Source of the DNA: Candidatus Kuenenbacteria bacterium
Lineage (GTDB): Bacteria > Patescibacteriota > Patescibacteriia > UBA2196 > GWA2-42-15
Length of the DNA stretch: 64,000 bases
Direction: 5' to 3'
Assembly: GCA_012797775.1 (NCBI GenBank)
Contig: JAAZOM010000029.1
Location: forward strand, 3,722 to 67,721
The notes below the pieces were generated by a model. The model did no database searches. It was not told where the DNA came from and saw nothing but the letters and a program-made list of their open reading frames with translations. Both the position numbers and the translations under genes were made by a program. The stretch's first letter is position 1. Every line of letters begins with the position of its first letter. Shown piece after piece: positions 1 to 64,000 of this stretch.

Positions 1-230
1 AACTAGAATATAATAGTTTGATAAAAAATTTTGGTAGTGAGTTTGATATTTTGCTTCAGGTTGATTTAAAAAAGATTGCGGAGAAAAATAATTTTGATAT
101 TGCCGAGGGGATAAGAAGAGTAAGAGTGGGCGAACTTTTTATCAAGCCGGGCTATGATGGGCAGTATGGAGAAATAAAAATTTTTGGTTCGGAGAAAGAA
201 AGAAAAAGACAAATGAATTTATTTGAGTGA
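1..230 (+). CDS. 3' end of an unidentified CDS, probably continuing from upstream of the window
   Basis: The frame is open from base 3 through the stop at 228-230. A hairpin plus T-run (244-276) follows. Confidence 0.35.
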   Translation, partial: LEYNSLIKNFGSEFDILLQVDLKKIAEKNNFDIAEGIRRVRVGELFIKPGYDGQYGEIKIFGSEKERKRQMNLFE

Positions 231-243
231 GGTTTTTTAAAAG

Positions 244-276
244 CCAAAAATTCCCTAACATTAGGGAATTTTTGGT
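244..276 (+). terminator. Rho-independent terminator
   Basis: Inverted repeat CCAAAAATTCCCTAA..TTAGGGAATTTTTGG followed by TTTTC. Confidence 0.6.
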
Positions 277-311
277 TTTCTAGAGAACCTCTAGAGGTAT
301 CTAAAATTAGA

Positions 312-386
312 CTATTTCCTCTTTTTGGTCTTTTTTGCCTTTTTCACTTTCTTAACTGTTTTTTTCACTTTCTTTTTAGCTGCCAT
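312..386 (-). CDS. 24-aa Lys-rich peptide (MAAKKKVKKTVKKVKKAKKTKKRK)
   Basis: ATG lies 6 nt after a strong SD (AGGGGGTGAT) on the minus strand. It falls below the ORF-track cutoff. Confidence 0.35.
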   Translation of the reverse strand: MAAKKKVKKTVKKVKKAKKTKKRK

Positions 387-760
387 TTTTATCACCCCCT
401 TTCTGGTAAGATGCTTTCCTCATGTTGAGCGTTGAAAAATTCAGTAGAAAATTTTTCAACAAACGACGAGCACGGGAAAGAAAATTACTTTATAAAATTT
501 ATAGAAATATTTTTCGCAAATTTTTTTTAAAATATTTTTATAAATTTTTAAAGAAAAAAGTTATCCACAAGTGAACTGATATATTAATTATAAAATTATT
601 TTAATAAAATGTAAATAGTGAAAATAAAGTTGGAGAAAATAAAATAGAAAATTATAGAAATAAAATTTTTAAAATAAAAAACATTAATTGTTGTGTTAAT
701 GTTTTTTAATAAGATAAAATAATTTTGGCTGACCGTGTGAGATACGAACTGTTTTAAAAC

Positions 761-785
761 CCTCCTGCTCGCAAAGCAGGCGCCC
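761..785 (-). pseudogene. Duplicate of the tRNA-Ala(TGC) anticodon arm (tRNA fragment)
   Basis: 23 of 24 nt identical to positions 891-914 of the adjacent tRNA-Ala, with no complete cloverleaf around it. Confidence 0.4.
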
Positions 786-865
786 CGTCTGCCATCGCCT
801 TGAACACTACCGGGCTCGAACCGTTTGAGAGTAATACCAGGCCCTCCGCCCTGCTTTCAAGAAAT

Positions 866-939
866 TGGACTGTGCGAGATTCGAACTCGCGACCTCCTGC
901 TTGCAAAGCAGGCGCTCTAACCAACTGAGCTAACAGCCC
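866..939 (-). tRNA. tRNA-Ala (anticodon TGC)
   Basis: Hand-folded cloverleaf GGGCTGT..(anticodon loop TTTGCAA)..GGTTCGAATCT..ACAGTCCA, with a G3:U70-style acceptor stem. Confidence 0.85.
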
Positions 940-947
940 AAAATATT

Positions 948-1205
948 TTAGTATGGTTGAGTAAAATTGCCACCCATGCGCCCAAAGATTGAGACTAAAA
1001 GAGATTCACCAATACCGCTGATAGCTAGTAAGGCGATTATAATAATAGTAATGCCGATTAGCTTCCACATGAGGCGCGTGCCCCCATAGGTTCCAAGATA
1101 GTGATCAGCCCACTCTGTGTGCCCAAAGTTGTCAACAATGCTATTGCTATATTTGACAATAAAAAATCCGGCGACGATGGCGAGGAAGCTAAAAAAATAC
1201 TTCAT
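948..1205 (-). CDS. Small hypothetical membrane protein
   Basis: 85-aa ORF with hydrophobic segments. Confidence 0.5.
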   Translation of the reverse strand: MKYFFSFLAIVAGFFIVKYSNSIVDNFGHTEWADHYLGTYGGTRLMWKLIGITIIIIALLAISGIGESLLVSIFGRMGGNFTQPY

Positions 1206-1229
1206 ACTTTTGTTTTTTTAAAATTATAC

Positions 1230-1306
1230 TGGTGGACGATGTAGGGTTCGAACCTACGACCTCCTCGGTGTAAACGAGGCGCTCTAACCAACTGAGCTAA
1301 TCGTCC
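1230..1306 (-). tRNA. tRNA-Val (anticodon TAC), CCA encoded
   Basis: Cloverleaf GGACGAT..loop TTTACAC..GGTTCGAACCC..ATCGTCCACCA. Confidence 0.85.
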
Positions 1307-1310
1307 TTGT

Positions 1311-1331
1311 TGGTACCGCTACGGGGGATCG
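1311..1331 (-). repeat. 21-bp direct repeat of the tRNA-Glu 3' end (att-like)
   Basis: TGGTACCGCTACGGGGGATCG is identical at 1311-1331 and 1480-1500. The copies flank a ~148-bp segment. Confidence 0.7.
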
Positions 1332-1479
1332 GGTCCGGGGCAGCGGCAAATCCTGCGCCAGCTCTGATTTGCCGTCGTCTCGCTCGCCAATTTCGGCGGG
1401 CTCACTTCTGCCCTTCGATTCCCTGAGAATCAAAAATGTTTTGCCTTAAATCAGAATAATCAAAATTTAAAATATTCGG

Positions 1480-1554
1480 TGGTACCGCTACGGGGGATCG
1501 AACCCCGATTTTCAGGATGAAAACCTGATGTCCTAACCATTAGACGATAGCGGC
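1480..1554 (-). tRNA. tRNA-Glu (anticodon TTC), CCA encoded
   Basis: Cloverleaf GCCGCTA..loop TTTTCAT..CGGGGTTCGATCCCCCG..TAGCGGTACCA. Confidence 0.85.
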
Positions 1555-1690
1555 GCAAAAAGGTAAAGGTAGATTGTATTTTTAAAAAATAACCCTTTTT
1601 TGGGGTGAATACAAAAATATGGTATCATTATCTGGACAATTTGGCAAGGTTGAGGTAATAATATCTTTGTTATTATAAAGGATAATAAAT

Positions 1691-2806
1691 ATGTTGATTT
1701 TGGGTATTGAAACATCTTGTGACGAAACAGCAGCAGCCGTTTTGGAAATAAAGAACGGCAGTTTTAGAATTTTGTCCAATTTGGTCTCTTCGTCGGTAGA
1801 ATTACAGGCACGGTATGGCGGTATTGTGCCAGAAGTGGCGGCCAGAAAACAGGTAGAATTTGTAATGCCGGTTTTAGAGCAGGTTAAAAAACTAGGAATT
1901 CCAAAAAATATTGATTATATTGCAGTAACAAGTGGTCCGGGGTTGATTACTTCACTTCGAGTGGGGGTGGAGGCGGCTAGAACATTGAGTTATATTTGGA
2001 AAAAACCCTTAATGCAGGTTAATCATTTGGAAGGACACATTTATTCAGCTTTGCTGAATAAAATTCAAAATTCAAAATTCAAAGTCCCTGCCTCGCCGGC
2101 AGGCGGGCAAAATAAACCACAAATCCAAAATAAAAATTTTCAAAGGTTGCCAAAGCTGGTATTCCCAGCGTTGGCGTTGGTGGTGTCTGGCGGGCACACG
2201 CAGTTGGTTTTGATGAGGAATTATTTAGATTACAAAATTATTGGGGAGACTCTGGACGATGCGGTGGGAGAGGCTTTTGATAAAGTGGCAAAAATTTTGG
2301 ATTTAGGTTATCCTGGCGGGCCGGTTATTGCAAAAATGGCCGAAGGGGGGGATAAAAGTAGTTTTGAATTGCCAAGGCCAATGATGAATAGCGGGGATTA
2401 TAATTTTTCTTTTGCAGGATTAAAGACGGCGGTTTTATATAAAACTTTAAATCATAAAAATGTTAAATCATTAAAACAAAAAAGAGATTTGTGTGCTAGT
2501 TTTCAGGAGGCCTGTGTAGATGTTCTCATCAATAAAACAATCAGGGCGGCAAAAGAATATAAAGTAAAGACAATATTGGTGGGTGGTGGTGTGGCGGCGA
2601 ATAAAGAATTAAGAGAAAGATTGGAGAGAGAGGCTGGCGAATTGAAGGGAGTAAAATTATTGATACCAGAAATAAAGTATACTGGTGATAATGCGGCGAT
2701 GATCGCTTTGGTAGGGTATTTTAGGACAATAAGAGCATTAAAGCGCAAAAGTATTAAAAAGGTAGACTGGGGGAAGGCAAAAGTGGATCCGAATATGGAG
2801 CTATAA
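1691..2806 (+). CDS. tsaD: tRNA N6-adenosine threonylcarbamoyltransferase TsaD (Kae1/YgjD family)
   Basis: N-terminus MLILGIETSCDETAAAVL plus conserved GPG and HLEGH motifs. It carries a ~30-aa low-complexity insertion (IQNSKFKVPASPAGGQNKPQIQNKNF) encoded by a repeat element. Confidence 0.9.
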   Translation: MLILGIETSCDETAAAVLEIKNGSFRILSNLVSSSVELQARYGGIVPEVAARKQVEFVMPVLEQVKKLGIPKNIDYIAVTSGPGLITSLRVGVEAARTLSYIWKKPLMQVNHLEGHIYSALLNKIQNSKFKVPASPAGGQNKPQIQNKNFQRLPKLVFPALALVVSGGHTQLVLMRNYLDYKIIGETLDDAVGEAFDKVAKILDLGYPGGPVIAKMAEGGDKSSFELPRPMMNSGDYNFSFAGLKTAVLYKTLNHKNVKSLKQKRDLCASFQEACVDVLINKTIRAAKEYKVKTILVGGGVAANKELRERLEREAGELKGVKLLIPEIKYTGDNAAMIALVGYFRTIRALKRKSIKKVDWGKAKVDPNMEL

Positions 2807-2861
2807 ATAAGAAGAATAATACCGTCGGTTATGTAACCGACGGTATTATTTTTTATAAAAG

Positions 2862-3425
2862 TTATATTTTATCGCGGAGTTTGAGATCGTAGATGATCGA
2901 TTCTATTTTCTTGAGATTGGTGCCGATGATTTCTAGTTTGGTCCGAGTGGAATTATTTCTAGTGATACTCAAAGGAATAATCAAATCATAGATTTTGGAG
3001 ACATAGTCGTGAATGGCTTTAACCTGTTTTTCGTTTTGATGGGCTAGCCGGACGAGTTCACCGGTCAGATCGGAGAGACCGCCGAGATAAGTGTCGGGCG
3101 TGACCTTGAGCGAGGTGGCAGTGGGCAGGGGTTTATTTTTTATATAATTGTAAAGTAGGACAGCCTCGACGTATTCTTCAAAACCGACATTGATGGCGGG
3201 GATGGCATAAAGATATGGATGGCGACCTAACTTTTTTTGAAGGACATCAAAGATTTTGTGCATTTCCGGTAAGTTTTTGACCACGGCCTCGGAATTATTT
3301 TTAATCAGAAAACTGATAGTTGATTTGGATAAAATTCGTAGCTTGTCGGAGAGATTCATGCAAGCGCTGCGTTCGCGGTTGTGCTCTTCGTAGAGCCTGT
3401 AGGGGATCTGGGGAAGTTTGGGCAT
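2862..3425 (-). CDS. Translin-family protein (putative)
   Basis: YLGGLSDLTGELVRLA resembles the translin/TRAX signature. Recognised by eye only. Confidence 0.4.
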   Translation of the reverse strand: MPKLPQIPYRLYEEHNRERSACMNLSDKLRILSKSTISFLIKNNSEAVVKNLPEMHKIFDVLQKKLGRHPYLYAIPAINVGFEEYVEAVLLYNYIKNKPLPTATSLKVTPDTYLGGLSDLTGELVRLAHQNEKQVKAIHDYVSKIYDLIIPLSITRNNSTRTKLEIIGTNLKKIESIIYDLKLRDKI

Positions 3426-3456
3426 AAAATAAATTAAAAAATAAAAGCAAGGATCC

Positions 3457-3533
3457 TGGTGGGCATGCTGGGATTTGAACCCAGGACCCCCACTTTATAA
3501 GAGTGGTGCTCTAACCAACTGAGCTACATGCCC
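3457..3533 (-). tRNA. tRNA with anticodon TAT (tRNA-Ile-UAU type), CCA encoded
   Basis: Cloverleaf GGGCATG..anticodon stem CCACT/AGTGG with loop CTTATAA..GGGTTCAAATCCCAG..CATGCCCACCA. Confidence 0.75.
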
Positions 3534-3597
3534 ATATAAATTAACCTAAAATTCAAAGCCTAAAGCTCAAAAGCAAAATAATAAAAAATATTTATTA

Positions 3598-3674
3598 TGG
3601 TGGGTCCGAGAGGAGTTGAACCTCTGACCTCTTGCGTGTCATGCAAGCGCTCTAACCAACTGAGCTACGAACCC
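3598..3674 (-). tRNA. tRNA-Val (anticodon GAC), CCA encoded
   Basis: Cloverleaf GGGTTCG..loop ATGACAC..GGTTCAACTCC..CGGACCCACCA. Confidence 0.85.
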
Positions 3675-3743
3675 AATTTATTTTATTGACAATTAAAACT
3701 AGAACTATGATTATTTAAATTATAGAGTATTATGGTTTTATTT

Positions 3744-4883
3744 TCAATGGATGGGCCGGATAAATTCCCTTAGTTGATTTATAACTGCTTGTTCCGCCAA
3801 AATCAGTCGGGTTTCTTTTAGTTGAAAACAGGCCCGATTTTTTGTACCAGTGCCCTGCCATGGACTGGCAAGATCAAGGGCGTTGTAGTTGGGTGAGGTA
3901 TAGATCTCTCCATTTATATTGCCAGTATTTGTTTCAAATAAAAGAACGGTAATTTTGATATGCGGGGAACGAGAGAGGAGTTCGTTTACTACGCCCTCTA
4001 GATCTTCAATAGAGCCACCGGATTTTTGAAAGTCAGTTTGGCTGACAAGAGACCAGGCCAGATTATAGTGGGTGTCTTGTTTGAGACGAGCCAAGATGCG
4101 GCCCCAGAGATTGAGGGTGGTGATGCTTTTGTTTTTATTGAGATTATTGATAATGTAGCTTTGATCTGCCCCGAGCTTCATAAGGTAAGAGGCATTGTGC
4201 AAACACTCCGGGGTAATAGCAGGGGTGCGGAAGTTTTCTGTTTTTAAAATAATACCGGAGAGTAGATTGGTAGCAATTTCTGAATTTATGTTTTCTGGTT
4301 GAGTGCTGTTTAAAAGATTGAAAAGCAACTCTGAGCAAGAAGAGGTGTTTAGGCTGATGTGGTTTATCTGCCCAAACCTTTCATTGGCGGGGTGATTGTC
4401 AATATTGATAATAGTAGTTTGGAAAAAAAATTCTGGCTCTTTAGAATAAAGACGCCCAAGAGATTCAAGGTCTTGGCAGCCGGCGGTAATAATTAAGTCA
4501 TATTTATAATTACTGGGTTCTATCGTAATAGATTCTTTTTTAATTTCACCAGACAGGGGGGTAATATAAATTTTTAATTGATTGTTTTTGAGGTTGTAAT
4601 TAAAATCTTTGACGGGATTTTTTTCGACATCTAGAGTTATGATTAGTTTTTTTAGTGGTTCATTGATTGTTTTAATGTTTTCTGAACCAAAGAGAAAAGA
4701 AAATTTATTTTTTAATTTTTCACTCACGACAATATCTGCTGGCTTGTTTATTTTTTGGAGAAACAATTTGAGCGCCAAGATAGAGGCGATGCCGTCGCCC
4801 GTATCGTTTTCGTTAGTAGTGAGTAGAATATGGTGTGAATTTTTGATTAATTCAGAAATTTGTTGGTTGAGGGTGAGAGACAT
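3744..4883 (-). CDS. DHH-family phosphoesterase (NrnA-like oligoribonuclease/pAp phosphatase)
   Basis: N-terminal DTGDGIASILAL motif and a DNH(P) motif, with a DHH/DHHA1-like architecture. Confidence 0.7.
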   Translation of the reverse strand: MSLTLNQQISELIKNSHHILLTTNENDTGDGIASILALKLFLQKINKPADIVVSEKLKNKFSFLFGSENIKTINEPLKKLIITLDVEKNPVKDFNYNLKNNQLKIYITPLSGEIKKESITIEPSNYKYDLIITAGCQDLESLGRLYSKEPEFFFQTTIINIDNHPANERFGQINHISLNTSSCSELLFNLLNSTQPENINSEIATNLLSGIILKTENFRTPAITPECLHNASYLMKLGADQSYIINNLNKNKSITTLNLWGRILARLKQDTHYNLAWSLVSQTDFQKSGGSIEDLEGVVNELLSRSPHIKITVLLFETNTGNINGEIYTSPNYNALDLASPWQGTGTKNRACFQLKETRLILAEQAVINQLREFIRPIH

Positions 4884-5025
4884 TGGAGGAGCAATAAATT
4901 AAAAAATATTAAGTTAATATATAGGAGCACCCGGGATGTGTCAAGGGCGTAAATTGGCAAAAGAGCCTCAAATAAGGAGAAAAGGCTTCTTTTTTATTTG
5001 ACTTTGCTTATTTTTTAACGTAAGA

Positions 5026-7035
5026 TTGAATAATATGAATGTGACAGAATTGGCGAGAAAATTAAAGATTACACCAAACAAGTTGAAGGAAATAATGCCG
5101 CAACTCGGTTTTGATATTGGGGCGAGGGCGATAAAGGTGGATCCCAAGATGGCGCAGGCAATAATAGAAAAAATGTCTGATCCAGCGGTGAGAGAGAAAT
5201 ATTTGAATGAGGGTGAGCCTATGACAAAGAGAGAGACAGCCCAAGAAGAAAAAAAACAAGAAGGGGAAGTCGGTATTATAAAAGTACCAGAGAAAATAGT
5301 GGTAAAAGAGCTAGCGAGAAGAATGAACATACCGGTGGCTAATCTAATTTTAGAATTGATGAAAAATGGAGTGATGGCACCACTGAATCAATATATTGAT
5401 TTTGAGACAGCGTCTATCATCGCTGAAGATATGGGTTTTGGGGTAGAAAAATCAGAGGAGAGTGATCTGGAAATAGATAATGAAGCGGAACAGAGGAAAC
5501 TTTTGGCGATAGATCAGGACAGTGCTAGCCCAAGGCCGCCGATAGTAGTGGTGATGGGCCATGTGGATCACGGTAAAACAAAATTGTTGGATGCTATTAG
5601 AAATACAAATATAATGGAAGGGGAGGCCGGTGGTATTACTCAACATATTGGAGCTTATCAGGTGGAAAGAGGGGGAAGACTCCTGACCTTTATTGACACT
5701 CCAGGACACGAGGCTTTTTCGGCAATGCGTTCAAGGGGGGCCAAGGTGGCTGATATTGCGATACTTCTAGTGGCGGCTGATGATGGGGTCCAGCCGCAAA
5801 CAATAGAGGCCTTGGCGCACATTAGAAAAGCCGAGCTACCATTTATTGTAGCAATAAACAAAATAGATAAACCCGGAGCCAACATAGAAAAAGTGAAGGG
5901 CGATTTGGCAAATATTGGTCTTGCACCAGAAGACTGGGGCGGAAAAACTATTTGCGTAGAAATATCGGCCAAGGAAAATATAAATATTTCTTTACTTTTA
6001 GAAAATTTATTTTTGGTGGCTGATTTAAATAAAGAAAAGATTGTAGCCAATATTTCCGTGGCGGCCGCCGGGACGATTATTGAATCACACATAGATAAGG
6101 GTGAGGGTCCAGTAGCGACTGTCTTGATCCAAAACGGGACGCTGATGGGGGGTGATTTGGTAAAGATCGGTAATGTGGTTGGCAAGATCAGAATAATGAA
6201 AAATTGGAAGGGAGAGCAAATAGAAAAAGCGACACCCTCAATGCCAGTAAGGATTTTGGGCTTAAAGGCGATACCCAGAGTGGGCGATATTTTGCAAGTA
6301 GTAGAGAATCAAAAAGAGTTGAAAAAATTGTCAAAGATAAAAATTAGCGAGCCGCAGAGGGTGGTCAGTAATACTTTTAACAGTCGGGATAAAAACAATG
6401 AGGAAGAAAATGAAAAGCCCAAAGTAAATATTATTCTCAAGTCAGATGTGTTGGGTTCGGTGGAGGCGATAATAGAGTCTTTACTAAAAATAGAAAAAGG
6501 GGGAGTCTCGGTCGCCGTGATAAAACAGGGCCTTGGTAATATAACCGAAAAGGATATAGAGCAGGCGGCGGCTCTTGGCGCGGAGGTGCTTGGGTTTAAT
6601 GTAAAAATTACACCGGAGGCTAAAAAGATGTCTACAGACAAAGGGGTTGAAGCGGTCGTGTCTGGGGTTATTTATGATCTACTTGATTTTGTAGAAAAAA
6701 AAGTAATTGACTTGGCCGGAGTAGAAATAATAGAAAAGGTGGTTGGTCGCTTGAAGGTAGTGGCAATATTTAGAACAGAAAAGAGAGAACAGATTATCGG
6801 AGGAAAAGTGGAGAGTGGACGGGCGGTTCCAGAGATACAAGCGAGGGTTTTCCGGAAAAATCAATTGGTAGGCGAAATTAAAATAAAAGAGGTTGAGGCC
6901 GGTCGGACGAAAGTAAAAGAGGTTTTGGAGGGAGAGGAATGCGGCATGAGAATAGAATCAAAGATAGAAATAGAAAAGAATGATGTTCTGGAATTATTTA
7001 CAAGAGAAGAGAAAAAGAGATATGGACAGTCATAA
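5026..7035 (+). CDS. infB: Translation initiation factor IF-2
   Basis: GHVDHGKTKLLD, DTPGHEAF and NKID G-domain motifs, with IF-2 domain order. Confidence 0.95.
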   Translation: MNNMNVTELARKLKITPNKLKEIMPQLGFDIGARAIKVDPKMAQAIIEKMSDPAVREKYLNEGEPMTKRETAQEEKKQEGEVGIIKVPEKIVVKELARRMNIPVANLILELMKNGVMAPLNQYIDFETASIIAEDMGFGVEKSEESDLEIDNEAEQRKLLAIDQDSASPRPPIVVVMGHVDHGKTKLLDAIRNTNIMEGEAGGITQHIGAYQVERGGRLLTFIDTPGHEAFSAMRSRGAKVADIAILLVAADDGVQPQTIEALAHIRKAELPFIVAINKIDKPGANIEKVKGDLANIGLAPEDWGGKTICVEISAKENINISLLLENLFLVADLNKEKIVANISVAAAGTIIESHIDKGEGPVATVLIQNGTLMGGDLVKIGNVVGKIRIMKNWKGEQIEKATPSMPVRILGLKAIPRVGDILQVVENQKELKKLSKIKISEPQRVVSNTFNSRDKNNEEENEKPKVNIILKSDVLGSVEAIIESLLKIEKGGVSVAVIKQGLGNITEKDIEQAAALGAEVLGFNVKITPEAKKMSTDKGVEAVVSGVIYDLLDFVEKKVIDLAGVEIIEKVVGRLKVVAIFRTEKREQIIGGKVESGRAVPEIQARVFRKNQLVGEIKIKEVEAGRTKVKEVLEGEECGMRIESKIEIEKNDVLELFTREEKKRYGQS

Positions 7036-7045
7036 GGGAGAAAGA

Positions 7046-7381
7046 ATGAACAATTTGATAAAAGAGGGCCTGGGGGAGATACTGCAGAATGAGGTGGAAA
7101 TTGGGGAGGGAATTTTTGTTAGTATAGGTTCGGCAGAGGTGACGCCGGATTTGTCGCTGGCCAAGATATGGATAAACGTTTGGCCTTTAGAAAAATCCAA
7201 TGAGGTATTAGAAATTTTAAAAAAGAACAATTTTAGATTGCGCCAAGAGCTGGCTGGTAAGATGGATTTGCGTCGGGTGCCAAGATTGTTTTTTCAGATA
7301 GATACGGAAGAAATAGAAGATGAGAAGCAGAGAAGGGTGGTGGATGATATTCTGGATAAAATAAGAAAAGAAGAAGGTTGA
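7046..7381 (+). CDS. rbfA: Ribosome-binding factor A
   Basis: Immediately downstream of infB. SD AGGGAG lies 7 nt upstream of ATG 7046. RbfA-like length and composition. Confidence 0.75.
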   Translation: MNNLIKEGLGEILQNEVEIGEGIFVSIGSAEVTPDLSLAKIWINVWPLEKSNEVLEILKKNNFRLRQELAGKMDLRRVPRLFFQIDTEEIEDEKQRRVVDDILDKIRKEEG

Positions 7382-7414
7382 CAGCTCTTTATCTGGCTGG
7401 TAGACTGGGATGAT

Positions 7415-8398
7415 ATGTTTAAAATAAATGAGGATAATAAAATAATTAGCCAGGCCACAATTTTGGCAGAAAAGATAGAGGGGGCTACGAATATTTTGAT
7501 TTTTACCCATAAGGATCCAGACACTGATGCGATTGGCTCCCTTATGGTGATGTCTCGTTTTTTGTCCAAGAGGGGGAAAAATCACCAGATTTTTTTATCA
7601 ATGCCTTTATTAGAAAGGTTTTTTTATTTAAAAGAGAGTGTCAGGATAATCGATGATAAGACAGAAATAAAAAGAGAAAATTTTGATCTGATTATTGGAT
7701 TGGATTGCTCAAATTTGGATTGGAGCGGCATTGAGGAAGTATTGGTCAGAAAGAAAGCAGAGGGTGTTTTTTTTGTAAATATAGATCATCATCCAAATAG
7801 TAATTTTGCTGATTTAAATATAGTAGACAAGGGAAAGGCATCAACTACTTTATTGCTTTATAATTTATTTGTTTTGTGGAAAGTAGAAATTGATGAAAGG
7901 ACGGCAACTCAAATTTTAGCTGGCTTAATAGCTGATACGAATTGTTTCACCAATACGGCTACTGGACCAGAGGCTTATTTCGCGGCGGCAGAGCTGTTGC
8001 GTCTGGGTGCACGCTATACTTATGTGGTGTCACAATTTCAAAGAAATGATCAGAGTAATTGGTTTGCCACTTGGTCAAAGATATTATCAAGATTGACAAA
8101 AAATGATAAAATTAATTTGGCTTATTCGGTGGTGTTACCAGAGGACGTTGAGGGCGGGGGCTCTGGGATATTGGATGGCGCAACCAATTTTTTGAGTAAT
8201 TTGTCGGGCATTAGGATGGCGATGATAATTAAGGAAAGCGCCAGTGGGGAAATAAAGGTAAGCATGAGGTCGCTTGATGGCAAGATAAATGTAGCAAAAT
8301 TGGCTCACGTGTTTGGCGGAGGGGGGCACGAGAAGGCGGCTGGGTTTTCGCTTCGGGGTAGAATAGAAAGGGAAAATAGATATTGGCAGATAGTATAA
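7415..8398 (+). CDS. DHH/DHHA1 phosphoesterase (second NrnA-like paralog)
   Basis: DPDTDAIGS, NIDHHPN (DHH) and GGGGH (DHHA1) motifs. Confidence 0.75.
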   Translation: MFKINEDNKIISQATILAEKIEGATNILIFTHKDPDTDAIGSLMVMSRFLSKRGKNHQIFLSMPLLERFFYLKESVRIIDDKTEIKRENFDLIIGLDCSNLDWSGIEEVLVRKKAEGVFFVNIDHHPNSNFADLNIVDKGKASTTLLLYNLFVLWKVEIDERTATQILAGLIADTNCFTNTATGPEAYFAAAELLRLGARYTYVVSQFQRNDQSNWFATWSKILSRLTKNDKINLAYSVVLPEDVEGGGSGILDGATNFLSNLSGIRMAMIIKESASGEIKVSMRSLDGKINVAKLAHVFGGGGHEKAAGFSLRGRIERENRYWQIV

Positions 8399-8428
8399 AG
8401 TAATTTTAAATTTTAAAATACTCAAATT

Positions 8429-9007
8429 ATGTTTTTGATACCAACAGTGATAGAAAAATCTCAAATGGGGGAAAGGGCTTATGATATCTATTCTCGTCTT
8501 TTGAAAGATAGGATAATTTTTTTGGGTGATATGATCAGCGATCCTTTGGCCAACACAGTCATCGCCCAGATGCTCCTTTTGGATTCGCAGAATAAGGAAA
8601 AAGACATAAAACTTTATATAAATTCCCCCGGGGGGTCGGTGACGGCAGGTTTGGCCATTTATGATACGATGCAATATATCAAATCTCCAGTGCAGACGAT
8701 CTGTATTGGCACAGCCGCCAGCATGGCAGCAGTGCTTTTGGCGGCAGGTGAAAAGGGGAAGAGGCTGTCTTTGCCCAACGCCGAGATAATGTTGCACCAG
8801 GTGATGGGCGGGGCAGAGGGGCAGGCGAGCGACGTAAAGATAAGGGCGGAACACATTTTAAAGATAAAAGACAAATTAAACAAATTAATAGCCAAGCATA
8901 CTGGGCAAGAGCTCAAAAAGATAGAAAGAGATACAGACAGGGATTATTTTATGAGTGCAGAAGAGGCTAAAGACTATGGAATTATAGATAAAATTATAAG
9001 CAACTGA
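8429..9007 (+). CDS. clpP: ATP-dependent Clp protease proteolytic subunit
   Basis: [27 protein letters not shown] (catalytic Ser), MLHQ (His). Confidence 0.95.
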
Positions 9008-9066
9008 TGGTCTTGCCAGTAGGTAAAAAAAATAGTAAGATAAGAATAAATTAATATAATAAAAAT

Positions 9067-9291
9067 ATGTCGACACCCACACAGAAACATACCAAGTCAA
9101 GAAAAAATATAAGAAGAGGAGCAATTCGCCTGAAAAAGATATCTTTGGCCAATTGTCCAAAATGTAAAAAACCCGTAAAACCACATACTGCCTGTGCTTT
9201 TTGTGGTAGTTATAAAGGTAAGGTGGTAAAAAAGGTGAGAGTGCCAAAATCCTTGCGTAAGTCCAAAAAACAGGAGAAGTCCAAAAAGTAA
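9067..9291 (+). CDS. rpmF: 50S ribosomal protein bL32 with C-terminal Lys-rich extension
   Basis: N-terminal KHTKSRKNIRRG and a CPKC..CAFCG zinc ribbon, typical of bL32. Confidence 0.8.
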   Translation: MSTPTQKHTKSRKNIRRGAIRLKKISLANCPKCKKPVKPHTACAFCGSYKGKVVKKVRVPKSLRKSKKQEKSKK

Positions 9292-9366
9292 CTAGTAACT
9301 AGCCCGCCTCGACTCGCATCGATGCGAGGCAGGTAACTGGTAATTTAAAATATTAAAAATAAAAAT

Positions 9367-9846
9367 ATGTCCAACCGTCATTTGGCGAGAACTGTGGCAA
9401 TGCAGATTTTATTTGAATGGGATTTTAATAATCGTTCACAAAAGCTGAATGAGGTTATTGATTATAACATGGCAGAGTTTGGAGTCGGGCTGGAGGAAGA
9501 TCGGGAATTTGTAGAAAAATTGGTGCGTGGGGTGGTGAAGAATATGGCAGAGATAGACAAGCTCATCGTACAATATGCGCCCGAGTGGCCAATAGAAAAA
9601 ATAACAATTATTGACAGGAGTGTTTTGCGTCTAGGTATTTATGAACTGACGTTTGGCAAAGAGGTGCCACCAAAGGTGGCCATAAATGAGTCAATAGAGG
9701 TGGCCAAAACATATGGTGGTGAATCTTCGGGGCGATTTGTAAATGGGGTTTTGGGATCTGTTTATCGCGATGTTCAGGGCGAGCAGGAGGGGATAATTAC
9801 ACCGGAGAGTTTTAAAAAACAAAATAATATAGTAACTAGTAACTAG
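9367..9846 (+). CDS. nusB: Transcription antitermination factor NusB
   Basis: RHLARTVAMQILFEW N-terminus, with NusB length. Confidence 0.85.
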   Translation: MSNRHLARTVAMQILFEWDFNNRSQKLNEVIDYNMAEFGVGLEEDREFVEKLVRGVVKNMAEIDKLIVQYAPEWPIEKITIIDRSVLRLGIYELTFGKEVPPKVAINESIEVAKTYGGESSGRFVNGVLGSVYRDVQGEQEGIITPESFKKQNNIVTSN

Positions 9847-9968
9847 GAATAGGTAATTTATTATAAATTAATAGGACCAGATAGAGGGCAGATAGACTAC
9901 AAATTTACAAATTATTTATTTGTGAGTTTGCAGTTGATTTGCGGATGTTTGGCCTTTGAAAAAATAAT

Positions 9969-10679
9969 ATGGAAAAAAGTGAGCAGATGAAAGATTTGGA
10001 AAAAAGATTGGGAGTAGAATTTAAAGATAAAAATTTGTTGAAAGAAGCATTGGTGCACCGTTCATATATCAACGAACACCCCAGTTTTGCCGTAAATCAT
10101 AATGAGAGATTGGAATTTTTGGGAGATGCGGTACTGGAGCTAATTGTGACGGAGTATTTGTTTAGAAATTATCCAAATCCGGAAGGAGAAATGACGAATT
10201 GGCGGGCAGCGCTTGTTAATGCCAAGATGCTCGCGGAAATCGGAGGATCTTTCGACCTGTATGCTTATCTTTATTTGTCGAGGGGGGAGTCAAAGGATAA
10301 TAATATTAAGGCAAAAAATTATATTATTGCCAATGCAGTAGAGGCGGTGATTGGGGCGATTTATATCGATCAGGGGTTTGAGGCAGCTAGGGTTTTTATT
10401 ACCAATAATATTTTAGCGCGTTTGAATTATGTTTTGGAACACAAGCTGTACATGGATGCCAAGTCACACTTTCAGGAGATAACACAGGAAAAAATGGGGA
10501 TTACGCCGAGCTACAAGGTGGTAGAAGAAAGCGGACCGGACCATAATAAAAAATTTGTCATCGGAGTATATTTGGGAGAGGAATTGATCGCTCGTGGCGA
10601 GGGTACGAGCAAGCAGGAAGCACAGATGGCCGCGGCGGAAAACGCGCTGATACAGTGGGAGAATGAGGGAAAGATATAG
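9969..10679 (+). CDS. rnc: Ribonuclease III
   Basis: ERLEFLGDAVLELIV catalytic signature and a C-terminal dsRBD. Confidence 0.95.
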   Translation: MEKSEQMKDLEKRLGVEFKDKNLLKEALVHRSYINEHPSFAVNHNERLEFLGDAVLELIVTEYLFRNYPNPEGEMTNWRAALVNAKMLAEIGGSFDLYAYLYLSRGESKDNNIKAKNYIIANAVEAVIGAIYIDQGFEAARVFITNNILARLNYVLEHKLYMDAKSHFQEITQEKMGITPSYKVVEESGPDHNKKFVIGVYLGEELIARGEGTSKQEAQMAAAENALIQWENEGKI

Positions 10680-10759
10680 ATTAATTTTTAATTTTATAAT
10701 TTTTAATTTTTAAACAATTTTCAATTTTATAATTTTTAAAATAAGAAAGAGTGCCATGA

Positions 10760-10830
10760 GGCGCTCTTTTTGGTTTATAAAAAATAAAAAACCTGCCAAG
10801 ACAATTTCGTCTGGCAGGTTTGCTCTGTGG
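10760..10830. terminator. Bidirectional terminator pair between rnc and the GC-rich island
   Basis: Hairpin AAGAGTGCC..GGCGCTCTT followed by T-run on the plus strand. Hairpin CCTGCCAG..CTGGCAGG followed by TTTTTTATTTTTT on the minus strand. Confidence 0.55.
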
Positions 10831-11236
10831 GGGTGCCCCGACACTTTTTTCTGCCGCGCTCGGCAGGTGCGATGCGGGATTATGCCACAAAGGCTTCACC
10901 AGGGTGTTACGCCGCGGAACCTTCCGTCATCAGGTTGAAGGTTTGGCCGCGAATTTTGGTGGTGAGCATAAGCTCCCTCCTTTTTACCAGTATCGGCCAC
11001 ATTGGACCAGGATCTTCCTCTGGTCACAGTTGACTGCTATTTCAGTTTAACCCCGGGTTGTTTTTTTGTCAAAACCTTGACTAATTTTGATAAAAGTGTT
11101 AGGGCAAAAATAGGTCTTTGTGACTTGCAAAAAACATAAAAAATTAAATAGGGGCCGTGCAAACCCCTAGGAGGAAACGCTTGCACAATAATTCACGTGG
11201 TACAGAGCAGTTCATTTCCAACTCTCGGGAGGGAGT

Positions 11237-11794
11237 ATGAAACAGCTCTTGCTTTTCTGCGCGTTTGCGCTTCTGCTGGCGGTCCTGGTGGCCGCATCGC
11301 CCCCGGTGATCCTCGGTGCGATGACCAGCGAATCCAACTTCGGCGCCATCGGCTCGATCGGAAACCCCTGCGAACAGGACAAAAATCTGCAAGGCGGCGC
11401 CGACAACAAATTCCCGGCCGGCGAATTCGCTGGCGCCAATGTCGCCAAGTTGACCTATGCCTATATGACCACCTCAGCCGCCCTGAACGGCGCCGCGACC
11501 GCGAATAAGAACTTTTCGCCGCGGCTGGCCGTCACCACCGACCTCGTGGCATCATCGAAAAACGCCCAGGTCGCTTTGAACGAAATGATCGAATCGATTC
11601 AGACCTCCGGCACGGTAGAGTCCGCCGGTATGGTCGAAAATTACAGCAGAGAATTCGCCGAGAACGGCCGGATCAGTTCGAATGTGGGTGGCGCCGATAA
11701 CAAATTCCAGCGCGCCGTCAGCACCAGCTCCACCCTGTCCGGGAAGAAGAGTGCCGTCGTGAACAAGACCGTGAACTGCGTCTACCGCGCCTAG
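11237..11794 (+). CDS. Secreted hypothetical protein with signal peptide, in a high-GC foreign island
   Basis: N-terminal hydrophobic signal MKQLLLFCAFALLLAVLVAAS. ~60% GC with GCC/GGC/CTG codon usage unlike the rest of the window. Internal repeat GGADNKF occurs twice. Strong terminator follows. Confidence 0.7.
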   Translation: MKQLLLFCAFALLLAVLVAASPPVILGAMTSESNFGAIGSIGNPCEQDKNLQGGADNKFPAGEFAGANVAKLTYAYMTTSAALNGAATANKNFSPRLAVTTDLVASSKNAQVALNEMIESIQTSGTVESAGMVENYSREFAENGRISSNVGGADNKFQRAVSTSSTLSGKKSAVVNKTVNCVYRA

Positions 11795-11845
11795 CCGAAT
11801 CTCGGCCAAGCCGGTAGTCTCCAAAAGAGACCCGTGAAGTCTCAC

Positions 11846-11880
11846 GAGGGGTGATGCTTGTCATCGCCCCTCTTTTTTAT
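11846..11880 (+). terminator. Rho-independent terminator
   Basis: GAGGGGTGATG..CATCGCCCCTC hairpin followed by TTTTTTATTTTT. Confidence 0.8.
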
Positions 11881-11882
11881 TT

Positions 11883-11916
11883 TTGACTTTGGGCAAAATT
11901 TATGCTATACTGATAT
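11883..11916 (+). promoter_or_regulatory. Sigma70-like promoter (TTGACT-17nt-TGcTATACT)
   Basis: -35 TTGACT, 17-nt spacer, extended -10 TGCTATACT. The core is identical at 18809-18841. Confidence 0.55.
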
Positions 11917-12212
11917 TAGATTAAGAACTATCAGGTGAGCAATGATAGTTTTTAATTTGGCAAAACAGAAGAGAAAACAAAAATTAACAACCAAGGAGCA
12001 GAAATATTTTTATAAGTTTTTGAAAAAATGATCGCAGGATCTGGGCGGTAGTAAAAAGTATAAAGGATATCGCCGCAAAAATATGAAGCCCAAACAATAA
12101 TTAGATTGTTAGTTTTAGAACAGAAAGAGAGAGCGGCCCAGAGGAGCACTTTGACAAATCGGGAAAGTAAAAACAAAAATCAAAAATCCCTAAGAAGGGA
12201 TTTTTTGTTTTT
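11917..12212 (+). ncRNA. Candidate sRNA or small-protein transcript (promoter to terminator, ~300 nt)
   Basis: Bounded by the promoter at 11883 and a hairpin+T-run terminator at 12183-12212 (ATCCCTTAGAAGGGAT TTTTTG). Contains only a 29-aa ORF. Confidence 0.3.
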
Positions 12213-12228
12213 AGAATAAATAATTCAA

Positions 12229-12558
12229 CTAAATTTTTTCTATGTCTAGACCATTTTCAACAAAGAACTGAGAATAATATCTTTCTGGACCATCTAGCTG
12301 CTCATTAAATTTAATAATAATTGAGTCATCTTGTCTTTCTACCATACCCTGAAATGCTTGGTCGCAATAATTTTGTGTTTCTATGTCACTTCTCTCCCCA
12401 CCAAATCCAAACTCTCCAATATCTGGCAAACTAAATAAAAATTCTTTTGAGAATCCTTGCTTTATTTTTGTCCAGTCGTCAAATTTTATAGATACTTGTT
12501 CATTTGGTTTAAAAAATTTTTGACGCATGTCTTGCTCGGTTCGTTCAGCGGCTGTCAT
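12229..12558 (-). CDS. Hypothetical protein
   Basis: 109-aa ORF with no recognisable motifs. Confidence 0.5.
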   Translation of the reverse strand: MTAAERTEQDMRQKFFKPNEQVSIKFDDWTKIKQGFSKEFLFSLPDIGEFGFGGERSDIETQNYCDQAFQGMVERQDDSIIIKFNEQLDGPERYYSQFFVENGLDIEKI

Positions 12559-12590
12559 ATTTTTATTAATTGATAATTATATAAATATTT

Positions 12591-12665
12591 TGGAGCGGGT
12601 AGGGGGAGTCGCACCCCCATCTTGTCCTTGGCAAGGACACATAATAGCTGCTATACGATACCCGC
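12591..12665 (-). tRNA. tRNA-Trp (anticodon CCA), CCA encoded
   Basis: Cloverleaf GCGGGTA..anticodon loop TGCCAAG..GGGGGTGCGACTCCCCC..TACCCGCTCCA. Confidence 0.85.
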
Positions 12666-12709
12666 ATATTTTTAGCTTATTGGTATATTAGCAAAAGTTT
12701 TTTGGGCTG

Positions 12710-12928
12710 TCAAAGTATTTCTATGATTTTTTGGCGAGAGGTTTCACCTTTAATTATGGCCAGCCGTGATTTGGGGATTTTGAGGCGAGTAGATAAAAGC
12801 TTGATGACTGCTTCGTTGGCTTTGCCTTTGTCTGGAGCGGCAGTGGTGTGAACCACAAAATGAGCGTCGTCGATTTGGGTGGCTTGGTTGAGTTTGGATT
12901 TGGGGGTTACTTTTACGTTTATAAGCAT
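12710..12928 (-). CDS. DUF167/YggU-family protein
   Basis: 72 aa. The AAPDKGKAN..IKG..SR.K pattern is typical of YggU. Confidence 0.6.
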   Translation of the reverse strand: MLINVKVTPKSKLNQATQIDDAHFVVHTTAAPDKGKANEAVIKLLSTRLKIPKSRLAIIKGETSRQKIIEIL

Positions 12929-12986
12929 ATAAATATTTTTAAGCTACTACAAATTTACAAATATTATACAAATATACAAATAGATT

Positions 12987-13772
12987 TTATTTGATTTTTT
13001 TTATTGTCTTGAGAAGTGTTGGGTGGATATTTTTATTACTAGCCAGAATGCCCTTGGATTGGATGGTCCAAGGTCGGCCGGTCATATCGGTGACAATACC
13101 GCCGGCTTCACGGACGAGAAGAGCTCCGGCGGCAACATCCCAAGGATTAACACCCGGGATAATAATGGCTTCGGTTTTGCCACGGGCGACCCAGGCGGTT
13201 TCTAGGGCGGCGGTACCGATTTGGCGCAAGTCCCTGGCCAGTGGTTTCAATTTTGAGTAAAGATGGATGGCTTGTTTGACGCTGGCTTCATTGTTGCCGT
13301 GGCAAAAAGTGAGAAAAGATTTTTTAATTTTATTTTCTTCGGAGCTGTAAATCTTTTTGCCGTTGAGGAAGGCGCCCTTGTTTTTTTCAGCCAGATATAA
13401 ATCTTTTAGAAAAGGGATATAGACTAGGGCCATAATTATCTCTTCTTTTTTCGCGAGGGCGATAGAAACCGAGAAGAGGGGATTGCCCATGGCAAAGTTG
13501 GTGGTGCCGTCGAGAGGATCAATGATCCAGAGATAATCAGATTGTTTTTTATTATCGCCAGCCTCTTCAGAAAGAATGCGGTGGCTAGGGAAGTTTTTCT
13601 TGATAGCGGAAAGAATAATACGCTCGGCGGCTAGATCAGCTGGGGTGATGATTTCGTGTTTGCTTTTTATTTTGACCAGCGAGCGGCTGATTTTATTGAA
13701 ATGTTTCATTAGCTCAGTACCGGCCTTTTGGGCGGCCAGAATGGCGATTTGTTTAGGAGAGGGATTTTTCAT
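12987..13772 (-). CDS. Inositol monophosphatase family protein (SuhB-like)
   Basis: WIIDPLDGTTNF and ILSEE motifs of the IMPase family. Confidence 0.85.
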   Translation of the reverse strand: MKNPSPKQIAILAAQKAGTELMKHFNKISRSLVKIKSKHEIITPADLAAERIILSAIKKNFPSHRILSEEAGDNKKQSDYLWIIDPLDGTTNFAMGNPLFSVSIALAKKEEIIMALVYIPFLKDLYLAEKNKGAFLNGKKIYSSEENKIKKSFLTFCHGNNEASVKQAIHLYSKLKPLARDLRQIGTAALETAWVARGKTEAIIIPGVNPWDVAAGALLVREAGGIVTDMTGRPWTIQSKGILASNKNIHPTLLKTIKKIK

Positions 13773-14329
13773 ATTTTTTCTAATTTATTTATGGCCTTTA
13801 AATATAAAGGTTTGATTATTTTTTTAACTTTTTGGTTAGTGATTCTGCTGAACATAAAGTCGAATTTGTCTTGAATTAATCTTTTACTGAAATCGGGAAA
13901 GCGATTTAGGAAGTGCTGAATGTTTTTTTCAAAAAAACTAGCAGAGTCTGCGTCTTTTAGAATATTTGATTCTTTATCTCCGCCGTATTCGTGATTTTCT
14001 ATCAGGTGTTTAACTTTGTTTATAATTTTTTGTTCGACATTATTTTGTTTTAAAAAATTTGCCATGATTTTTCCGCCGGTTGTTTGATGTTCGTGCATAT
14101 ATGATTTTCCCATAAAGCCATATTTTTTATCATGGACTTCGGTCGACTTTTTTCTGGCGGGTCGCTCGATATCATGCGAGTAAGCGGCTATTTGCAGAGC
14201 GACATCGGCATTGGGTTTAATTTTTTTAACCCATTTAAGTGTGGCGGCAAAGTGGGGGGATTTACCATTATTTATTTTGTCTACAAAATTAATAACTTTT
14301 TTCAGTAGTTGGTGTTCTTTTTCGGTCAT
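13769..14329 (-). CDS. HD-domain phosphohydrolase (putative)
   Basis: AAYSHDIER (HD) and downstream H/D residues (ENHEYGG, LKDADSAS). Confidence 0.5.
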   Translation of the reverse strand: MTEKEHQLLKKVINFVDKINNGKSPHFAATLKWVKKIKPNADVALQIAAYSHDIERPARKKSTEVHDKKYGFMGKSYMHEHQTTGGKIMANFLKQNNVEQKIINKVKHLIENHEYGGDKESNILKDADSASFFEKNIQHFLNRFPDFSKRLIQDKFDFMFSRITNQKVKKIIKPLYLKAINKLEKI

Positions 14330-14823
14330 ATTAATTCCAAAATTTTTAATTCTAGTTTATTAGTCTCAGTATTCCAGATAGCGAAAGTGGCTTTGGAAAA
14401 CATGCCGGCCAAAGTGCCAGGATTGGCAAGAGTGGTCCTGCCCACTTGCTCGATCCATGGCTTATGATTGTGGCCGTAGAAGACAAAGTCATATTTTTGG
14501 GTAGCGGCCAATTCTTTGGCGATGTCAGGATAATGAGTAAGGGCTATTTTTTTATTGTCAATTTTCAATTCAGCCAAGTCGCCATAGTGGGTGATATGCG
14601 TAAACTCTTTTACAACTTTTGGTTCGTTTTCCCGATCACAAACATTGCCAAAAACAACATGGATTTGGCTGTTAAATTTTTTTGCAATTTCTCTTAAGGT
14701 TGATGGTGCGCAAGTATCGCCACAAATAATTAATTGTTTGATGTGGTTTTCTTTGGCGAAGGCGAGAAATTTTTTCAGATTGGTGAGGTTGTCGTGAAGG
14801 TCGGAGATGATGGCGATGAACAT
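14326..14823 (-). CDS. Metallophosphoesterase (YfcE/MJ0936-like phosphodiesterase)
   Basis: ISDLHDN, GDTCAP, GNVCD and YGHNH motifs. The start was chosen at an internal Met (MFIAIISDLH). The ORF track extends to 14847. Confidence 0.8.
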   Translation of the reverse strand: MFIAIISDLHDNLTNLKKFLAFAKENHIKQLIICGDTCAPSTLREIAKKFNSQIHVVFGNVCDRENEPKVVKEFTHITHYGDLAELKIDNKKIALTHYPDIAKELAATQKYDFVFYGHNHKPWIEQVGRTTLANPGTLAGMFSKATFAIWNTETNKLELKILELI

Positions 14824-14872
14824 ATTAACATTTAAACATTTAAGCATTTAAACATATAAACATAAAACAAGT

Positions 14873-15724
14873 TTATTTTTTATCGCGGAAGGATTTGAGG
14901 AGGGCGATATCTTTTTTACGACGGGATTCAGTCGGAGTTTCAAGAATTAGATCAATATTAAGTTTTTTCTTTTGGAGATATTTAATCAGAGCGGAGAAGC
15001 CAGTAAGGCCGATTTGGCCAGAACCCAGGTCTTCATGGCGGTCAGCGTGCGAGCCGAGAGAGACTTTGGAATCATTGAGGTGGATGAGTTTTAATCTTTT
15101 CAAACCAATAGTTTTATCAAATTGGTTAAAAGTTTTTTGGATAGCTTGGGCGTCGCGGAGATCATAGCCGGAGGCAAAGGCATGGGCGGTGTCAAAGCAA
15201 ACCCCGAGTTTTTTTTGAATTATGAGTTTAGAATTATGAATTATGGAGGCCACCTCTTCAAGGGTGTCGCCGATGATGGCGCCAGAACCAGCAGACATTT
15301 CGATCAGAAATTGAGTGGCGCCTTTATAGTCAGTAAGAATTTTTTCCAGGCCGGTGACGACTTTTTTGAGTGATTCTTTTTCGCCCAGATCTTTGGCTGA
15401 ACCAAGGTGGGTCATGAGATATTTGACACCGAGCAGAGAGCCGCGTTCCAGTTCTTCCCGCAAAACAGAAATAGAGCCATGATAAATGCGATTATTGCTT
15501 GAAGCGAGATTGATAAAATAGGGGGCGTGAATATAAAAATTTGTAAACCCAAATTTTTGATTGGCGAGTTGGAATTTTTTTATATCTTCGGAGGTGATTT
15601 TTCTAGCCGGACCACCTTGGGGTGGACGCGAAAAGAATTGGTAGCATTCACAACCTTGATTCTTGGCGTTGGCTGGGGCATTTTCTAGGCCGCCAGCGGC
15701 AGAGATATGGGCGCCGATGAACAT
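14873..15724 (-). CDS. nfo: Endonuclease IV (AP endonuclease family 2)
   Basis: MFIGAHIS N-terminus and a TIM-barrel Nfo signature (HAPYFINL, ETP). Confidence 0.85.
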   Translation of the reverse strand: MFIGAHISAAGGLENAPANAKNQGCECYQFFSRPPQGGPARKITSEDIKKFQLANQKFGFTNFYIHAPYFINLASSNNRIYHGSISVLREELERGSLLGVKYLMTHLGSAKDLGEKESLKKVVTGLEKILTDYKGATQFLIEMSAGSGAIIGDTLEEVASIIHNSKLIIQKKLGVCFDTAHAFASGYDLRDAQAIQKTFNQFDKTIGLKRLKLIHLNDSKVSLGSHADRHEDLGSGQIGLTGFSALIKYLQKKKLNIDLILETPTESRRKKDIALLKSFRDKK

Positions 15725-15769
15725 AATAGTATTTAGTATTAAGTATTTAGTATAATAATTTTAACAGGA

Positions 15770-15803
15770 AAAGAGAGGAAAGTAAAAACCGCCTTTTGGG
15801 CGG
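15770..15803 (-). terminator. Terminator downstream of tig (bidirectional hairpin)
   Basis: AAAACCGCC TTTT GGGCGGTTTT hairpin with T/A runs on both strands. Confidence 0.6.
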
Positions 15804-15813
15804 TTTTAAAAAG

Positions 15814-17097
15814 TTATTTGACAATTTTTTCTTTTAGCCAGGCGATGACTTTTTGGCTGGTTAGGGATTGGGATAGGTAGTCGCGGTAGGCCGGAGAGTT
15901 TATTTGTTCTAGATTTTCTTGGTTGTCTTGATAAAGGCCTGTAATTTTTTGTATTTCCTCATCTATTTCTTTTTTGTCGGTGGTAATGTTTTCTTTTTGT
16001 GCAATGTCTCTAATAATCAAAATGCTTTTAACTCTTAGTTCTGCCCCGGGTCGCAGATCTTTTTCGAAGGCTTCCTCTGTTTTGTTCATGTTGGAGAGCC
16101 AGGTGTGGAGATCCAGCCCGCGCACAGCCAAATCATCTTCAAGCTCATGAGACATGAGGTGAATTTCGTTGGCGATGAGTTTTTCTGGGATTATTTCAAA
16201 GGAAGTTTTTTCAATAATATTTTTCAGAAGGTCGTTTTCCAGTTGGCGGTTAACTTCATTTTCTTTTTCATTTTGTAGGTTTTCTCGGATCTGTTTTTCG
16301 AGCTCCCCAAGGTTGTGAAAATGGCCTAGACTTTTTGCAAACTCGTCATTTAGTTCCGGGATTTCTAATTTGTAGACACCATTAATGGAGACGGAAAACT
16401 CGCACTCTTTGCCGGCGAAATGTTTTTGAAAATAATCTTTAGGAAAAGTAATATTAAATTTTTTATGATCACCGGCAGAAAGGCCAATAATTTGTTCTTC
16501 GAATCCGGGGACCATATGGTGTTCCCCCAGAAAGACAGAGGAATTTTTTTGGGTAGCATTTTCTTGGGGAACGCCGGCGACAGAAATTTGATAATCAAGT
16601 TTGACCAGATCGTTTTCGTTGGCTGGCCTGTTTTCCAGAATTTCAACAGCTCGTGATTTGGCTAGGCCGAGTAAAAGTTTTTTTATTTCATCGTCTTTAA
16701 TATTGATAGTTGGTCGGGAGATTTTGATGGTGGATAGGTCTGGCAGGGTGACTTTGGGTAGTATGGATATTTTGGCTTCGTAGATGAGAGAGTCACCGGG
16801 AGCCATTTTTTTGATAGTGATTTCTGGCGAGCCAACGGTTTCCAGCTTTTCCTCTGTGACAACCTTAACAAAAGTATGGGTGATTATTTCCGAGAGAGCT
16901 TCTTCTAGGATAGCGGCTTCGCCGAATTTTTGTTTGATAATATCATAGGGAGCAAGGCCGGGGCGAAAGCCGGAGACTTGGTTTTTTTCGGATATCTTTT
17001 TGGCGGCCGGAGCGAGGAACCCCTGGTACTCATCAGGAGATAATTCCAAGGTTATTTGGGTTTCGCCCCCGGGTAGGGTTTTTATGTCTTTTTGCAT
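15814..17097 (-). CDS. tig: Trigger factor
   Basis: N-terminal ribosome-binding region (GFRPG), central PPIase-like and C-terminal domains, 427 aa. Confidence 0.9.
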   Translation of the reverse strand: MQKDIKTLPGGETQITLELSPDEYQGFLAPAAKKISEKNQVSGFRPGLAPYDIIKQKFGEAAILEEALSEIITHTFVKVVTEEKLETVGSPEITIKKMAPGDSLIYEAKISILPKVTLPDLSTIKISRPTINIKDDEIKKLLLGLAKSRAVEILENRPANENDLVKLDYQISVAGVPQENATQKNSSVFLGEHHMVPGFEEQIIGLSAGDHKKFNITFPKDYFQKHFAGKECEFSVSINGVYKLEIPELNDEFAKSLGHFHNLGELEKQIRENLQNEKENEVNRQLENDLLKNIIEKTSFEIIPEKLIANEIHLMSHELEDDLAVRGLDLHTWLSNMNKTEEAFEKDLRPGAELRVKSILIIRDIAQKENITTDKKEIDEEIQKITGLYQDNQENLEQINSPAYRDYLSQSLTSQKVIAWLKEKIVK

Positions 17098-17214
17098 ATA
17101 AAACGATCAATTGATTAAATATAATATTAGCATTTATGGGATAATAGGCAAGGAGTATAAAGGGAATTGACCAGAGTTGTGTTTATTTGTTAATATCAAA
17201 ACAAGGACTTTTTT

Positions 17215-18657
17215 ATGAAACAACACTGGTTAAAAATTTATATTTTGATTGTGGGGTCTGCTATTTTTGTTTTAGTTGGTGTTCTTTGGTTTGGTATAAG
17301 CAACTACACAAGAGCTGGAAAGTTGTGGCAGTATGCGCCGCGGGAGACAGATTTTTTCGTAGAGATAAATTTGGCAGACAAAAATTTGGTTGATTTTTTA
17401 CAGCAAAATAGAACAGCAAAAGATATGTTGGAAAAATTTTTATTAGACAATGATTTACCTGCGGAATTGTGGAAATCCGAAAACGAATTGATTGAGGTGG
17501 GCATGTTTATTATTAAAGCAGATAAAGAGGGTGAAAAAAATAAGAGTGGTTGGATAATAAGAACAAGGGGAGACGCCGGGCAGCTTGGTGTTTATTTGGG
17601 GGGTTATTATTATACAACAGCAAAAGCAAACATAGCAGTTATTTCCAGAGAGAAAGAACCAATAAGGGAAATTGAGAATAAAAATTTTTTTAACAAGATG
17701 AGTAGAGATCAAGAGAAAAGGATGAAGGGGTCTTTGGCTGGTGGCTTTTGGGATTTAGATTTTTGGCCTGGCAATTTAGATGTCGCTTGGCCTTTGAAAA
17801 ATATCGTAAAGGCAAATTTTAAAATAACTAGAGAGGCGGTTTTCTGGCAGATAACAAAACGCGAAGAGTCTTTTGATTTGTTTTTAGAATGGCCAGCTGG
17901 AGTAGAAAAACAAAAGATAGAGGCGGTTAAGACCAACAAAGATGTTTATTTTATAGAGGGCGCTATGGTTTTAAATATTTGGGAGCTGGGTGATATATGG
18001 GAGAAGATAGCGGCCGGAAACATAGACCAGTATTTGGACAGAGCGGCAATAGAAGAATATTTAAATAATAAATATAAAATTCGCGTGGATAGATTGTATA
18101 CAATTTTTGAACAGCCATTCTTTTTGGTTGTACAGCCTACCCAAAAGAGCGACGGCCTTTATAAAAATTATCAGAGCGGAATAAACCATTATGTTTTAGA
18201 TGCCAGCGTGCCTAGTGGTCAAGACGGAGGAGTAATAATTAGTGAGCTGGAGTCTTTTATGAGAAACTATATGGCTTATAAGTTTCCCGAGAAGCGCTTA
18301 AAAGTTTTGCCAGACAAAACAAGCGGTTATGAAGTGGTGGCCAATTCCGATAAATTTTTATTGGCAACAGAAAAATATGGTGAGGGAGATTTGAGGTATA
18401 TCAGAAAGGATAATTTTGAGGCGGGTTATTATTTGAGTGATAAAAAATTGATGATCTTTGACTCCGTAGAATTGGCGAAGAGTGTTTTGGATAACAAAAA
18501 TAGAGAAGTGCCGTGGTTGGTTGATAGAAATAGCGAGTGTTTACTGGACCCAAATATTTTTGGTTGGCAGATAGCTGATTTTATAAGGGCGGTAGGAATG
18601 GATTTTGAGTGGGGGGTGGAGAGTTTTAATGTTCGAGCAACTCTATATAATAAATAG
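17215..18657 (+). CDS. Hypothetical membrane-anchored protein
   Basis: 480-aa ORF with an N-terminal TM helix. No recognisable catalytic motifs. Confidence 0.55.
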   Translation: MKQHWLKIYILIVGSAIFVLVGVLWFGISNYTRAGKLWQYAPRETDFFVEINLADKNLVDFLQQNRTAKDMLEKFLLDNDLPAELWKSENELIEVGMFIIKADKEGEKNKSGWIIRTRGDAGQLGVYLGGYYYTTAKANIAVISREKEPIREIENKNFFNKMSRDQEKRMKGSLAGGFWDLDFWPGNLDVAWPLKNIVKANFKITREAVFWQITKREESFDLFLEWPAGVEKQKIEAVKTNKDVYFIEGAMVLNIWELGDIWEKIAAGNIDQYLDRAAIEEYLNNKYKIRVDRLYTIFEQPFFLVVQPTQKSDGLYKNYQSGINHYVLDASVPSGQDGGVIISELESFMRNYMAYKFPEKRLKVLPDKTSGYEVVANSDKFLLATEKYGEGDLRYIRKDNFEAGYYLSDKKLMIFDSVELAKSVLDNKNREVPWLVDRNSECLLDPNIFGWQIADFIRAVGMDFEWGVESFNVRATLYNK

Positions 18658-18808
18658 GGGGCAAGAAGCTCCCGGTAGATTTGATGAGTGGTGGCGCTGT
18701 CTAAAATTATAGATGTTGGAGCCAAAAAGGTTTTAATCTTGTGGATAAGTGTTGTTAAAAAAACAAGTTAGGAAAAAATATTACAAAATTGTGGTTTTTT
18801 TGACTTTG

Positions 18809-18841
18809 ACCTCTTTTAAAAAATGTGCTATACTTATAGTG
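18809..18841 (+). promoter_or_regulatory. Sigma70-like promoter (TTGACC-17nt-TGcTATACT)
   Basis: Same TTGACTTTGAC..ATGTGCTATACT architecture as 11883-11916. Confidence 0.5.
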
Positions 18842-19241
18842 TAAGTGTTTTTTGGACTTTTATTCACAGTAGAGGATAATTGTCCCAAATGAAAACAAAA
18901 AGCAAAAATCAAAATTTGGTACAGTTATTCTTTACTGTTCGTAATAGGTTCCTGGAGGCGCGAGAACCTGTTTCTCAAAAAATATAAAACAAAAATAAAA
19001 AGGTAACTTTTTATCCCATAAAGATAGAGAGATTACCAGAAGAACGGTAGAGAATAAAAGCTTTTTGACAAATCGGCCCAAAAAGCACTTTGTCCCTAAT
19101 ACGGGAAAATCTTGGCCGCGCACCACCATCTGAATTTTTTTAAAAAAAGAATTTAGGTGCCGGTGCGCTCCAAGTCCCACTAGGGATTTGGAGGCGTGTG
19201 ACCTCATTAATCAATTTTAATTGGAGGCTCACCGCCTCCTT
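18842..19241 (+). ncRNA. Candidate ~400-nt noncoding transcript
   Basis: Lies between the promoter and the terminator GGAGGCTCACCGCCTCC TTTTTTG (19222-19246). Shares TTGACAAATCGG and AGCACTTT blocks with the 11.9-kb locus. No convincing ORF. Confidence 0.3.
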
Positions 19242-19285
19242 TTTTGTTACTTGAAAAAAGGCGTATAAAAGGTTACGATAAAGAT

Positions 19286-20836
19286 ATGAAAAAGGAAAAT
19301 CTCAAAAAGACAATTATGCAGTTGAAGGAGGAGGGCTTTTTTGATTGGCAAAAAGAGATAGAAAAAAATAAGGGCGAGGTTTTTTTGGTGGGCGGAGCAG
19401 TGAGAGATGCCCTGCTTGGGGACAAAGAAATAAAGGATTATGATTTTGTGGTGAGAGGAATAGAGATAGAGGAGCTTGGTAAAATTTTAAAGAGCTTGGG
19501 TAGGGTGGAACTCGTTGGTAAGAGTTTCGGTGTATACAAATTTGTACCGGCTGGTAAGAAAATGAAAATAGCTTTTGATATTGCATTGCCCCGAACAGAG
19601 ATTGCTCTGGCAACTGGTGGGTATAAAGATTTTAAAGTGAGGTATAATCACAAATTAAAAATAGAAGATGATTTGGGTCGTAGAGATTTTACAATTAATG
19701 CCTTGGCTTGGGATTTAAAGAAGGAAAAATTAATTGATGAGTTTGGAGGTTTGGAAGACTTAGAAAACAAATTGATCAGGACTGTGGGCAATGCTCAAGA
19801 GAGGTTTCGGGAAGATTATTCTAGGATGCTTCGAGGAGTGCGTTTTGCTTGTCAGCTGAATTTTCAAATAGAAAAAAGTACCAGGGTGGCTTTGCAGAAA
19901 TTGATAAAAAATATAAATGATGAGCGCGGCGGAGAAAGGGTGGTGCCGTATGAAATTTTGGGCGAGGAGATTTTGAAAGCTTTTGTTTATAATCCCATGG
20001 AGGCTTTTGATCTGATGGATAAATCTGGAGCGATGAGAGAGACAATGCCAGAGCTTTTAAAAATGAAAGGGTGTCCACAGCCAAGGAATTGGCATAGTGA
20101 GGGCGATGTCTGGACGCACACAAGATTGTGTTTGAAAAATTTAAATAGCGAGGCTTTTCGGGAAAGATTTGGAGACCCAATTATTTTTGATGATAAAATC
20201 AAAAACCAAAACTCAGAATTCAAAAGCAAGGTTAGATTATTAAATGCGGAATTAGTGATGGCCGTTTTGTGGCATGACGTGGGAAAGCCGGTAACAATTA
20301 TGACACCAGAAAAAAATGGCTCTGATAGAATTCGTTTTAATAATCATGATGAGTTGGGCGCCAAGATGGCAGAAGAGATTTTTAGAAAAATGAAATTTTC
20401 AGCCGCACCGGATTTTGATTTTGAGCCAGAGCGAGCTGCTTGGCTGATAAGAAAGCATCATTTATTTGATAAAAAAAGGATAAAAGAAATGAAGGCGGCA
20501 ACAATTGAAAAGTATTTTTTTTGTGAGAGATATAGTGGCGAGGATTTATTAAAACTCGGTTTTATTGATGGGCTGAGCTCAATACCGGAGGACGAGGAAG
20601 AACAGTTGGCGAGTTTTAATTTGATGATTGGCAGAATAGAGGGGTTAAAGAAGTTGGGTAAGGATAGAAAATTGCCAAAGCCATTACTTGATGGCAACGA
20701 GATAATGAAGATTTTGAAGATAAGGCCGGGCAAGAAAGTGGGTAAGATTTTGGAAGGGTTGAGAGAAAAACAGTTGGCGGGGAAGATAAAAAATAGAAAA
20801 GAGGCGGAGAAAGAGATCGGGAAGGTGGGGAAGTAG
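19286..20836 (+). CDS. cca: CCA-adding enzyme / tRNA nucleotidyltransferase with C-terminal HD domain
   Basis: GGAVRDALLG, RRDFTINA and HD-domain WHDVGKP motifs. Start placed at ATG 19286. The ORF track begins at TTG 19244. Confidence 0.8.
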   Translation: MKKENLKKTIMQLKEEGFFDWQKEIEKNKGEVFLVGGAVRDALLGDKEIKDYDFVVRGIEIEELGKILKSLGRVELVGKSFGVYKFVPAGKKMKIAFDIALPRTEIALATGGYKDFKVRYNHKLKIEDDLGRRDFTINALAWDLKKEKLIDEFGGLEDLENKLIRTVGNAQERFREDYSRMLRGVRFACQLNFQIEKSTRVALQKLIKNINDERGGERVVPYEILGEEILKAFVYNPMEAFDLMDKSGAMRETMPELLKMKGCPQPRNWHSEGDVWTHTRLCLKNLNSEAFRERFGDPIIFDDKIKNQNSEFKSKVRLLNAELVMAVLWHDVGKPVTIMTPEKNGSDRIRFNNHDELGAKMAEEIFRKMKFSAAPDFDFEPERAAWLIRKHHLFDKKRIKEMKAATIEKYFFCERYSGEDLLKLGFIDGLSSIPEDEEEQLASFNLMIGRIEGLKKLGKDRKLPKPLLDGNEIMKILKIRPGKKVGKILEGLREKQLAGKIKNRKEAEKEIGKVGK

Positions 20837-20910
20837 GGAGGTAGGTAAGTCGGGTAAACTGTAGTGTTTCATTGTTATGTTGTTGAATTATTAAATTGTT
20901 AAGTTATTAT

Positions 20911-21852
20911 ATGACAAAATTTTTAGTCGAATTAGGAGATGGGGGCAAAAGATTGGACCAATTTTTACAAGGAAAGCTGGGGGAGCTGTCGCGTTCACAG
21001 ATACAGAAAATGATTAAGGCCGGAGAAATAACCGTTGACGGAAAAGAGGTGGCAGTACATTATTTTTTAAAACCGGGGAATGAAATTAAAGTCAAAAGTC
21101 AATCCGCCAGCCGGCGGACAAAAGTCAATCCGCCAGCCGGCGGGCAAAAGTCAAAATTGGCGGGAATAAAAGTTATAAAAGAGGATAAGGATTATATTGT
21201 AGTAAATAAGCCAGCGGGGATGGTGGTGCACCCAGATACTATATACAAAGATAACGCTTTGGTTGATTGGCTAGTAAAGAAATATCCAGAGGTAAAAAAA
21301 GTGGGTGACGATCAAAAGCGACCGGGGATAGTACATCGTTTGGACAAAGATGTTTCTGGTCTTATGGTGGTAGCACGGACGCAAAAAATGTTTGATTATT
21401 TAAAAAAACAATTTCAAGATAGAAAAGTGGAGAAAGAATATCTGGCCTTGGTTCATGGTGTGGTAGTAAAAGATGAGGGCCTGATTGATAGGCCGATTGG
21501 CAGGACAGTTGGTGGGGTGATGGGTGTGGGATCAAAAAATAAAAAAAGTCGAGAAGCGGGAACACAGTATAGGGTGGTGGAAAGATTTAAAAATTTTACT
21601 TTATTAAAAATAAAGATTTTTACTGGGCGGACACACCAAATCAGGGCGCACATGAAATCGATTGGGCACGGCTTGATTGGCGACAATCTTTATGTGACGC
21701 GTGATATAAAAAGGAAAAAGAAACAAGAGGATTTGGGGCGAGTGTGGTTGTATGCTTGTCGGCTGGGTTTTAAAGATCTGGATGAGAAATGGCAGGAGTT
21801 TGAGGTGGCAATGCCAGAAGAATTAAAGTTGTTTTTGGGGAAGATAAAATAA
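20911..21852 (+). CDS. RluA-family 23S rRNA pseudouridine synthase (RluD-like) with S4 domain
   Basis: S4-like N-terminus and HRLDKDVSGLMVVART catalytic motif. Contains an in-frame tandem 26-bp repeat insertion (21093-21154). Confidence 0.85.
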   Translation: MTKFLVELGDGGKRLDQFLQGKLGELSRSQIQKMIKAGEITVDGKEVAVHYFLKPGNEIKVKSQSASRRTKVNPPAGGQKSKLAGIKVIKEDKDYIVVNKPAGMVVHPDTIYKDNALVDWLVKKYPEVKKVGDDQKRPGIVHRLDKDVSGLMVVARTQKMFDYLKKQFQDRKVEKEYLALVHGVVVKDEGLIDRPIGRTVGGVMGVGSKNKKSREAGTQYRVVERFKNFTLLKIKIFTGRTHQIRAHMKSIGHGLIGDNLYVTRDIKRKKKQEDLGRVWLYACRLGFKDLDEKWQEFEVAMPEELKLFLGKIK

Positions 21853-21886
21853 ATCAAGTAACTAGCAATTAGTAATTTTTGGGTTT

Positions 21887-22456
21887 ATGAAAACAAAAGG
21901 GAAAATATTTATAATTTTTGGAGTATCTGGTTCGGGCCAAGACGCGGTTATCAAGGGTTTATTTAAAAAAGGACTAAGGGCAATCCGAATGATAACTACA
22001 GTGACAAGGGGCAAGCGGCCGGGTGAGAGAAATGGCCGACCCTATTATTTTATTTCTGAAGGGCGATTTAGGGAGATGATTAAAAAAAATAAATTTATAG
22101 AATGGGATGAGCACTACGGTGCTTATTATGGGTGTACTTATAATGAACTGGAGCGAGTAAAGAAAACCGGCAAGATAATTTTATGGAAAACGGAAATGAG
22201 GGGGGCCCTAGCCATTAAGAGAAAATTCCCAAATGTGATAGTAATTATGATAAAGCCGCCATCAATAAAAGTAGCCCTAGAGAGATTAAAGAAGAGGGGT
22301 GATGGTGGTCAAGTGGTGGGTAGAAGGTTGGTGGAGATAAAGAGCTATATGCGGGCGGCTAAGAATAAAAAATTTGATTTTGTGGTGACCAATAAAGAGG
22401 GCGGGTTGGACGAGACCGTAGAAAGGGTAAAAAAAATTATAGAAAAAAATATCTAA
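21887..22456 (+). CDS. gmk: Guanylate kinase (divergent)
   Basis: P-loop GVSGSGQ and TTRGKRPGERNGRPYYFIS pattern. Confidence 0.65.
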   Translation: MKTKGKIFIIFGVSGSGQDAVIKGLFKKGLRAIRMITTVTRGKRPGERNGRPYYFISEGRFREMIKKNKFIEWDEHYGAYYGCTYNELERVKKTGKIILWKTEMRGALAIKRKFPNVIVIMIKPPSIKVALERLKKRGDGGQVVGRRLVEIKSYMRAAKNKKFDFVVTNKEGGLDETVERVKKIIEKNI

Positions 22457-22461
22457 TAATT

Positions 22462-22492
22462 ATATTTAAAAACACCTTGATGAGCAGGTGTT
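22462..22492 (+). terminator. Rho-independent terminator after gmk
   Basis: AACACCTTGATGAGCAGGTGTT hairpin followed by TTTAAATTT. Confidence 0.55.
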
Positions 22493-22540
22493 TTTAAATT
22501 TATATTTTTTTGTTATAATAAAGAATATTAAGATTGATTT

Positions 22541-24268
22541 ATGAAAAAACAAATTGCCATAAAGATTGGTGGTGAGGCGGGGCAAGGAATTAAGGTTTCC
22601 GGCTTGATTTTGGGGCGGGCGTTTTTTGGTGCCGGGGCCTATATTTTTGGTTATAGCGAATACCCGTCACTTATTCGCGGCGGGCATAATACTTATCAAC
22701 TGAATATTTCAGAACAGCCAATATGCTCAGCGACAAAGAAGGTAGACGTGCTTTTGGCCCTAGACAAAAAGACAGCAGAGTTGCACCAGAGCGAGATAAA
22801 AGAAGGAGGTTTTGTAATTTTTGATGGATTGAATTTGGATAGTAAAAGTTGGGTTGGTATAAATTTGATAGATTTACCTTTGGCAAAATTGGCAGAAGAA
22901 AATGGCGGAGTGATTATGCGCAACACCGTGGCTCTCGGAGCCCTGGCTGGCGTGGTTGACTTTGATATTAAAGCGATAGAATCAGAGATAGAAAAAAATT
23001 TTAAAAATAAAGGGGAAGGCGTGGTGGGTGCTAATAAAAAGGCCGCACGGGCAGGGTATGATTATTTGGCAAATAATTATAAAAACAAAAAAGTAATCAA
23101 TGGCTGGTCTTTCGAGAAGAGAAAAAATGAAGGGAATTTATTGACTGGTAATGAGGCAATAGCCATGGGCATGCTCCAGGCCGGTTGTGATTTTTATACT
23201 GCTTATCCAATGACGCCAGCGACATCTATTTTACATATTTTAATAGATAAACAAAAAACTGAAAAGATTGTAGTTCATCAGGCCGAGGATGAGATATCGG
23301 CGATCGGAGTAGCCATTGGAGCCTCTTTGGCCGGGGCCAGGGCGGCAACGGGAACATCGGGCGGCGGCTTTTCTTTGATGACGGAAAGTCTGGGGCTCTC
23401 AGCAATAACAGAGACACCAATAGTGGTAATAAATTCACAAAGGCCAGCGCCAGCGACTGGCTTGCCGACCTGGACAGAGCAGGGGGATTTGAATTTTGTT
23501 TTAAATGCTTCGCATGGGGAATTCCCAAGAGTGGTCTTGGCGCCGGGCGATGCTGAAGAATCATTTTACGCTATTCAGGAAGCTTTTAATTTGGCGGAGA
23601 AATGGCAGTTGCCAGTAATAGTTTTGTTGGATAAATTATTATCAGAATCTGATTTTACCTTGGATAGTTTGGATAAGGATAAAATAAAGATAAAAAGAGA
23701 GGGTTTATTGAGTGAGGATGATTTGCAAAGAATAGAGAAATATAAAAGATATGAGATAACCCCCAACGGGGTTTCAAATAGGGCTTTGCCGGGGCAGGCG
23801 GGGGGTGTGCATCTGTCTAATTCTGACGAACATGATGAATATGGTTTTTCCAGTGAAGAAGCAGAGGATAGAAAAAGAATGATGGACAAAAGATTTGCCA
23901 AGGTAAAAGTATTGGGGGGTGAGATGCAAGAGCCAGTATTGTATGGCAAGGAAGAGGCCGATCTGACTGTTGTTGGCTGGGGAGCGGTAAAGGGAGTCGT
24001 TTTGGATGCGTTAAAAAATGTCGATGAGAGTAAAAAGATCAATTTTTTACACTTAAAGACATTGTGGCCATTCCCAGAAAGAAGAGTGAGAGCGGTTTTG
24101 GAAAAAAGCAAAAACATTTTGTTGATAGAAAATAATAAAACAGGGCAATTGGGTGATTTGATAAAAAAGGAGACAGGAGTGCAGATAAAAAATAGGTTTT
24201 TGAAATATGATGGCAGGCCATTTTTTAGGGAAGAAGTGGTCGATAAGATTAATGAATTAACGCATTAA
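22541..24268 (+). CDS. korA: 2-oxoacid:ferredoxin oxidoreductase alpha subunit
   Basis: IKIGGEAGQGI N-terminus and the PFOR alpha/gamma domain pattern. Confidence 0.85.
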   Translation: MKKQIAIKIGGEAGQGIKVSGLILGRAFFGAGAYIFGYSEYPSLIRGGHNTYQLNISEQPICSATKKVDVLLALDKKTAELHQSEIKEGGFVIFDGLNLDSKSWVGINLIDLPLAKLAEENGGVIMRNTVALGALAGVVDFDIKAIESEIEKNFKNKGEGVVGANKKAARAGYDYLANNYKNKKVINGWSFEKRKNEGNLLTGNEAIAMGMLQAGCDFYTAYPMTPATSILHILIDKQKTEKIVVHQAEDEISAIGVAIGASLAGARAATGTSGGGFSLMTESLGLSAITETPIVVINSQRPAPATGLPTWTEQGDLNFVLNASHGEFPRVVLAPGDAEESFYAIQEAFNLAEKWQLPVIVLLDKLLSESDFTLDSLDKDKIKIKREGLLSEDDLQRIEKYKRYEITPNGVSNRALPGQAGGVHLSNSDEHDEYGFSSEEAEDRKRMMDKRFAKVKVLGGEMQEPVLYGKEEADLTVVGWGAVKGVVLDALKNVDESKKINFLHLKTLWPFPERRVRAVLEKSKNILLIENNKTGQLGDLIKKETGVQIKNRFLKYDGRPFFREEVVDKINELTH

Positions 24269-24282
24269 TAAATTAAATAATT

Positions 24283-25095
24283 ATGCAGCAAGGACAGGAA
24301 AAATTTAATACAAAGGTAATGCCAACTTGGTGTCCGGGGTGTGGTAATTTTGGCATTTGGGCCGCTTTAAAAAAAGCTTTATTGGACTTGGGGCTGGAAC
24401 CACATCAGGTTTTGATGACTTATGATATTGGTTGCTTTGGTAACGGGGCAAATTTTTTCAAGACTTATGGTTTTCATTCACTCCATGGTAGAGCGTTGCC
24501 ACCGGCAGTGGGGGCCAAAATTTTTAATAGAAAATTGACAGTCATGGCCCTGGCCGGTGACGGCGGGGCATATGGAGAAGGATTGCAACATTTTATACAT
24601 GCGGCTAGGTATAATGTTGACGTGACCTTTTTGGTAGCCAATAACCAAAGATTTAGCCTGACAACTGGCCAGGCATCACCGACAACAAAAAAAGGAATAA
24701 TAACCAAGACAACTCCTTGGGGGGAAATAAAGACACCGTTGAATCCCTTGGCTTTGGCAATTGAAAGCGGGGCAGGTTTGGTGGCTAGGGGTTTTGCTGG
24801 AGATATAGTACATCTGACTGAAATAATAAAGGTGGCAATAGAGCACAAGGGTTTTTCTCACGTGGATATTTTGCAGCCGTGCGTATCTTTCAACCCAGAG
24901 CAGAGTTATGAGTGGTATAGGGGTGTGATTTATAAATTGGAAGAGCACAAATATATACCTGATGATAAAAGAAGGGCACTGGAGAAGGCGTGGGAGTTTG
25001 AGGAGAGTGGCAAAATGCCCACAGGCATTTTTTATAAGGAAGAAAAGGAGAGCTACGAGGAAGGGCTGCAAAAAGTAAAGAACAAAGAAGAATAA
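24283..25095 (+). CDS. korB: 2-oxoacid:ferredoxin oxidoreductase beta subunit (TPP-binding)
   Basis: WCPGCGNFGI and GDGG TPP-binding motifs. Confidence 0.85.
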   Translation: MQQGQEKFNTKVMPTWCPGCGNFGIWAALKKALLDLGLEPHQVLMTYDIGCFGNGANFFKTYGFHSLHGRALPPAVGAKIFNRKLTVMALAGDGGAYGEGLQHFIHAARYNVDVTFLVANNQRFSLTTGQASPTTKKGIITKTTPWGEIKTPLNPLALAIESGAGLVARGFAGDIVHLTEIIKVAIEHKGFSHVDILQPCVSFNPEQSYEWYRGVIYKLEEHKYIPDDKRRALEKAWEFEESGKMPTGIFYKEEKESYEEGLQKVKNKEE

Positions 25096-25102
25096 AAAAG
25101 AA

Positions 25103-25135
25103 AATCAAAAAATCCCGATAAGATCGGGATTTTTT
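25103..25135 (+). terminator. Rho-independent terminator after korB
   Basis: AAAAATCCCGAT AA GATCGGGATTTTTTG. Confidence 0.75.
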
Positions 25136-25138
25136 GAA

Positions 25139-25223
25139 TGGTGCCCAGGGCGGGAATCGAACCCGCATGACCGAAGCCGCAGGATTTTAAGTCCTGTGCG
25201 TCTACCAGTTCCGCCACCTGGGC
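25139..25223 (-). tRNA. tRNA-Leu (anticodon TAA), CCA encoded
   Basis: Cloverleaf with long variable arm. Anticodon loop CTTAAAA. Confidence 0.85.
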
Positions 25224-25224
25224 G

Positions 25225-25299
<75 letters not shown>

Positions 25300-25400
25300 G
25301 TAAATTAATTTTAAATTTTCAATCCCCAAACAATTTTAATTAATAAATTATTAAAGCTATAAAAGTATCCTAACAGAAACAGTTTGGTTGGTAAAGATAT

Positions 25401-25482
25401 TGCTGGAGGGGAGACTCGAACTCCCAAGCCTTGCGGCACATGCTCCTAAGGCATGCGCGTATACCAATTCCGCCACTCCAGC
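25401..25482 (-). tRNA. tRNA-Leu (anticodon TAG)
   Basis: Cloverleaf GCTGGAG..loop CTTAGGA..long variable arm..GGGAGTTCGAGTCTCCC..CTCCAGCA. Confidence 0.8.
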
Positions 25483-25603
25483 CAATTTTATGTGGGCTGA
25501 ATTTATCTTAGCTTATGGAGGGAATAATTTCAAGATTTTGATTTTGGCGATAGTCTTTTTGATGATATAATAAAGGCCAAGGGAGGAATATCCTATAAAG
25601 GCT

Positions 25604-28453
25604 ATGGCAAAAATGTTGAATCAAAAAATAAATTATTGGTTGGTTTTGGCGCTTGTTTTTTTGAGCGTTTTTTTGTTTATAAAAATAGCCGGGGCAGTAG
25701 CACCGGGGGAGGTGGTTATTAATGAAATAGCTTGGATGGGTACAGCTAGCTCTTCGGCTGACGAGTGGATCGAAATTTATAATAAAAGTGCTTCGGCGGT
25801 GGATTTGACTGGCTGGCAAATGAAGGCCAAAGACGGGACGCCAAGCATAGATTTGGCGGGGCAGATAGAGCCGGGTGGATATTTTTTATTAGAAAGGACC
25901 GATGATAATAGCGCGCCAGGAGTAGCGGCTGACCAGATATATAGTGGGGATTTGAGTAATAGTGGGGAAGAATTGCGACTCTTAGACAGTAACCAGGTCG
26001 TAATTGACGAAGTATTGGCTGGTAGTGGTTGGTCGGCCGGGGATAATACTACAAAGTTGACTATGGAGAGAAAGATAGATTTGAGCTGGGGGAACAGTTT
26101 GATGGCCGGTGGAACTCCCAAGGCACTAAACGGCAGTCCTGGGGATCAGCAAGATAAAGAAGAACCAACAACATATTCAACAGATTCGGTGATTAATGAG
26201 CTGATGCCCAATCCGAGTGAGAGTGACGACTATGAGTGGATAGAATTATATAATAATGGAGCCACAGTAGTGGATTTAGCCAATTGGCAGATAGCTGATA
26301 ATAGCAAGGTATTTATAATTAATGCGACTGGTACTTTTACAACGATTATAGAAGCACGGGGTTTTTTGGTGATCCCCAAGGTGGTTTCAGGAATTAGCCT
26401 GAATAATACTGGGGGCGAGGGCGTGACCCTGAAAAATCCTGATGGCGTGATGGTCAGCCAGACGAGCTATAGCGAGAGCGCTCTTGATGATTATGTTTGG
26501 GCGAGAGAGGAGGGAGGCGACTATAAATGGAGTACAACGGCAACCGAGGGGCAGAAAAATATTATTACTGCGCCAGTGGAAAATATAGGAGGGAGTAGCG
26601 GTGGCGGTGGTAGTGGTGGCACAAGTCAGACCGAGGAAAAGAAAAGTGCGGGCTCTAGTTTTAAGGATAAAATAATAATTACAGAAATAATGCCCAACCC
26701 TTTTGGTATTGATGGGGGCAAAAATGAGTGGATTGAAATTTATAATACCTCGACGGAACCGGTGATATTGGATGATTGGAAAATAAAAGATAATTTTAGT
26801 TTTTATATTTTTAAAAACAAAAGGGTGGAGCCAAAGAATTTTTTGGTTTTAGGAAGAGAGGAGACTGGGTTGGTTTTGAATAATGAGGGCGGAGAAGCAC
26901 TCGAGCTAATAGATAAAAATGGGGGTTTGGTGGCCAAGGCGAGCTATAAAGTAAAGGCGCCAGAAGGCTTGAGTTTCGGCTGGTGCGGTCGGAGCTTTGA
27001 ATGGCTGGACACTCCGACAGAAGGAGCAGAAAATAAATGCCCAGTAGAAAATGATAAGCCGGCGGCATACTTTGAAGTAAATAAATATCAGGTCGTTTTG
27101 GGTGAAATGATAATGATGGACGCAGAGGAAAGCTATGATACTGATGGGAAAATAATAAAATATATTTGGGAGTTTTCCGACGAAGTGATGGCGAGCCAAG
27201 AAAAGAATAAGATTTTTGAAACCAATGCGCCGATTATTGGAATCAGGTTTTTAAAAACAGGGATTAATAAAGTCACTTTGAAGGTGGTGGATGATTTGGG
27301 CGGAGAGGATATTTTTAAACAAGAGATAGAAGTACAGCCAGATAAAAACAAGCCAGATTATGAAAATATTTTTATTAATGAGCTTATGCCCAACCCCAAA
27401 GGGCTTGATAGCGGTAATGAATGGATAGAATTGTATAATAACGGCAGCGGGGAGGTGGACTTGATTGGGTGTAGTTTGGCGATGAATAAAGGTAAAACAT
27501 ACAAGATAACAAATTTAGTTTTACCGGCCAAGGGTTATGCTGTTTTGAGTGACAAGATAACAAAGATAGTCTTGTTGAACAGTGAAGGCGATTTAAAATT
27601 GATTGATCCAGAAGGAAAGACAATAAGGGAAATAAATTATAGTAAAGTATTAGAGGGTTGGAGCTACGCGCGGGATGAAGAAAAAGGTAATAGCTGGGAA
27701 TGGACCAACAAACCGACGCTGAAAGAAAAAAATATTATTGCTGGGCAAGTAGTGGGGAGTAAGGCGGTTCGCACTAGTAGCGCGGGTGATGGGCAGGCAA
27801 TAAGAATTGTAGGTAAGGTAATAGTTGAGCCGGGGCTTTTGGGAAAAAATATATTTTATATACAGGAAGAAGGCGGTAGAGGAGCGCAGATTTATTCTTA
27901 TTATAAAGATTTTCCAAATTTGGCAATGGGTGATAAGGTAGAGGTAGTGGGGGTAGTTGGTGATTATCAGGGAGAGAGGAGAATAAAGACAAAAAGCAGG
28001 AACGATATTAAAGTTTTGAGCAATGGAGAAATGGTGGCCCCGACAGAGGTGCAAGTTGAGGATGTGGGGGAGGATAATGAGGGAGCCATGGTAAAAATAA
28101 CAGGCCAATTAACAGAGATAAAAGGTGCTAGTTGGTGGTTGGACGATGGGACGGGTGAGTTGAAGGTTTATCTCAAGCAAAATGCCAATATTAATAAGGG
28201 GCAGATAGAAGTGGGGGATACCCTGGAAGTCAGTGGTGTTGTTTCTCAATATCAGGATGAATATCGTTTACTGCCTCGTTACCCGGAAGACATAAAGGTG
28301 GTTGGCAAGGTGTTGGGGGCAGAGACCGAGGGTGATAAAACAGAAAAAGAGAATAGTGATATTTTAAAATATTTATTAGCGGTGGCAGTGGCAGTGATAT
28401 TGGTTTTAATAACTTATATAAAAAAAAACAGTGGTAGTAAGAAAAATTTTTAA
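25604..28453 (+). CDS. Large surface protein with four lamin-tail-domain (LTD) repeats and a C-terminal OB-fold region, TM-anchored at both ends
   Basis: Four repeats of the pattern (V/I)INE(I/L)(M/A)..(D/N)EWIE(I/L)YN. C-terminal part resembles OB-fold nucleic-acid-binding domains. Signal/TM at N- and C-termini. Confidence 0.7.
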   Translation: MAKMLNQKINYWLVLALVFLSVFLFIKIAGAVAPGEVVINEIAWMGTASSSADEWIEIYNKSASAVDLTGWQMKAKDGTPSIDLAGQIEPGGYFLLERTDDNSAPGVAADQIYSGDLSNSGEELRLLDSNQVVIDEVLAGSGWSAGDNTTKLTMERKIDLSWGNSLMAGGTPKALNGSPGDQQDKEEPTTYSTDSVINELMPNPSESDDYEWIELYNNGATVVDLANWQIADNSKVFIINATGTFTTIIEARGFLVIPKVVSGISLNNTGGEGVTLKNPDGVMVSQTSYSESALDDYVWAREEGGDYKWSTTATEGQKNIITAPVENIGGSSGGGGSGGTSQTEEKKSAGSSFKDKIIITEIMPNPFGIDGGKNEWIEIYNTSTEPVILDDWKIKDNFSFYIFKNKRVEPKNFLVLGREETGLVLNNEGGEALELIDKNGGLVAKASYKVKAPEGLSFGWCGRSFEWLDTPTEGAENKCPVENDKPAAYFEVNKYQVVLGEMIMMDAEESYDTDGKIIKYIWEFSDEVMASQEKNKIFETNAPIIGIRFLKTGINKVTLKVVDDLGGEDIFKQEIEVQPDKNKPDYENIFINELMPNPKGLDSGNEWIELYNNGSGEVDLIGCSLAMNKGKTYKITNLVLPAKGYAVLSDKITKIVLLNSEGDLKLIDPEGKTIREINYSKVLEGWSYARDEEKGNSWEWTNKPTLKEKNIIAGQVVGSKAVRTSSAGDGQAIRIVGKVIVEPGLLGKNIFYIQEEGGRGAQIYSYYKDFPNLAMGDKVEVVGVVGDYQGERRIKTKSRNDIKVLSNGEMVAPTEVQVEDVGEDNEGAMVKITGQLTEIKGASWWLDDGTGELKVYLKQNANINKGQIEVGDTLEVSGVVSQYQDEYRLLPRYPEDIKVVGKVLGAETEGDKTEKENSDILKYLLAVAVAVILVLITYIKKNSGSKKNF

Positions 28454-28470
28454 TAACTCATTTATATATT

Positions 28471-29403
28471 ATGATTAAAAAAAATAGGTTAATTTGGTCA
28501 GAAGTTAGAGAAGATAAAATTCATGATCGATTTGTGATTATCGCGCCAGGGAGAAGCAAGCGGCCACATAGCGGGAAGAAGCAAAAAGATACTTGCGTAT
28601 TTTGTTCTAAAGAAGTTCAATTTAAAGTGCTGGCGCTTTATCAGGTGGGTAAGGGTAAGGATTGGTTGGTAAAAGTGATAAAAAATATTTATCCGGTGGT
28701 TGATGTGGGCAATCCCAAGGCCTATGGTTATCACGAAGTGGTAATAGAAACTAGGGAGCACAAAAAAGAAATGGGCGATTTGCCGATAGACCACTTGATT
28801 GCGATTATGGAGGCCTATATTGCCAGGACAAAAGAATTGGCCAAAGACAAAAAGATAAAATATATTTTGATTTTCAAAAATCAGGGCGGTAGCGCTGGGG
28901 CGTCTTTGGCGCATGCACATTCACAAATTTTTGCTTCCAGTTTTGTACCGCCGCATATTATTGATAAACTGACCAAGGCACAGGAATATAGGATTGAGCA
29001 TGGGAATTGTTATTATTGTGATTTATTAAAAAAAGAAGAAAAGGGCCCAAGATTTATTATGAGTGATGAGTATGCCCTGGCTTTTACACCTTATGCCTCT
29101 ATTTATGCTTATGAAGCGTGGATTATGCCCAAAAAACACGTAGATAATATTACTGTTTTGGATAGAGATGAGATAGCTTCAATGGCTGTGATGATTAAGC
29201 AACTAACAGAAAAATTGAATAAAGAGGGGATTCCTTATAATATGTTTTTGCACCAATCGATCACAGACAAAGATGAACATTTTTATATTCGTATTTGCCC
29301 TAGGCGCGATATCTGGGCCGGACTAGAGACAGGGTCGAGGCTGATTGTCAATCCAGTCAGTCCAGAAGAAGCGGCCAAGTTTTATAGAAAAAGGCATAAA
29401 TAA
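28471..29403 (+). CDS. GalT-family nucleotidyltransferase (HIT-like, galactose-1-phosphate uridylyltransferase family)
   Basis: CVFCS zinc-knuckle-like motif and HAHSQ (HxHxQ) active-site motif. Confidence 0.55.
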   Translation: MIKKNRLIWSEVREDKIHDRFVIIAPGRSKRPHSGKKQKDTCVFCSKEVQFKVLALYQVGKGKDWLVKVIKNIYPVVDVGNPKAYGYHEVVIETREHKKEMGDLPIDHLIAIMEAYIARTKELAKDKKIKYILIFKNQGGSAGASLAHAHSQIFASSFVPPHIIDKLTKAQEYRIEHGNCYYCDLLKKEEKGPRFIMSDEYALAFTPYASIYAYEAWIMPKKHVDNITVLDRDEIASMAVMIKQLTEKLNKEGIPYNMFLHQSITDKDEHFYIRICPRRDIWAGLETGSRLIVNPVSPEEAAKFYRKRHK

Positions 29404-29410
29404 AGTCAAT

Positions 29411-29980
29411 ATGAAGCAAAAATGGTTGAGGTTAATAAGAACAACAATATTATTTTGTTTGGCGGTGGTGATACTCGTGCCGGTTTTGGCCAAAGAAATT
29501 GACGAAAAGAAATATAAGACCGAAGATTACACTGAAATAATAAATGTTTTGCCGTTGAGTGAAGATTTTTCTTGGACGGAAAATTTACCAGAAAACGAGG
29601 AGAGGGAAAAGGTAAAAAGAATTGAGATAGATTTGTCAGAACAGAAAATGCGTTTATTGGAAAATGATAAAATAATAAGAGAGATGTCGGTTTCTAGTGG
29701 CAAGCCAGGGATGGAGACGCCAGTGGGGCAATTTCAGATACATAATAAAAATCCAAGGTCGTGGTCTAGTTATGGCTTGTGGATGCCCTATTGGATGTTA
29801 ATAGAGCCGAGGCGTGGAATTGGTATTCATGAGTTGCCGGAATGGCCAAATGGTTATAAAGAAGGAGAGAATCATCTTGGCACACCAGTATCGCATGGAT
29901 GTATTCGTCTAGGGGTGGGAGATGCAAAGTTTGTGTATGACTGGGCGGAGATAGGGACGCCGGTGGAGATAATTTATTAA
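29411..29980 (+). CDS. L,D-transpeptidase (YkuD domain)
   Basis: HGCIRL catalytic motif and an N-terminal TM. Start chosen at internal Met (MKQKWLRLI). Confidence 0.8.
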   Translation: MKQKWLRLIRTTILFCLAVVILVPVLAKEIDEKKYKTEDYTEIINVLPLSEDFSWTENLPENEEREKVKRIEIDLSEQKMRLLENDKIIREMSVSSGKPGMETPVGQFQIHNKNPRSWSSYGLWMPYWMLIEPRRGIGIHELPEWPNGYKEGENHLGTPVSHGCIRLGVGDAKFVYDWAEIGTPVEIIY

Positions 29981-30011
29981 TTTTCAATTTACAATTTTCA
30001 ATAAATTTTCA

Positions 30012-30668
30012 ATGACACAATTTTTAAACATAAAAAATAAGAAAGTGGTGGGAGTTGCTGTTGAGGTGTTAAATTCTGGTGGTGTTTTGGTATTTCCGAC
30101 AGAGACGGCTTATGGGCTGGCGGCGGACGCTGGGAGCAAAAAGGCGATTGAAAAGATTTATAAAATTAAAGGCAGGATGGCTAGTAAGTTTTTGCCATTA
30201 ATTGTAGGAAGCTTGAAGCAGATGCAGGAATTTTTTGAATTGGGCGAAAAAGAATTAGAGTTGGCAAAGAAGCATAAGGGGTTGACAATTATATTGAAAA
30301 TCAAAAATCCCCGGCCTCGACAAGCGAAGCGGGGCGGGCAAAAATCAAAAATAAGGAAGATTTATTTATTAAAAGGGCAGAATGATTGTGCGGTGAGAAT
30401 TTCTAAATATAAATTGGCGAGAGAGCTGGCCCTAAAATTGGGTCGGCCAATCACAGCCACCAGCGCCAATGTAAGTGGTGGAGAGAATTGTTATGGCTTA
30501 GAAGAAGTCACCGGCCAATTAAAAAATATAAAAACTCAGCCAGACTTGATTATTGATGGGGGTAGATTAAAAAAAAGAAAACCCTCAACTATTGTGAGGG
30601 TTGAGGGCGGAAAGGTGGAAGTGGTGAGACGGGGGGAGATAAAAATAAACTCAAAAGTTAAAACTTAA
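30012..30668 (+). CDS. tsaC: L-threonylcarbamoyladenylate synthase TsaC/YrdC (Sua5/YciO/YrdC family)
   Basis: VFPTETAYGLAADA motif. Contains an in-frame repeat-element insertion (30296-30355). Confidence 0.8.
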   Translation: MTQFLNIKNKKVVGVAVEVLNSGGVLVFPTETAYGLAADAGSKKAIEKIYKIKGRMASKFLPLIVGSLKQMQEFFELGEKELELAKKHKGLTIILKIKNPRPRQAKRGGQKSKIRKIYLLKGQNDCAVRISKYKLARELALKLGRPITATSANVSGGENCYGLEEVTGQLKNIKTQPDLIIDGGRLKKRKPSTIVRVEGGKVEVVRRGEIKINSKVKT

Positions 30669-30687
30669 AAGTCAAAACCAAGGAAGA

Positions 30688-31743
30688 TTATTTATTAAAA
30701 TGGAAATAGACTGTGTCGCCGTCTTGCATGATATAGTCTTTGCCTTCGAGATGCATGAGTCCTTTTTCTTTGACTTTGGCTTCGGAGCCACAGGTGAGGA
30801 GATCTTGCCAATTGATGATTTCGGCGCGGATGAAGCCAGCTTCAAAATCGGTGTGAATCTCACCGGCAGCTTGGGGCGCCTTAGTCCCTTTTTTAATGGG
30901 CCAAGCATGGGCTTCTTTGGGGCCGGCGGTAAAGAAGGTGATCAGATCTAAGAGTTTATAACTGGCAGTGATTAGTTGCTCCAGGCCAGTTTGGGGCAAG
31001 CCAAGTTCGGCTAAATATTTTTTGGCCTCAGCGTCATCTAATTCAGCCAGCTCGGATTCTAGTTTGGCGCAGATGGGGATGGAATTTGGGATAGAGGGAG
31101 TAAAATTTTTGAGATGGTCTTCATCAATATTTTCAATATATAATTCGGGTTTGAGAGTGAGAAGACTGAAATTTTTTATTAGCTTTAAATCGTCAGAAGA
31201 AAATTCCGAGATATCTGGTTTCTGGCCTTGGTCCAGAAAAGTTTTTATATGAGTTAGTATTTGTTCCGTTTTGATAGCCTCTTTGTCGCCGGCCTTGGTT
31301 TTTTCTTTGAGGCGATGGAGGGCATTTTCAACAGCAGTTAGATCAGCCATAGCCAGTTCTGTAGCAATGGTGGATAGATCTTCAGCTGGATCGACACGGC
31401 CTTCGACATGAATGATATTGCTATCTTCAAAATTTCTAATAACATGAGCAATAGCATCGACCTCTCTAATATGAGAGAGAAATTTATTGCCGAGTCCTTG
31501 GCCTTGGTGGGCGTCTTTGACTAGGCCGGCAATATCCACAAACTCAATTGTGGCTGGGACGAATTTTTCCGAATTGAATAGTTCATTTAGGGCATCAAGT
31601 CTTTTGTCAGGAACAGCAACCACACCAACGTTGGGATCGATGGTACAAAAAGGGTAATTGGCGGCGTCAACTTGTTTTTTGGTCAAGGCTTTAAAAAGAG
31701 TTGATTTGCCAACATTGGGGAGACCCACTATGCCTATTTGCAT
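30688..31743 (-). CDS. ychF: Ribosome-binding ATPase YchF
   Basis: GIVGLPNVGKSTLF P-loop, an Obg-like G domain and a C-terminal TGS-like tail. Confidence 0.9.
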   Translation of the reverse strand: MQIGIVGLPNVGKSTLFKALTKKQVDAANYPFCTIDPNVGVVAVPDKRLDALNELFNSEKFVPATIEFVDIAGLVKDAHQGQGLGNKFLSHIREVDAIAHVIRNFEDSNIIHVEGRVDPAEDLSTIATELAMADLTAVENALHRLKEKTKAGDKEAIKTEQILTHIKTFLDQGQKPDISEFSSDDLKLIKNFSLLTLKPELYIENIDEDHLKNFTPSIPNSIPICAKLESELAELDDAEAKKYLAELGLPQTGLEQLITASYKLLDLITFFTAGPKEAHAWPIKKGTKAPQAAGEIHTDFEAGFIRAEIINWQDLLTCGSEAKVKEKGLMHLEGKDYIMQDGDTVYFHFNK

Positions 31744-31872
31744 AAATCTACAAATTTACGAATTAGTTACAAATTTACAAATAATAAAATGGTGTATTGA
31801 TTGATTTCAGATTATCATCTATACTATAGTAAATCAAGTTAATTAAGTAAAATTTAAGAAATTTATAGGGTT

Positions 31873-32328
31873 ATGAAAATTGTAGTAGATACCAATATTT
31901 TGATGGATGCTTGGAGTGATAATTTTAGCTATGCTCGGAAAATTGTTGATGCGGTGATCCGGGGAGATATTGCGGCCGTGGCTTCACATAAAATTTGGAG
32001 GGAATACCAGTTGATTTTGGACAGGCTGGTGAATGATGAAGAACACTATAATTTGGCCAATAGTTTTTTTGCTGCAGTGGAGATGGTCGAGGTACGAAGG
32101 CGAGTAAACGTGGTTAAGTATGATCGGGATGATAATAAGTTTTTTGCCTGTGCAGAAGAAGCAGGAGCAGAATATATTGTGTCCAATGATATGCACTTAA
32201 TTGAAGTGGGAGAATATAAAGGAATTCGAGCGATGAAGCCAAAAGATTTTTGGTTGGGATATGAGGCAGGGGGTAAAGATGACGGTGCGGATTGGAAGAA
32301 TTGGATGAAGGGGATATTGGGAAAGTAG
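31873..32328 (+). CDS. PIN-domain protein (VapC-like nuclease fold), apparently orphan
   Basis: KIVVDTNIL start plus acidic residues spaced as in PIN domains (D..E..SND). No adjacent antitoxin-like ORF. Confidence 0.5.
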   Translation: MKIVVDTNILMDAWSDNFSYARKIVDAVIRGDIAAVASHKIWREYQLILDRLVNDEEHYNLANSFFAAVEMVEVRRRVNVVKYDRDDNKFFACAEEAGAEYIVSNDMHLIEVGEYKGIRAMKPKDFWLGYEAGGKDDGADWKNWMKGILGK

Positions 32329-32415
32329 GGAAGTAGGGTAAAATTAAAAAATCAAAATGTAAAATCATGGTAATTAAAATAACTCCGCCGAGGCGGAGTT
32401 ATTTTAATTGTTTTT

Positions 32416-34185
32416 TTATTTCAATTCGCCAATGGCTTGGAGACGGAGAAGATCAGTGTAGATACCATTTTTGTTTTTTAATAATTCTTCATGGGAGCCA
32501 GCCTCGGCGATGCGGCCATCTTTGACTACAAATATTTTGTCGGCATTGATAACAGTGGAAAGGCGGTGGGCAATAATAACCATGGTTTGTTTTCTGGATA
32601 TTTTTTCAATTGATTTTTGGATTAATTTTTCTGAATGAGTATCTAAATTACTAGTAGCCTCATCAAAGATAAGAATTTTGGGATTGGAGAGAATTGCCCT
32701 AGCAATGCCAACCCTTTGTTTTTGTCCGCCAGAGAGTTTTATGCCTCTTTCTCCCACCAGCGTGTCATAACCATTTTCGAGAGAATTAATAAAATCGATG
32801 TTGGCAATTTTGGCAGCCTCTTCTATTTCTGTCTGAGTGGCCTCTGGTCGGCCATAGGCAATATTTTCTCGAAGAGAGGTATTAAATATTTCCACATCTT
32901 GAGGTACGATAGCCAACTGTGAACGGTAATTATAGATATCGTAGTCTTTGATGTTTTGTCCGTCGATTAATATTTTTCCGGTAGTGACATCATAGTGGCG
33001 ATAAACCAGCTTGACAATGGTGGACTTTCCTCCGCCAGAGGGCCCGACCAAGGCCACTGTTTCACCGGGACTGATTTTTAGATTTATATTTTCTAAAGCT
33101 CTAAAGCGACTTTCTTTATGATAGGCGAAAGAGACGTTATCAAAAATTATTTCTCCTTTTATGGTTATATTTTGGGCGTTTTGTTTGTTTGTTAAAGAAG
33201 ATTTTTCTGATAAGAGGCTGGTGATGCGTTCGACGCCAGTAGAATTTTCAATCAGGCGGTCGTAGGTGCGGGAGAGGCGGAAAAGTGCGTGGTAGGCGGT
33301 TTCGGAAAGAGTGATAAAGAAAACTAGACTGCCGACGGTAATGGTTTTTTGCCAGGCAAAATAAGCACTCAAAAGTATAACACTCACGCGGCCCAAATCA
33401 ACAACGATGCTACGCAAAAGGTTGTAATTTAAAACGACTGGCCACTCGGTGTTTTCCATGATAGCTATTTTGTTTCGGATATCTTGGTATTTTTTGGTTT
33501 CGTTTTTTTCCTGGACAAATGACTGGACAGTATAGATATTGATTATTGATTGGCCGAGAATGCCGGCAGCGTTTTCATATTCTTCGTGTCGGCGGGTGCG
33601 TAGAGGGTTGGTGATTTTATTCATTTTAAGGGTGATAACAATAAAAATCGGCACGAAGGCGATAAAGACCAAAGAGACCTGCCAGCTAAAATAAAGCATG
33701 GAGAAAAAAGTAAAAAGTATTTGGGTGATAGTGGGGAAAAATTCCCAGGAGGCATTGGCCAGGAGTTCAGTTAGGCGGTCAATCCCGCGTTGAACTTTCA
33801 TGATTTTGTTGCCGGTGTTTTCACGTTCGTGATAGCCGAGTGAAAGGGAAACTAATTTTTTTTGGAGATCGATCGGCAAGCTGTATTCAATAAGGATGAG
33901 GAAATCAAAGATTTTTTTGTCCTTAAAATAATGAATTAGGGTGACAAAAACGTCGGTGGCGAGCATCAAACAAACAAAGGAAATAAGTTTTAAAAATTCA
34001 ATATCTTTTTGGCCGGTCAGAAGGTCAATGATCAGCTTCATGAAATAGGGATTAATGAGTTTGAGTAATTCAAAAATACTGATCATGGTGAAGAGCCAGA
34101 TCATTTTTTTCTGGAATGGCTGAAGGATAGACCAAAGTTTTTGCCAAAATTCTTTGGTGATGACGTTTTTATTTTTAATATCCAT
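32416..34185 (-). CDS. ABC transporter permease/ATPase fusion (MsbA-like exporter)
   Basis: Six-TM N-terminal region. Walker A GPSGGGKST, signature LSGGQKQR and Walker B ILIFDEATS. Confidence 0.9.
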   Translation of the reverse strand: MDIKNKNVITKEFWQKLWSILQPFQKKMIWLFTMISIFELLKLINPYFMKLIIDLLTGQKDIEFLKLISFVCLMLATDVFVTLIHYFKDKKIFDFLILIEYSLPIDLQKKLVSLSLGYHERENTGNKIMKVQRGIDRLTELLANASWEFFPTITQILFTFFSMLYFSWQVSLVFIAFVPIFIVITLKMNKITNPLRTRRHEEYENAAGILGQSIINIYTVQSFVQEKNETKKYQDIRNKIAIMENTEWPVVLNYNLLRSIVVDLGRVSVILLSAYFAWQKTITVGSLVFFITLSETAYHALFRLSRTYDRLIENSTGVERITSLLSEKSSLTNKQNAQNITIKGEIIFDNVSFAYHKESRFRALENINLKISPGETVALVGPSGGGKSTIVKLVYRHYDVTTGKILIDGQNIKDYDIYNYRSQLAIVPQDVEIFNTSLRENIAYGRPEATQTEIEEAAKIANIDFINSLENGYDTLVGERGIKLSGGQKQRVGIARAILSNPKILIFDEATSNLDTHSEKLIQKSIEKISRKQTMVIIAHRLSTVINADKIFVVKDGRIAEAGSHEELLKNKNGIYTDLLRLQAIGELK

Positions 34186-34186
34186 A

Positions 34187-35017
34187 TTATTTGGAAAATT
34201 TTAGAGTGTTTTTGAGTAAGATGGCGACCGTGATGGGGCCGACGCCGCCGGGCACAGGAGTAATGGCAGAACAGATATTTTTTACATTGAAATCAACATC
34301 ACCGACGGTTTTGTTTTGCAGTTTATTGATGCCAATATCAATGACGATGGCGCCGGGTTTGATATATTTTTTGGTGATAAATCGTGGTTGGCCGATGGCG
34401 ACAATTAATAAATCTGCTTTTCGGGTTTTAGCGGCTAGGTTTTTGGTAGTGTGATCATAGGCAGCAACCTGGCGGCATTTATTTTTTAGATGATAGTAAA
34501 TAGGTAGGCCAGCGATTTGGCTTTTGCCAATGACGGCGGTTGATTTGTTTTTTAAATTTATTTTGAGTGAATCTAAAATAGCGGCAACAGCGCCGGCAGT
34601 GGCGGGCAGGACAGACGTTTTTTGGCCAGCGGCTAATGTTTTTAGATTTTTAGGATGAATACCGTCGGCGTCTTTGGTCGGGTTAATGGCAGAAATAATT
34701 TTGTCAGTATCAAGTTTTTTGGGCAGTGGCAGTTGGACTAAAATAGCGGAAATAGAAGCGTCTTGGTTGAGTTTTTGGATTAGTTCTAAAATTTTTGGTT
34801 GGCTGGTTGAGGCAGGGAAGAGATATTTTTTAAATTTTATACCAACATCTCTAGCACGTTTTTCTTTGAGAGAGACATAGAGATGGGAGGCAGGATTTTT
34901 GCCGATCAAAATTACGGCCAAACAAGGCTTCTGTTTTTGAGGGAGCTTGGAAATTTGTTTTTTGAGCCGTGATAAAAGAGTAGCGGCTATTTTTTGGCCA
35001 TTAATGATTTTCGTCAT
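34187..35017 (-). CDS. folD: Bifunctional methylenetetrahydrofolate dehydrogenase/cyclohydrolase
   Basis: MTKIINGQKIA start, YVSLKEKRARDVGI and PVPGGVGPITVAILL motifs. The ORF track extends further 5' to 35113. Confidence 0.9.
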   Translation of the reverse strand: MTKIINGQKIAATLLSRLKKQISKLPQKQKPCLAVILIGKNPASHLYVSLKEKRARDVGIKFKKYLFPASTSQPKILELIQKLNQDASISAILVQLPLPKKLDTDKIISAINPTKDADGIHPKNLKTLAAGQKTSVLPATAGAVAAILDSLKINLKNKSTAVIGKSQIAGLPIYYHLKNKCRQVAAYDHTTKNLAAKTRKADLLIVAIGQPRFITKKYIKPGAIVIDIGINKLQNKTVGDVDFNVKNICSAITPVPGGVGPITVAILLKNTLKFSK

Positions 35018-35230
35018 AGGATTGATTATAGCCAATTTTTGCGAAAAAATCAAGGAAAGAAGCAGTAAGCGAGGTAGGCGAGATAAGTGAGTTAAGTAAA
35101 TCAAGAAAGACAATAGTTATAGGGGGCTTGACTTTTTTGAGGGGGGGGGTAGAATGAGGGGAAAATAAAAGTACCAAACAAACCATATTTACAAAATTAG
35201 TTGTTGGTCTTTAAAAGTAGGAGGTGAGCT

Positions 35231-35797
35231 ATGTTTTTTCTGTGGCTAGCTGTAGCGTTCGTCGTGTCTGGGCTTCTCTCTTTTTGGCGTTTTAAACTAT
35301 TAGAAAAAAGAGAATACTATGATCGTAATTATGAAGAGCCCACATGGGAGACGTCAGGGATTATATTTTTTGTTGTTGCGGCTTTTTTGGTTGTATTGGG
35401 TTTGTTTATCAGCCTTATTTCCAATTCCAACCAAAGAGGCGATTTTGAGGATTTGCATATGCTTAAAGAGACCCAGGTAATATATCAGGAAAAAGCCGAG
35501 GCTCTAACCCAGCAGTTCGCCAAGTATTTGGCAGAACAATATCCAGATCAAGAGCGCTTCATTTTTGACAAAATCGATCCGGATAAGGTGGCTTTGTATC
35601 TGGTCAAATATCCGGAGATTAAATCGTCCGAGACCCTGATGGCATTAGTGGTGGAGATAGGCAAGTTGCAGGCTCAGGTTTACGATCAAAGGATTAAGCG
35701 CGCTCAAATTAAAAGAGACATCAGGTTTCGGCTGGTGAATCCTTGGCGGTTGAATTTTTTAATTAGTGAACCGCCCGCTGAACTGATGGGCGATTAA
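35231..35797 (+). CDS. Hypothetical membrane protein
   Basis: Two TM helices. No recognisable motifs. Confidence 0.5.
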   Translation: MFFLWLAVAFVVSGLLSFWRFKLLEKREYYDRNYEEPTWETSGIIFFVVAAFLVVLGLFISLISNSNQRGDFEDLHMLKETQVIYQEKAEALTQQFAKYLAEQYPDQERFIFDKIDPDKVALYLVKYPEIKSSETLMALVVEIGKLQAQVYDQRIKRAQIKRDIRFRLVNPWRLNFLISEPPAELMGD

Positions 35798-35811
35798 ATA
35801 AAGTGTTGGCG

Positions 35812-35850
35812 TGTGGACGGAGATCAGAAGTTTGGTCTCCGTTTTTTTTA
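35812..35850 (+). terminator. Rho-independent terminator
   Basis: CGGAGATCAGAAGTTTGGTCTCCG hairpin followed by TTTTTTTTATTTTTT. Confidence 0.7.
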
Positions 35851-35980
35851 TTTTTTAAAACAGGCGTCAGACCATAGGTTGAGTTCCGCATAATTAAAAG
35901 ACGGCATTAGAATGTCGTCTTTATAAGTTAGTTGGGATTAATCATCGGGCTCCAAGTTAAACTTGGAGCCAACGTGCAGA

Positions 35981-37246
35981 TTAAATTCCCGGTACTGGGA
36001 ATTGCGAGCACGTGGCTTCGACTTCGGATTTTATTTCATTAAGTTTGGAGTCGTTGGTGTGGTTTTGGAGTGCGGCGATAATCCAGTGGGCGATTTTTTG
36101 CATTTCGGTTTCTTTCATCCCTCGGGTGGTAGCGGCGGGCGTGCCAAGGCGAATACCGGAGGGGCGGAGTGGGGGATTGGGATCATCAGGAATAATTTGC
36201 TTATTAACAGTGATAGAAATTTTGTCCAGAGTTTTTTCGGCCGAGGTGCCGTCTAGATTAAAACTTTCAACAGTATTAATAACCAGCATATGATTATCAG
36301 TGCCATTAGTGATGAGTTTTATGTTGTTGTCCAAAAAGATCTGGGCTAGAGTTTTGGCGTTAATTAAAATTTGTTTCGCGTATTCTTTAAATTCTGGTTG
36401 GAGTGCTTTGCCGAGAGCTACGGCGATGGCGGCAATGGTGTGCATGTGCGGGCCGCCCTGAAGACCGGGAAAAACAGATTTGTCAATTTGTTTGGCGTAT
36501 TTTTCTTTGCAGAGGATCAGGCCAGCACGCGGGCCACGGAGGGATTTGTGGGTGGTGGTAGTCATAATATCAAAACCAAAATCTAGAGGGTTTTTCATGA
36601 CATCGCCGGCAATGAGCCCACCGATGTGCGACGTGTCTGCCATAGTAAGGGCACCAACCTCATCGGCAATTTTTTTAAATGCCGCATAATCTAGATCGCG
36701 AGGGTAGGAAGTATAACCGCAGAGAATAATTTTGGGCTTGGCTTCTAGGGCGACACGACGGAGCTCTTCAAAGTCAATGCGACCATTTTCTTCGGGGATG
36801 GTTTTGTAGCGAATAAAATTAAAAATTTGGCCCATGTGAGAAACTGGAGCGCCATGAGTCAGGTGACCGCCGTGAGAAAGGTCCATACCAAGAATCGTGT
36901 CACCGGGTTGGCAAAAAGTCAGATAAACTGCCTGATTCATGGGTGAGCCGGAAAGTGCCTGGACATTGGCATGTTCGGCGCGAAAGAGTTTTTTGGCGCG
37001 CTCGATAGCTAGCGTTTCTACGACATCGGTAAATTTTTGTCCGCCATAATAGCGTCGGCCAGGATACCCTTCCGAATATTTATTGGTGAGAATTGAGCCA
37101 TTAGCGGCAAAGACCTCCGGCCAAGTATAGTTTTCCGAAGGGATAAGCTCGATGCCTTTTTGTTCACGTTTTTCTTCACCAAGGATGGCGGCGTAAATTT
37201 CGGGGTCATTATTTTTTAATTGTTCAAGATTGGCAGAAGTATTCAT
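35981..37246 (-). CDS. glyA: Serine hydroxymethyltransferase
   Basis: TTTHKSLRGPR PLP-lysine region and SHMT-wide conservation. Confidence 0.95.
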   Translation of the reverse strand: MNTSANLEQLKNNDPEIYAAILGEEKREQKGIELIPSENYTWPEVFAANGSILTNKYSEGYPGRRYYGGQKFTDVVETLAIERAKKLFRAEHANVQALSGSPMNQAVYLTFCQPGDTILGMDLSHGGHLTHGAPVSHMGQIFNFIRYKTIPEENGRIDFEELRRVALEAKPKIILCGYTSYPRDLDYAAFKKIADEVGALTMADTSHIGGLIAGDVMKNPLDFGFDIMTTTTHKSLRGPRAGLILCKEKYAKQIDKSVFPGLQGGPHMHTIAAIAVALGKALQPEFKEYAKQILINAKTLAQIFLDNNIKLITNGTDNHMLVINTVESFNLDGTSAEKTLDKISITVNKQIIPDDPNPPLRPSGIRLGTPAATTRGMKETEMQKIAHWIIAALQNHTNDSKLNEIKSEVEATCSQFPVPGI

Positions 37247-37247
37247 G

Positions 37248-37652
37248 TTATTTTTTTATAAAACAATTAAAGTCTGGTAGCTGGAGGAAATTTATTTTAA
37301 AAAGTAAGAAGATAATCAGAGTATAGAGCGTGGCAATTATAAAATGTTTGAAAAATCTTTTTTTTGAATGTTCGTGTTCTTTGCCAAGTGCCTTTATGGC
37401 ACCGTAATGAACAAGCATTAGCCCAACCACGTTTGTTAGCCAGTAACCGAAAATCATAGCGGGTAGAAATATTTTTTGTGAGATCAGACCAAAGGGCAAA
37501 GAAAAGAAATAAGCAATAGGGATATTGAGGATAAGATCATTCCACCAGGAAAAAGGAGAAAGGAGATAACCGATAAGCACTAAAATACCGCCATGAATTT
37601 TTTGGGGTGGTTTTTTAATTATTAATTCAGGATTTTCTTTTTGGTTTTCCAC
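37248..37652 (-). CDS. Small hypothetical membrane protein
   Basis: 134 aa with three or four TM helices. Confidence 0.5.
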   Translation of the reverse strand: MENQKENPELIIKKPPQKIHGGILVLIGYLLSPFSWWNDLILNIPIAYFFSLPFGLISQKIFLPAMIFGYWLTNVVGLMLVHYGAIKALGKEHEHSKKRFFKHFIIATLYTLIIFLLFKINFLQLPDFNCFIKK

Positions 37653-38136
37653 CGGCGTAAATTTTTTGATATGCCTTGATGGTTGGCTTGATATTTGGAG
37701 AACAATTTTTGGGAAGATTATTTATATCAAACCATTGTATAGCTAGAATGTCTTTTCCCTGTTTGGGGCGTTCTTTTGTTGCCGCTAAGTAATGAATAAG
37801 GATAATCAGTTCAGGTTGTTTTTGGCCAGTTTCTGGTTTTTCTTGCCAGAGGGCCATTACAGGCAGGTCACCGATTATTTTTATTTTAACTCCGATTTCT
37901 TCTTTGGCTTCACGGATGGCATTTTCTTTTAGATCCCAACCTTTGAGCAGTTTGCCGCCGCAAAATTTCCATTTGAGTTTTTTGAGGGGCTTGTCGCCAT
38001 GTTTCACAAGTAGTGTTTGTAGTTTACCTTCTTTTTTTTGAATAATAACCGGGCCAGAGGCAATCATGGTTTTGAAGATGCCAATTTTTCCAGTTTTTGT
38101 TGCGTTTATATTTTTTGGGGTTTTAAGTTTATTCAT
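37627..38136 (-). CDS. NUDIX hydrolase
   Basis: Nudix box GGKLLKGWDLKENAIREAKEEIGV. Confidence 0.8.
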   Translation of the reverse strand: MNKLKTPKNINATKTGKIGIFKTMIASGPVIIQKKEGKLQTLLVKHGDKPLKKLKWKFCGGKLLKGWDLKENAIREAKEEIGVKIKIIGDLPVMALWQEKPETGQKQPELIILIHYLAATKERPKQGKDILAIQWFDINNLPKNCSPNIKPTIKAYQKIYAGGKPKRKS

Positions 38137-38154
38137 ATGGTTATAGTAGCAGAT

Positions 38155-39777
38155 TTACAAACTTTTTACCATGTAGGTATTTTCTAGTTTATAGCCCAGT
38201 TTTTTATAATAACCGCGGACGCCGATGCCGGAGATAATCGAGAGTTTTTGATAATGATTTTGGTGCGTGATTTTTTCGGCTTGGGTGAGGAGTTTTTTGC
38301 CAAGGCCAGTATGCTGAACGGCACCTTTTTGATTAAGGGGGACCATTTCGCCATAAGTGTGGAGCTCGCGAAGGAGGGCGGTAGGTTGGTAGGGAGGTAG
38401 GTTGGTAGGGAGGTAGGTTGGTAAGAAGAGGCGGCAGAAGGCATAGAGAATTTTTTGGTCCGGCGATTCATAGCTCAAAAAATATTCGGTGCCGTTGGAT
38501 ACTGGATAGGTTCTAATAAATAATTTAGGATTTAGGACTTTGGATTTATTTGGAAATTGGAAATTGGAAATTGGAAATTGATTTTGGTGCCCGGCTTCAC
38601 GGCAACGGATACATTGGCAAGTGAGATTTTGTTTAGTCATGGAAAATTTTATTTCCTGGCGGAGGTTGGTGATTTTGTTGCCAGCAATAATGGATTCTTC
38701 CGGAATGTCTCTGATAATTCTAATCAGGCGTACCCAGGGTGGAGTGATGGTTTTTATTTTAATAATTAAATTGGTCAGGGCTTTGTCTGAATAGGCATGC
38801 CATTTACCTTTTTGCCACCATTGATAGAGAAGAGAATTTCGGGCGACAACGCAGGGATAAATTTTAATTTGGTCAGGCTGAAAGTGCGGGTCGGAATAAA
38901 TACGCTTGAACATCGTTAAGTCTTTGGCTGGGGTAGAGCCGGGTAGATTAAGCATCAGATGGTAAGTAATTTTAAAACCAAATTGACGGAGTAGGGCAGT
39001 AGCTTTGATAGTTTGAGCAACGAGGTGGCCGCGTTTGTTGAGTTTGAGAATTTGATCATCAAGATGCTGGACGCCGATTTCCACGCGCGTACAACCAAGG
39101 AGACGCATAGTTTGTAATTCTTTTTCATTGATATAGTCGGGCCGAGTTTCTAGGGTAAGACCAATGATACGATTGGTGGCAGATTCGTTTTTTTTCTGCT
39201 CGTGCAAGAGTTGTTTTTGCAGGAGTTGGGTATTTAACGCTTTGTTAGCTTTTTTATTTTTGGGAAAGTCATTGGCGGCACGAAAACATTCTTTAATAAA
39301 CCAGAATTGATATTTTTTTGGATAATAGGACCAGGTGCCACCGAGGACAATTAATTCTAATTTATCAGTAGCGTGCCCGTTGTTTTGGAGAGCGCGGAGG
39401 CGCATCTGGACTTGTTTATAAGGATCAAATTTGCAAAGCACGGCGCGCATAACGGCTGGTTCATTTTTGAGATAGCTGACGGGCATTTTTTTCTGATGTG
39501 GACAATAGGCACAGGTGCCGGGGCAGGGATGGGGCTTGGCCAAAACGGTGACGGCGGCAATACCAGAAAGAGTGCGGACTTTGCGCTTGCGTAAAAATTT
39601 TAAAAGATGTGAATGGGGCTCATGTGTCTTTTTTAATTCTAGTAAAAGTTCAGAGTTGGTCGGCGGTTCAGCCATTTTAAATTTTTTGGCAAAGAGACGT
39701 TTGGCCACGGATAATTCTTCCTCGGCTTGAGGAGGATTTTTTTGGAGATATTTGATTAGCTCAGAAGAGATGGACAT
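38155..39777 (-). CDS. Elp3-like radical SAM + GNAT acetyltransferase (tRNA wobble-uridine modification family)
   Basis: Radical-SAM cysteine cluster CPGTCAYCP and a C-terminal GNAT motif (HTGLGKKLL). Carries two in-frame short tandem repeat insertions (38381-38428, 38553-38582). Confidence 0.7.
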   Translation of the reverse strand: MSISSELIKYLQKNPPQAEEELSVAKRLFAKKFKMAEPPTNSELLLELKKTHEPHSHLLKFLRKRKVRTLSGIAAVTVLAKPHPCPGTCAYCPHQKKMPVSYLKNEPAVMRAVLCKFDPYKQVQMRLRALQNNGHATDKLELIVLGGTWSYYPKKYQFWFIKECFRAANDFPKNKKANKALNTQLLQKQLLHEQKKNESATNRIIGLTLETRPDYINEKELQTMRLLGCTRVEIGVQHLDDQILKLNKRGHLVAQTIKATALLRQFGFKITYHLMLNLPGSTPAKDLTMFKRIYSDPHFQPDQIKIYPCVVARNSLLYQWWQKGKWHAYSDKALTNLIIKIKTITPPWVRLIRIIRDIPEESIIAGNKITNLRQEIKFSMTKQNLTCQCIRCREAGHQNQFPISNFQFPNKSKVLNPKLFIRTYPVSNGTEYFLSYESPDQKILYAFCRLFLPTYLPTNLPPYQPTALLRELHTYGEMVPLNQKGAVQHTGLGKKLLTQAEKITHQNHYQKLSIISGIGVRGYYKKLGYKLENTYMVKSL

Positions 39778-39914
39778 AGTGAGGTTATTATATAAGTAGG
39801 GGGGAGATAGTCAAGGAATCTACGAATATACAAATCAGTTATGAATATACGAATAAATACCATAATTCATAATACATTATTCATAATTCATTTTTTGTGT
39901 TAGATTGAGGATAT

Positions 39915-40727
39915 ATGAATAATGAACAAGCAAAAAGAATAATGGAAATTAGCAAAAAGACCTACGAGATGATTGCGGCGGATTTTTCAGCGACGAGAAA
40001 TAGGGTGTGGCCCGAGATGGAGATATTGGTCAAAAAGTATGTAAAGCCGGGGATGAAGGTGTTGGATTTGGGGTGTGGGAATGGGAGACTTTTGGAGGTT
40101 TTACCGGAGGTGGAATATTGGGGAGTGGACGTGTCAGAAGGATTGGTGGGAGAGGCAGAAGATAAACTCAAAACTCAAAACTCAAAACTCAAAACAGTTT
40201 TTAGGGTGTTGGATATGTTGGAGCTGGAAAAACTGGGAGAGAAAAATTTTGATGTGGTATTTATGTTTGCGAGTTTGAACCATATTGCGGGAGAAGAAAA
40301 TAGATTGAAAGTTTTGGAAGAGATAAAAAAAATATTAAAGCCGGGCGGAGTGGTGGTGATGACGAATTGGAATATGTGGCAGGTGGGGGCGGGGAAGAAC
40401 ATGTGGAGATATAAATTACAATTTTCAAGATACAAGATACAAGATACAAATAAATCCCAAATTTCAAATTCCAAATCCAAAATAAATCCCAAATTTCAAA
40501 TTCCAAAATTTGGTTTAGGATTTAGGGATGCGATGACGAGATGGCAGAGTGGAGACAAAAAAAGGGTCGGGGAGCTTTATTACCGAGCGTTTAATTTGGT
40601 GGAGTTGAGAAAATTGATGCGGGAGGCGGAGTTTGAGGTGGTGGAGAATTATTATTCTTTGGATGGGAAGAGGGCGTGTTGGTGGAATGGAAGGAATATT
40701 GTGAGTGTGGGAAAATTTAATGGATAA
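39915..40727 (+). CDS. Class I SAM-dependent methyltransferase
   Basis: VLDLGCGNGRL motif I. Contains in-frame heptamer repeat insertions. Confidence 0.75.
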   Translation: MNNEQAKRIMEISKKTYEMIAADFSATRNRVWPEMEILVKKYVKPGMKVLDLGCGNGRLLEVLPEVEYWGVDVSEGLVGEAEDKLKTQNSKLKTVFRVLDMLELEKLGEKNFDVVFMFASLNHIAGEENRLKVLEEIKKILKPGGVVVMTNWNMWQVGAGKNMWRYKLQFSRYKIQDTNKSQISNSKSKINPKFQIPKFGLGFRDAMTRWQSGDKKRVGELYYRAFNLVELRKLMREAEFEVVENYYSLDGKRACWWNGRNIVSVGKFNG

Positions 40728-40756
40728 TTGTTGGTTTAAATGATAGAATATATTAT

Positions 40757-43615
40757 ATGAAAAAGGAAAAAATAGCTATAATTGATGCCAATGCAATAGT
40801 CCATCGGGCGTTTCATGCCCTGCCGCCTTTGATGACCAAGGACGGGGTTCTGGTCAATGCGGTCTATGGTTTTGCCAATATTTTATTGAAAGTTTTGAAA
40901 GACATAAAGCCGGAATATGTGGCGGTGTGTTTTGACGTATCGAAAGAAACTTTTCGCTTGGAAATGTATAAAGAGTATAAGGCGCAAAGGGAAAAGCAGC
41001 CTGATGAATTGTATAGCCAAATTGATTTGGTGAAAGAGATGATTGGGGCGTTTAATATGTCGATTTTTGCCGTAAAGGGGTTTGAAGCCGATGATTTGAT
41101 AGGGACTATTGTAAAAAAAATCCAAAATTTTAATGTCAAACAAAATCCAAAATCCAAAATCCAAAAAGGGAACGAAATTGAGAGTGTGGTTGTGACGGGG
41201 GATATGGATACTTTGCAGCTGATAGGTGATAATACCAAAGTTTACACTCTAAAAAAAGGCATTGCAGATACAATTATTTATGATGAGACGGCGGTCAGAG
41301 CGCGGTATGGATTTGGCCCGGAGGCAATGGTTGATTACAAGGCGCTTAGAGGCGATCCGTCGGATAATATACCGGGAGTGAAAGGTATAGGGGAGAAGAC
41401 GGCAACGGAATTGATAAAAGAATTTGGGACGCTGGAAAAAGTGTATGAGTATGTTGAACAAACCCAAAATCCAAAATCCAAATTTCTAATCAAATCCAAA
41501 ATCCAAAATCAAAAAGATTTAAAAATAAAAGGAGCGGTATTAGAGAAATTGATGGAGCATAAAAAAGAAGCGTTTTTGTCCAAGGAGTTGGCGACGATTA
41601 AGACAGATGTGCCAATGAAATTTGACTTGGAAGGGTGCCGAGTGAGACCATTTGACGCACCAAAAATTGTAGAATTATTTCAGGCGTGGAATTTTAAATC
41701 ATTGATCGCCCGAATTCCCGCAGCGGAAAAAGAGCTGACAAGGGGGCAGGGGAGTTTGTTTGCTAAAAGAGAGGAGACTAGAGAAGAAAGAAAGGTTGAT
41801 TTTGAAATAGGAAAAGGATATATATTGGTTGATAGCCAAGAGAAAGTAGAAAGGTTTTTGGTGGAACTCGGAAAACAAAAAATATTTGCCATTGATACAG
41901 AGACAAATGGGCTGGATCCGTTTCAGGCTGATTTGATTGGAATTAGTTTTAGTTTTGAAGAGGGGAAAGGGTATTACCTGCCTGTCGGAAGAAATTTTCA
42001 ATTTTCAATTTTCAATTTTCAATTATTATTAAATAAATTAAAACAGATTTTGGCGGATGGGGGTATTAAGAAGGTGGGGCATAATATTAAATTTGATATG
42101 GAGACTTTGGCTGGGGCGGGATTGGAACTGAAAGGAGTGGAATTTGATACCATGGTGGCGTCTTATCTTTTGAACCCGGGGACAAGACAGCACAATCTTG
42201 ATGCGGTGGTATTCACTGAATTTGGTTATGAGATGACACCGATAGAGAGTCTGATAGGTAAGGGGAAAGACCAGATTACAATGGATAAAGTAGAATTAAA
42301 CAGGGTGGCGGATTATGCGATTGAGGATGCTGACTATACTTGGCGGTTGTATAAAAGATTGGACAAACAATTGATAAAAAACAAATTGCGAGAATTGATG
42401 GATAAAATTGAGACGCCATTAATTTCAGTTTTGGCTGAAATTGAGAAAAATGGGGTTTTGGTTGATGTAAAATTTCTTGGCAAGATGAGTCGTGAAGCAG
42501 GGGAAAGAATAAAAGAATTGGAGAAAAAGATTTATAAAATGGCAGGGCGGGAATTTAATGTGCGTTCGCCAATACAACTTAAAGAGGTTTTGTTTGATGA
42601 GATGGGGATTTCAAGGTTGGGGTTGGCAAAAACCAAAACGGGAACCTCAACAGCCGCAGCAGAGCTGGACAAACTGCAGGGCGTTCATCCGATTATTGAT
42701 TTGATTTTGGAGCATCGGGAATTGTCAAAATTGAAGAGCACCTATACAGATGCTTTGCCGGAGTTGATAAACCCAAAGACCGGCCGGATCCATGCTTCAT
42801 TTAATCAGACAGTAACAGCGACCGGGAGGCTGTCATCTTCAGAGCCAAACTTACAAAATATTCCTATCAGAACAGAATTGGGCAAAAAAATTAGGCAGGC
42901 ATTTGTGGCACCCAAGGGTTTTAAGATAGTAACGATAGATTATTCGCAGATAGAGCTCAGGATTGCGGCTTCAATGTCGGGTGATAAGAAAATGTTGCAA
43001 GCTTTTAAAAATAGTGAGGATATCCATCGGCGAACGGCGGCAGAGGTTTTTGGTGTAAAACCAGAAGCGGTGACACCAGAAATGAGGCGCAAGGCCAAAG
43101 AAGTAAACTTTGGGGTTTTGTATGGGCTGGGGGCTAGGGGCTTGGCGCAGAGAACCGGGACGAGTTATGAAGAGGCAATGCTTTTTATTGAAAAATATTT
43201 TGAGATATTTGGTGATTTGAAAAATTATTTGGAGGAAACCATTGAGCAGGCACATGAAAATGAATATGTGGAGACGCTTTTTGGCCGGAAACGTTATTTG
43301 CCAGAGATCAATGCTGAACACCAACAGCTAAGGGCGGCAGCAGAGAGAATGGCGGTCAATCAACCAATCCAAGGTACGGCGGCTGACCTGATGAAGCTGG
43401 CGATGATAAAAATAGATGAGATGCTTAAAAAAGATAAGCTTGGGGAGATAAAAATGGTTTTGCAGGTGCATGATGAGTTGGTATTCGAAGCTCCAGACAA
43501 TATGGCAGAGGTGATTGGCAAAAAAATGAAAGAAACGATGGAAAGTGTTTATAAATTTAAGTGTCCAATAGTGGCAGAGATGTCTATTGGTAATAATTGG
43601 GGAGAATGTAAATAA
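40757..43615 (+). CDS. polA: DNA polymerase I
   Basis: 5'-3' exonuclease N-terminus, 3'-5' exonuclease-like middle, pol A motifs (DYSQIELR, QVHDELVFE). Three in-frame repeat insertions. Confidence 0.95.
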   Translation: MKKEKIAIIDANAIVHRAFHALPPLMTKDGVLVNAVYGFANILLKVLKDIKPEYVAVCFDVSKETFRLEMYKEYKAQREKQPDELYSQIDLVKEMIGAFNMSIFAVKGFEADDLIGTIVKKIQNFNVKQNPKSKIQKGNEIESVVVTGDMDTLQLIGDNTKVYTLKKGIADTIIYDETAVRARYGFGPEAMVDYKALRGDPSDNIPGVKGIGEKTATELIKEFGTLEKVYEYVEQTQNPKSKFLIKSKIQNQKDLKIKGAVLEKLMEHKKEAFLSKELATIKTDVPMKFDLEGCRVRPFDAPKIVELFQAWNFKSLIARIPAAEKELTRGQGSLFAKREETREERKVDFEIGKGYILVDSQEKVERFLVELGKQKIFAIDTETNGLDPFQADLIGISFSFEEGKGYYLPVGRNFQFSIFNFQLLLNKLKQILADGGIKKVGHNIKFDMETLAGAGLELKGVEFDTMVASYLLNPGTRQHNLDAVVFTEFGYEMTPIESLIGKGKDQITMDKVELNRVADYAIEDADYTWRLYKRLDKQLIKNKLRELMDKIETPLISVLAEIEKNGVLVDVKFLGKMSREAGERIKELEKKIYKMAGREFNVRSPIQLKEVLFDEMGISRLGLAKTKTGTSTAAAELDKLQGVHPIIDLILEHRELSKLKSTYTDALPELINPKTGRIHASFNQTVTATGRLSSSEPNLQNIPIRTELGKKIRQAFVAPKGFKIVTIDYSQIELRIAASMSGDKKMLQAFKNSEDIHRRTAAEVFGVKPEAVTPEMRRKAKEVNFGVLYGLGARGLAQRTGTSYEEAMLFIEKYFEIFGDLKNYLEETIEQAHENEYVETLFGRKRYLPEINAEHQQLRAAAERMAVNQPIQGTAADLMKLAMIKIDEMLKKDKLGEIKMVLQVHDELVFEAPDNMAEVIGKKMKETMESVYKFKCPIVAEMSIGNNWGECK

Positions 43616-43809
43616 AATGTAAAATTTAAAACTCAAATTTAAATTTATATATGGTATTTGCATAGTTTTTTGAAAAATGCCATAATTACTATATAAATCT
43701 AATTTTTCCAGATATTTTGGCTGTAGGCCAGAGCGATCTGGAAGATAGATCTATGGCCCTTTTATCTCGCCAAAGGCGGGGTAAAGTTATAAACTAAATG
43801 TAGAAAAAT

Positions 43810-44091
43810 ATGGCCAAAATGACGAAATCAGCCTTGTTACAAGCTTTGGCAGACAAGACTGGTATGACCAAAAAAGACGTTGCTTCTTTTTTGGAAAAAA
43901 TGGTCGAATTAGCTTATTCTGAAGTAAAGAAGAATGGCGAATTCGTAGTGCCTGGTATGGGTAAAATGGTAAAGGTTATGCGCAAAGCTAGAGAGGGTAG
44001 AAACCCGGCAACTGGCGAGACTATCAAGATCCCGGCCAAAACAGTAGTAAAATTTAGAGTAGCCAAGGCCGCAAAAGAAGCAGTATTATAA
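43810..44091 (+). CDS. hup: DNA-binding protein HU
   Basis: 93 aa with KKDVASFLE..GMGKM..RNPATGE..IPAK HU signature. Confidence 0.9.
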   Translation: MAKMTKSALLQALADKTGMTKKDVASFLEKMVELAYSEVKKNGEFVVPGMGKMVKVMRKAREGRNPATGETIKIPAKTVVKFRVAKAAKEAVL

Positions 44092-44106
44092 GAAAAAGAA
44101 TTTATA

Positions 44107-44140
44107 AGAACAAAAAATCCTTCCGCATACACGGAGGGAT
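44107..44140 (+). terminator. Rho-independent terminator after hup
   Basis: TCCTTCCGCATACACGGAGGGA hairpin followed by TTTTTTAG. Confidence 0.7.
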
Positions 44141-44210
44141 TTTTTAGCCCCTAATTTTTATAGTGTGCTTTTAAGTCCGCGGCTATTGGTGGTTTTTAAA
44201 TTATGATCAA

Positions 44211-45257
44211 TTATTCATTAAACACAGAGCCATCAATCGCGTATTTTTTGGCAATTTCCTTGGTGATTAGTTTTTCCTTGATAAGTTGTTGTAGGTATTG
44301 GTCCATACTGATCATGCCATCGTCTGAGGAGGTTTGGATAACGGTTTTTATCTGGGCAATTTTGTTTTCTCTGATGAGGTTGGCGACAGCTGGGGTGTTG
44401 ATCATGATTTCTCTGGCCACGACGCGGCTTTGTCCGTCTGGAGCGGGGAGGAGTTGTTGGGCGATAACACCAATAAGACACATAGACAACTGCATACGTA
44501 TCTGATCTTGCTGGTGAGGTGGGAAGATGTCAATAATTCTGTCTATTGTTTGAGAGGCATTGGGTGTGTGGAGGGTGGTCAAAACAAGGTGCCCGGTTTC
44601 TGCTAGGGTGATAGTAGACGAGATTGTTTCTAGGTCGCGCATTTCGCCAACCATAATGACGTTGGGGTCTTGTCTTAATACATGTTTTAGGGCTTCGGGG
44701 AAAGAAACAAAATCAAAACCATATTGGCGCTGGCGGATAATGCTTTTTTGCGGCTGAAAGACGAATTCAATCGGATCTTCCATGGTTATGATATTGGCAG
44801 CACGGGAGTTATTTATATAGTTGATAATGGCGGCGAGTGAGGTGGACTTACCGCAGCCGGTTGGGCCAGTAAGAATAATCAGGCCTTGATTGAGCTCGGC
44901 TAGCCGATAGACAATTTGGGGCATATTAGTTGATTCCATGGTTGGCGGTTCGGTGTTGATAATGCGGGCGACCAGTCCGGGATTACCTTTTTCAAAATGA
45001 AGATTGACACGAAAACGTTCTCCGGAGCTAAGTTCATGGGAGACATCCATTTCTCGAGTATTGATAAAATCTTCTTTTTGTTTGGGCGTTAGGATGGTAT
45101 ATATTAATTCTTCAACTTTCTTTTTGTTGATAATACCAAAATCATCAAGACGATAAAGAACACCATTGATTCTGATAATTGGTGGTTCATTGACGACGAG
45201 GTGGACGTCAGAGGCGCCTTTGTCGACGCCGATTTTAAAGATTTGATCCAAGAGCAT
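44211..45257 (-). CDS. pilT: Type IV pilus retraction ATPase PilT (twitching motility)
   Basis: Walker A LTGPTGCGKSTSLAAII. Asp box, His box and PilT-family length. Confidence 0.9.
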   Translation of the reverse strand: MLLDQIFKIGVDKGASDVHLVVNEPPIIRINGVLYRLDDFGIINKKKVEELIYTILTPKQKEDFINTREMDVSHELSSGERFRVNLHFEKGNPGLVARIINTEPPTMESTNMPQIVYRLAELNQGLIILTGPTGCGKSTSLAAIINYINNSRAANIITMEDPIEFVFQPQKSIIRQRQYGFDFVSFPEALKHVLRQDPNVIMVGEMRDLETISSTITLAETGHLVLTTLHTPNASQTIDRIIDIFPPHQQDQIRMQLSMCLIGVIAQQLLPAPDGQSRVVAREIMINTPAVANLIRENKIAQIKTVIQTSSDDGMISMDQYLQQLIKEKLITKEIAKKYAIDGSVFNE

Positions 45258-45419
45258 AGTAGTTGGTTAATTTTTATATGGTTATTATACCACAATTGTC
45301 TCACTGGTGGTAATTTTTTGGGTGTAATTTTTTTTGACTTTTGGCGGCGTTTATGGTTAGATTGTTTAAATACTAGAAAACAAAAATTGACATATCAATA
45401 TAAGGTTTGGGAGGACAAG

Positions 45420-47708
45420 ATGAATCAAGAACTATGTTATCAGAAAGTGGTTTTGGTGGCTAAGGGCGAAAATTTTTTTAGCCAGCAATTCCATGAACGT
45501 GAAGTGCCGTTCACTCTAGCTGATGAGAATGGTCTGGAAAGTTTAGATTTCGAGCCTGACTTGATTCTTGCAGTAAATCAGGGATTGAGGCGAGCAGAGG
45601 CATTTAAGGCAAAGTTTGCCTCGGCGACGGTAGTGGTCTGTCAAGGCGGCGCAAAGCACTTCTCTCCACTTTTGACAGTGGTTTGGGGGCAGGGTGTGAA
45701 TGAACACGATTACCACCATTTTGCCAGCTGGGATGCTTTTTTCAGCCTGCTTAGTACACCATTCTTGAAGCAGGAGAAAATATTGCAACAAGTCGATGAC
45801 GGTGTTTTTAACATCGATAGCGACTTGGCAAAAAAGACGGTGCCCCTAATGGATGGCGACGAAACCATGAGCAAGAGAACCCATGGTTTTAACAGCATGT
45901 ATTATACGGGGGAGAGATATTTAGGCTGGTATCTTGATTGGTTGGCAGAAGTAGAAAAAAAAAGGTTTCCGTGCCACTTCACCATGCGAACTGACGGCTC
46001 GGCTGGTAAAAAAAAGGTCTCCATAGTCTCGGTAAGATATTTCCCCGAAGTCCATGTCCACAAAGGGGTGGGAGTATTTAATTTGGAAGATTGGGCCATG
46101 TTTAGGGACAGTGACGGCAGAAAGTATCCGGCTTCGGTGGTGGGGGTAGATACAGGTGATCGCCAGATTATTACTTTTAAATTTGGCGTTCCATTGACTC
46201 GAAAAAAAGTATCAAGACTTACATGCTTTCAAAAAATAGTTAATAAGGCGATGCACAATAGGTATCTAGAGATGGTTCATAATTTGGAGGTGAATGAAGG
46301 AACATTGCCATTGAGAGTCTTGGCTGGCTCGGCGAATAATTCAGCGACCAAGTTTCCGGATGAAGTAAAAATTGATCCGAGAGGCCGCAAAATTTTGTGT
46401 GATCAGTGGCAATGTGAAGCTCTAGCGGCGACGATGAGCAATCAGCCAGTCACCTGCATAGAGGGTATTGGCGGATCTGGCAAGACAACACTCCAAGCTA
46501 TGGCGGCTAAAAATTTTTATCAACAGGGCAAGATTATCTTTTTGGTTTCTCATAGCAATAAAGGCTTGGATGTTTTACTCAATGAGGTTGTGCTTAATTT
46601 GGGTAAAGAACAATATCCATTTATCTTTCGTCTAGGAAATGGTAGACAAATGATAGAGAAAGTCAATCTACCATTTCACCGCCTAAATAGATTTGAAGCT
46701 GGAAAAGCCAGTGAATTGGAGCTGGCTGAAATTCAGAAAGCGATTAATAGTGGGAAGGGAGTTATTATCGCTTGTACTTTAAATGGTCTCATAGTTGATG
46801 AGACTATTAAAAAGATGCTGGAGGCTGGAATTTATCCAGATGTATCTTTTCTGGATGAGGCTAGCCGTGGCCATGTCTATGAAGTAGTTTTTCTTTATAG
46901 CATAACTAGGGAAAAAGTGATAAATACCCTCGACCGGCAGCAGCTTTCGAATATTCCTTTGTCAAGAGAAGCGCGCTCGGAGCTGCAGGAAAGCGGCTCA
47001 AGATTTGAAGAGATTGACGATTTTGACGCCGGGCTTTTAAAAACTTTTCTCAAAAAGGGTTTGTTGACCAGTATTTTTTTGAGGATTTGCCGACGATCAC
47101 TACCCAAAATTATTGAGGTGTTTAATGTTTTTTATGGTGGGCAGGTGATCCCTGGACGCTTTGAAGATGGCAATCAGGGGCAAGTAATTGTCTATGATTT
47201 CTGTAAGGCGCAGGATAGATGGGATGAGCCGAGCGGCAACTCTCTCATCAATAGGCGTGAGGCAAAGCTACTCGCGCAAGTTTTCAAACGCTATTGGAAA
47301 CAATCACCGGATCCTGATTTGGTTGGCATTATCACTTTTTATCAGGGGCAAGTTCGGGAAGTAAGAAAGAAACTCCGAGCGCCATTGATTTTTGCCCTTA
47401 GAGTTGAGCAAGAAGAATTTGATGCCAATATACCGGAGATTGTAAACACGGTGGATGCCTTTCAGGGCTCTCAGCGGCGGAGAATTTTGCTCTCCATGGT
47501 TAACTCGAATATGCTTTTTAACATAGGATTTAATCACCACGAAGAGAGGGTCGTGGTGGCTCTGACAAGAGCCCAGGATTGTTTGGTTATTTTTGTAAAT
47601 TCAGATACATATTTACAAAGTGATCAGGCATCCTCCAATACCAAGGGGGCTATCCAAAAGGCGATCGAAATTGCTAAGATGGATGGCGTGTATTTCTTGG
47701 TGAAATAA
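45420..47708 (+). CDS. Upf1/Dna2-like SF1B helicase with ~390-aa uncharacterised N-terminal domain (horizontally acquired, candidate defence gene)
   Basis: Q-motif LCDQWQCEALA, Walker A GIGGSGKTT, Walker B SFLDEAS, VDAFQGSQ and VALTRAQDCLVI motifs. GC and codon usage are higher than in neighbouring genes. SD GGGAGG precedes ATG 45420. Confidence 0.7.
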   Translation: MNQELCYQKVVLVAKGENFFSQQFHEREVPFTLADENGLESLDFEPDLILAVNQGLRRAEAFKAKFASATVVVCQGGAKHFSPLLTVVWGQGVNEHDYHHFASWDAFFSLLSTPFLKQEKILQQVDDGVFNIDSDLAKKTVPLMDGDETMSKRTHGFNSMYYTGERYLGWYLDWLAEVEKKRFPCHFTMRTDGSAGKKKVSIVSVRYFPEVHVHKGVGVFNLEDWAMFRDSDGRKYPASVVGVDTGDRQIITFKFGVPLTRKKVSRLTCFQKIVNKAMHNRYLEMVHNLEVNEGTLPLRVLAGSANNSATKFPDEVKIDPRGRKILCDQWQCEALAATMSNQPVTCIEGIGGSGKTTLQAMAAKNFYQQGKIIFLVSHSNKGLDVLLNEVVLNLGKEQYPFIFRLGNGRQMIEKVNLPFHRLNRFEAGKASELELAEIQKAINSGKGVIIACTLNGLIVDETIKKMLEAGIYPDVSFLDEASRGHVYEVVFLYSITREKVINTLDRQQLSNIPLSREARSELQESGSRFEEIDDFDAGLLKTFLKKGLLTSIFLRICRRSLPKIIEVFNVFYGGQVIPGRFEDGNQGQVIVYDFCKAQDRWDEPSGNSLINRREAKLLAQVFKRYWKQSPDPDLVGIITFYQGQVREVRKKLRAPLIFALRVEQEEFDANIPEIVNTVDAFQGSQRRRILLSMVNSNMLFNIGFNHHEERVVVALTRAQDCLVIFVNSDTYLQSDQASSNTKGAIQKAIEIAKMDGVYFLVK

Positions 47709-47737
47709 TAAAAAAGGCAAAAAAAGAACGGCGATCT

Positions 47738-47772
47738 GCAAAATGCACAGAACGCCGTTTTTATTTGGGCGA
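47738..47772 (+). terminator. Rho-independent terminator after the helicase gene
   Basis: GAACGGCG..CGCCGTT hairpin followed by TTTATTT. Confidence 0.55.
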
Positions 47773-47804
47773 GATGCCACCGCATTGGGCATGAATCCTT
47801 TTGC

Positions 47805-48020
47805 TCAATATAATTGTTGATGGTATTGAGACAGACACCTCGCCTGGAGTGCCAAGCCCAAAATGATGTGGGCGGCTTTCCATGTCCTCGACCTCATCTT
47901 TTTTTTGGGCATTCGGGTGGCCGGCTCGCAGTGAGCAGCCACCCATTGAGGTACAGTTGGGCACAAAAACCTAACTGCCACCTGGGCACTCCAATTTAGG
48001 AGTTGCGATACGAAGAACAT
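47805..48020 (-). CDS. Possible 71-aa protein in a GC-rich spacer
   Basis: Strong SD AAAGGAGGA lies 5 nt before the ATG. ~55% GC. It competes with a possible ncRNA interpretation. Confidence 0.25.
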   Translation of the reverse strand: MFFVSQLLNWSAQVAVRFLCPTVPQWVAAHCEPATRMPKKKMRSRTWKAAHIILGLALQARCLSQYHQQLY

Positions 48021-48141
48021 ATCCGTCCTCCTTTGTTGGAATGTTCAGTTTTTACTCTAACAAAAGAGAAAAATAAGTCAAGAGTTTATTTAAAAACAAA
48101 AACATCAATCTGATAGATTGATGTTTTTGAAAAAAGATACT

Positions 48142-48153
48142 CGGGGGTGACTA
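48142..48153. repeat. Direct repeat of the tRNA-His 3' end plus flank (CGGGGGTGACTA), second copy at 48295-48306
   Basis: 12-bp identical copies ~150 bp apart bracketing a GC-rich segment. Confidence 0.5.
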
Positions 48154-48296
48154 CTCGCCTCGCTGGACCCGCCTAGACTCGTTAGGCGAGGCTGGCGCAA
48201 GTCGAAGCGGGCTGGGATTTGTCCCGAGATAAACTCGGGATAAAAACCCAGACTAGCGGGACCATCCCCCACCAAAATTTGGAGGAAGGGTGTCCG

Positions 48297-48372
48297 GGGG
48301 TGACTAGAGGGAATTGAACCCTCGCTAGCGGGACCACAACCCGCTGTTCTACCATTAAACTATAGTCACCCC
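48297..48372 (-). tRNA. tRNA-His (anticodon GTG) with encoded G-1
   Basis: G-1 + GGGTGAC acceptor, anticodon loop TTGTGGT, T arm GAGGGTTCAATTCCCTC. No CCA. Confidence 0.85.
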
Positions 48373-48409
48373 CCAACATCCTTGTCTGCTTGGGGGTTTT
48401 GGTGGGGGA

Positions 48410-48438
48410 CTGTTCTACTACTAAACTATAGTCACCCC
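48410..48438 (-). pseudogene. Partial duplicate of the tRNA-His 5' half (acceptor + D arm)
   Basis: GGGGTGACTATAGTTTAGTAGTAGAACAG mirrors the tRNA-His 5' half but lacks anticodon and T arms. Confidence 0.5.
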
Positions 48439-48458
48439 TAAATATCTTTTTGTTGAGC

Positions 48459-48533
48459 TGGTACCCCCGAGAGGAATCGAACCCCTATAACCAGCTTAGA
48501 AGGCTGGTGTTCTATCCATTGAACTACGGGGGC
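48459..48533 (-). tRNA. tRNA-Arg (anticodon TCT), CCA encoded
   Basis: Cloverleaf GCCCCCG..loop CTTCTAA..GGGGTTCGATTCCTCT..CGGGGGTACCA. Confidence 0.85.
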
Positions 48534-48952
48534 ATAAAATAATTAAAAAACTTTCAGTCTTAATTTCCGAATAATAATTAATTTTTATAATTTTTAAAGA
48601 AAATTTGCGGAATTGGGGACACTGGGGTAAAAAATTAGCTTTTGGGCTAGAAAACAATAAAAAAGCTAAAGTTGAAGCTTACTTAGATAAACATACACTA
48701 AAATGCTTTTTTTTTCAAGTTTTGGCCAAATATTTGACAGAACTTGTGGTTGGTGATATTGTAAAGGAAGACAATATTTTATTTATCCACACCTGCCTTT
48801 AGGATGATATTACCCAAAATATTAATGATTTTAAGGCAGTTTATCAAATCAAATAAAAATATCCTTTAATACACAAATTTCGGCCGGCTGCAAGGTGGTT
48901 GCCGAGTTATTTTTTTGTGTACATTTTTGTTATTCGTAAACTATTTTAAAAA

Positions 48953-51900
48953 ATGTCTAATACGAACAGGAAAAATGAGAGATTTTATTTCGGGCGCAAA
49001 CATGATGTTCATGATTTGCCTGATTTAATAGAGAGCCAAAAGAATTCTTATAAGTGGTTTGTAGATGAGGGGTTAAGAGAATTGTTTGAAGAGATCAATC
49101 CAATAAGAGATTATATTGGGAGAGATTTGGAATTATATTTTTCCGATTATTTTTTGGATGAACCAAGGTTTGACGAAGTGGTGGCTCGTAAGAGAAATAC
49201 AACCTATGAAGCGGCACTTCGTGTAAAGACAAAACTGGTGAATAAAAGAACTGGTGAAGTAAAGGAACAGGAGGTTTATTTGGCTGATTTTCCTTTGATG
49301 ACCGACAGGGGAACCTTTATCATTAACGGGATTGAAAGGGTGATAGTTTCTCAACTTATAAGATCGGCGGGAGTATTTTTTACTTCAGAATATATAATGG
49401 GTAAGAGATATTATGGAGCAAAAATTATTCCAAATAGGGGAGCTTGGTTGGAAATAGAGACAGGAGCCAATGGGGTGATCACGGTGAAGATAGATAGAAA
49501 AAGAAAAGTGCCGATAACTTCACTTATGCGGGCTTTTGGTTATACAACCGATGAGGAGATAAAGGAAATCTTTAGGGATGTCGACATATTGCCTGATTTT
49601 AAATATATAAATATCACCTTGGAAAAGGATCCAGCTAAAACAGAAGCTGATGGCTTGAGAGAAGTTTATAAAAGAATAAGACCGGGAGATTTGGCAACAA
49701 CCGACAACGCTAGGACCTTGATACATTCAATGTTTTTTAATTTTGATAGATATGATTTTGGCAAGGTGGGACGTTATAAGCTCAACCAGCGTTTTGGGGA
49801 AAATTCACCTTTGGATAGAGAAAACAGGGTTTTTAAGAAGAGCGATTTGGAAAATATTTTAAAAGAAATAATTAAACTTAATATCAGCCAAAGAGAGGCA
49901 GACGATATAGACCATCTTGGTAATAGAAGGATCAGGGCGGTGGGCGAATTGATACAAAATAGATTTCGTTTGGGGATGGCCAGAATGGAGAGAGCAATAG
50001 TGGACAAGATGAGCACGGTGGACATAGCTAGCGTTAATCCAGCACAGCTTATTAATGCCAGACCAATTATGGGAGCAGTGAAGGAGTTTTTTATGTCTTC
50101 ACAGCTTTCCCAATTCATGGATCAGACAAATCTTTTGGCTGAGTTGGAACATAAGCGCAGAATTTCTGCCATGGGCCCGGGGGGGCTTTCGCGCGAGAGA
50201 GCAGGCTTTGAAGTGAGAGATGTACATCGTACTCATTATGGCAGGATTTGTCCAATTGCTACGCCAGAGGGTCCAAATATCGGGCTAGTCGGCCATTTGT
50301 CTTCTTATGCCCGGGTGAATAATTATGGTTTTATAGAAACACCCTATAGAAAAGTAATAAAAAGCGAGAGCAATAAACCAAGGGTGACAAAGGAAATAGT
50401 TTATTTGGATGCTTTTGCTGAGGAAAAATCAACAACTACGGCAGCAACGACTCCGATTGATGATCAGGGTAATTTTTTACAAGAAAAAGCAGCTATTAGA
50501 AAAGAGGGCGAGCCAGTTTTGGGATCAGTAGAAGAGATTGATTATATGGATGTGGCGCCAAATCAGATAGTTTCAGTGGGGACATCTTTGATACCATTTT
50601 TGGAGCATGATGACGCCGTGAGGGCCCTTATGGGTACAAACATGCAAAGACAGGCAGTGCCAGTAATAAAGCCAGGGGCTCCGCTCGTGGCAACAGGCAT
50701 TGAGAGATCAGCGGCGATTGGTTCGGGGCAGGTTTTGGCGGCAGAAAATGATGGCACGGTTTTGAATGTTCAAGCGGACAAAATAGAAATTTTGGAAGAA
50801 GATGGCAACATAAGAACTCATAATTTGGTAAAATTTGTTAGATCCAATGCTTCAACGTGTTTAAATCAGCGAGTAATAATAGAAAAAGGAGACAAGGTGA
50901 AGAAGGGGGATGTTTTGGCTGATAGTGCTGCTTGCGATCAAGGGGAGTTGGCTTTGGGACAAAATTTATTGGTGGCTTTTATGCCTTGGGAAGGCGGTAA
51001 TTATGAAGATGCTATATTACTTTCCGAAAAATTGGTTCACAACGACAAGTATACTTCTATTCATATTGAGGATTATATTATTGATGTACGCGAGACAAAG
51101 TTGGGGCCAGAGGTCGTGACTAGAGACATACCAAATATTGGAGAAGAAAAACTCAAAAATCTGGATGAAGACGGCGTGGTAAGAATTGGAGCTGAAGTTT
51201 CCTCAGGTGATATCTTGGTGGGGAAAATAACACCAAAAGGAGAAACAGAGTTGACGGCTGAAGAGAGATTGCTTCGGGCAATTTTTGGTGAAAAGGCCAA
51301 AGAAGTTAGAGATACCTCTTTATATTTGGAGCATGGTGAACACGGAAAAGTTGTGGATATAAAATTATTTACTAGAGCAGCGGGTGATAAGTTGCCAGCT
51401 GGGGTAATAAAACAGATCCAAGTTTCCGTGGCTCATATGAGAAAAATACAAGTGGGGGACAAGATGGCTGGGCGTCATGGCAATAAGGGTGTAGTCTCAA
51501 GAATCGTGGCGGTAGAAGATATGCCCAGACTACCAGATGGTACGCCAGTAGATATTATTTTGAATCCTTTGGGCGTGGCATCGAGAATGAACTTGGGGCA
51601 AATATTGGAAACCCATTTGGGGCTGGTAGCTCACGATAGAGGGTTGAAGGTGGTGACGCCGCCCTTGGACGGAGTGCCAGAAGAAACAATAAAAAAAGAA
51701 CTTGAGGAACTTGGTTATTCAAAGACAGGCAAGATGGTTTTGATTGATGGCAGAACTGGTGAGCCATTTAAAAATCCTAGTACGGTTGGTTATATCTATA
51801 TGTTAAAGTTGGTGCATATGGTGGAGGATAAAATCCACCAGAGGTCAATTGGTCCATATTCTTTGGTAACACAACAACCACTTGGCGGTAAGGCTCAATT

Positions 51901-52246
51901 CGGCGGGCAGAGATTTGGGGAAATGGAGGTCTGGGCGCTTGAGGCTTATGGTGCGGCTTATACATTGCAGGAAATTTTGACCATAAAATCAGATGATGTG
52001 CCGGGCAGGTCAAAAGCCTATGAATCGATAATCAAGGGTGAGGCAATTAGCAAGCTAAATATCCCAGAATCTTTTAATGTTTTGATAAGAGAGCTCAAGG
52101 GGCTATGCCTGGATGTGGAACTAATGAAAGAGGGCGGGGTGGTGAACAAAGATGGAGAGTTTAAGATAGTGGACGGCATGACAAAGAAAGAGATAAAGGA
52201 AAAAGCTACAGAAGAGGCAGCAGGAGAAGATGGAGAGGAATCCTAA
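48953..52246 (+). CDS. rpoB: DNA-directed RNA polymerase subunit beta
   Basis: 1097 aa with conserved beta-subunit blocks (e.g. [18 protein letters not shown]). Confidence 0.97.
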
Positions 52247-52266
52247 TTATATATAAATAATGATTT

Positions 52267-55200
52267 ATGTTTAATGAATTCCAACAACCAGTATTAGATT
52301 TTGATAGCATTCGTCTCAAAGTGGCCTCACCTGAGGCAATACACAAGTGGTCACATGGGGAGGTTTTAAAGCCGGAGACTATTAATTACCGCACACAGAA
52401 GCCAGAAAAAGATGGTTTATTTTGCGAGCGCATTTTTGGCCCGACTAAAGATTGGGAGTGTTATTGTGGCAAGTATAAAAGAATACGCTATAAGGGAATC
52501 GTGTGTGATAAGTGCGGAGTGGAGGTGACCAGGTCGATAGTTCGAAGAGAGAGGATGGGGCATATTGATCTCGTAGTGCCAGTCTCACATATCTGGTTTT
52601 TGCGCGGCATTCCTTCAAAATTGGGATTGGTTTTGGATATTTCCCCACAGGCATTGGAGAGAGTGATATATTTTGCTGATTATATCATTTTAAAAGTTGA
52701 CGAAGAGTTGAAACAACAAACAGTAGAACAGATACAAGATGAATATAAATCTAGGAAGAAACAGATAGAGGGTGATTTTAATAATAGAATAAAGCAAGCC
52801 GGTGGCAGTGATCCAGCCAAAAAAGAGGCCCTGATTAATCAACTTAACAATGCCAAAAAAGAGGCATTGGATGAGCTAGCTGCGGCTTTGGACAAAGCTA
52901 AAAAAGAATTGTCAGAATTAAAACCATTAAAAATTATTTCCGAGAGTTCTTATCAGGATTTATCATTAAAATATGGACATGTTTTTGATGCAGGTATTGG
53001 AGCAGAAGCAGTTCATCGTATACTTCAGGATTTGAATTTGCAGGCGACAATAGATCAGATAGAGGCAGAAATGAAAAAAACTACTGGTGGGGCAAAAAAG
53101 AAGATGGCCAAAAGATTGAAATTGTTTAATGCCTTGATAAAAAATCAGATAAAGCCTGAATGGATGATTATCACAAGTTTGCCGGTAATCCCGCCGGATC
53201 TGCGGCCGATGGTCCAGCTCGACGGGGGGAGATTTGCGGCTAGTGATTTGAACGATTTGTATCGTCGGGTGATAAATCGCAATAACCGTTTGAAAAAATT
53301 GATAGAGCTGGAAGCCCCAGAGGTTATTTGTCGTAACGAAAAAAGAATGCTTCAGGAGGCAGTGGACGCCCTGATTGATAATTCGGCCAGGCATGGCAAG
53401 ACGGTGACTGCGTCAACCGGACAAAAAAGAATGCTTAAATCTTTGGCGGATATTTTGAAAGGCAAGCAGGGTCGTTTTCGTCAGAATTTGCTCGGTAAAA
53501 GAGTAGACTATTCGGGCAGAAGCGTAATAGTAGTCGGACCATATTTAAAAATAAATGAATGTGGTTTGCCAAAGAGAATGGCTTTGGAATTGTTCAAGCC
53601 GTTTATTATTGCGGAGCTCATAAAGAAGGAGTATGTACATAATGTTAGAAGTGCCAATAGATTTATAGAATCTGACAGAAGTGAAGTTTGGGATATTTTG
53701 GAAAAGATAACCAAAAAGGCGCATGTACTTTTGAATCGTGCGCCAACGCTGCATCGTTTGGGTATTCAAGCTTTTAAACCGATATTAATAGAAGGTAAGG
53801 CGGTACAGCTCCATCCTTTGGTTTGTCCACCTTTCAATGCAGATTTTGACGGAGACCAGATGGCAGTGCATGTGCCTTTGACCGAAGAGGCAAAACAAGA
53901 AGCGGCTGAGATAATTTTATCTAGTAAAAATATTTTGAAACCAGCAACTGGTGATCCTTCAATCACGCCATCGCAGGATTTTGTATTGGGTTGTTATATT
54001 TTGACCAGTATAAAAGAGAAAGAAGGTGAAAAGACAAAAATCTTTTCTAGCGAAACAGAAGCCACACAGGCTTATGAAGCCAACGTGATCGGGCTTCAAG
54101 ATAAGATAAAAGTGCGTTTGAAAAAAGAAGGATTGGTGGAGACAAGCATCGGCCGTCTTATTTTTAATAGAATCGTGCCAGAGAGTATGGGTTTTGTGAA
54201 TAAACAAATGGATAAGGGCGCCCTAAAAAATTTAGTTAGAAATGTACTAGAGAGTGATGGCACAGAGAGTGCAGTGGAATTTTTGGATAGCATAAAAGAT
54301 CTTTCTATAAAATATGTGACTTTGTCAGGGATTTCTTGGGGTATGGATGATTTGCCTGATTTGCCTGAGAAGCACGCCATTTTTGAGGAAGCGGAAAAAG
54401 AAGTAGAGGAAGTAGAAAATCAATATAATCTTGGTTTTCTCACCAACGATGAACGGCACGTGAAGATCGTAGAAATTTGGGCTGGAGTAAAAGATAAGGT
54501 GGCTGATTTGTGTAAAGAAAAGCTGGACAAGGGCGGATCGGTATTTGCGATGATGAATTCTGGTGCCAGAGGATCATGGGGGCAGACGACTCAGATGATG
54601 GGCATGAGAGGACTTATGGCCAATCCGAGTGGCGATACGATTGAGTTACCAGTGAAAGCATCGTTGAAAGAGGGAATGCAAGTGCTTGAATATTTCATTA
54701 CAACTCATGGTGCTAGAAAGGGACTTTCAGATACGGCTTTGCGTACCGCTAATGCAGGATATTTGACTAGAAGATTAATAGATGTGGCTCAGGATGTAAT
54801 TATTTCTGAGGAAGATTGTGGTGATGAAGAGGGTGTCGCGATAACTAAAAAAGAATCACAGGCGATGAACGAGACGGTGGTGAAAAGAATAAAAGGCAGA
54901 GTGCTCTCAGAGGATATCCTAGATGCCAAGGGAAAAGTAGTGGCCAAGGCAGGCGAAGTTGTTGATGAGGATTTGGCCAAAAAAATAGAGGCTTTGGATC
55001 CAGAGGAAATAAAAATTAGATCGGTTTTGTCATGTAAATCAAAGAGAGGAGCTTGTGCCAAATGTTATGGCTGGGATCTTGGCTATAATCATCTGGTTAG
55101 AAATGGTGTAGCTGTTGGTATTATTGCCGCTCAGAGTATTGGTGAGCCGGGTACCCAGTTGACCATGAGAACTTTTCATACTGGTGGTGTGGCCGGAAGC

Positions 55201-56166
55201 GGGGATATCACCCAAGGTTTGCCAAGGGTAGAAGAGATTTTCGAGGCCCGGCCGGTAAAGAAGCCGGCAATTATTGCGCCGGTGTCTGGCACGGTAGAGA
55301 TAGTTAATAATGAGATCACTAGGGAAAAATTGATTAAGATTGCTGGTGTAGAGACAGAAGAAGAGAAGTTTTTTGTGCAAGGTAAAAACCAGGAAAAGGT
55401 AGCAGTTAAAAATAATGCCAAGGTAAAAAAGGGAGATATTTTAGTGGAGGGGCAGAAAAAAATCAGAGCGCCATTTGACGGCAAGGTGGTGATAGAAGAA
55501 GAAAACGAGAGCCGGACAATACTCAAGGTGGTCAAAGAAGAAGAAGTGGTCAAAGAGATGGAGATAGGTCGTGGAGTGACGATACTCGTCAATAATGGAG
55601 ATTGGGTAGAAAAGGGAGATCAGCTGACCAGTGGCTCGATAGATCTTTTTGAGCTTTATAAACTCAAAGGCCAGAGGGCAGTAGAAAATTATGTGATTAA
55701 AGAAATACAATATGTTTATTCTTCACAGGGTCAGCCGCTTAATGATAAACATATTGAAGTTATTGTGAAAAAGATGTTCTCCAAGGTTTTGATTGAAGAC
55801 GCAGGCGATACACTGTTTTCACCCGGAGAAGTTATAGAGAAAGTCGACTTGGATGAGGAAAATGAAAAGATGGATAAGGAGAAAAAACAAAAGGCCATTG
55901 CCAATACAATACTACTTGGTATTACTAAATCATCTTTAGCTACACAGTCATTTTTGTCAGCGGCTTCTTTCCAGGAAACAACAAGAGTCCTTATTGACGC
56001 GGCTATTACCGGAAAGGTTGATCATTTGAGAGGGCTTAAAGAGAATGTGATTATAGGCAAGCTCATACCCTGTGGTAGCGGCTATGATAAAGAGGCATAT
56101 CTGCCGAAAAGAGAAGTGGAAGTAGAGGAAAGCGAGGAGGCGGTAGGGCTGGCAGAGGAAGCTTAG
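52267..56166 (+). CDS. rpoC: DNA-directed RNA polymerase subunit beta'
   Basis: 1299 aa with a zinc ribbon ([14 protein letters not shown]) and the [12 protein letters not shown] catalytic motif. Confidence 0.97.
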
Positions 56167-56180
56167 GAAATATTTAAAAC

Positions 56181-56220
56181 ATCCCTAGTGAGAACTGGGG
56201 ATGTTTTATTTTTGTAATTT
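56181..56220 (+). terminator. Rho-independent terminator after rpoC
   Basis: ACATCCCTAGTGAGAACTGGGGATGT hairpin followed by TTTATTTTTG. Confidence 0.7.
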
Positions 56221-56253
56221 TTTAACAAGGGGCTTTGCTTTAGGTGGGCTAAA

Positions 56254-56706
56254 TTAAGCTTTGTTTTTTAGTAGCTTGATGGCTTCCAAAGAAAGTGCTT
56301 TTGTATTTTTGGGGGCGCCCCCAAGAGTTTTTATTTCCTTGGCAGTAAACCATTTTAGGTTGGTGGTCTCTCCATTTTGCGGATTAATTTTATTAGATTT
56401 AGCTGAAGCATAATAGATAAAGTCTATATGTTGGTGGAATTGATTGATATTTTCCAGCAAGATGTGCATGGGGCGAAATAATTGCTTGGCATCTCCCATT
56501 TTTATTTGTTTATCAGGATTATACATTGTTATTTCTAGGCCAGATTCTTCTTTTATTTCGCGCAAGGCGGCTTCCTGCGGCAATTCATCGCGGTCGATAT
56601 GGCCTCCAACAGGAATCCAAATACCGAGCTTTTTGTGCAAATGTAAAAGCACTTTATTTTTGTGTACTATTATGGTTGTAGCGGTAAAGTGTCTTGTTAT
56701 TTCCAT
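56254..56706 (-). CDS. NUDIX hydrolase
   Basis: Nudix box GGHIDRDELPQEAALREIKEESGL. Confidence 0.8.
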   Translation of the reverse strand: MEITRHFTATTIIVHKNKVLLHLHKKLGIWIPVGGHIDRDELPQEAALREIKEESGLEITMYNPDKQIKMGDAKQLFRPMHILLENINQFHQHIDFIYYASAKSNKINPQNGETTNLKWFTAKEIKTLGGAPKNTKALSLEAIKLLKNKA

Positions 56707-56734
56707 ATGGAAAATAGCGAAGCGAGTGATGTCC

Positions 56735-56955
56735 GCATAACGTACGCGTGTATGTGATGTCCGCCGTTAGGCGGATATGGGCGAAGGTTCACCGATAGGG
56801 GAACCGTAGCCACATACACGCTGTTATATGATGTACGCTTTTTCTTTTAACCCAATAGGGTCGTTTTTCTGTTATAGATCAAATTGATTTTTCATTTGGC
56901 GGGGGCGCAAGAGGGAAAATCAAAAAGGGTGAATTGCGCCCCCCGCCAACACAAT
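56735..56955 (-). ncRNA. Structured noncoding leader element, copy 1 (upstream of the NUDIX gene)
   Basis: An 11-bp outer stem GCGTGTATGTG/CACATACACGC encloses two hairpins. Conserved single-stranded TGATGT, ATATGGG.G.AGG and GTTATATGATGT blocks. A second hairpin has the conserved loop GAGGGAAAAT.AAAGGGTGAA. It is homologous to 59372-59660 with compensatory stem changes. Confidence 0.45.
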
Positions 56956-56963
56956 CGTATTAA

Positions 56964-58457
56964 TTATAGTGCTCCACCTAGTCGTATATACCCGTCGTAA
57001 GGGGCCGGTGCTTTTTCTCCTGTGATACCTTGGTCAAGGTCGAAACCAATTGATCTATCGGCAAGTCCCTCATCTTTTCCTATTGCGGAAAATAATACTG
57101 AATTTGCGCTGGTGTCTGGCACTTTTTCTTCCCGACGAAAAAAAGATAATTCTGCGTCTGAATCGCACTCACGATCTAAATTTATGGATGACGCTCTAAT
57201 ATCCGTTTCGTCAAGTAGGTCAGCAACATTTTGTCTGCCTTCCATGCTGTCGCGCGCAACATGTGCGTTGCCTAAAATCGCTAACATTTTTCCGCCACCT
57301 TCAACAACTTCGCGAATTTTTTGCATCATGAAGATATCTCGTTGTTTTTCCAGTTCCGCCTCTTTTGCCTTTAAAGTCTCCATTGTCACGCCATTGCGTC
57401 CAAGTGATTCCATACCCCGATCAAGTTCCTGGTTTGTGCCATAAGTCGCATTTGCGTCTATACAAGATGGACGCAAGCCAGACTGGCGTATTGCTTCTAA
57501 CAAACGGTAATTTTTGTCCAAATGGTTTTTGAATAAAAAGTTTTTTTTAAACATTTTTTGTTGTTCAAAAGCGAACATTTCATCAGTTACGCCCTCTCGT
57601 TTGATAGCACGGTATTGTCCTCCTTCATCTCGTTGAAAATCAAATAATGGTTGATTTTTAGGGTCAACACCAGCAGTAAGCTGTTCTCGAAATAATTGGT
57701 GATATTCATCTACTCGCTCGTAGTCGGTCGGGTCGTCTGCGTCGTCAAATTTGCCGGTAGTCATATAATGATCAACTGCCTCTTGATAATACGCTGGTAT
57801 TTCTAAACCTATATGCGTTGTGCCAGCGGCCTTGGCTTGTTCAAGAAATCTTGCTGTTGCTCTTTTTTCAACAGTTTCGTGGGTGTGTATTTCGCCAAGT
57901 AAAACAACATCGTTGCCACGTATTTTATCCGATAAGTATTCGCCCGCATTTTTTGCTCGCTCTCTCACTTGACCCATATCTACTTGTGATTCTAATCTGC
58001 TACGTTCTTTTGAACCTATCCCTAGCTGTTTTTCGCCAACGTAAAATCCAGTAAAAAATTTATTCTTCTCTTTTGGTTTATTTCTCCCTCTCTCAAATAA
58101 ACCTCCTGTTAAAAAATTAGCGACGGACAAAAATCGCTCCTTCATTCGACCAAGAGATAAGTCCAGCCGGCGTAATTTATCCGCTGTTTCTTTTTGAATT
58201 TCGGCAAATTGCGCATTTAGTTCGGGCGGAAATTCGGCACTTGTTTGTTCCTTGCTTTGCAAAGCTGAGAGTGTATCATGTCCGGCTTTCAGCCCTGCGT
58301 CTGTTTCTGTATCAATTTCTCTCTGGATTTTAGAAATATCCGGCAGGCGTTCACGCTCCGGAGTTTCTGGCGGTTTTTCCGCGGTCGCTTCCCGCTGGGC
58401 TAATTTTTCAATTTCCGGATTGGTCATACTGATTGATTTGTTTTTTAACATGCTCAA
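56964..58457 (-). CDS. Hypothetical protein with C-terminal Tiki/TraB/ChaN-superfamily-like domain (two GxxH motifs)
   Basis: VVLLGEIHTHE and AILGNAHVA resemble the paired GxxH motifs of ChaN/TraB/Tiki. N-terminal coiled-coil region. Higher GC than surrounding genes. Confidence 0.4.
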   Translation of the reverse strand: MSMLKNKSISMTNPEIEKLAQREATAEKPPETPERERLPDISKIQREIDTETDAGLKAGHDTLSALQSKEQTSAEFPPELNAQFAEIQKETADKLRRLDLSLGRMKERFLSVANFLTGGLFERGRNKPKEKNKFFTGFYVGEKQLGIGSKERSRLESQVDMGQVRERAKNAGEYLSDKIRGNDVVLLGEIHTHETVEKRATARFLEQAKAAGTTHIGLEIPAYYQEAVDHYMTTGKFDDADDPTDYERVDEYHQLFREQLTAGVDPKNQPLFDFQRDEGGQYRAIKREGVTDEMFAFEQQKMFKKNFLFKNHLDKNYRLLEAIRQSGLRPSCIDANATYGTNQELDRGMESLGRNGVTMETLKAKEAELEKQRDIFMMQKIREVVEGGGKMLAILGNAHVARDSMEGRQNVADLLDETDIRASSINLDRECDSDAELSFFRREEKVPDTSANSVLFSAIGKDEGLADRSIGFDLDQGITGEKAPAPYDGYIRLGGAL

Positions 58458-58584
58458 TTTTCAGCGCGTCAATTTTTGCTTGTGCTTCTTTTACGATTTT
58501 ATTTTTTTCATGCGCAATATCTTGCACACTAGCCTGGTAGTGAGAGAGCAATTTCATGAGCAATTTTGTGATGTTTGTATTCAT
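58408..58584 (-). CDS. Possible 58-aa coupled small ORF
   Basis: Its ATG overlaps the stop of the upstream gene (ATGA), and its 3' end overlaps the annotated start of the downstream gene. Confidence 0.3.
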   Translation of the reverse strand: MNTNITKLLMKLLSHYQASVQDIAHEKNKIVKEAQAKIDALKIEHVKKQINQYDQSGN

Positions 58585-59183
58585 ACGGCTTTTTGTTTTG
58601 AACGTTCTTGTGAGTAGATAAATACTAGTTTTGAATTGCCTTTTTCAGCTTTGATACCAATATCACCAATTTGATTTACATCATATCCAAAATTTTGAAG
58701 ATGTGGCTGTAATTTTTCCGCCTCACCTTTGGGAATGAGCAAGTGCAAACCCTCGCGCGGAATTGATGGATCATTAATTGTTTCAGTGTCAACAAACAAA
58801 ATGATATTTTGTTTTTGTTCCAATAATTCTACCAGCTTACCGACATCTTTTGCCTCAAGACCGCTGGCCTCAATCGTTCGTTTAGCCAAATCGCCGACTT
58901 CTGTGATATCTTTTCCTTTCATTGCCGATAGTGTATTTTCTTCGGCTTGTTCAATCGCGGCTCTTTCAGTGTCTAGCACCGAACTCCTGTCAAAAGAACG
59001 GATGCCGACCTGTTCGCCGTATGCTGTGTTGGCGACAAGTTTTTCTTGGCCAGGTAATCCCACGTAGTATGTTTCAATCGCGTGCGGTTTTTGAGGTTTG
59101 TCTTTTGTTTCTGGAGCGGGTTGTTTAAGTCTGGATTCTTTTGCGATTTGTTCTTGATTGATTTCTCGTGATCTGTTAGGCAT
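58581..59183 (-). CDS. Hypothetical protein (200 aa), part of the foreign cassette
   Basis: ORF with elevated GC and no recognisable motifs. Confidence 0.5.
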   Translation of the reverse strand: MPNRSREINQEQIAKESRLKQPAPETKDKPQKPHAIETYYVGLPGQEKLVANTAYGEQVGIRSFDRSSVLDTERAAIEQAEENTLSAMKGKDITEVGDLAKRTIEASGLEAKDVGKLVELLEQKQNIILFVDTETINDPSIPREGLHLLIPKGEAEKLQPHLQNFGYDVNQIGDIGIKAEKGNSKLVFIYSQERSKQKAV

Positions 59184-59371
59184 ATGTTTTAAAAATATAT
59201 ATTAAATTGTATTCGCTTGCGAGGGATGGAGCAAGCGAATACACCTTGTTTTTCCCTCATAAAATAATTCGTTTCCGCAGCGATAGCGGAGGAAACACCA
59301 TATTAAATGAAAAATCAATTTGATCGTTATAGAAAAACGGGCGACTGCAGGAGCCAAAAGAAAAAGCGTAT

Positions 59372-59660
59372 TTCATACAACGTTTCGGCATATCTGATGT
59401 TTGCCGTAGCGTAGCGGAGGCAAATATGGGTGGAGGCTTTTGTATAAAAGCCGTAACCAGATATGCCGTGTTATGTGATGTGCATGTTTTACTTTAATCC
59501 CGATAGCAATCGGGCTTGCTCTAAAAAAGAATTTTAATTTTGTTTTTTTGTTTTGGATTTTGGGCAGAGGGGTTAGGGGTGAATGCCCAAAATCCAAAAC
59601 TCCTTATTTTGTTTGAGGGAGGGGCAAGAGGGGAAATAAAGGGGTGAATTGCCCCAACCG
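59372..59660 (-). ncRNA. Structured noncoding leader element, copy 2 (upstream of the cassette)
   Basis: Same architecture as 56735-56955, with outer stem CGGCATATCTG/CAGATATGCCG (compensatory). Includes an extra inverted repeat TTTTGGATTTTGGGCA..TGCCCAAAATCCAAAA. Confidence 0.45.
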
Positions 59661-59668
59661 AAAACGCT

Positions 59669-60715
59669 CTATTTCTTTTTTGTATAATATTTATCAAATT
59701 TTTTCACAATATTCGGGCTATAAAAATCTTTTCTGGAACTTTTTGTATTATCAGGATCAAGATAGCGTGTTCTGCTCAAATTTTTGTCTTTCATTAATTC
59801 TTTACGAAGTTTGTGAAATTTACCGTTCGTCTTAAAATCACCAAATCGTTTATTTAATTCTTTTACTAAACCGCGATAATCAAGCGGATATTTTTTCTTT
59901 AAAATTTCTTCCTCTTCAAGCCTCATGGCTGGCGCATTTGGATCATCTGTTATTTGAACGCCTAAACCGTTTTTACTTTTTCCTGCAACTATTGAAACTG
60001 GTTTGACATCTCCAATAAGTCTTAATACTGGCTTTCCTTTTTCTTGAAAATTACCCTGATTTATAAATTTTAATTTTGGAATCAGTTTTTTATCTATGAC
60101 AAGCGTTCCACCTTTCCCAGTTATTTCTCCGCCGATAGTATCCATAATTGCCGCGTTTGTTGGACCAATTTTTGATATTTTTTCAAAATGCTCCAGCCAG
60201 CCTTTTCTTTCCTCTTCTTTAACAAAATCAAACATCGCTATTATTTCCGGATATTTTATCCTTTCACTTCTTGCATTGTAGCGATAATAAATATCTGCCT
60301 CTTTTAATTCGCCATCATTTTTTAGACACACAATCGGTTTTGTCTTTGCTTGTTGCGTATACAATAATCCAATTTTTTTGGTATTTACGGTTATTTCAAA
60401 TTTTTCAAAAATTATTTCTGGGGCAAAGACACTGTTTAGGTACGCGGTAATTTTAGCTTCGTCCACCTCTTCAAAATTATTGCTTTGAAGTCCAACAAGA
60501 TCACGCGGTTTATCTTTTATCCCGAAAACAATATATCCGCCCTTATTGTTTGCAAAAGCAACCATGCTTTTTGCGTATTTGTCTTTTGAATTCCAGTTGA
60601 AAGATTCTTTAAATTCAAGCCACCCACTTTCACGCGAGATTATTCTATCTGCGATTGTTTCGTGGAACAAAAAAATCTTGTTGTATTCATCGTTATTTTT
60701 AAAATCATTGCTCAT
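59669..60715 (-). CDS. AlbA_2 (Schlafen-like) domain protein
   Basis: ESGWLEFKESF and VAFANNKGGYIVFGIKDK match the AlbA_2/divergent-AAA DNA-binding domain signature. Its start is 2 nt after the res stop. Confidence 0.6.
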   Translation of the reverse strand: MSNDFKNNDEYNKIFLFHETIADRIISRESGWLEFKESFNWNSKDKYAKSMVAFANNKGGYIVFGIKDKPRDLVGLQSNNFEEVDEAKITAYLNSVFAPEIIFEKFEITVNTKKIGLLYTQQAKTKPIVCLKNDGELKEADIYYRYNARSERIKYPEIIAMFDFVKEEERKGWLEHFEKISKIGPTNAAIMDTIGGEITGKGGTLVIDKKLIPKLKFINQGNFQEKGKPVLRLIGDVKPVSIVAGKSKNGLGVQITDDPNAPAMRLEEEEILKKKYPLDYRGLVKELNKRFGDFKTNGKFHKLRKELMKDKNLSRTRYLDPDNTKSSRKDFYSPNIVKKFDKYYTKKK

Positions 60716-60717
60716 AT

Positions 60718-63006
60718 TTATTTTAGATCAAAAACTTCCCACCCTTTCATTGATGAATCAAAAGAATACTTTGCGTTGCGGTTAATTTTCCAGCCATTCG
60801 GGCCGTCTTGGACGGCTATACCGCCGTCAAAATCTTTTCTGCCTTTCAGCCACGCTTGCAAGGCCTCCGCTTTATATTTTGTATCGTTACTCTCGGCGGT
60901 AATACCAGCTTTTGTATCAATAATTATAACGCCCTTTTTAGTCTTAATGATCCAGTCAGGATAAAATAGTTTTTCTTTGTTCTCATCGGGGTTATAGTAG
61001 GAAATTGAAAAATGCTCACTTCCATTGTCGCCGTTTTTATGCCACCAAATTACGCTTTTATTTTGAGGCGATTCGAGAAACTTGATAAAGTTTTTCTCAT
61101 TATCGTTTCCGCCGAAAAGCCCTGCTTGAGTTTTTTCAAACCAAAAAGGTTCCATTGCTGATTTTTTGACCGCCAATTCCTCGTATTGATCGGTAAAAAA
61201 TAATGCTTCGCGCGGTATTTCAATATGCTCCACGCGCTTCGCGCGTGCCGCTTTTTTATTTACTTCTTGCTCACGGACAGGGCGATATGCTAAAAGTGCA
61301 TCACCGATTACTGGCGCGAGTGCGCCAGCTTCACCAACTAAATCGTTCACAATAACTTTGTAAACGTCCGCGCGTGAAAGTTTTAACTTCTCCATTAGAT
61401 AAATATTGAGTGCGGTTTTGAGCTTGCCCCATGAACGTTCTGGCGCAAATTTACGGTTTTCGTCGGTTTGTTTGGCGACAATTTTGAAACACAATAGATT
61501 ATATAATCGTTCAAGATCATGGCGAGACATTTCTTCATCATAACTCCCGCCTTCTTCAAAAAGCTCCTTTGTAAAATTGTCATAATCGTCAATTTCCACA
61601 CCGACAATTAAGCCGTTTGTAACCTTGGGCTTTAGGTTTAGCTTTTTTGTATCCAGTTTTTTATCCGCTACTTGCTTGAAAGTATTTTGGAATGAATCAC
61701 CCAAGTCGTTATAGTCCGCACGTGTCATAAAGACGGATTCCAGTTTGATCGGTTCAACATTTTTCTTGCGATAACTGCCGTTGATTGCGGGACGGTTTTC
61801 GGTTTTGGATTTTGCGTATTCCGCCAAAACTTCGTTGCGCTTATAGTTAGTGTAAAGATAACCAAGATTAAGTTCGGGGTTGGCAAAGTGGGTGCCAAAT
61901 GGCATACGTAAAATACGCCCGACGGTCTGTATTGCAAAAGTCGGATTCTTTATCTCGCGGAACATCACCAACACGCTCGCGCGCGGACAATCCCAGCCAG
62001 TCGCGACGGCTTGTTTGAACAAGAGAAACGAAACAGGCGAGTTGTGTTTTTCTAAATCTTCCAAATTTTCTTTTTCCTTGGAGAGCCAAACGGCAATTTC
62101 ATCGTTTTTTACACCTTTGCGTTTTAGATACTCCAATACAATCGTCTGTTTAGTTGTGTCACTCGTTTCTTTGCTTGCTTGATCGTCATTTGGAAGTTGA
62201 ATTAAAACAAGTGGATTAACTTCAACGCCGATCTTTTTGTACAAATCAATCAATTCTTTCCGTTTGGAATACGCTAATTCCAAAAGCATTTCGTCTTGGT
62301 CAAGTTTTTTGACGGCTTTCTGTTTTAAATCTTCTTCTGTCTGAAAAACAATTTTTTCTTTGATTAACCCTGCTTCAACGACATCACTTCGCTTTGCTTC
62401 AACATATCCCGCAGTTTCGGCGCGAGTAGGAATATATTTCGGCGTAGCCGACACGCGAAGCGTGATTTTTGGTTTGATAAGTCCATCCACCACTTCCATA
62501 GCAAGATCGGTGTCGCTTCCGATATGTTCCTCATCAATAATTACAACAATTTTGCGTCCTGCGTCGTGGGTTTCGTTGATAAAATTATCAAAAGTCAACC
62601 CTTGCTCATTTTCACGGCGTAATTTACGACTATCCTTGCTTTTGCCTTTTATTTTCTGCCAGTTTATAAAAAAGACATCATTTTGATGAAGTTTCTCGCG
62701 CGAAAGGTCGTTTAAGTCAATTAAATCAAGCTCACTTGCTCCGCCATAATAATCAAAAAGTTTCTTTTTGCTCTGTTCGTAAGAATCCTCGCTGAAAGAA
62801 AACCACACAAAAGCTACATCATTGCCCTGAAATCGGGGATCGCTGACAATATCGCGCAAAAATTGTGCCAACATTATCGTTTTACCGCTTCCAGTCGGCG
62901 ATTTAAAAACAAGCGGTATATTTTGATTTGGCAATTTCCACAAATTCAAAAACTGATCTTTGAGTTGTGATATTGCTGTTTCTTGAAATGGTTTTAAAGC
63001 AAACAT
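60718..63006 (-). CDS. res: Type III restriction enzyme Res subunit (helicase-like)
   Basis: Walker A SPTGSGKT and DEAH-like IIDEEH, with SF2 helicase motifs. 762 aa. Confidence 0.85.
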   Translation of the reverse strand: MFALKPFQETAISQLKDQFLNLWKLPNQNIPLVFKSPTGSGKTIMLAQFLRDIVSDPRFQGNDVAFVWFSFSEDSYEQSKKKLFDYYGGASELDLIDLNDLSREKLHQNDVFFINWQKIKGKSKDSRKLRRENEQGLTFDNFINETHDAGRKIVVIIDEEHIGSDTDLAMEVVDGLIKPKITLRVSATPKYIPTRAETAGYVEAKRSDVVEAGLIKEKIVFQTEEDLKQKAVKKLDQDEMLLELAYSKRKELIDLYKKIGVEVNPLVLIQLPNDDQASKETSDTTKQTIVLEYLKRKGVKNDEIAVWLSKEKENLEDLEKHNSPVSFLLFKQAVATGWDCPRASVLVMFREIKNPTFAIQTVGRILRMPFGTHFANPELNLGYLYTNYKRNEVLAEYAKSKTENRPAINGSYRKKNVEPIKLESVFMTRADYNDLGDSFQNTFKQVADKKLDTKKLNLKPKVTNGLIVGVEIDDYDNFTKELFEEGGSYDEEMSRHDLERLYNLLCFKIVAKQTDENRKFAPERSWGKLKTALNIYLMEKLKLSRADVYKVIVNDLVGEAGALAPVIGDALLAYRPVREQEVNKKAARAKRVEHIEIPREALFFTDQYEELAVKKSAMEPFWFEKTQAGLFGGNDNEKNFIKFLESPQNKSVIWWHKNGDNGSEHFSISYYNPDENKEKLFYPDWIIKTKKGVIIIDTKAGITAESNDTKYKAEALQAWLKGRKDFDGGIAVQDGPNGWKINRNAKYSFDSSMKGWEVFDLK

Positions 63007-63008
63007 AA

Positions 63009-64000
63009 TTATATCCTGTTAATTTCTTTGTAAACTTCAATAATCGGCTCTGGAATATCTTCGACTCTGATATTCGCGGACGAATACTCGCCTTTGTATT
63101 CGTTTTTACCCCAGCTGAAAATATATAAAGCCGTCGGTAAATTTTTCTTTTCCAATTTGGCTATTAACTCGCCGAGCTTTGTCTTGTCTTCCTTAAAATA
63201 AATTGCGGTTAATTTTCCATTACCTTCAAAAATTTGCCACCAATCATTTTTCTCAATTTCATTGAGCGTATCTTCTCGCACCCCGATCATTTCGCCTGCT
63301 TCGTAGGTTATGCGGATTTTCGCTTCGTCCGGCACTTTGTGGATTTGCTCAATGTCCACGAGGTCGGTTTGGTAATAAAAAAGATTACTTGGAATACCAG
63401 CGACTCTCTCATTTTTTTTGTTCTTGTAGCCGTTAATAACTGCCTTAATACGCGGATAGCAAACTGATTCAGCAATTCCGCCGTTTCCACCGTTGTTGTT
63501 TTCGTTGTTGGTGCAAAGAATAAATTTACGATTGCCACCGTCAATCTTGTTCATTTCTAAAACAGCGTGTCCAGTTGTCCCAGATCCAGCGAAAAAATCC
63601 AAAACATTTGCATTTGGACGCGATCCTACAACGGCAAAGAGACAATCGTAAACAGTATAGAGTGACTTAGGAAAGTCAAAATCACACTTTGGTAATATCT
63701 CACGCAAAAGTTTTGTTCCGTATTCACTTGCGTCGTATTTTTTGTCAGTCCAAACAGTTTTATAAGTGCCGTAATCTTTCGCAATCATTATTTGAACAAT
63801 GCCACCGCGTGATTCTTTAATTTGGAGGATGTCTTTTATTTCTTCAACGCTTTGTCGTGCGTATCGCCATTTTCGCTCGACACCTTTTTCGTCAATCGGC
63901 CAAATATAAATACTACCGTCTTTTTGTTTTTCGTTTGCCGATTTTGGATGAAATTCGTTTGACGCAACATCACCAAAACCAATAATCTTTCCACCTTTTA
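63009..64000 (-). CDS. mod: Type III N6-adenine DNA methyltransferase Mod subunit (5' end outside window)
   Basis: DFFAGSGTTGHA (FxGxG motif I) in the C-terminal part. The frame stays open to the window edge. Confidence 0.8.
   Translation of the reverse strand, partial: KGGKIIGFGDVASNEFHPKSANEKQKDGSIYIWPIDEKGVERKWRYARQSVEEIKDILQIKESRGGIVQIMIAKDYGTYKTVWTDKKYDASEYGTKLLREILPKCDFDFPKSLYTVYDCLFAVVGSRPNANVLDFFAGSGTTGHAVLEMNKIDGGNRKFILCTNNENNNGGNGGIAESVCYPRIKAVINGYKNKKNERVAGIPSNLFYYQTDLVDIEQIHKVPDEAKIRITYEAGEMIGVREDTLNEIEKNDWWQIFEGNGKLTAIYFKEDKTKLGELIAKLEKKNLPTALYIFSWGKNEYKGEYSSANIRVEDIPEPIIEVYKEINRI

Follow-up and report, generated by a model that had tools for sequence, protein, structure and literature searches.

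A Predicted Schlafen RNase Gene in a Variable Cassette Slot behind a Type III-like mod-res Operon of a Candidatus Kuenenbacteria Bacterium

Introduction

In classical Type III restriction-modification (R-M) systems such as EcoP15I and EcoP1I, mod is followed by res. The Mod subunit of EcoP15I is a beta-class N6-adenine methyltransferase, and Res, which comprises about 970 aa in EcoP15I, combines an N-terminal SF2 helicase with a C-terminal PD-(D/E)xK-like motif. Prokaryotic Schlafens (pSlfn) carry an N-terminal SLFN_AlbA_2 domain with an Ex4ExK motif that is fused to a non-catalytic C-terminal region. The partners named so far are HisKinase, Ig-like, DUF262, and Csx15, and the commonest architecture, the COG2865-type Schlafen-HisKinase-wHTH, is also BREX-linked. 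The Ex4(E/D)xK motif is required for tRNA cleavage and phage defense (PMC13056530), and CbCash has an E-D-K center (PMC13462974). More than 50% of defense-linked Schlafens have been reported near R-M systems or other nucleases in the papers on prokaryotic Schlafens, and 30% of pSlfn genes lie away from defense genes (PMC13056530).

The HEPN family EC042_2821 has been described as 'fused to wHTH ... occurs in R-M system operons' (Anantharaman et al. 2013, PMC3710099), and the PADLOC candidate families PDC-S19 and PDC-S50 were defined by their embedding in BREX, DISARM, or Type I R-M loci ('guilt-by-embedding'; Payne et al. 2024, 10.1101/2024.01.29.577857). Both the linkage of Schlafens to R-M and the existence of "embedded" defense genes are thus already published. 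Here, we describe a Schlafen gene behind a mod-res pair at one end of a 64,000-nt stretch of contig JAAZOM010000029.1 (the window); the sharply bounded cassette slot in which this gene resides turned out to be the more interesting by-product.

The mod-res Operon and Its Junctions

The genes mod, res, and a 348-aa AlbA_2/Schlafen gene all lie on the minus strand (Table 1), and both junctions consist of TAA, two nucleotides, and ATG. As read from the sequence, the mod stop codon occupies 63009-63011 and the res start codon 63004-63006, while the res stop is followed by the spacer 60716-60717 and the Schlafen ATG at 60713-60715, whose frame ends at 59669. For this second junction, the preliminary description had reported the same layout. 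A metagenome contig (L001) that equals the window at 100% DNA identity across 4613 nt supplies the full-length mod (3853-5571, 572 aa).

Table 1. Features of the locus in window coordinates.
Feature	Position	Strand	Basis
mod, 3' part (C-terminal 329 codons)	63009..64000, continues past window edge	-	frame open to edge
res, 762 aa	60718..63006	-	ORF and translation; stop TAA 60718-60720
res/Schlafen junction TAA-AT-ATG, left cassette boundary	60713..60720	-	sequence
348-aa prokaryotic Schlafen (AlbA_2) gene, cassette in slot after res	59669..60715	-	ORF, Pfam
Ex4ExK predicted catalytic motif, codons 29-36, E-SGWL-E-F-K	60608..60631	-	orthologue alignment
C-terminal domain, aa 241-347, H-H-H-beta-beta-H, winged-helix-like	59675..59995	-	PADLOC PDC-S19, predicted structure
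right cassette flank	59357..59680	-	95.7% common with L089, whose cassette differs

For the mod product, Pfam reports N6_N4_Mtase, PADLOC reports nine MTase_III models with a best value of 1.3e-22, and PDB sequence matches include the Type III Mod subunits of Mbo45V (1.7e-47) and EcoP15I (1.7e-21). In the 572-aa protein, DPPY ('IYIDPPYNTG') precedes 'FFAGSGTTG', that is, motif IV comes before motif I as in a beta-class N6-adenine methyltransferase. Res matches Pfam ResIII (1.4e-15), Helicase_C at its threshold, and PADLOC REase_III (1.1e-18, confined to residues 17-388), and the SF2 helicase motifs GSGKT, DEEH, SAT, and QTVGRILR are readable in its translation. The C-terminal half, which has no profile or PDB coverage, contains a PD...D-x-K-like 'YPDW...IIDTK' that is retained in three relatives (L089, L097, L124). 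In 80 metagenome loci, members of this Res family share 67-97% aa identity, and mod lies 5' of res wherever the contig extends upstream. Judged by these matches, mod-res is a Type III-like operon, in line with the earlier assignment. It differs from the classical systems in its shorter Res, in the lack of any detectable sequence match between Res and solved Res chains (a PDB sequence search returned none), and in the variable third gene coupled to res.

The 2-nt spacing places the Schlafen gene for co-expression with mod-res, as had been proposed, and co-transcription with res would follow from this spacing. No Shine-Dalgarno-like sequence is present 5-12 nt 5' of the Schlafen ATG, and a motif scan found no promoter-like site near this ATG in the 3' part of res; the junction itself hence lends no support to separate expression of the Schlafen gene. 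Several minus-strand promoter-like hexamer pairs lie within res and the Schlafen gene (best 61525-61498, 10/12), but their count of 13 compares with 14 +/- 3.8 in shuffled sequence, so that this count speaks neither for nor against an internal promoter. The only terminator-like site on this strand is weak (3 G-C pairs) and located deep within res. With a GC content of 32.8% (GC3 26.9%) versus 40.4% (GC3 39.4%) for res, the Schlafen gene looks foreign in composition.

The Predicted RNase and Its C-terminal Domain

The gene behind res encodes a prokaryotic Schlafen, which is predicted to be an RNase. It matches SLFN_AlbA_2 (PF04326) over residues 29-153 (E 4e-23, 82.5 bits versus a cut-off of 25.3), which is its sole Pfam/NCBIfam match; no histidine-kinase-like ATPase domain of the kind that COG2865-type proteins carry between Schlafen and HTH was detected. 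PDB profile matches comprise SLFN13/5/14/11/12 and CbCash. Foldseek aligns the N-terminal domain with SLFN13, SLFN5, SLFN14, SLFN11, the bacterial AlbA_2 structures 2kyy and 3lmm, and the SAMD9 tRNase domain (E 2e-6 to 4e-4, probability 1.0), with low TM-scores because just the N-terminal third aligns. R28, E29, E34, F35, K36, and E37 are invariant across 27 orthologues (57-85% identity). For D248 of SLFN13, the third acidic residue of mammalian Schlafens, an alignment read by eye offers no position that is clearly invariant; D68, the candidate, is D or N among the orthologues. The middle 130 residues are strongly conserved yet predicted with pLDDT <50. The 719 homologues stem mostly from Patescibacteria. 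The earlier placement of the protein in a defense-linked family is supported. Longer relatives of 430-490 aa lie inside Type I loci, among them L046 and L069.

The C-terminal domain (pLDDT 83-95 in the predicted structure) is not among the named pSlfn partners. PDC-S19 matches these 107 aa only (8e-35, profile positions 223-328 of 330), and PDC-S50 the N-terminal domain only (4.8e-8, positions 11-146 of 387). As neither is matched over its full length, the Schlafen protein is a chimera of both architectures. Its setting also departs from those of PDC-S19 and PDC-S50: it accompanies a Type III system, and its gene stands behind the last gene of that system instead of being embedded between genes. 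The preliminary description had asked whether the C-terminal 200 aa might be a HEPN domain or nuclease; Pfam, NCBIfam, Foldseek, and a scan of carrier domains recognized neither. Topology and the best Foldseek matches (PadR, MarR, and forkhead winged helices, none of them significant) suggest a winged-helix-like fold.

The domain is present in 512 representative clusters. Among 69 longer carriers (224-463 aa) picked from this list, the N-terminal partner is DUF3644 in 52, SLFN_AlbA_2 in 14, and RhuM in 1; the domain is a shuffled module that also occurs on DUF3644/HEPN proteins. Since DUF3644 overlaps EC042_2821, two families of RNase effectors in R-M settings share one accessory domain. The Schlafen protein shares with EC042_2821/DUF3644 (PMC3710099) the C-terminal domain of ~100 aa and the combination of an RNase effector (predicted here) with an accessory domain in an R-M operon setting, whereas its effector is a Schlafen and not HEPN.

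A winged-helix-like domain, along with the names of database entries (e.g., 'predicted HTH transcriptional regulator' or 'AlbA family DNA-binding domain-containing protein'), would also fit a non-catalytic, COG2865-type DNA-binding regulator that controls R-M expression or establishment in the manner of a C protein. We regard this as highly unlikely: the catalytic Ex4ExK is invariant, the gene lies 3' and not 5' of res, the C-terminal domain also partners HEPN RNases, and related loci have nucleases, ATPases, and cyclases at this position, for which a role as R-M regulators is out of the question.

A Variable Slot behind res

The position directly after res holds at least 31 BLAST-unrelated gene families in 55 of the 80 loci, including Shedu SduA (E to 1e-157), AriA/GajA/Old-like ATPases, SMODS, DruA, KAP NTPase, a second Schlafen type, an AAA_13 protein (L165; PF13166, which we take to include RloC/PrrC-type proteins), and, in L144 only, a large serine recombinase. 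In two loci (L097, L099) the slot is empty. Relative to the res stop, the start of the next gene is at -4 to +5 nt in 42 of these 55 loci; the tight spacing is hence not a chance feature of this locus. DNA similarity to the window ceases within ~70 nt of the junction in 78 of the 80 loci (at 60712-60721 in 28), and the right breakpoint coincides with the cassette stop codon in several sub-lineages. In the near-identical relative L089, flanks that are 94-96% identical to those of the window on either side enclose another cassette, which is an in-situ cassette swap.

The right flank contains two hairpins with related loops, at 59620-59658 and 59551-59599 (17-bp perfect stem), and the right arm of a ~76-nt inverted repeat at 59470-59553, with the left arm outside the window, 80 nt 5' of mod; the flank repeat sequences do not recur elsewhere in the window. 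Integron cassettes each carry an attC-type site and neighbor an integrase; here, a conserved hairpin-containing element follows the slot, also in empty loci, and not each cassette type. No tyrosine integrase was seen at the surveyed slot loci.

This survey bears directly on the proposal of the preliminary description that the Schlafen protein is a dedicated third Type III component, i.e., a subunit or partner co-evolved with Mod and Res, and on the search it suggested for conserved AlbA_2 partners downstream of Type III res genes. The coupling is indeed the same as at the mod/res junction, and L124 and L010 have the same three-gene order, as does L003, though there the Type III pair is a distant one. 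Nevertheless, the Schlafen orthologue stands behind the same mod-res family in just 1 of the 80 loci (L124), other families occupy the position, some slots are empty, and GC3 looks foreign. Between L124 and the window, Res is 85% and Schlafen 72% identical, and Schlafen reaches 93% in a locus of another R-M type (L004), which is incongruent with co-inheritance. A dedicated subunit is thereby largely refuted and, in our view, exceedingly unlikely. The position after res is a swap slot, filled in relatives by dozens of unrelated defense genes, and the Schlafen gene is accordingly a generic add-on rather than a partner reserved for Type III systems.

Genomic Contexts of the Orthologues

The nearest orthologue (L004, 93% aa) lies behind a Type I hsdR and an hsdM-S fusion. 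Those at 79-80% follow a Type IIG enzyme (Type IIG contexts: L017, L028, L083) or a C5-methylase/NgoFVII-like Type II pair (L088), and more distant ones (~50-70%) stand beside BREX genes (L023) or without a recognizable R-M neighbor. Further contexts are Type III (L003, L010, L124) and a PLD-SNF2 helicase with an Eco57I-like methylase (L021, L027, L015); in about one third of the closer orthologue loci there is no R-M gene within four genes. Elsewhere, the same gene begins 95-157 nt after its neighbor, and such copies presumably have their own promoter. An own promoter and unlinkage from mod-res in related genomes had been named beforehand as grounds against the initial proposal: the unlinkage was found, which is one half of that objection, while promoter-like sites stayed at the shuffled level.

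Neighbors of the orthologues also include serine recombinases and ParB-methylases of mobile elements. Together with the foreign-looking composition and the share of pSlfn genes away from defense genes (PMC13056530), this would be compatible with mere hitch-hiking: a cassette, selfish or neutral, would have landed in a permissive 'genomic sink' and would be functionally unrelated to R-M and perhaps even to defense. We consider this rather unlikely, because conservation of the protein is strong (57-93% over many lineages) and its catalytic residues are intact, the slot contents are enriched in proven defense genes, e.g., Shedu, and the recurring start placement in unrelated cassettes implies selection for co-expression.

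The anticodon nucleases PrrC and RloC offer another comparison: like them, the Schlafen protein would be a tRNA-cutting enzyme that serves as a back-up layer in a restriction-system operon. By analogy, the R-M complex could hold the Schlafen RNase inactive and release it once a phage anti-restriction protein disables the complex. Tight co-expression would suit such a stoichiometric partner, the AAA_13 protein shares the slot, R-M-linked HEPN RNases carry the same C-terminal domain, and PrrC embedded in EcoprrI, as cited in 10.1101/2024.01.29.577857, provides a precedent. However, PrrC and RloC are linked to Type I loci, whereas the partner type here is not fixed, which makes PrrC-style physical masking unlikely; moreover, the 79-93% orthologues accompany structurally unrelated R-M types or none, so that a single conserved protein-protein interface is improbable. 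Neither the ABC-ATPase N-domain nor the HEPN anticodon-nuclease C-domain of PrrC/RloC was detected in the Schlafen protein by Pfam, PADLOC, or NCBIfam. Furthermore, two characterized defensive bacterial Schlafens are triggered without an R-M partner: RorSlfn5 uses a fused Ig-like domain to sense a phage protein, and Cash responds to cA4 that a type III CRISPR system supplies. A guard of this kind therefore seems distinctly unlikely.

Proposed Function and Genomic Surroundings

The explanation that we favor, and hold to be reasonably probable, is that mod-res carries a one-gene slot at its 3' end whose pSlfn occupant is an RNase acting as an R-M-co-regulated second layer of defense. The Schlafen protein would be expressed off the mod-res transcript via termination-reinitiation coupling and would be an RNase in a latent state. 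As with the characterized bacterial and human Schlafens, it would most likely cut tRNA, with E29-x4-E34-x-K36 as its putative active site. The conserved middle region and the winged-helix-like domain could act as sensor or regulator. Given near-identical copies behind Type I, II, IIG, and III systems, the protein probably senses a phage- or damage-derived cue alone and not a specific R-M subunit. Firing when a phage evades restriction, it would provide an abortive-infection-type response that is co-regulated and co-transferred with R-M.

The suggestion of a wider defense island at this end of the window fared less well: R-M and Schlafen genes are present, but the case is weak, as the adjoining 497-aa and 200-aa genes have no PADLOC match. 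The helicase at 45201-47708 matches just the helicase core of Mokosh proteins, and rpoB and rpoC lie between it and the mod-res operon.

The mod-res Operon and Its Schlafen Gene

In the window, res is directly followed by a third gene that encodes a 348-aa Schlafen protein, while mod extends past the window edge and attains its full length of 572 aa on L001, an ENA metagenome contig that matches the window at 100% over 4613 nt and carries HD_4, DUF2726, and KsgA genes upstream of mod. The preliminary description of a Type III mod-res pair with an AlbA_2 gene was corroborated: Pfam assigns N6_N4_Mtase to mod, ResIII and Helicase_C to res, and SLFN_AlbA_2 (4e-23) to the third ORF, PADLOC labels mod and res as MTase_III and REase_III, respectively, and a PDB sequence search matched Mod to the solved Type III enzymes Mbo45V (1.7e-47) and EcoP15I (1.7e-21). 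No sequence match was obtained for Res with phmmer against the PDB, nor for Res or the Schlafen protein in NCBIfam; the Res translation contains SF2 helicase motifs and a C-terminal PD...DxK-like motif.

The res stop codon, two bases, and the ATG of the 348-aa ORF indeed follow one another as described (60713-60720), and the mod/res junction has the same layout. Towards the 3' end of res, no promoter-like site was detected near the Schlafen ATG, this ATG is not preceded by a Shine-Dalgarno sequence at a typical spacing (upstream sequence ...GATCTAAAATAAAT-ATG), and the sole terminator-like site on the minus strand is weak and lies deep within res. As the junction thus bears no sign of separate expression, co-expression of the Schlafen gene with mod-res via translational coupling is a reasonable inference. 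Several minus-strand promoter-like hexamer pairs do occur in res and the Schlafen gene, with site counts equal to those in shuffled sequence, which renders the promoter and terminator scans uninformative either way. In composition, the Schlafen gene (GC 32.8%, GC3 26.9%) is markedly richer in AT than both its operon partners and the window as a whole (for comparison, res: GC 40.4%, GC3 39.4%).

Coordinates of the operon, its flanking elements, and the compared loci (window positions unless a locus is named)
Feature	Position	Strand	Remarks
res	60718-63006	-	762 aa; stop TAA at 60718-60720
Schlafen ORF	59669-60715	-	348 aa; ATG at 60713-60715, end at 59669; 2 bases after res stop
mod/res junction	63004-63011	-	TAA 63009-63011, two bases, ATG 63004-63006
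Cassette exchanged relative to L089	59681-60717; L089 7290-8716
Post-slot element (alignment A4)	L093 7727-7816; L097 6249-6338; L101 6071-6165; others
Weak remnant of post-slot element	59640-59660
Hairpin-rich spacer	59184-59668	-	485 nt
Perfect stem in spacer	59551-59599		17 bp
~76-nt inverted-repeat arms	59470-59553; L001 3697-3772		L001 arm 80 nt upstream of mod, outside window
~76-nt inverted-repeat arms, L089	3124-3195 / 8836-8915
Nested inverted repeats	L001 2920-3567		upstream of mod, outside window
mod leader and first codons	L001 3789-3859; L004 2524-2594
Cluster before Schlafen gene in L027	L027 1-8193
SF1 helicase gene	45201-47708	+	835 aa
T2SSE/PilT-like ATPase gene	44211-45257	-	348 aa

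A Variable Slot After res

A metagenome scan with the window Res yielded 80 loci (L089-L168) encoding Res proteins of 67-97% identity, with mod upstream of res in every locus whose contig extends that far. The Schlafen gene was found in one of these loci (L124) only. A same-strand ORF (at least 100 aa) adjoins the res stop in 55 of the 80, and by BLAST there are at least 31 mutually unrelated groups of such ORFs, which speaks against the dedicated Type III partner that had been proposed. According to Pfam and PADLOC, the occupants include Shedu SduA (E down to 1e-157), SMODS, DUF2779, DruA, a KAP NTPase, an AAA_13 protein, and AAA_15/AAA_21 ATPases resembling AriA/GajA/Old/PtuA, and furthermore a second short Schlafen type, DUF5680, a RecJ-like protein, a large serine recombinase, and the PADLOC phage-defence candidate PDC-M36A; about half of the occupant families are without a Pfam match. 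Of the 55 ORFs, 42 begin at -4 to +5 nt relative to the res stop.

The slot, which spans 59669-60717 in the window, is sharply bounded on both sides. On the left, 78 of the 80 loci lose DNA similarity to the window no more than ~70 nt away from the res stop, 28 of them at 60712-60721. In L089, the closest relative (Res 97% identical at the amino acid level), DNA identity amounts to 94.4% up to exactly the res stop; an unrelated SMODS nucleotidyltransferase (294 aa) and an overlapping 202-aa ORF then take the place of the Schlafen gene, and similarity resumes 12 nt before the Schlafen stop, continuing at 95.7% down to 59357. In other sub-lineages, loci with differing third genes have a common flank that begins at the stop codon of the third gene, and in L097 and L099, where the slot is empty, this right flank follows straight after res. 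Finally, the L124 Res is 85% identical to that of the window and its Schlafen protein just 72%, whereas the Schlafen protein of the Type I-linked locus L004 reaches 93%. Occupants, spacing, boundaries, the swap in L089, empty slots, this incongruence, and the deviating composition together show that the position after res is a one-gene cassette slot and the Schlafen gene its recently acquired occupant.

In five nearly identical loci (L131, L132, and L135-L137), the gene after res is a 133-aa ORF that is followed by a separate 314-aa ORF. The former corresponds to the N-terminal piece of an AAA_15-type ATPase, which measures 505 aa in L109; the gene may be split or a pseudogene in these five loci.

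Flanking Elements

The right flank of the slot carries a conserved element consisting of AGGGAGC, a GC-rich hairpin (of two stem types), TGTGCGCGCAC, and then GGGNGGGTGGGGCAAGCACA, which is present whatever the slot content, directly after res if the slot is empty, and followed by a GC-rich stretch of several hundred nt without a convincing ORF. The window keeps just the last part of the element, as a weak remnant. Individual copies fold as GC-rich hairpins; RNAalifold predicted no consensus structure on a MAFFT alignment of the element, and Rfam gave no match in 56000-64000 of the window or after the slot in L097 and a chance-level match only in L096. Whether the conserved 'GTGCGCGCAC...' after the hairpin might be where a group II intron of the terminator-targeting kind begins (its 5' end) was considered, and this candidate was dropped because Rfam shows no intron and no reverse-transcriptase ORF lies downstream.

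The spacer after the Schlafen gene is dense with hairpins (minimum free energy -142 kcal/mol vs. -94 +/- 5 for shuffles, z = -9.0) and holds, besides the perfect stem, a direct repeat of 40 nt with a spacing of 65 nt; it gave no Rfam, tRNA, or tmRNA match, a tRNA scan included. In both the window lineage and L089, the entire mod-res-cassette module is enclosed by imperfect inverted repeats, the arms of which are 92-94% complementary. The hairpin and inverted-repeat sequences have no other copies in the 64-kb window, are absent from Res loci other than L089, and are hence lineage-specific. Beyond each arm, the window lineage and L089 remain similar for another ~115-125 nt only, which would suit a module that is transferred as a unit. 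A further set of nested inverted repeats on L001 (four arm pairs, 82-96% complementary) forms a palindrome-like structure of ~650 bp in and around the HD_4 ORF, which could be an assembly artefact or real.

The Schlafen Protein

The 719 homologues retrieved are mostly proteins of 340-360 aa from Patescibacteria/CPR metagenome bins, with 57-93% identity. In an alignment of 27 orthologues, R28, E29, E34, F35, K36, and E37 are invariant, and the protein thus retains intact the Ex4ExK motif, the catalytic signature that human SLFN11 has in common with 5,930 prokaryotic Schlafens according to Perez Taboada et al. (PMC13056530). Two of these prokaryotic Schlafens were reported to protect E. coli from phage, one of them via phage-triggered tRNA cleavage (PMC13056530). 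A PDB profile search matched SLFN13, SLFN5, SLFN14, SLFN11, SLFN12, and CbCash, a CRISPR-associated Schlafen tRNase (PMC13462974). The AlphaFold model is confident at residues 1-128 and 265-348, not at 129-264; its N-terminal part retrieved Schlafen N-domains, bacterial AlbA_2 structures, and the SAMD9 tRNase domain in Foldseek, and PADLOC matched the N-terminus to the phage-defence candidate PDC-S50.

Regarding the C-terminal 200 aa, for which HEPN or nuclease had been raised as a question, neither applies, and an accessory domain is found instead. Its last ~85 residues are modelled as helix-helix-helix-strand-strand-helix, and the best Foldseek matches of the C-terminal half are winged helices of PadR, LmrR, MarR, and forkhead proteins; since none is significant (E >= 2), the domain is only tentatively assigned as a winged helix (wHTH). 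Another PADLOC candidate, PDC-S19 (8e-35), matches the C-terminal part only. With residues 240-348 as query, 512 clusters were found among 1.84 billion representative proteins, and 69 longer carriers (224-463 aa), picked among the matches listed, bear DUF3644 (52/69), SLFN_AlbA_2 (14/69), or RhuM (1/69) as N-terminal domain. There is overlap between DUF3644 and EC042_2821, a HEPN RNase family that according to Anantharaman et al. (2013) is 'fused to wHTH ... occurs in R-M system operons' (PMC3710099). The C-terminal domain is accordingly an accessory module shuffled between two RNase effector families of R-M operons. In the orthologues P0039 and P0064, the last ~90 residues are entirely different (alignment A1, columns ~265-371) and the remainder is 74-78% identical, a domain swap that, as judged from the alignment, would be consistent with the C-terminal domain setting specificity.

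Genomic Contexts of the Relatives

Eighty genome loci encoding Schlafen relatives were fetched and their neighbours annotated, complemented by further loci from exact look-ups of three close homologues. As phmmer with the window Mod and Res found Type III neighbours in just two of the 80 loci (L003 and L010), annotation was extended to a wider set of neighbours, and as BLAST clustering of these was too insensitive alone, iterated profile searches were added.

Neighbourhoods of selected Schlafen relatives (identity to the window protein)
Locus	Identity	Context
L003, L010	86%, 73%	Type III-like mod/res upstream
L004 (Jacksonbacteria bin)	93%	Schlafen gene overlaps end of Type I hsdM-S fusion, itself after hsdR
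L017, L028	56%, 55%	Type IIG Eco57I-like enzymes adjoin
P0017 loci (L083-L086)	79%	after 1321-aa T5orf172-ResIII-Eco57I protein and two small ORFs
P0020 (L088)	80%	C5 methylase and NgoFVII-like nuclease adjoin
L023	52%	downstream of BREX PglZ and BrxL
L021, L027, L015	51-58%	downstream of PLD-SNF2 helicase and Eco57I-like methylase
P0023 (L087)	79%	without R-M gene nearby

By our own count from the neighbour profile map and Pfam scans, a DNA methylase, R-M helicase, or BREX gene lies at most four genes away in ~20 of the 32 closest loci, ~13 of which are operon-like in appearance. Larger relatives (430-490 aa) are located between hsdM and hsdS in the Type I loci L046, L065, L069, L070, L072, and L080. 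Orthologues thus also stand behind Type I, II, and IIG systems, and the earlier interpretation is supported in part: the gene belongs to the R-M-linked prokaryotic Schlafens but is not a Type III-specific component.

In L004, a stretch equivalent to the 64 nt before mod plus its start codon (91.5% identity to L001) precedes the Type I hsdR. This bin further shares with the window lineage the Schlafen gene, at 91% DNA identity, and a single hairpin downstream; leader, third gene, and tail are therefore conserved, with differing R-M genes between them. In L027 and L015, the Schlafen gene follows a five-gene same-strand cluster, including genes for a PLD-SNF2 helicase, an Eco57I-like methylase, a B12-binding radical SAM protein, and a uracil-DNA-glycosylase-family protein, which may represent an uncharacterised DNA-modification-based system.

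Proposed Function and Relation to Known Systems

We infer that the Schlafen protein would be translated off the mod-res mRNA as a latent RNase, most likely a tRNase, the activity of which would be gated by the conserved middle region and the C-terminal domain, and that it may serve as a second, abortive-type layer after restriction is overcome. Conceivably, it could instead act as a PrrC-style physical guard of a specific R-M complex; however, nearly the same protein occurs together with Type I, II, IIG, and III enzymes, which makes such a guard less likely than autonomous sensing. The Cash paper on CRISPR-associated Schlafens speculates that R-M-linked Schlafens may sense structures arising from DNA cleavage (PMC13462974), a cue that would be compatible with every type of R-M.

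Schlafens in the vicinity of R-M systems were described before, among them a cluster whose C-terminal domains are unknown (PMC13462974), as were BREX-linked Schlafen-HisKinase-wHTH back-up RNases (PMC12839542), and the PDC candidates originate from a 'guilt-by-embedding' study, which dealt with genes located within Hma, BREX, DISARM, and Type I R-M (10.1101/2024.01.29.577857). The association is an already published pattern (2024-2026), and the window gene is a further instance in an uncultured CPR lineage, no different in kind from the published R-M-linked prokaryotic Schlafen RNases. It differs from published Schlafens and embedded genes in its host (Type III, in CPR bacteria), its geometry (appended after the last gene, ORF-exact), and its domain combination (Schlafen plus a DUF3644-type C-terminal domain). 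With the same Schlafen behind four R-M types and the same R-M with at least 31 different third genes, a natural experiment for a modular link is at hand, and this modularity makes a case for autonomous back-up effectors expressed from a borrowed R-M promoter, and against mechanisms tied to a specific partner.

The most interesting by-product is the hypervariable third-gene slot of the mod-res family itself, which represents a ready list of candidate defence genes, minable by 'guilt by appending'. The CPR bacteria that carry it are largely devoid of CRISPR. It seems rather doubtful that the slot is a dedicated ORF-exact cassette-exchange site, delimited by the stop/ATG on the left and the conserved GC-rich hairpin on the right, that loads promoterless back-up effectors and ties their expression, perhaps also their activation, to R-M, as an integron-like defence platform without a recognisable integrase; the effectors exchanged would comprise Schlafen, Shedu, OLD-like ATPases, SMODS, and many unknown genes.

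Neighbouring Genes in the Window

The view of this end of the window as a defence island is weak. The adjacent 497-aa and 200-aa genes lie beyond the hairpin-rich spacer, are not common to L089, and have no PADLOC match (no match for the latter, sub-threshold ChaN/Tiki only for the former). The helicase noted ~12 kb away is an SF1 AAA_11/AAA_12 protein that matches Mokosh MkoA/MkoC in the helicase core only; rpoB and rpoC separate it, as well as a T2SSE/PilT-like ATPase gene, from the R-M operon. The helicase gene overlaps the start of this divergent ATPase gene, the product of which likewise measures 348 aa.
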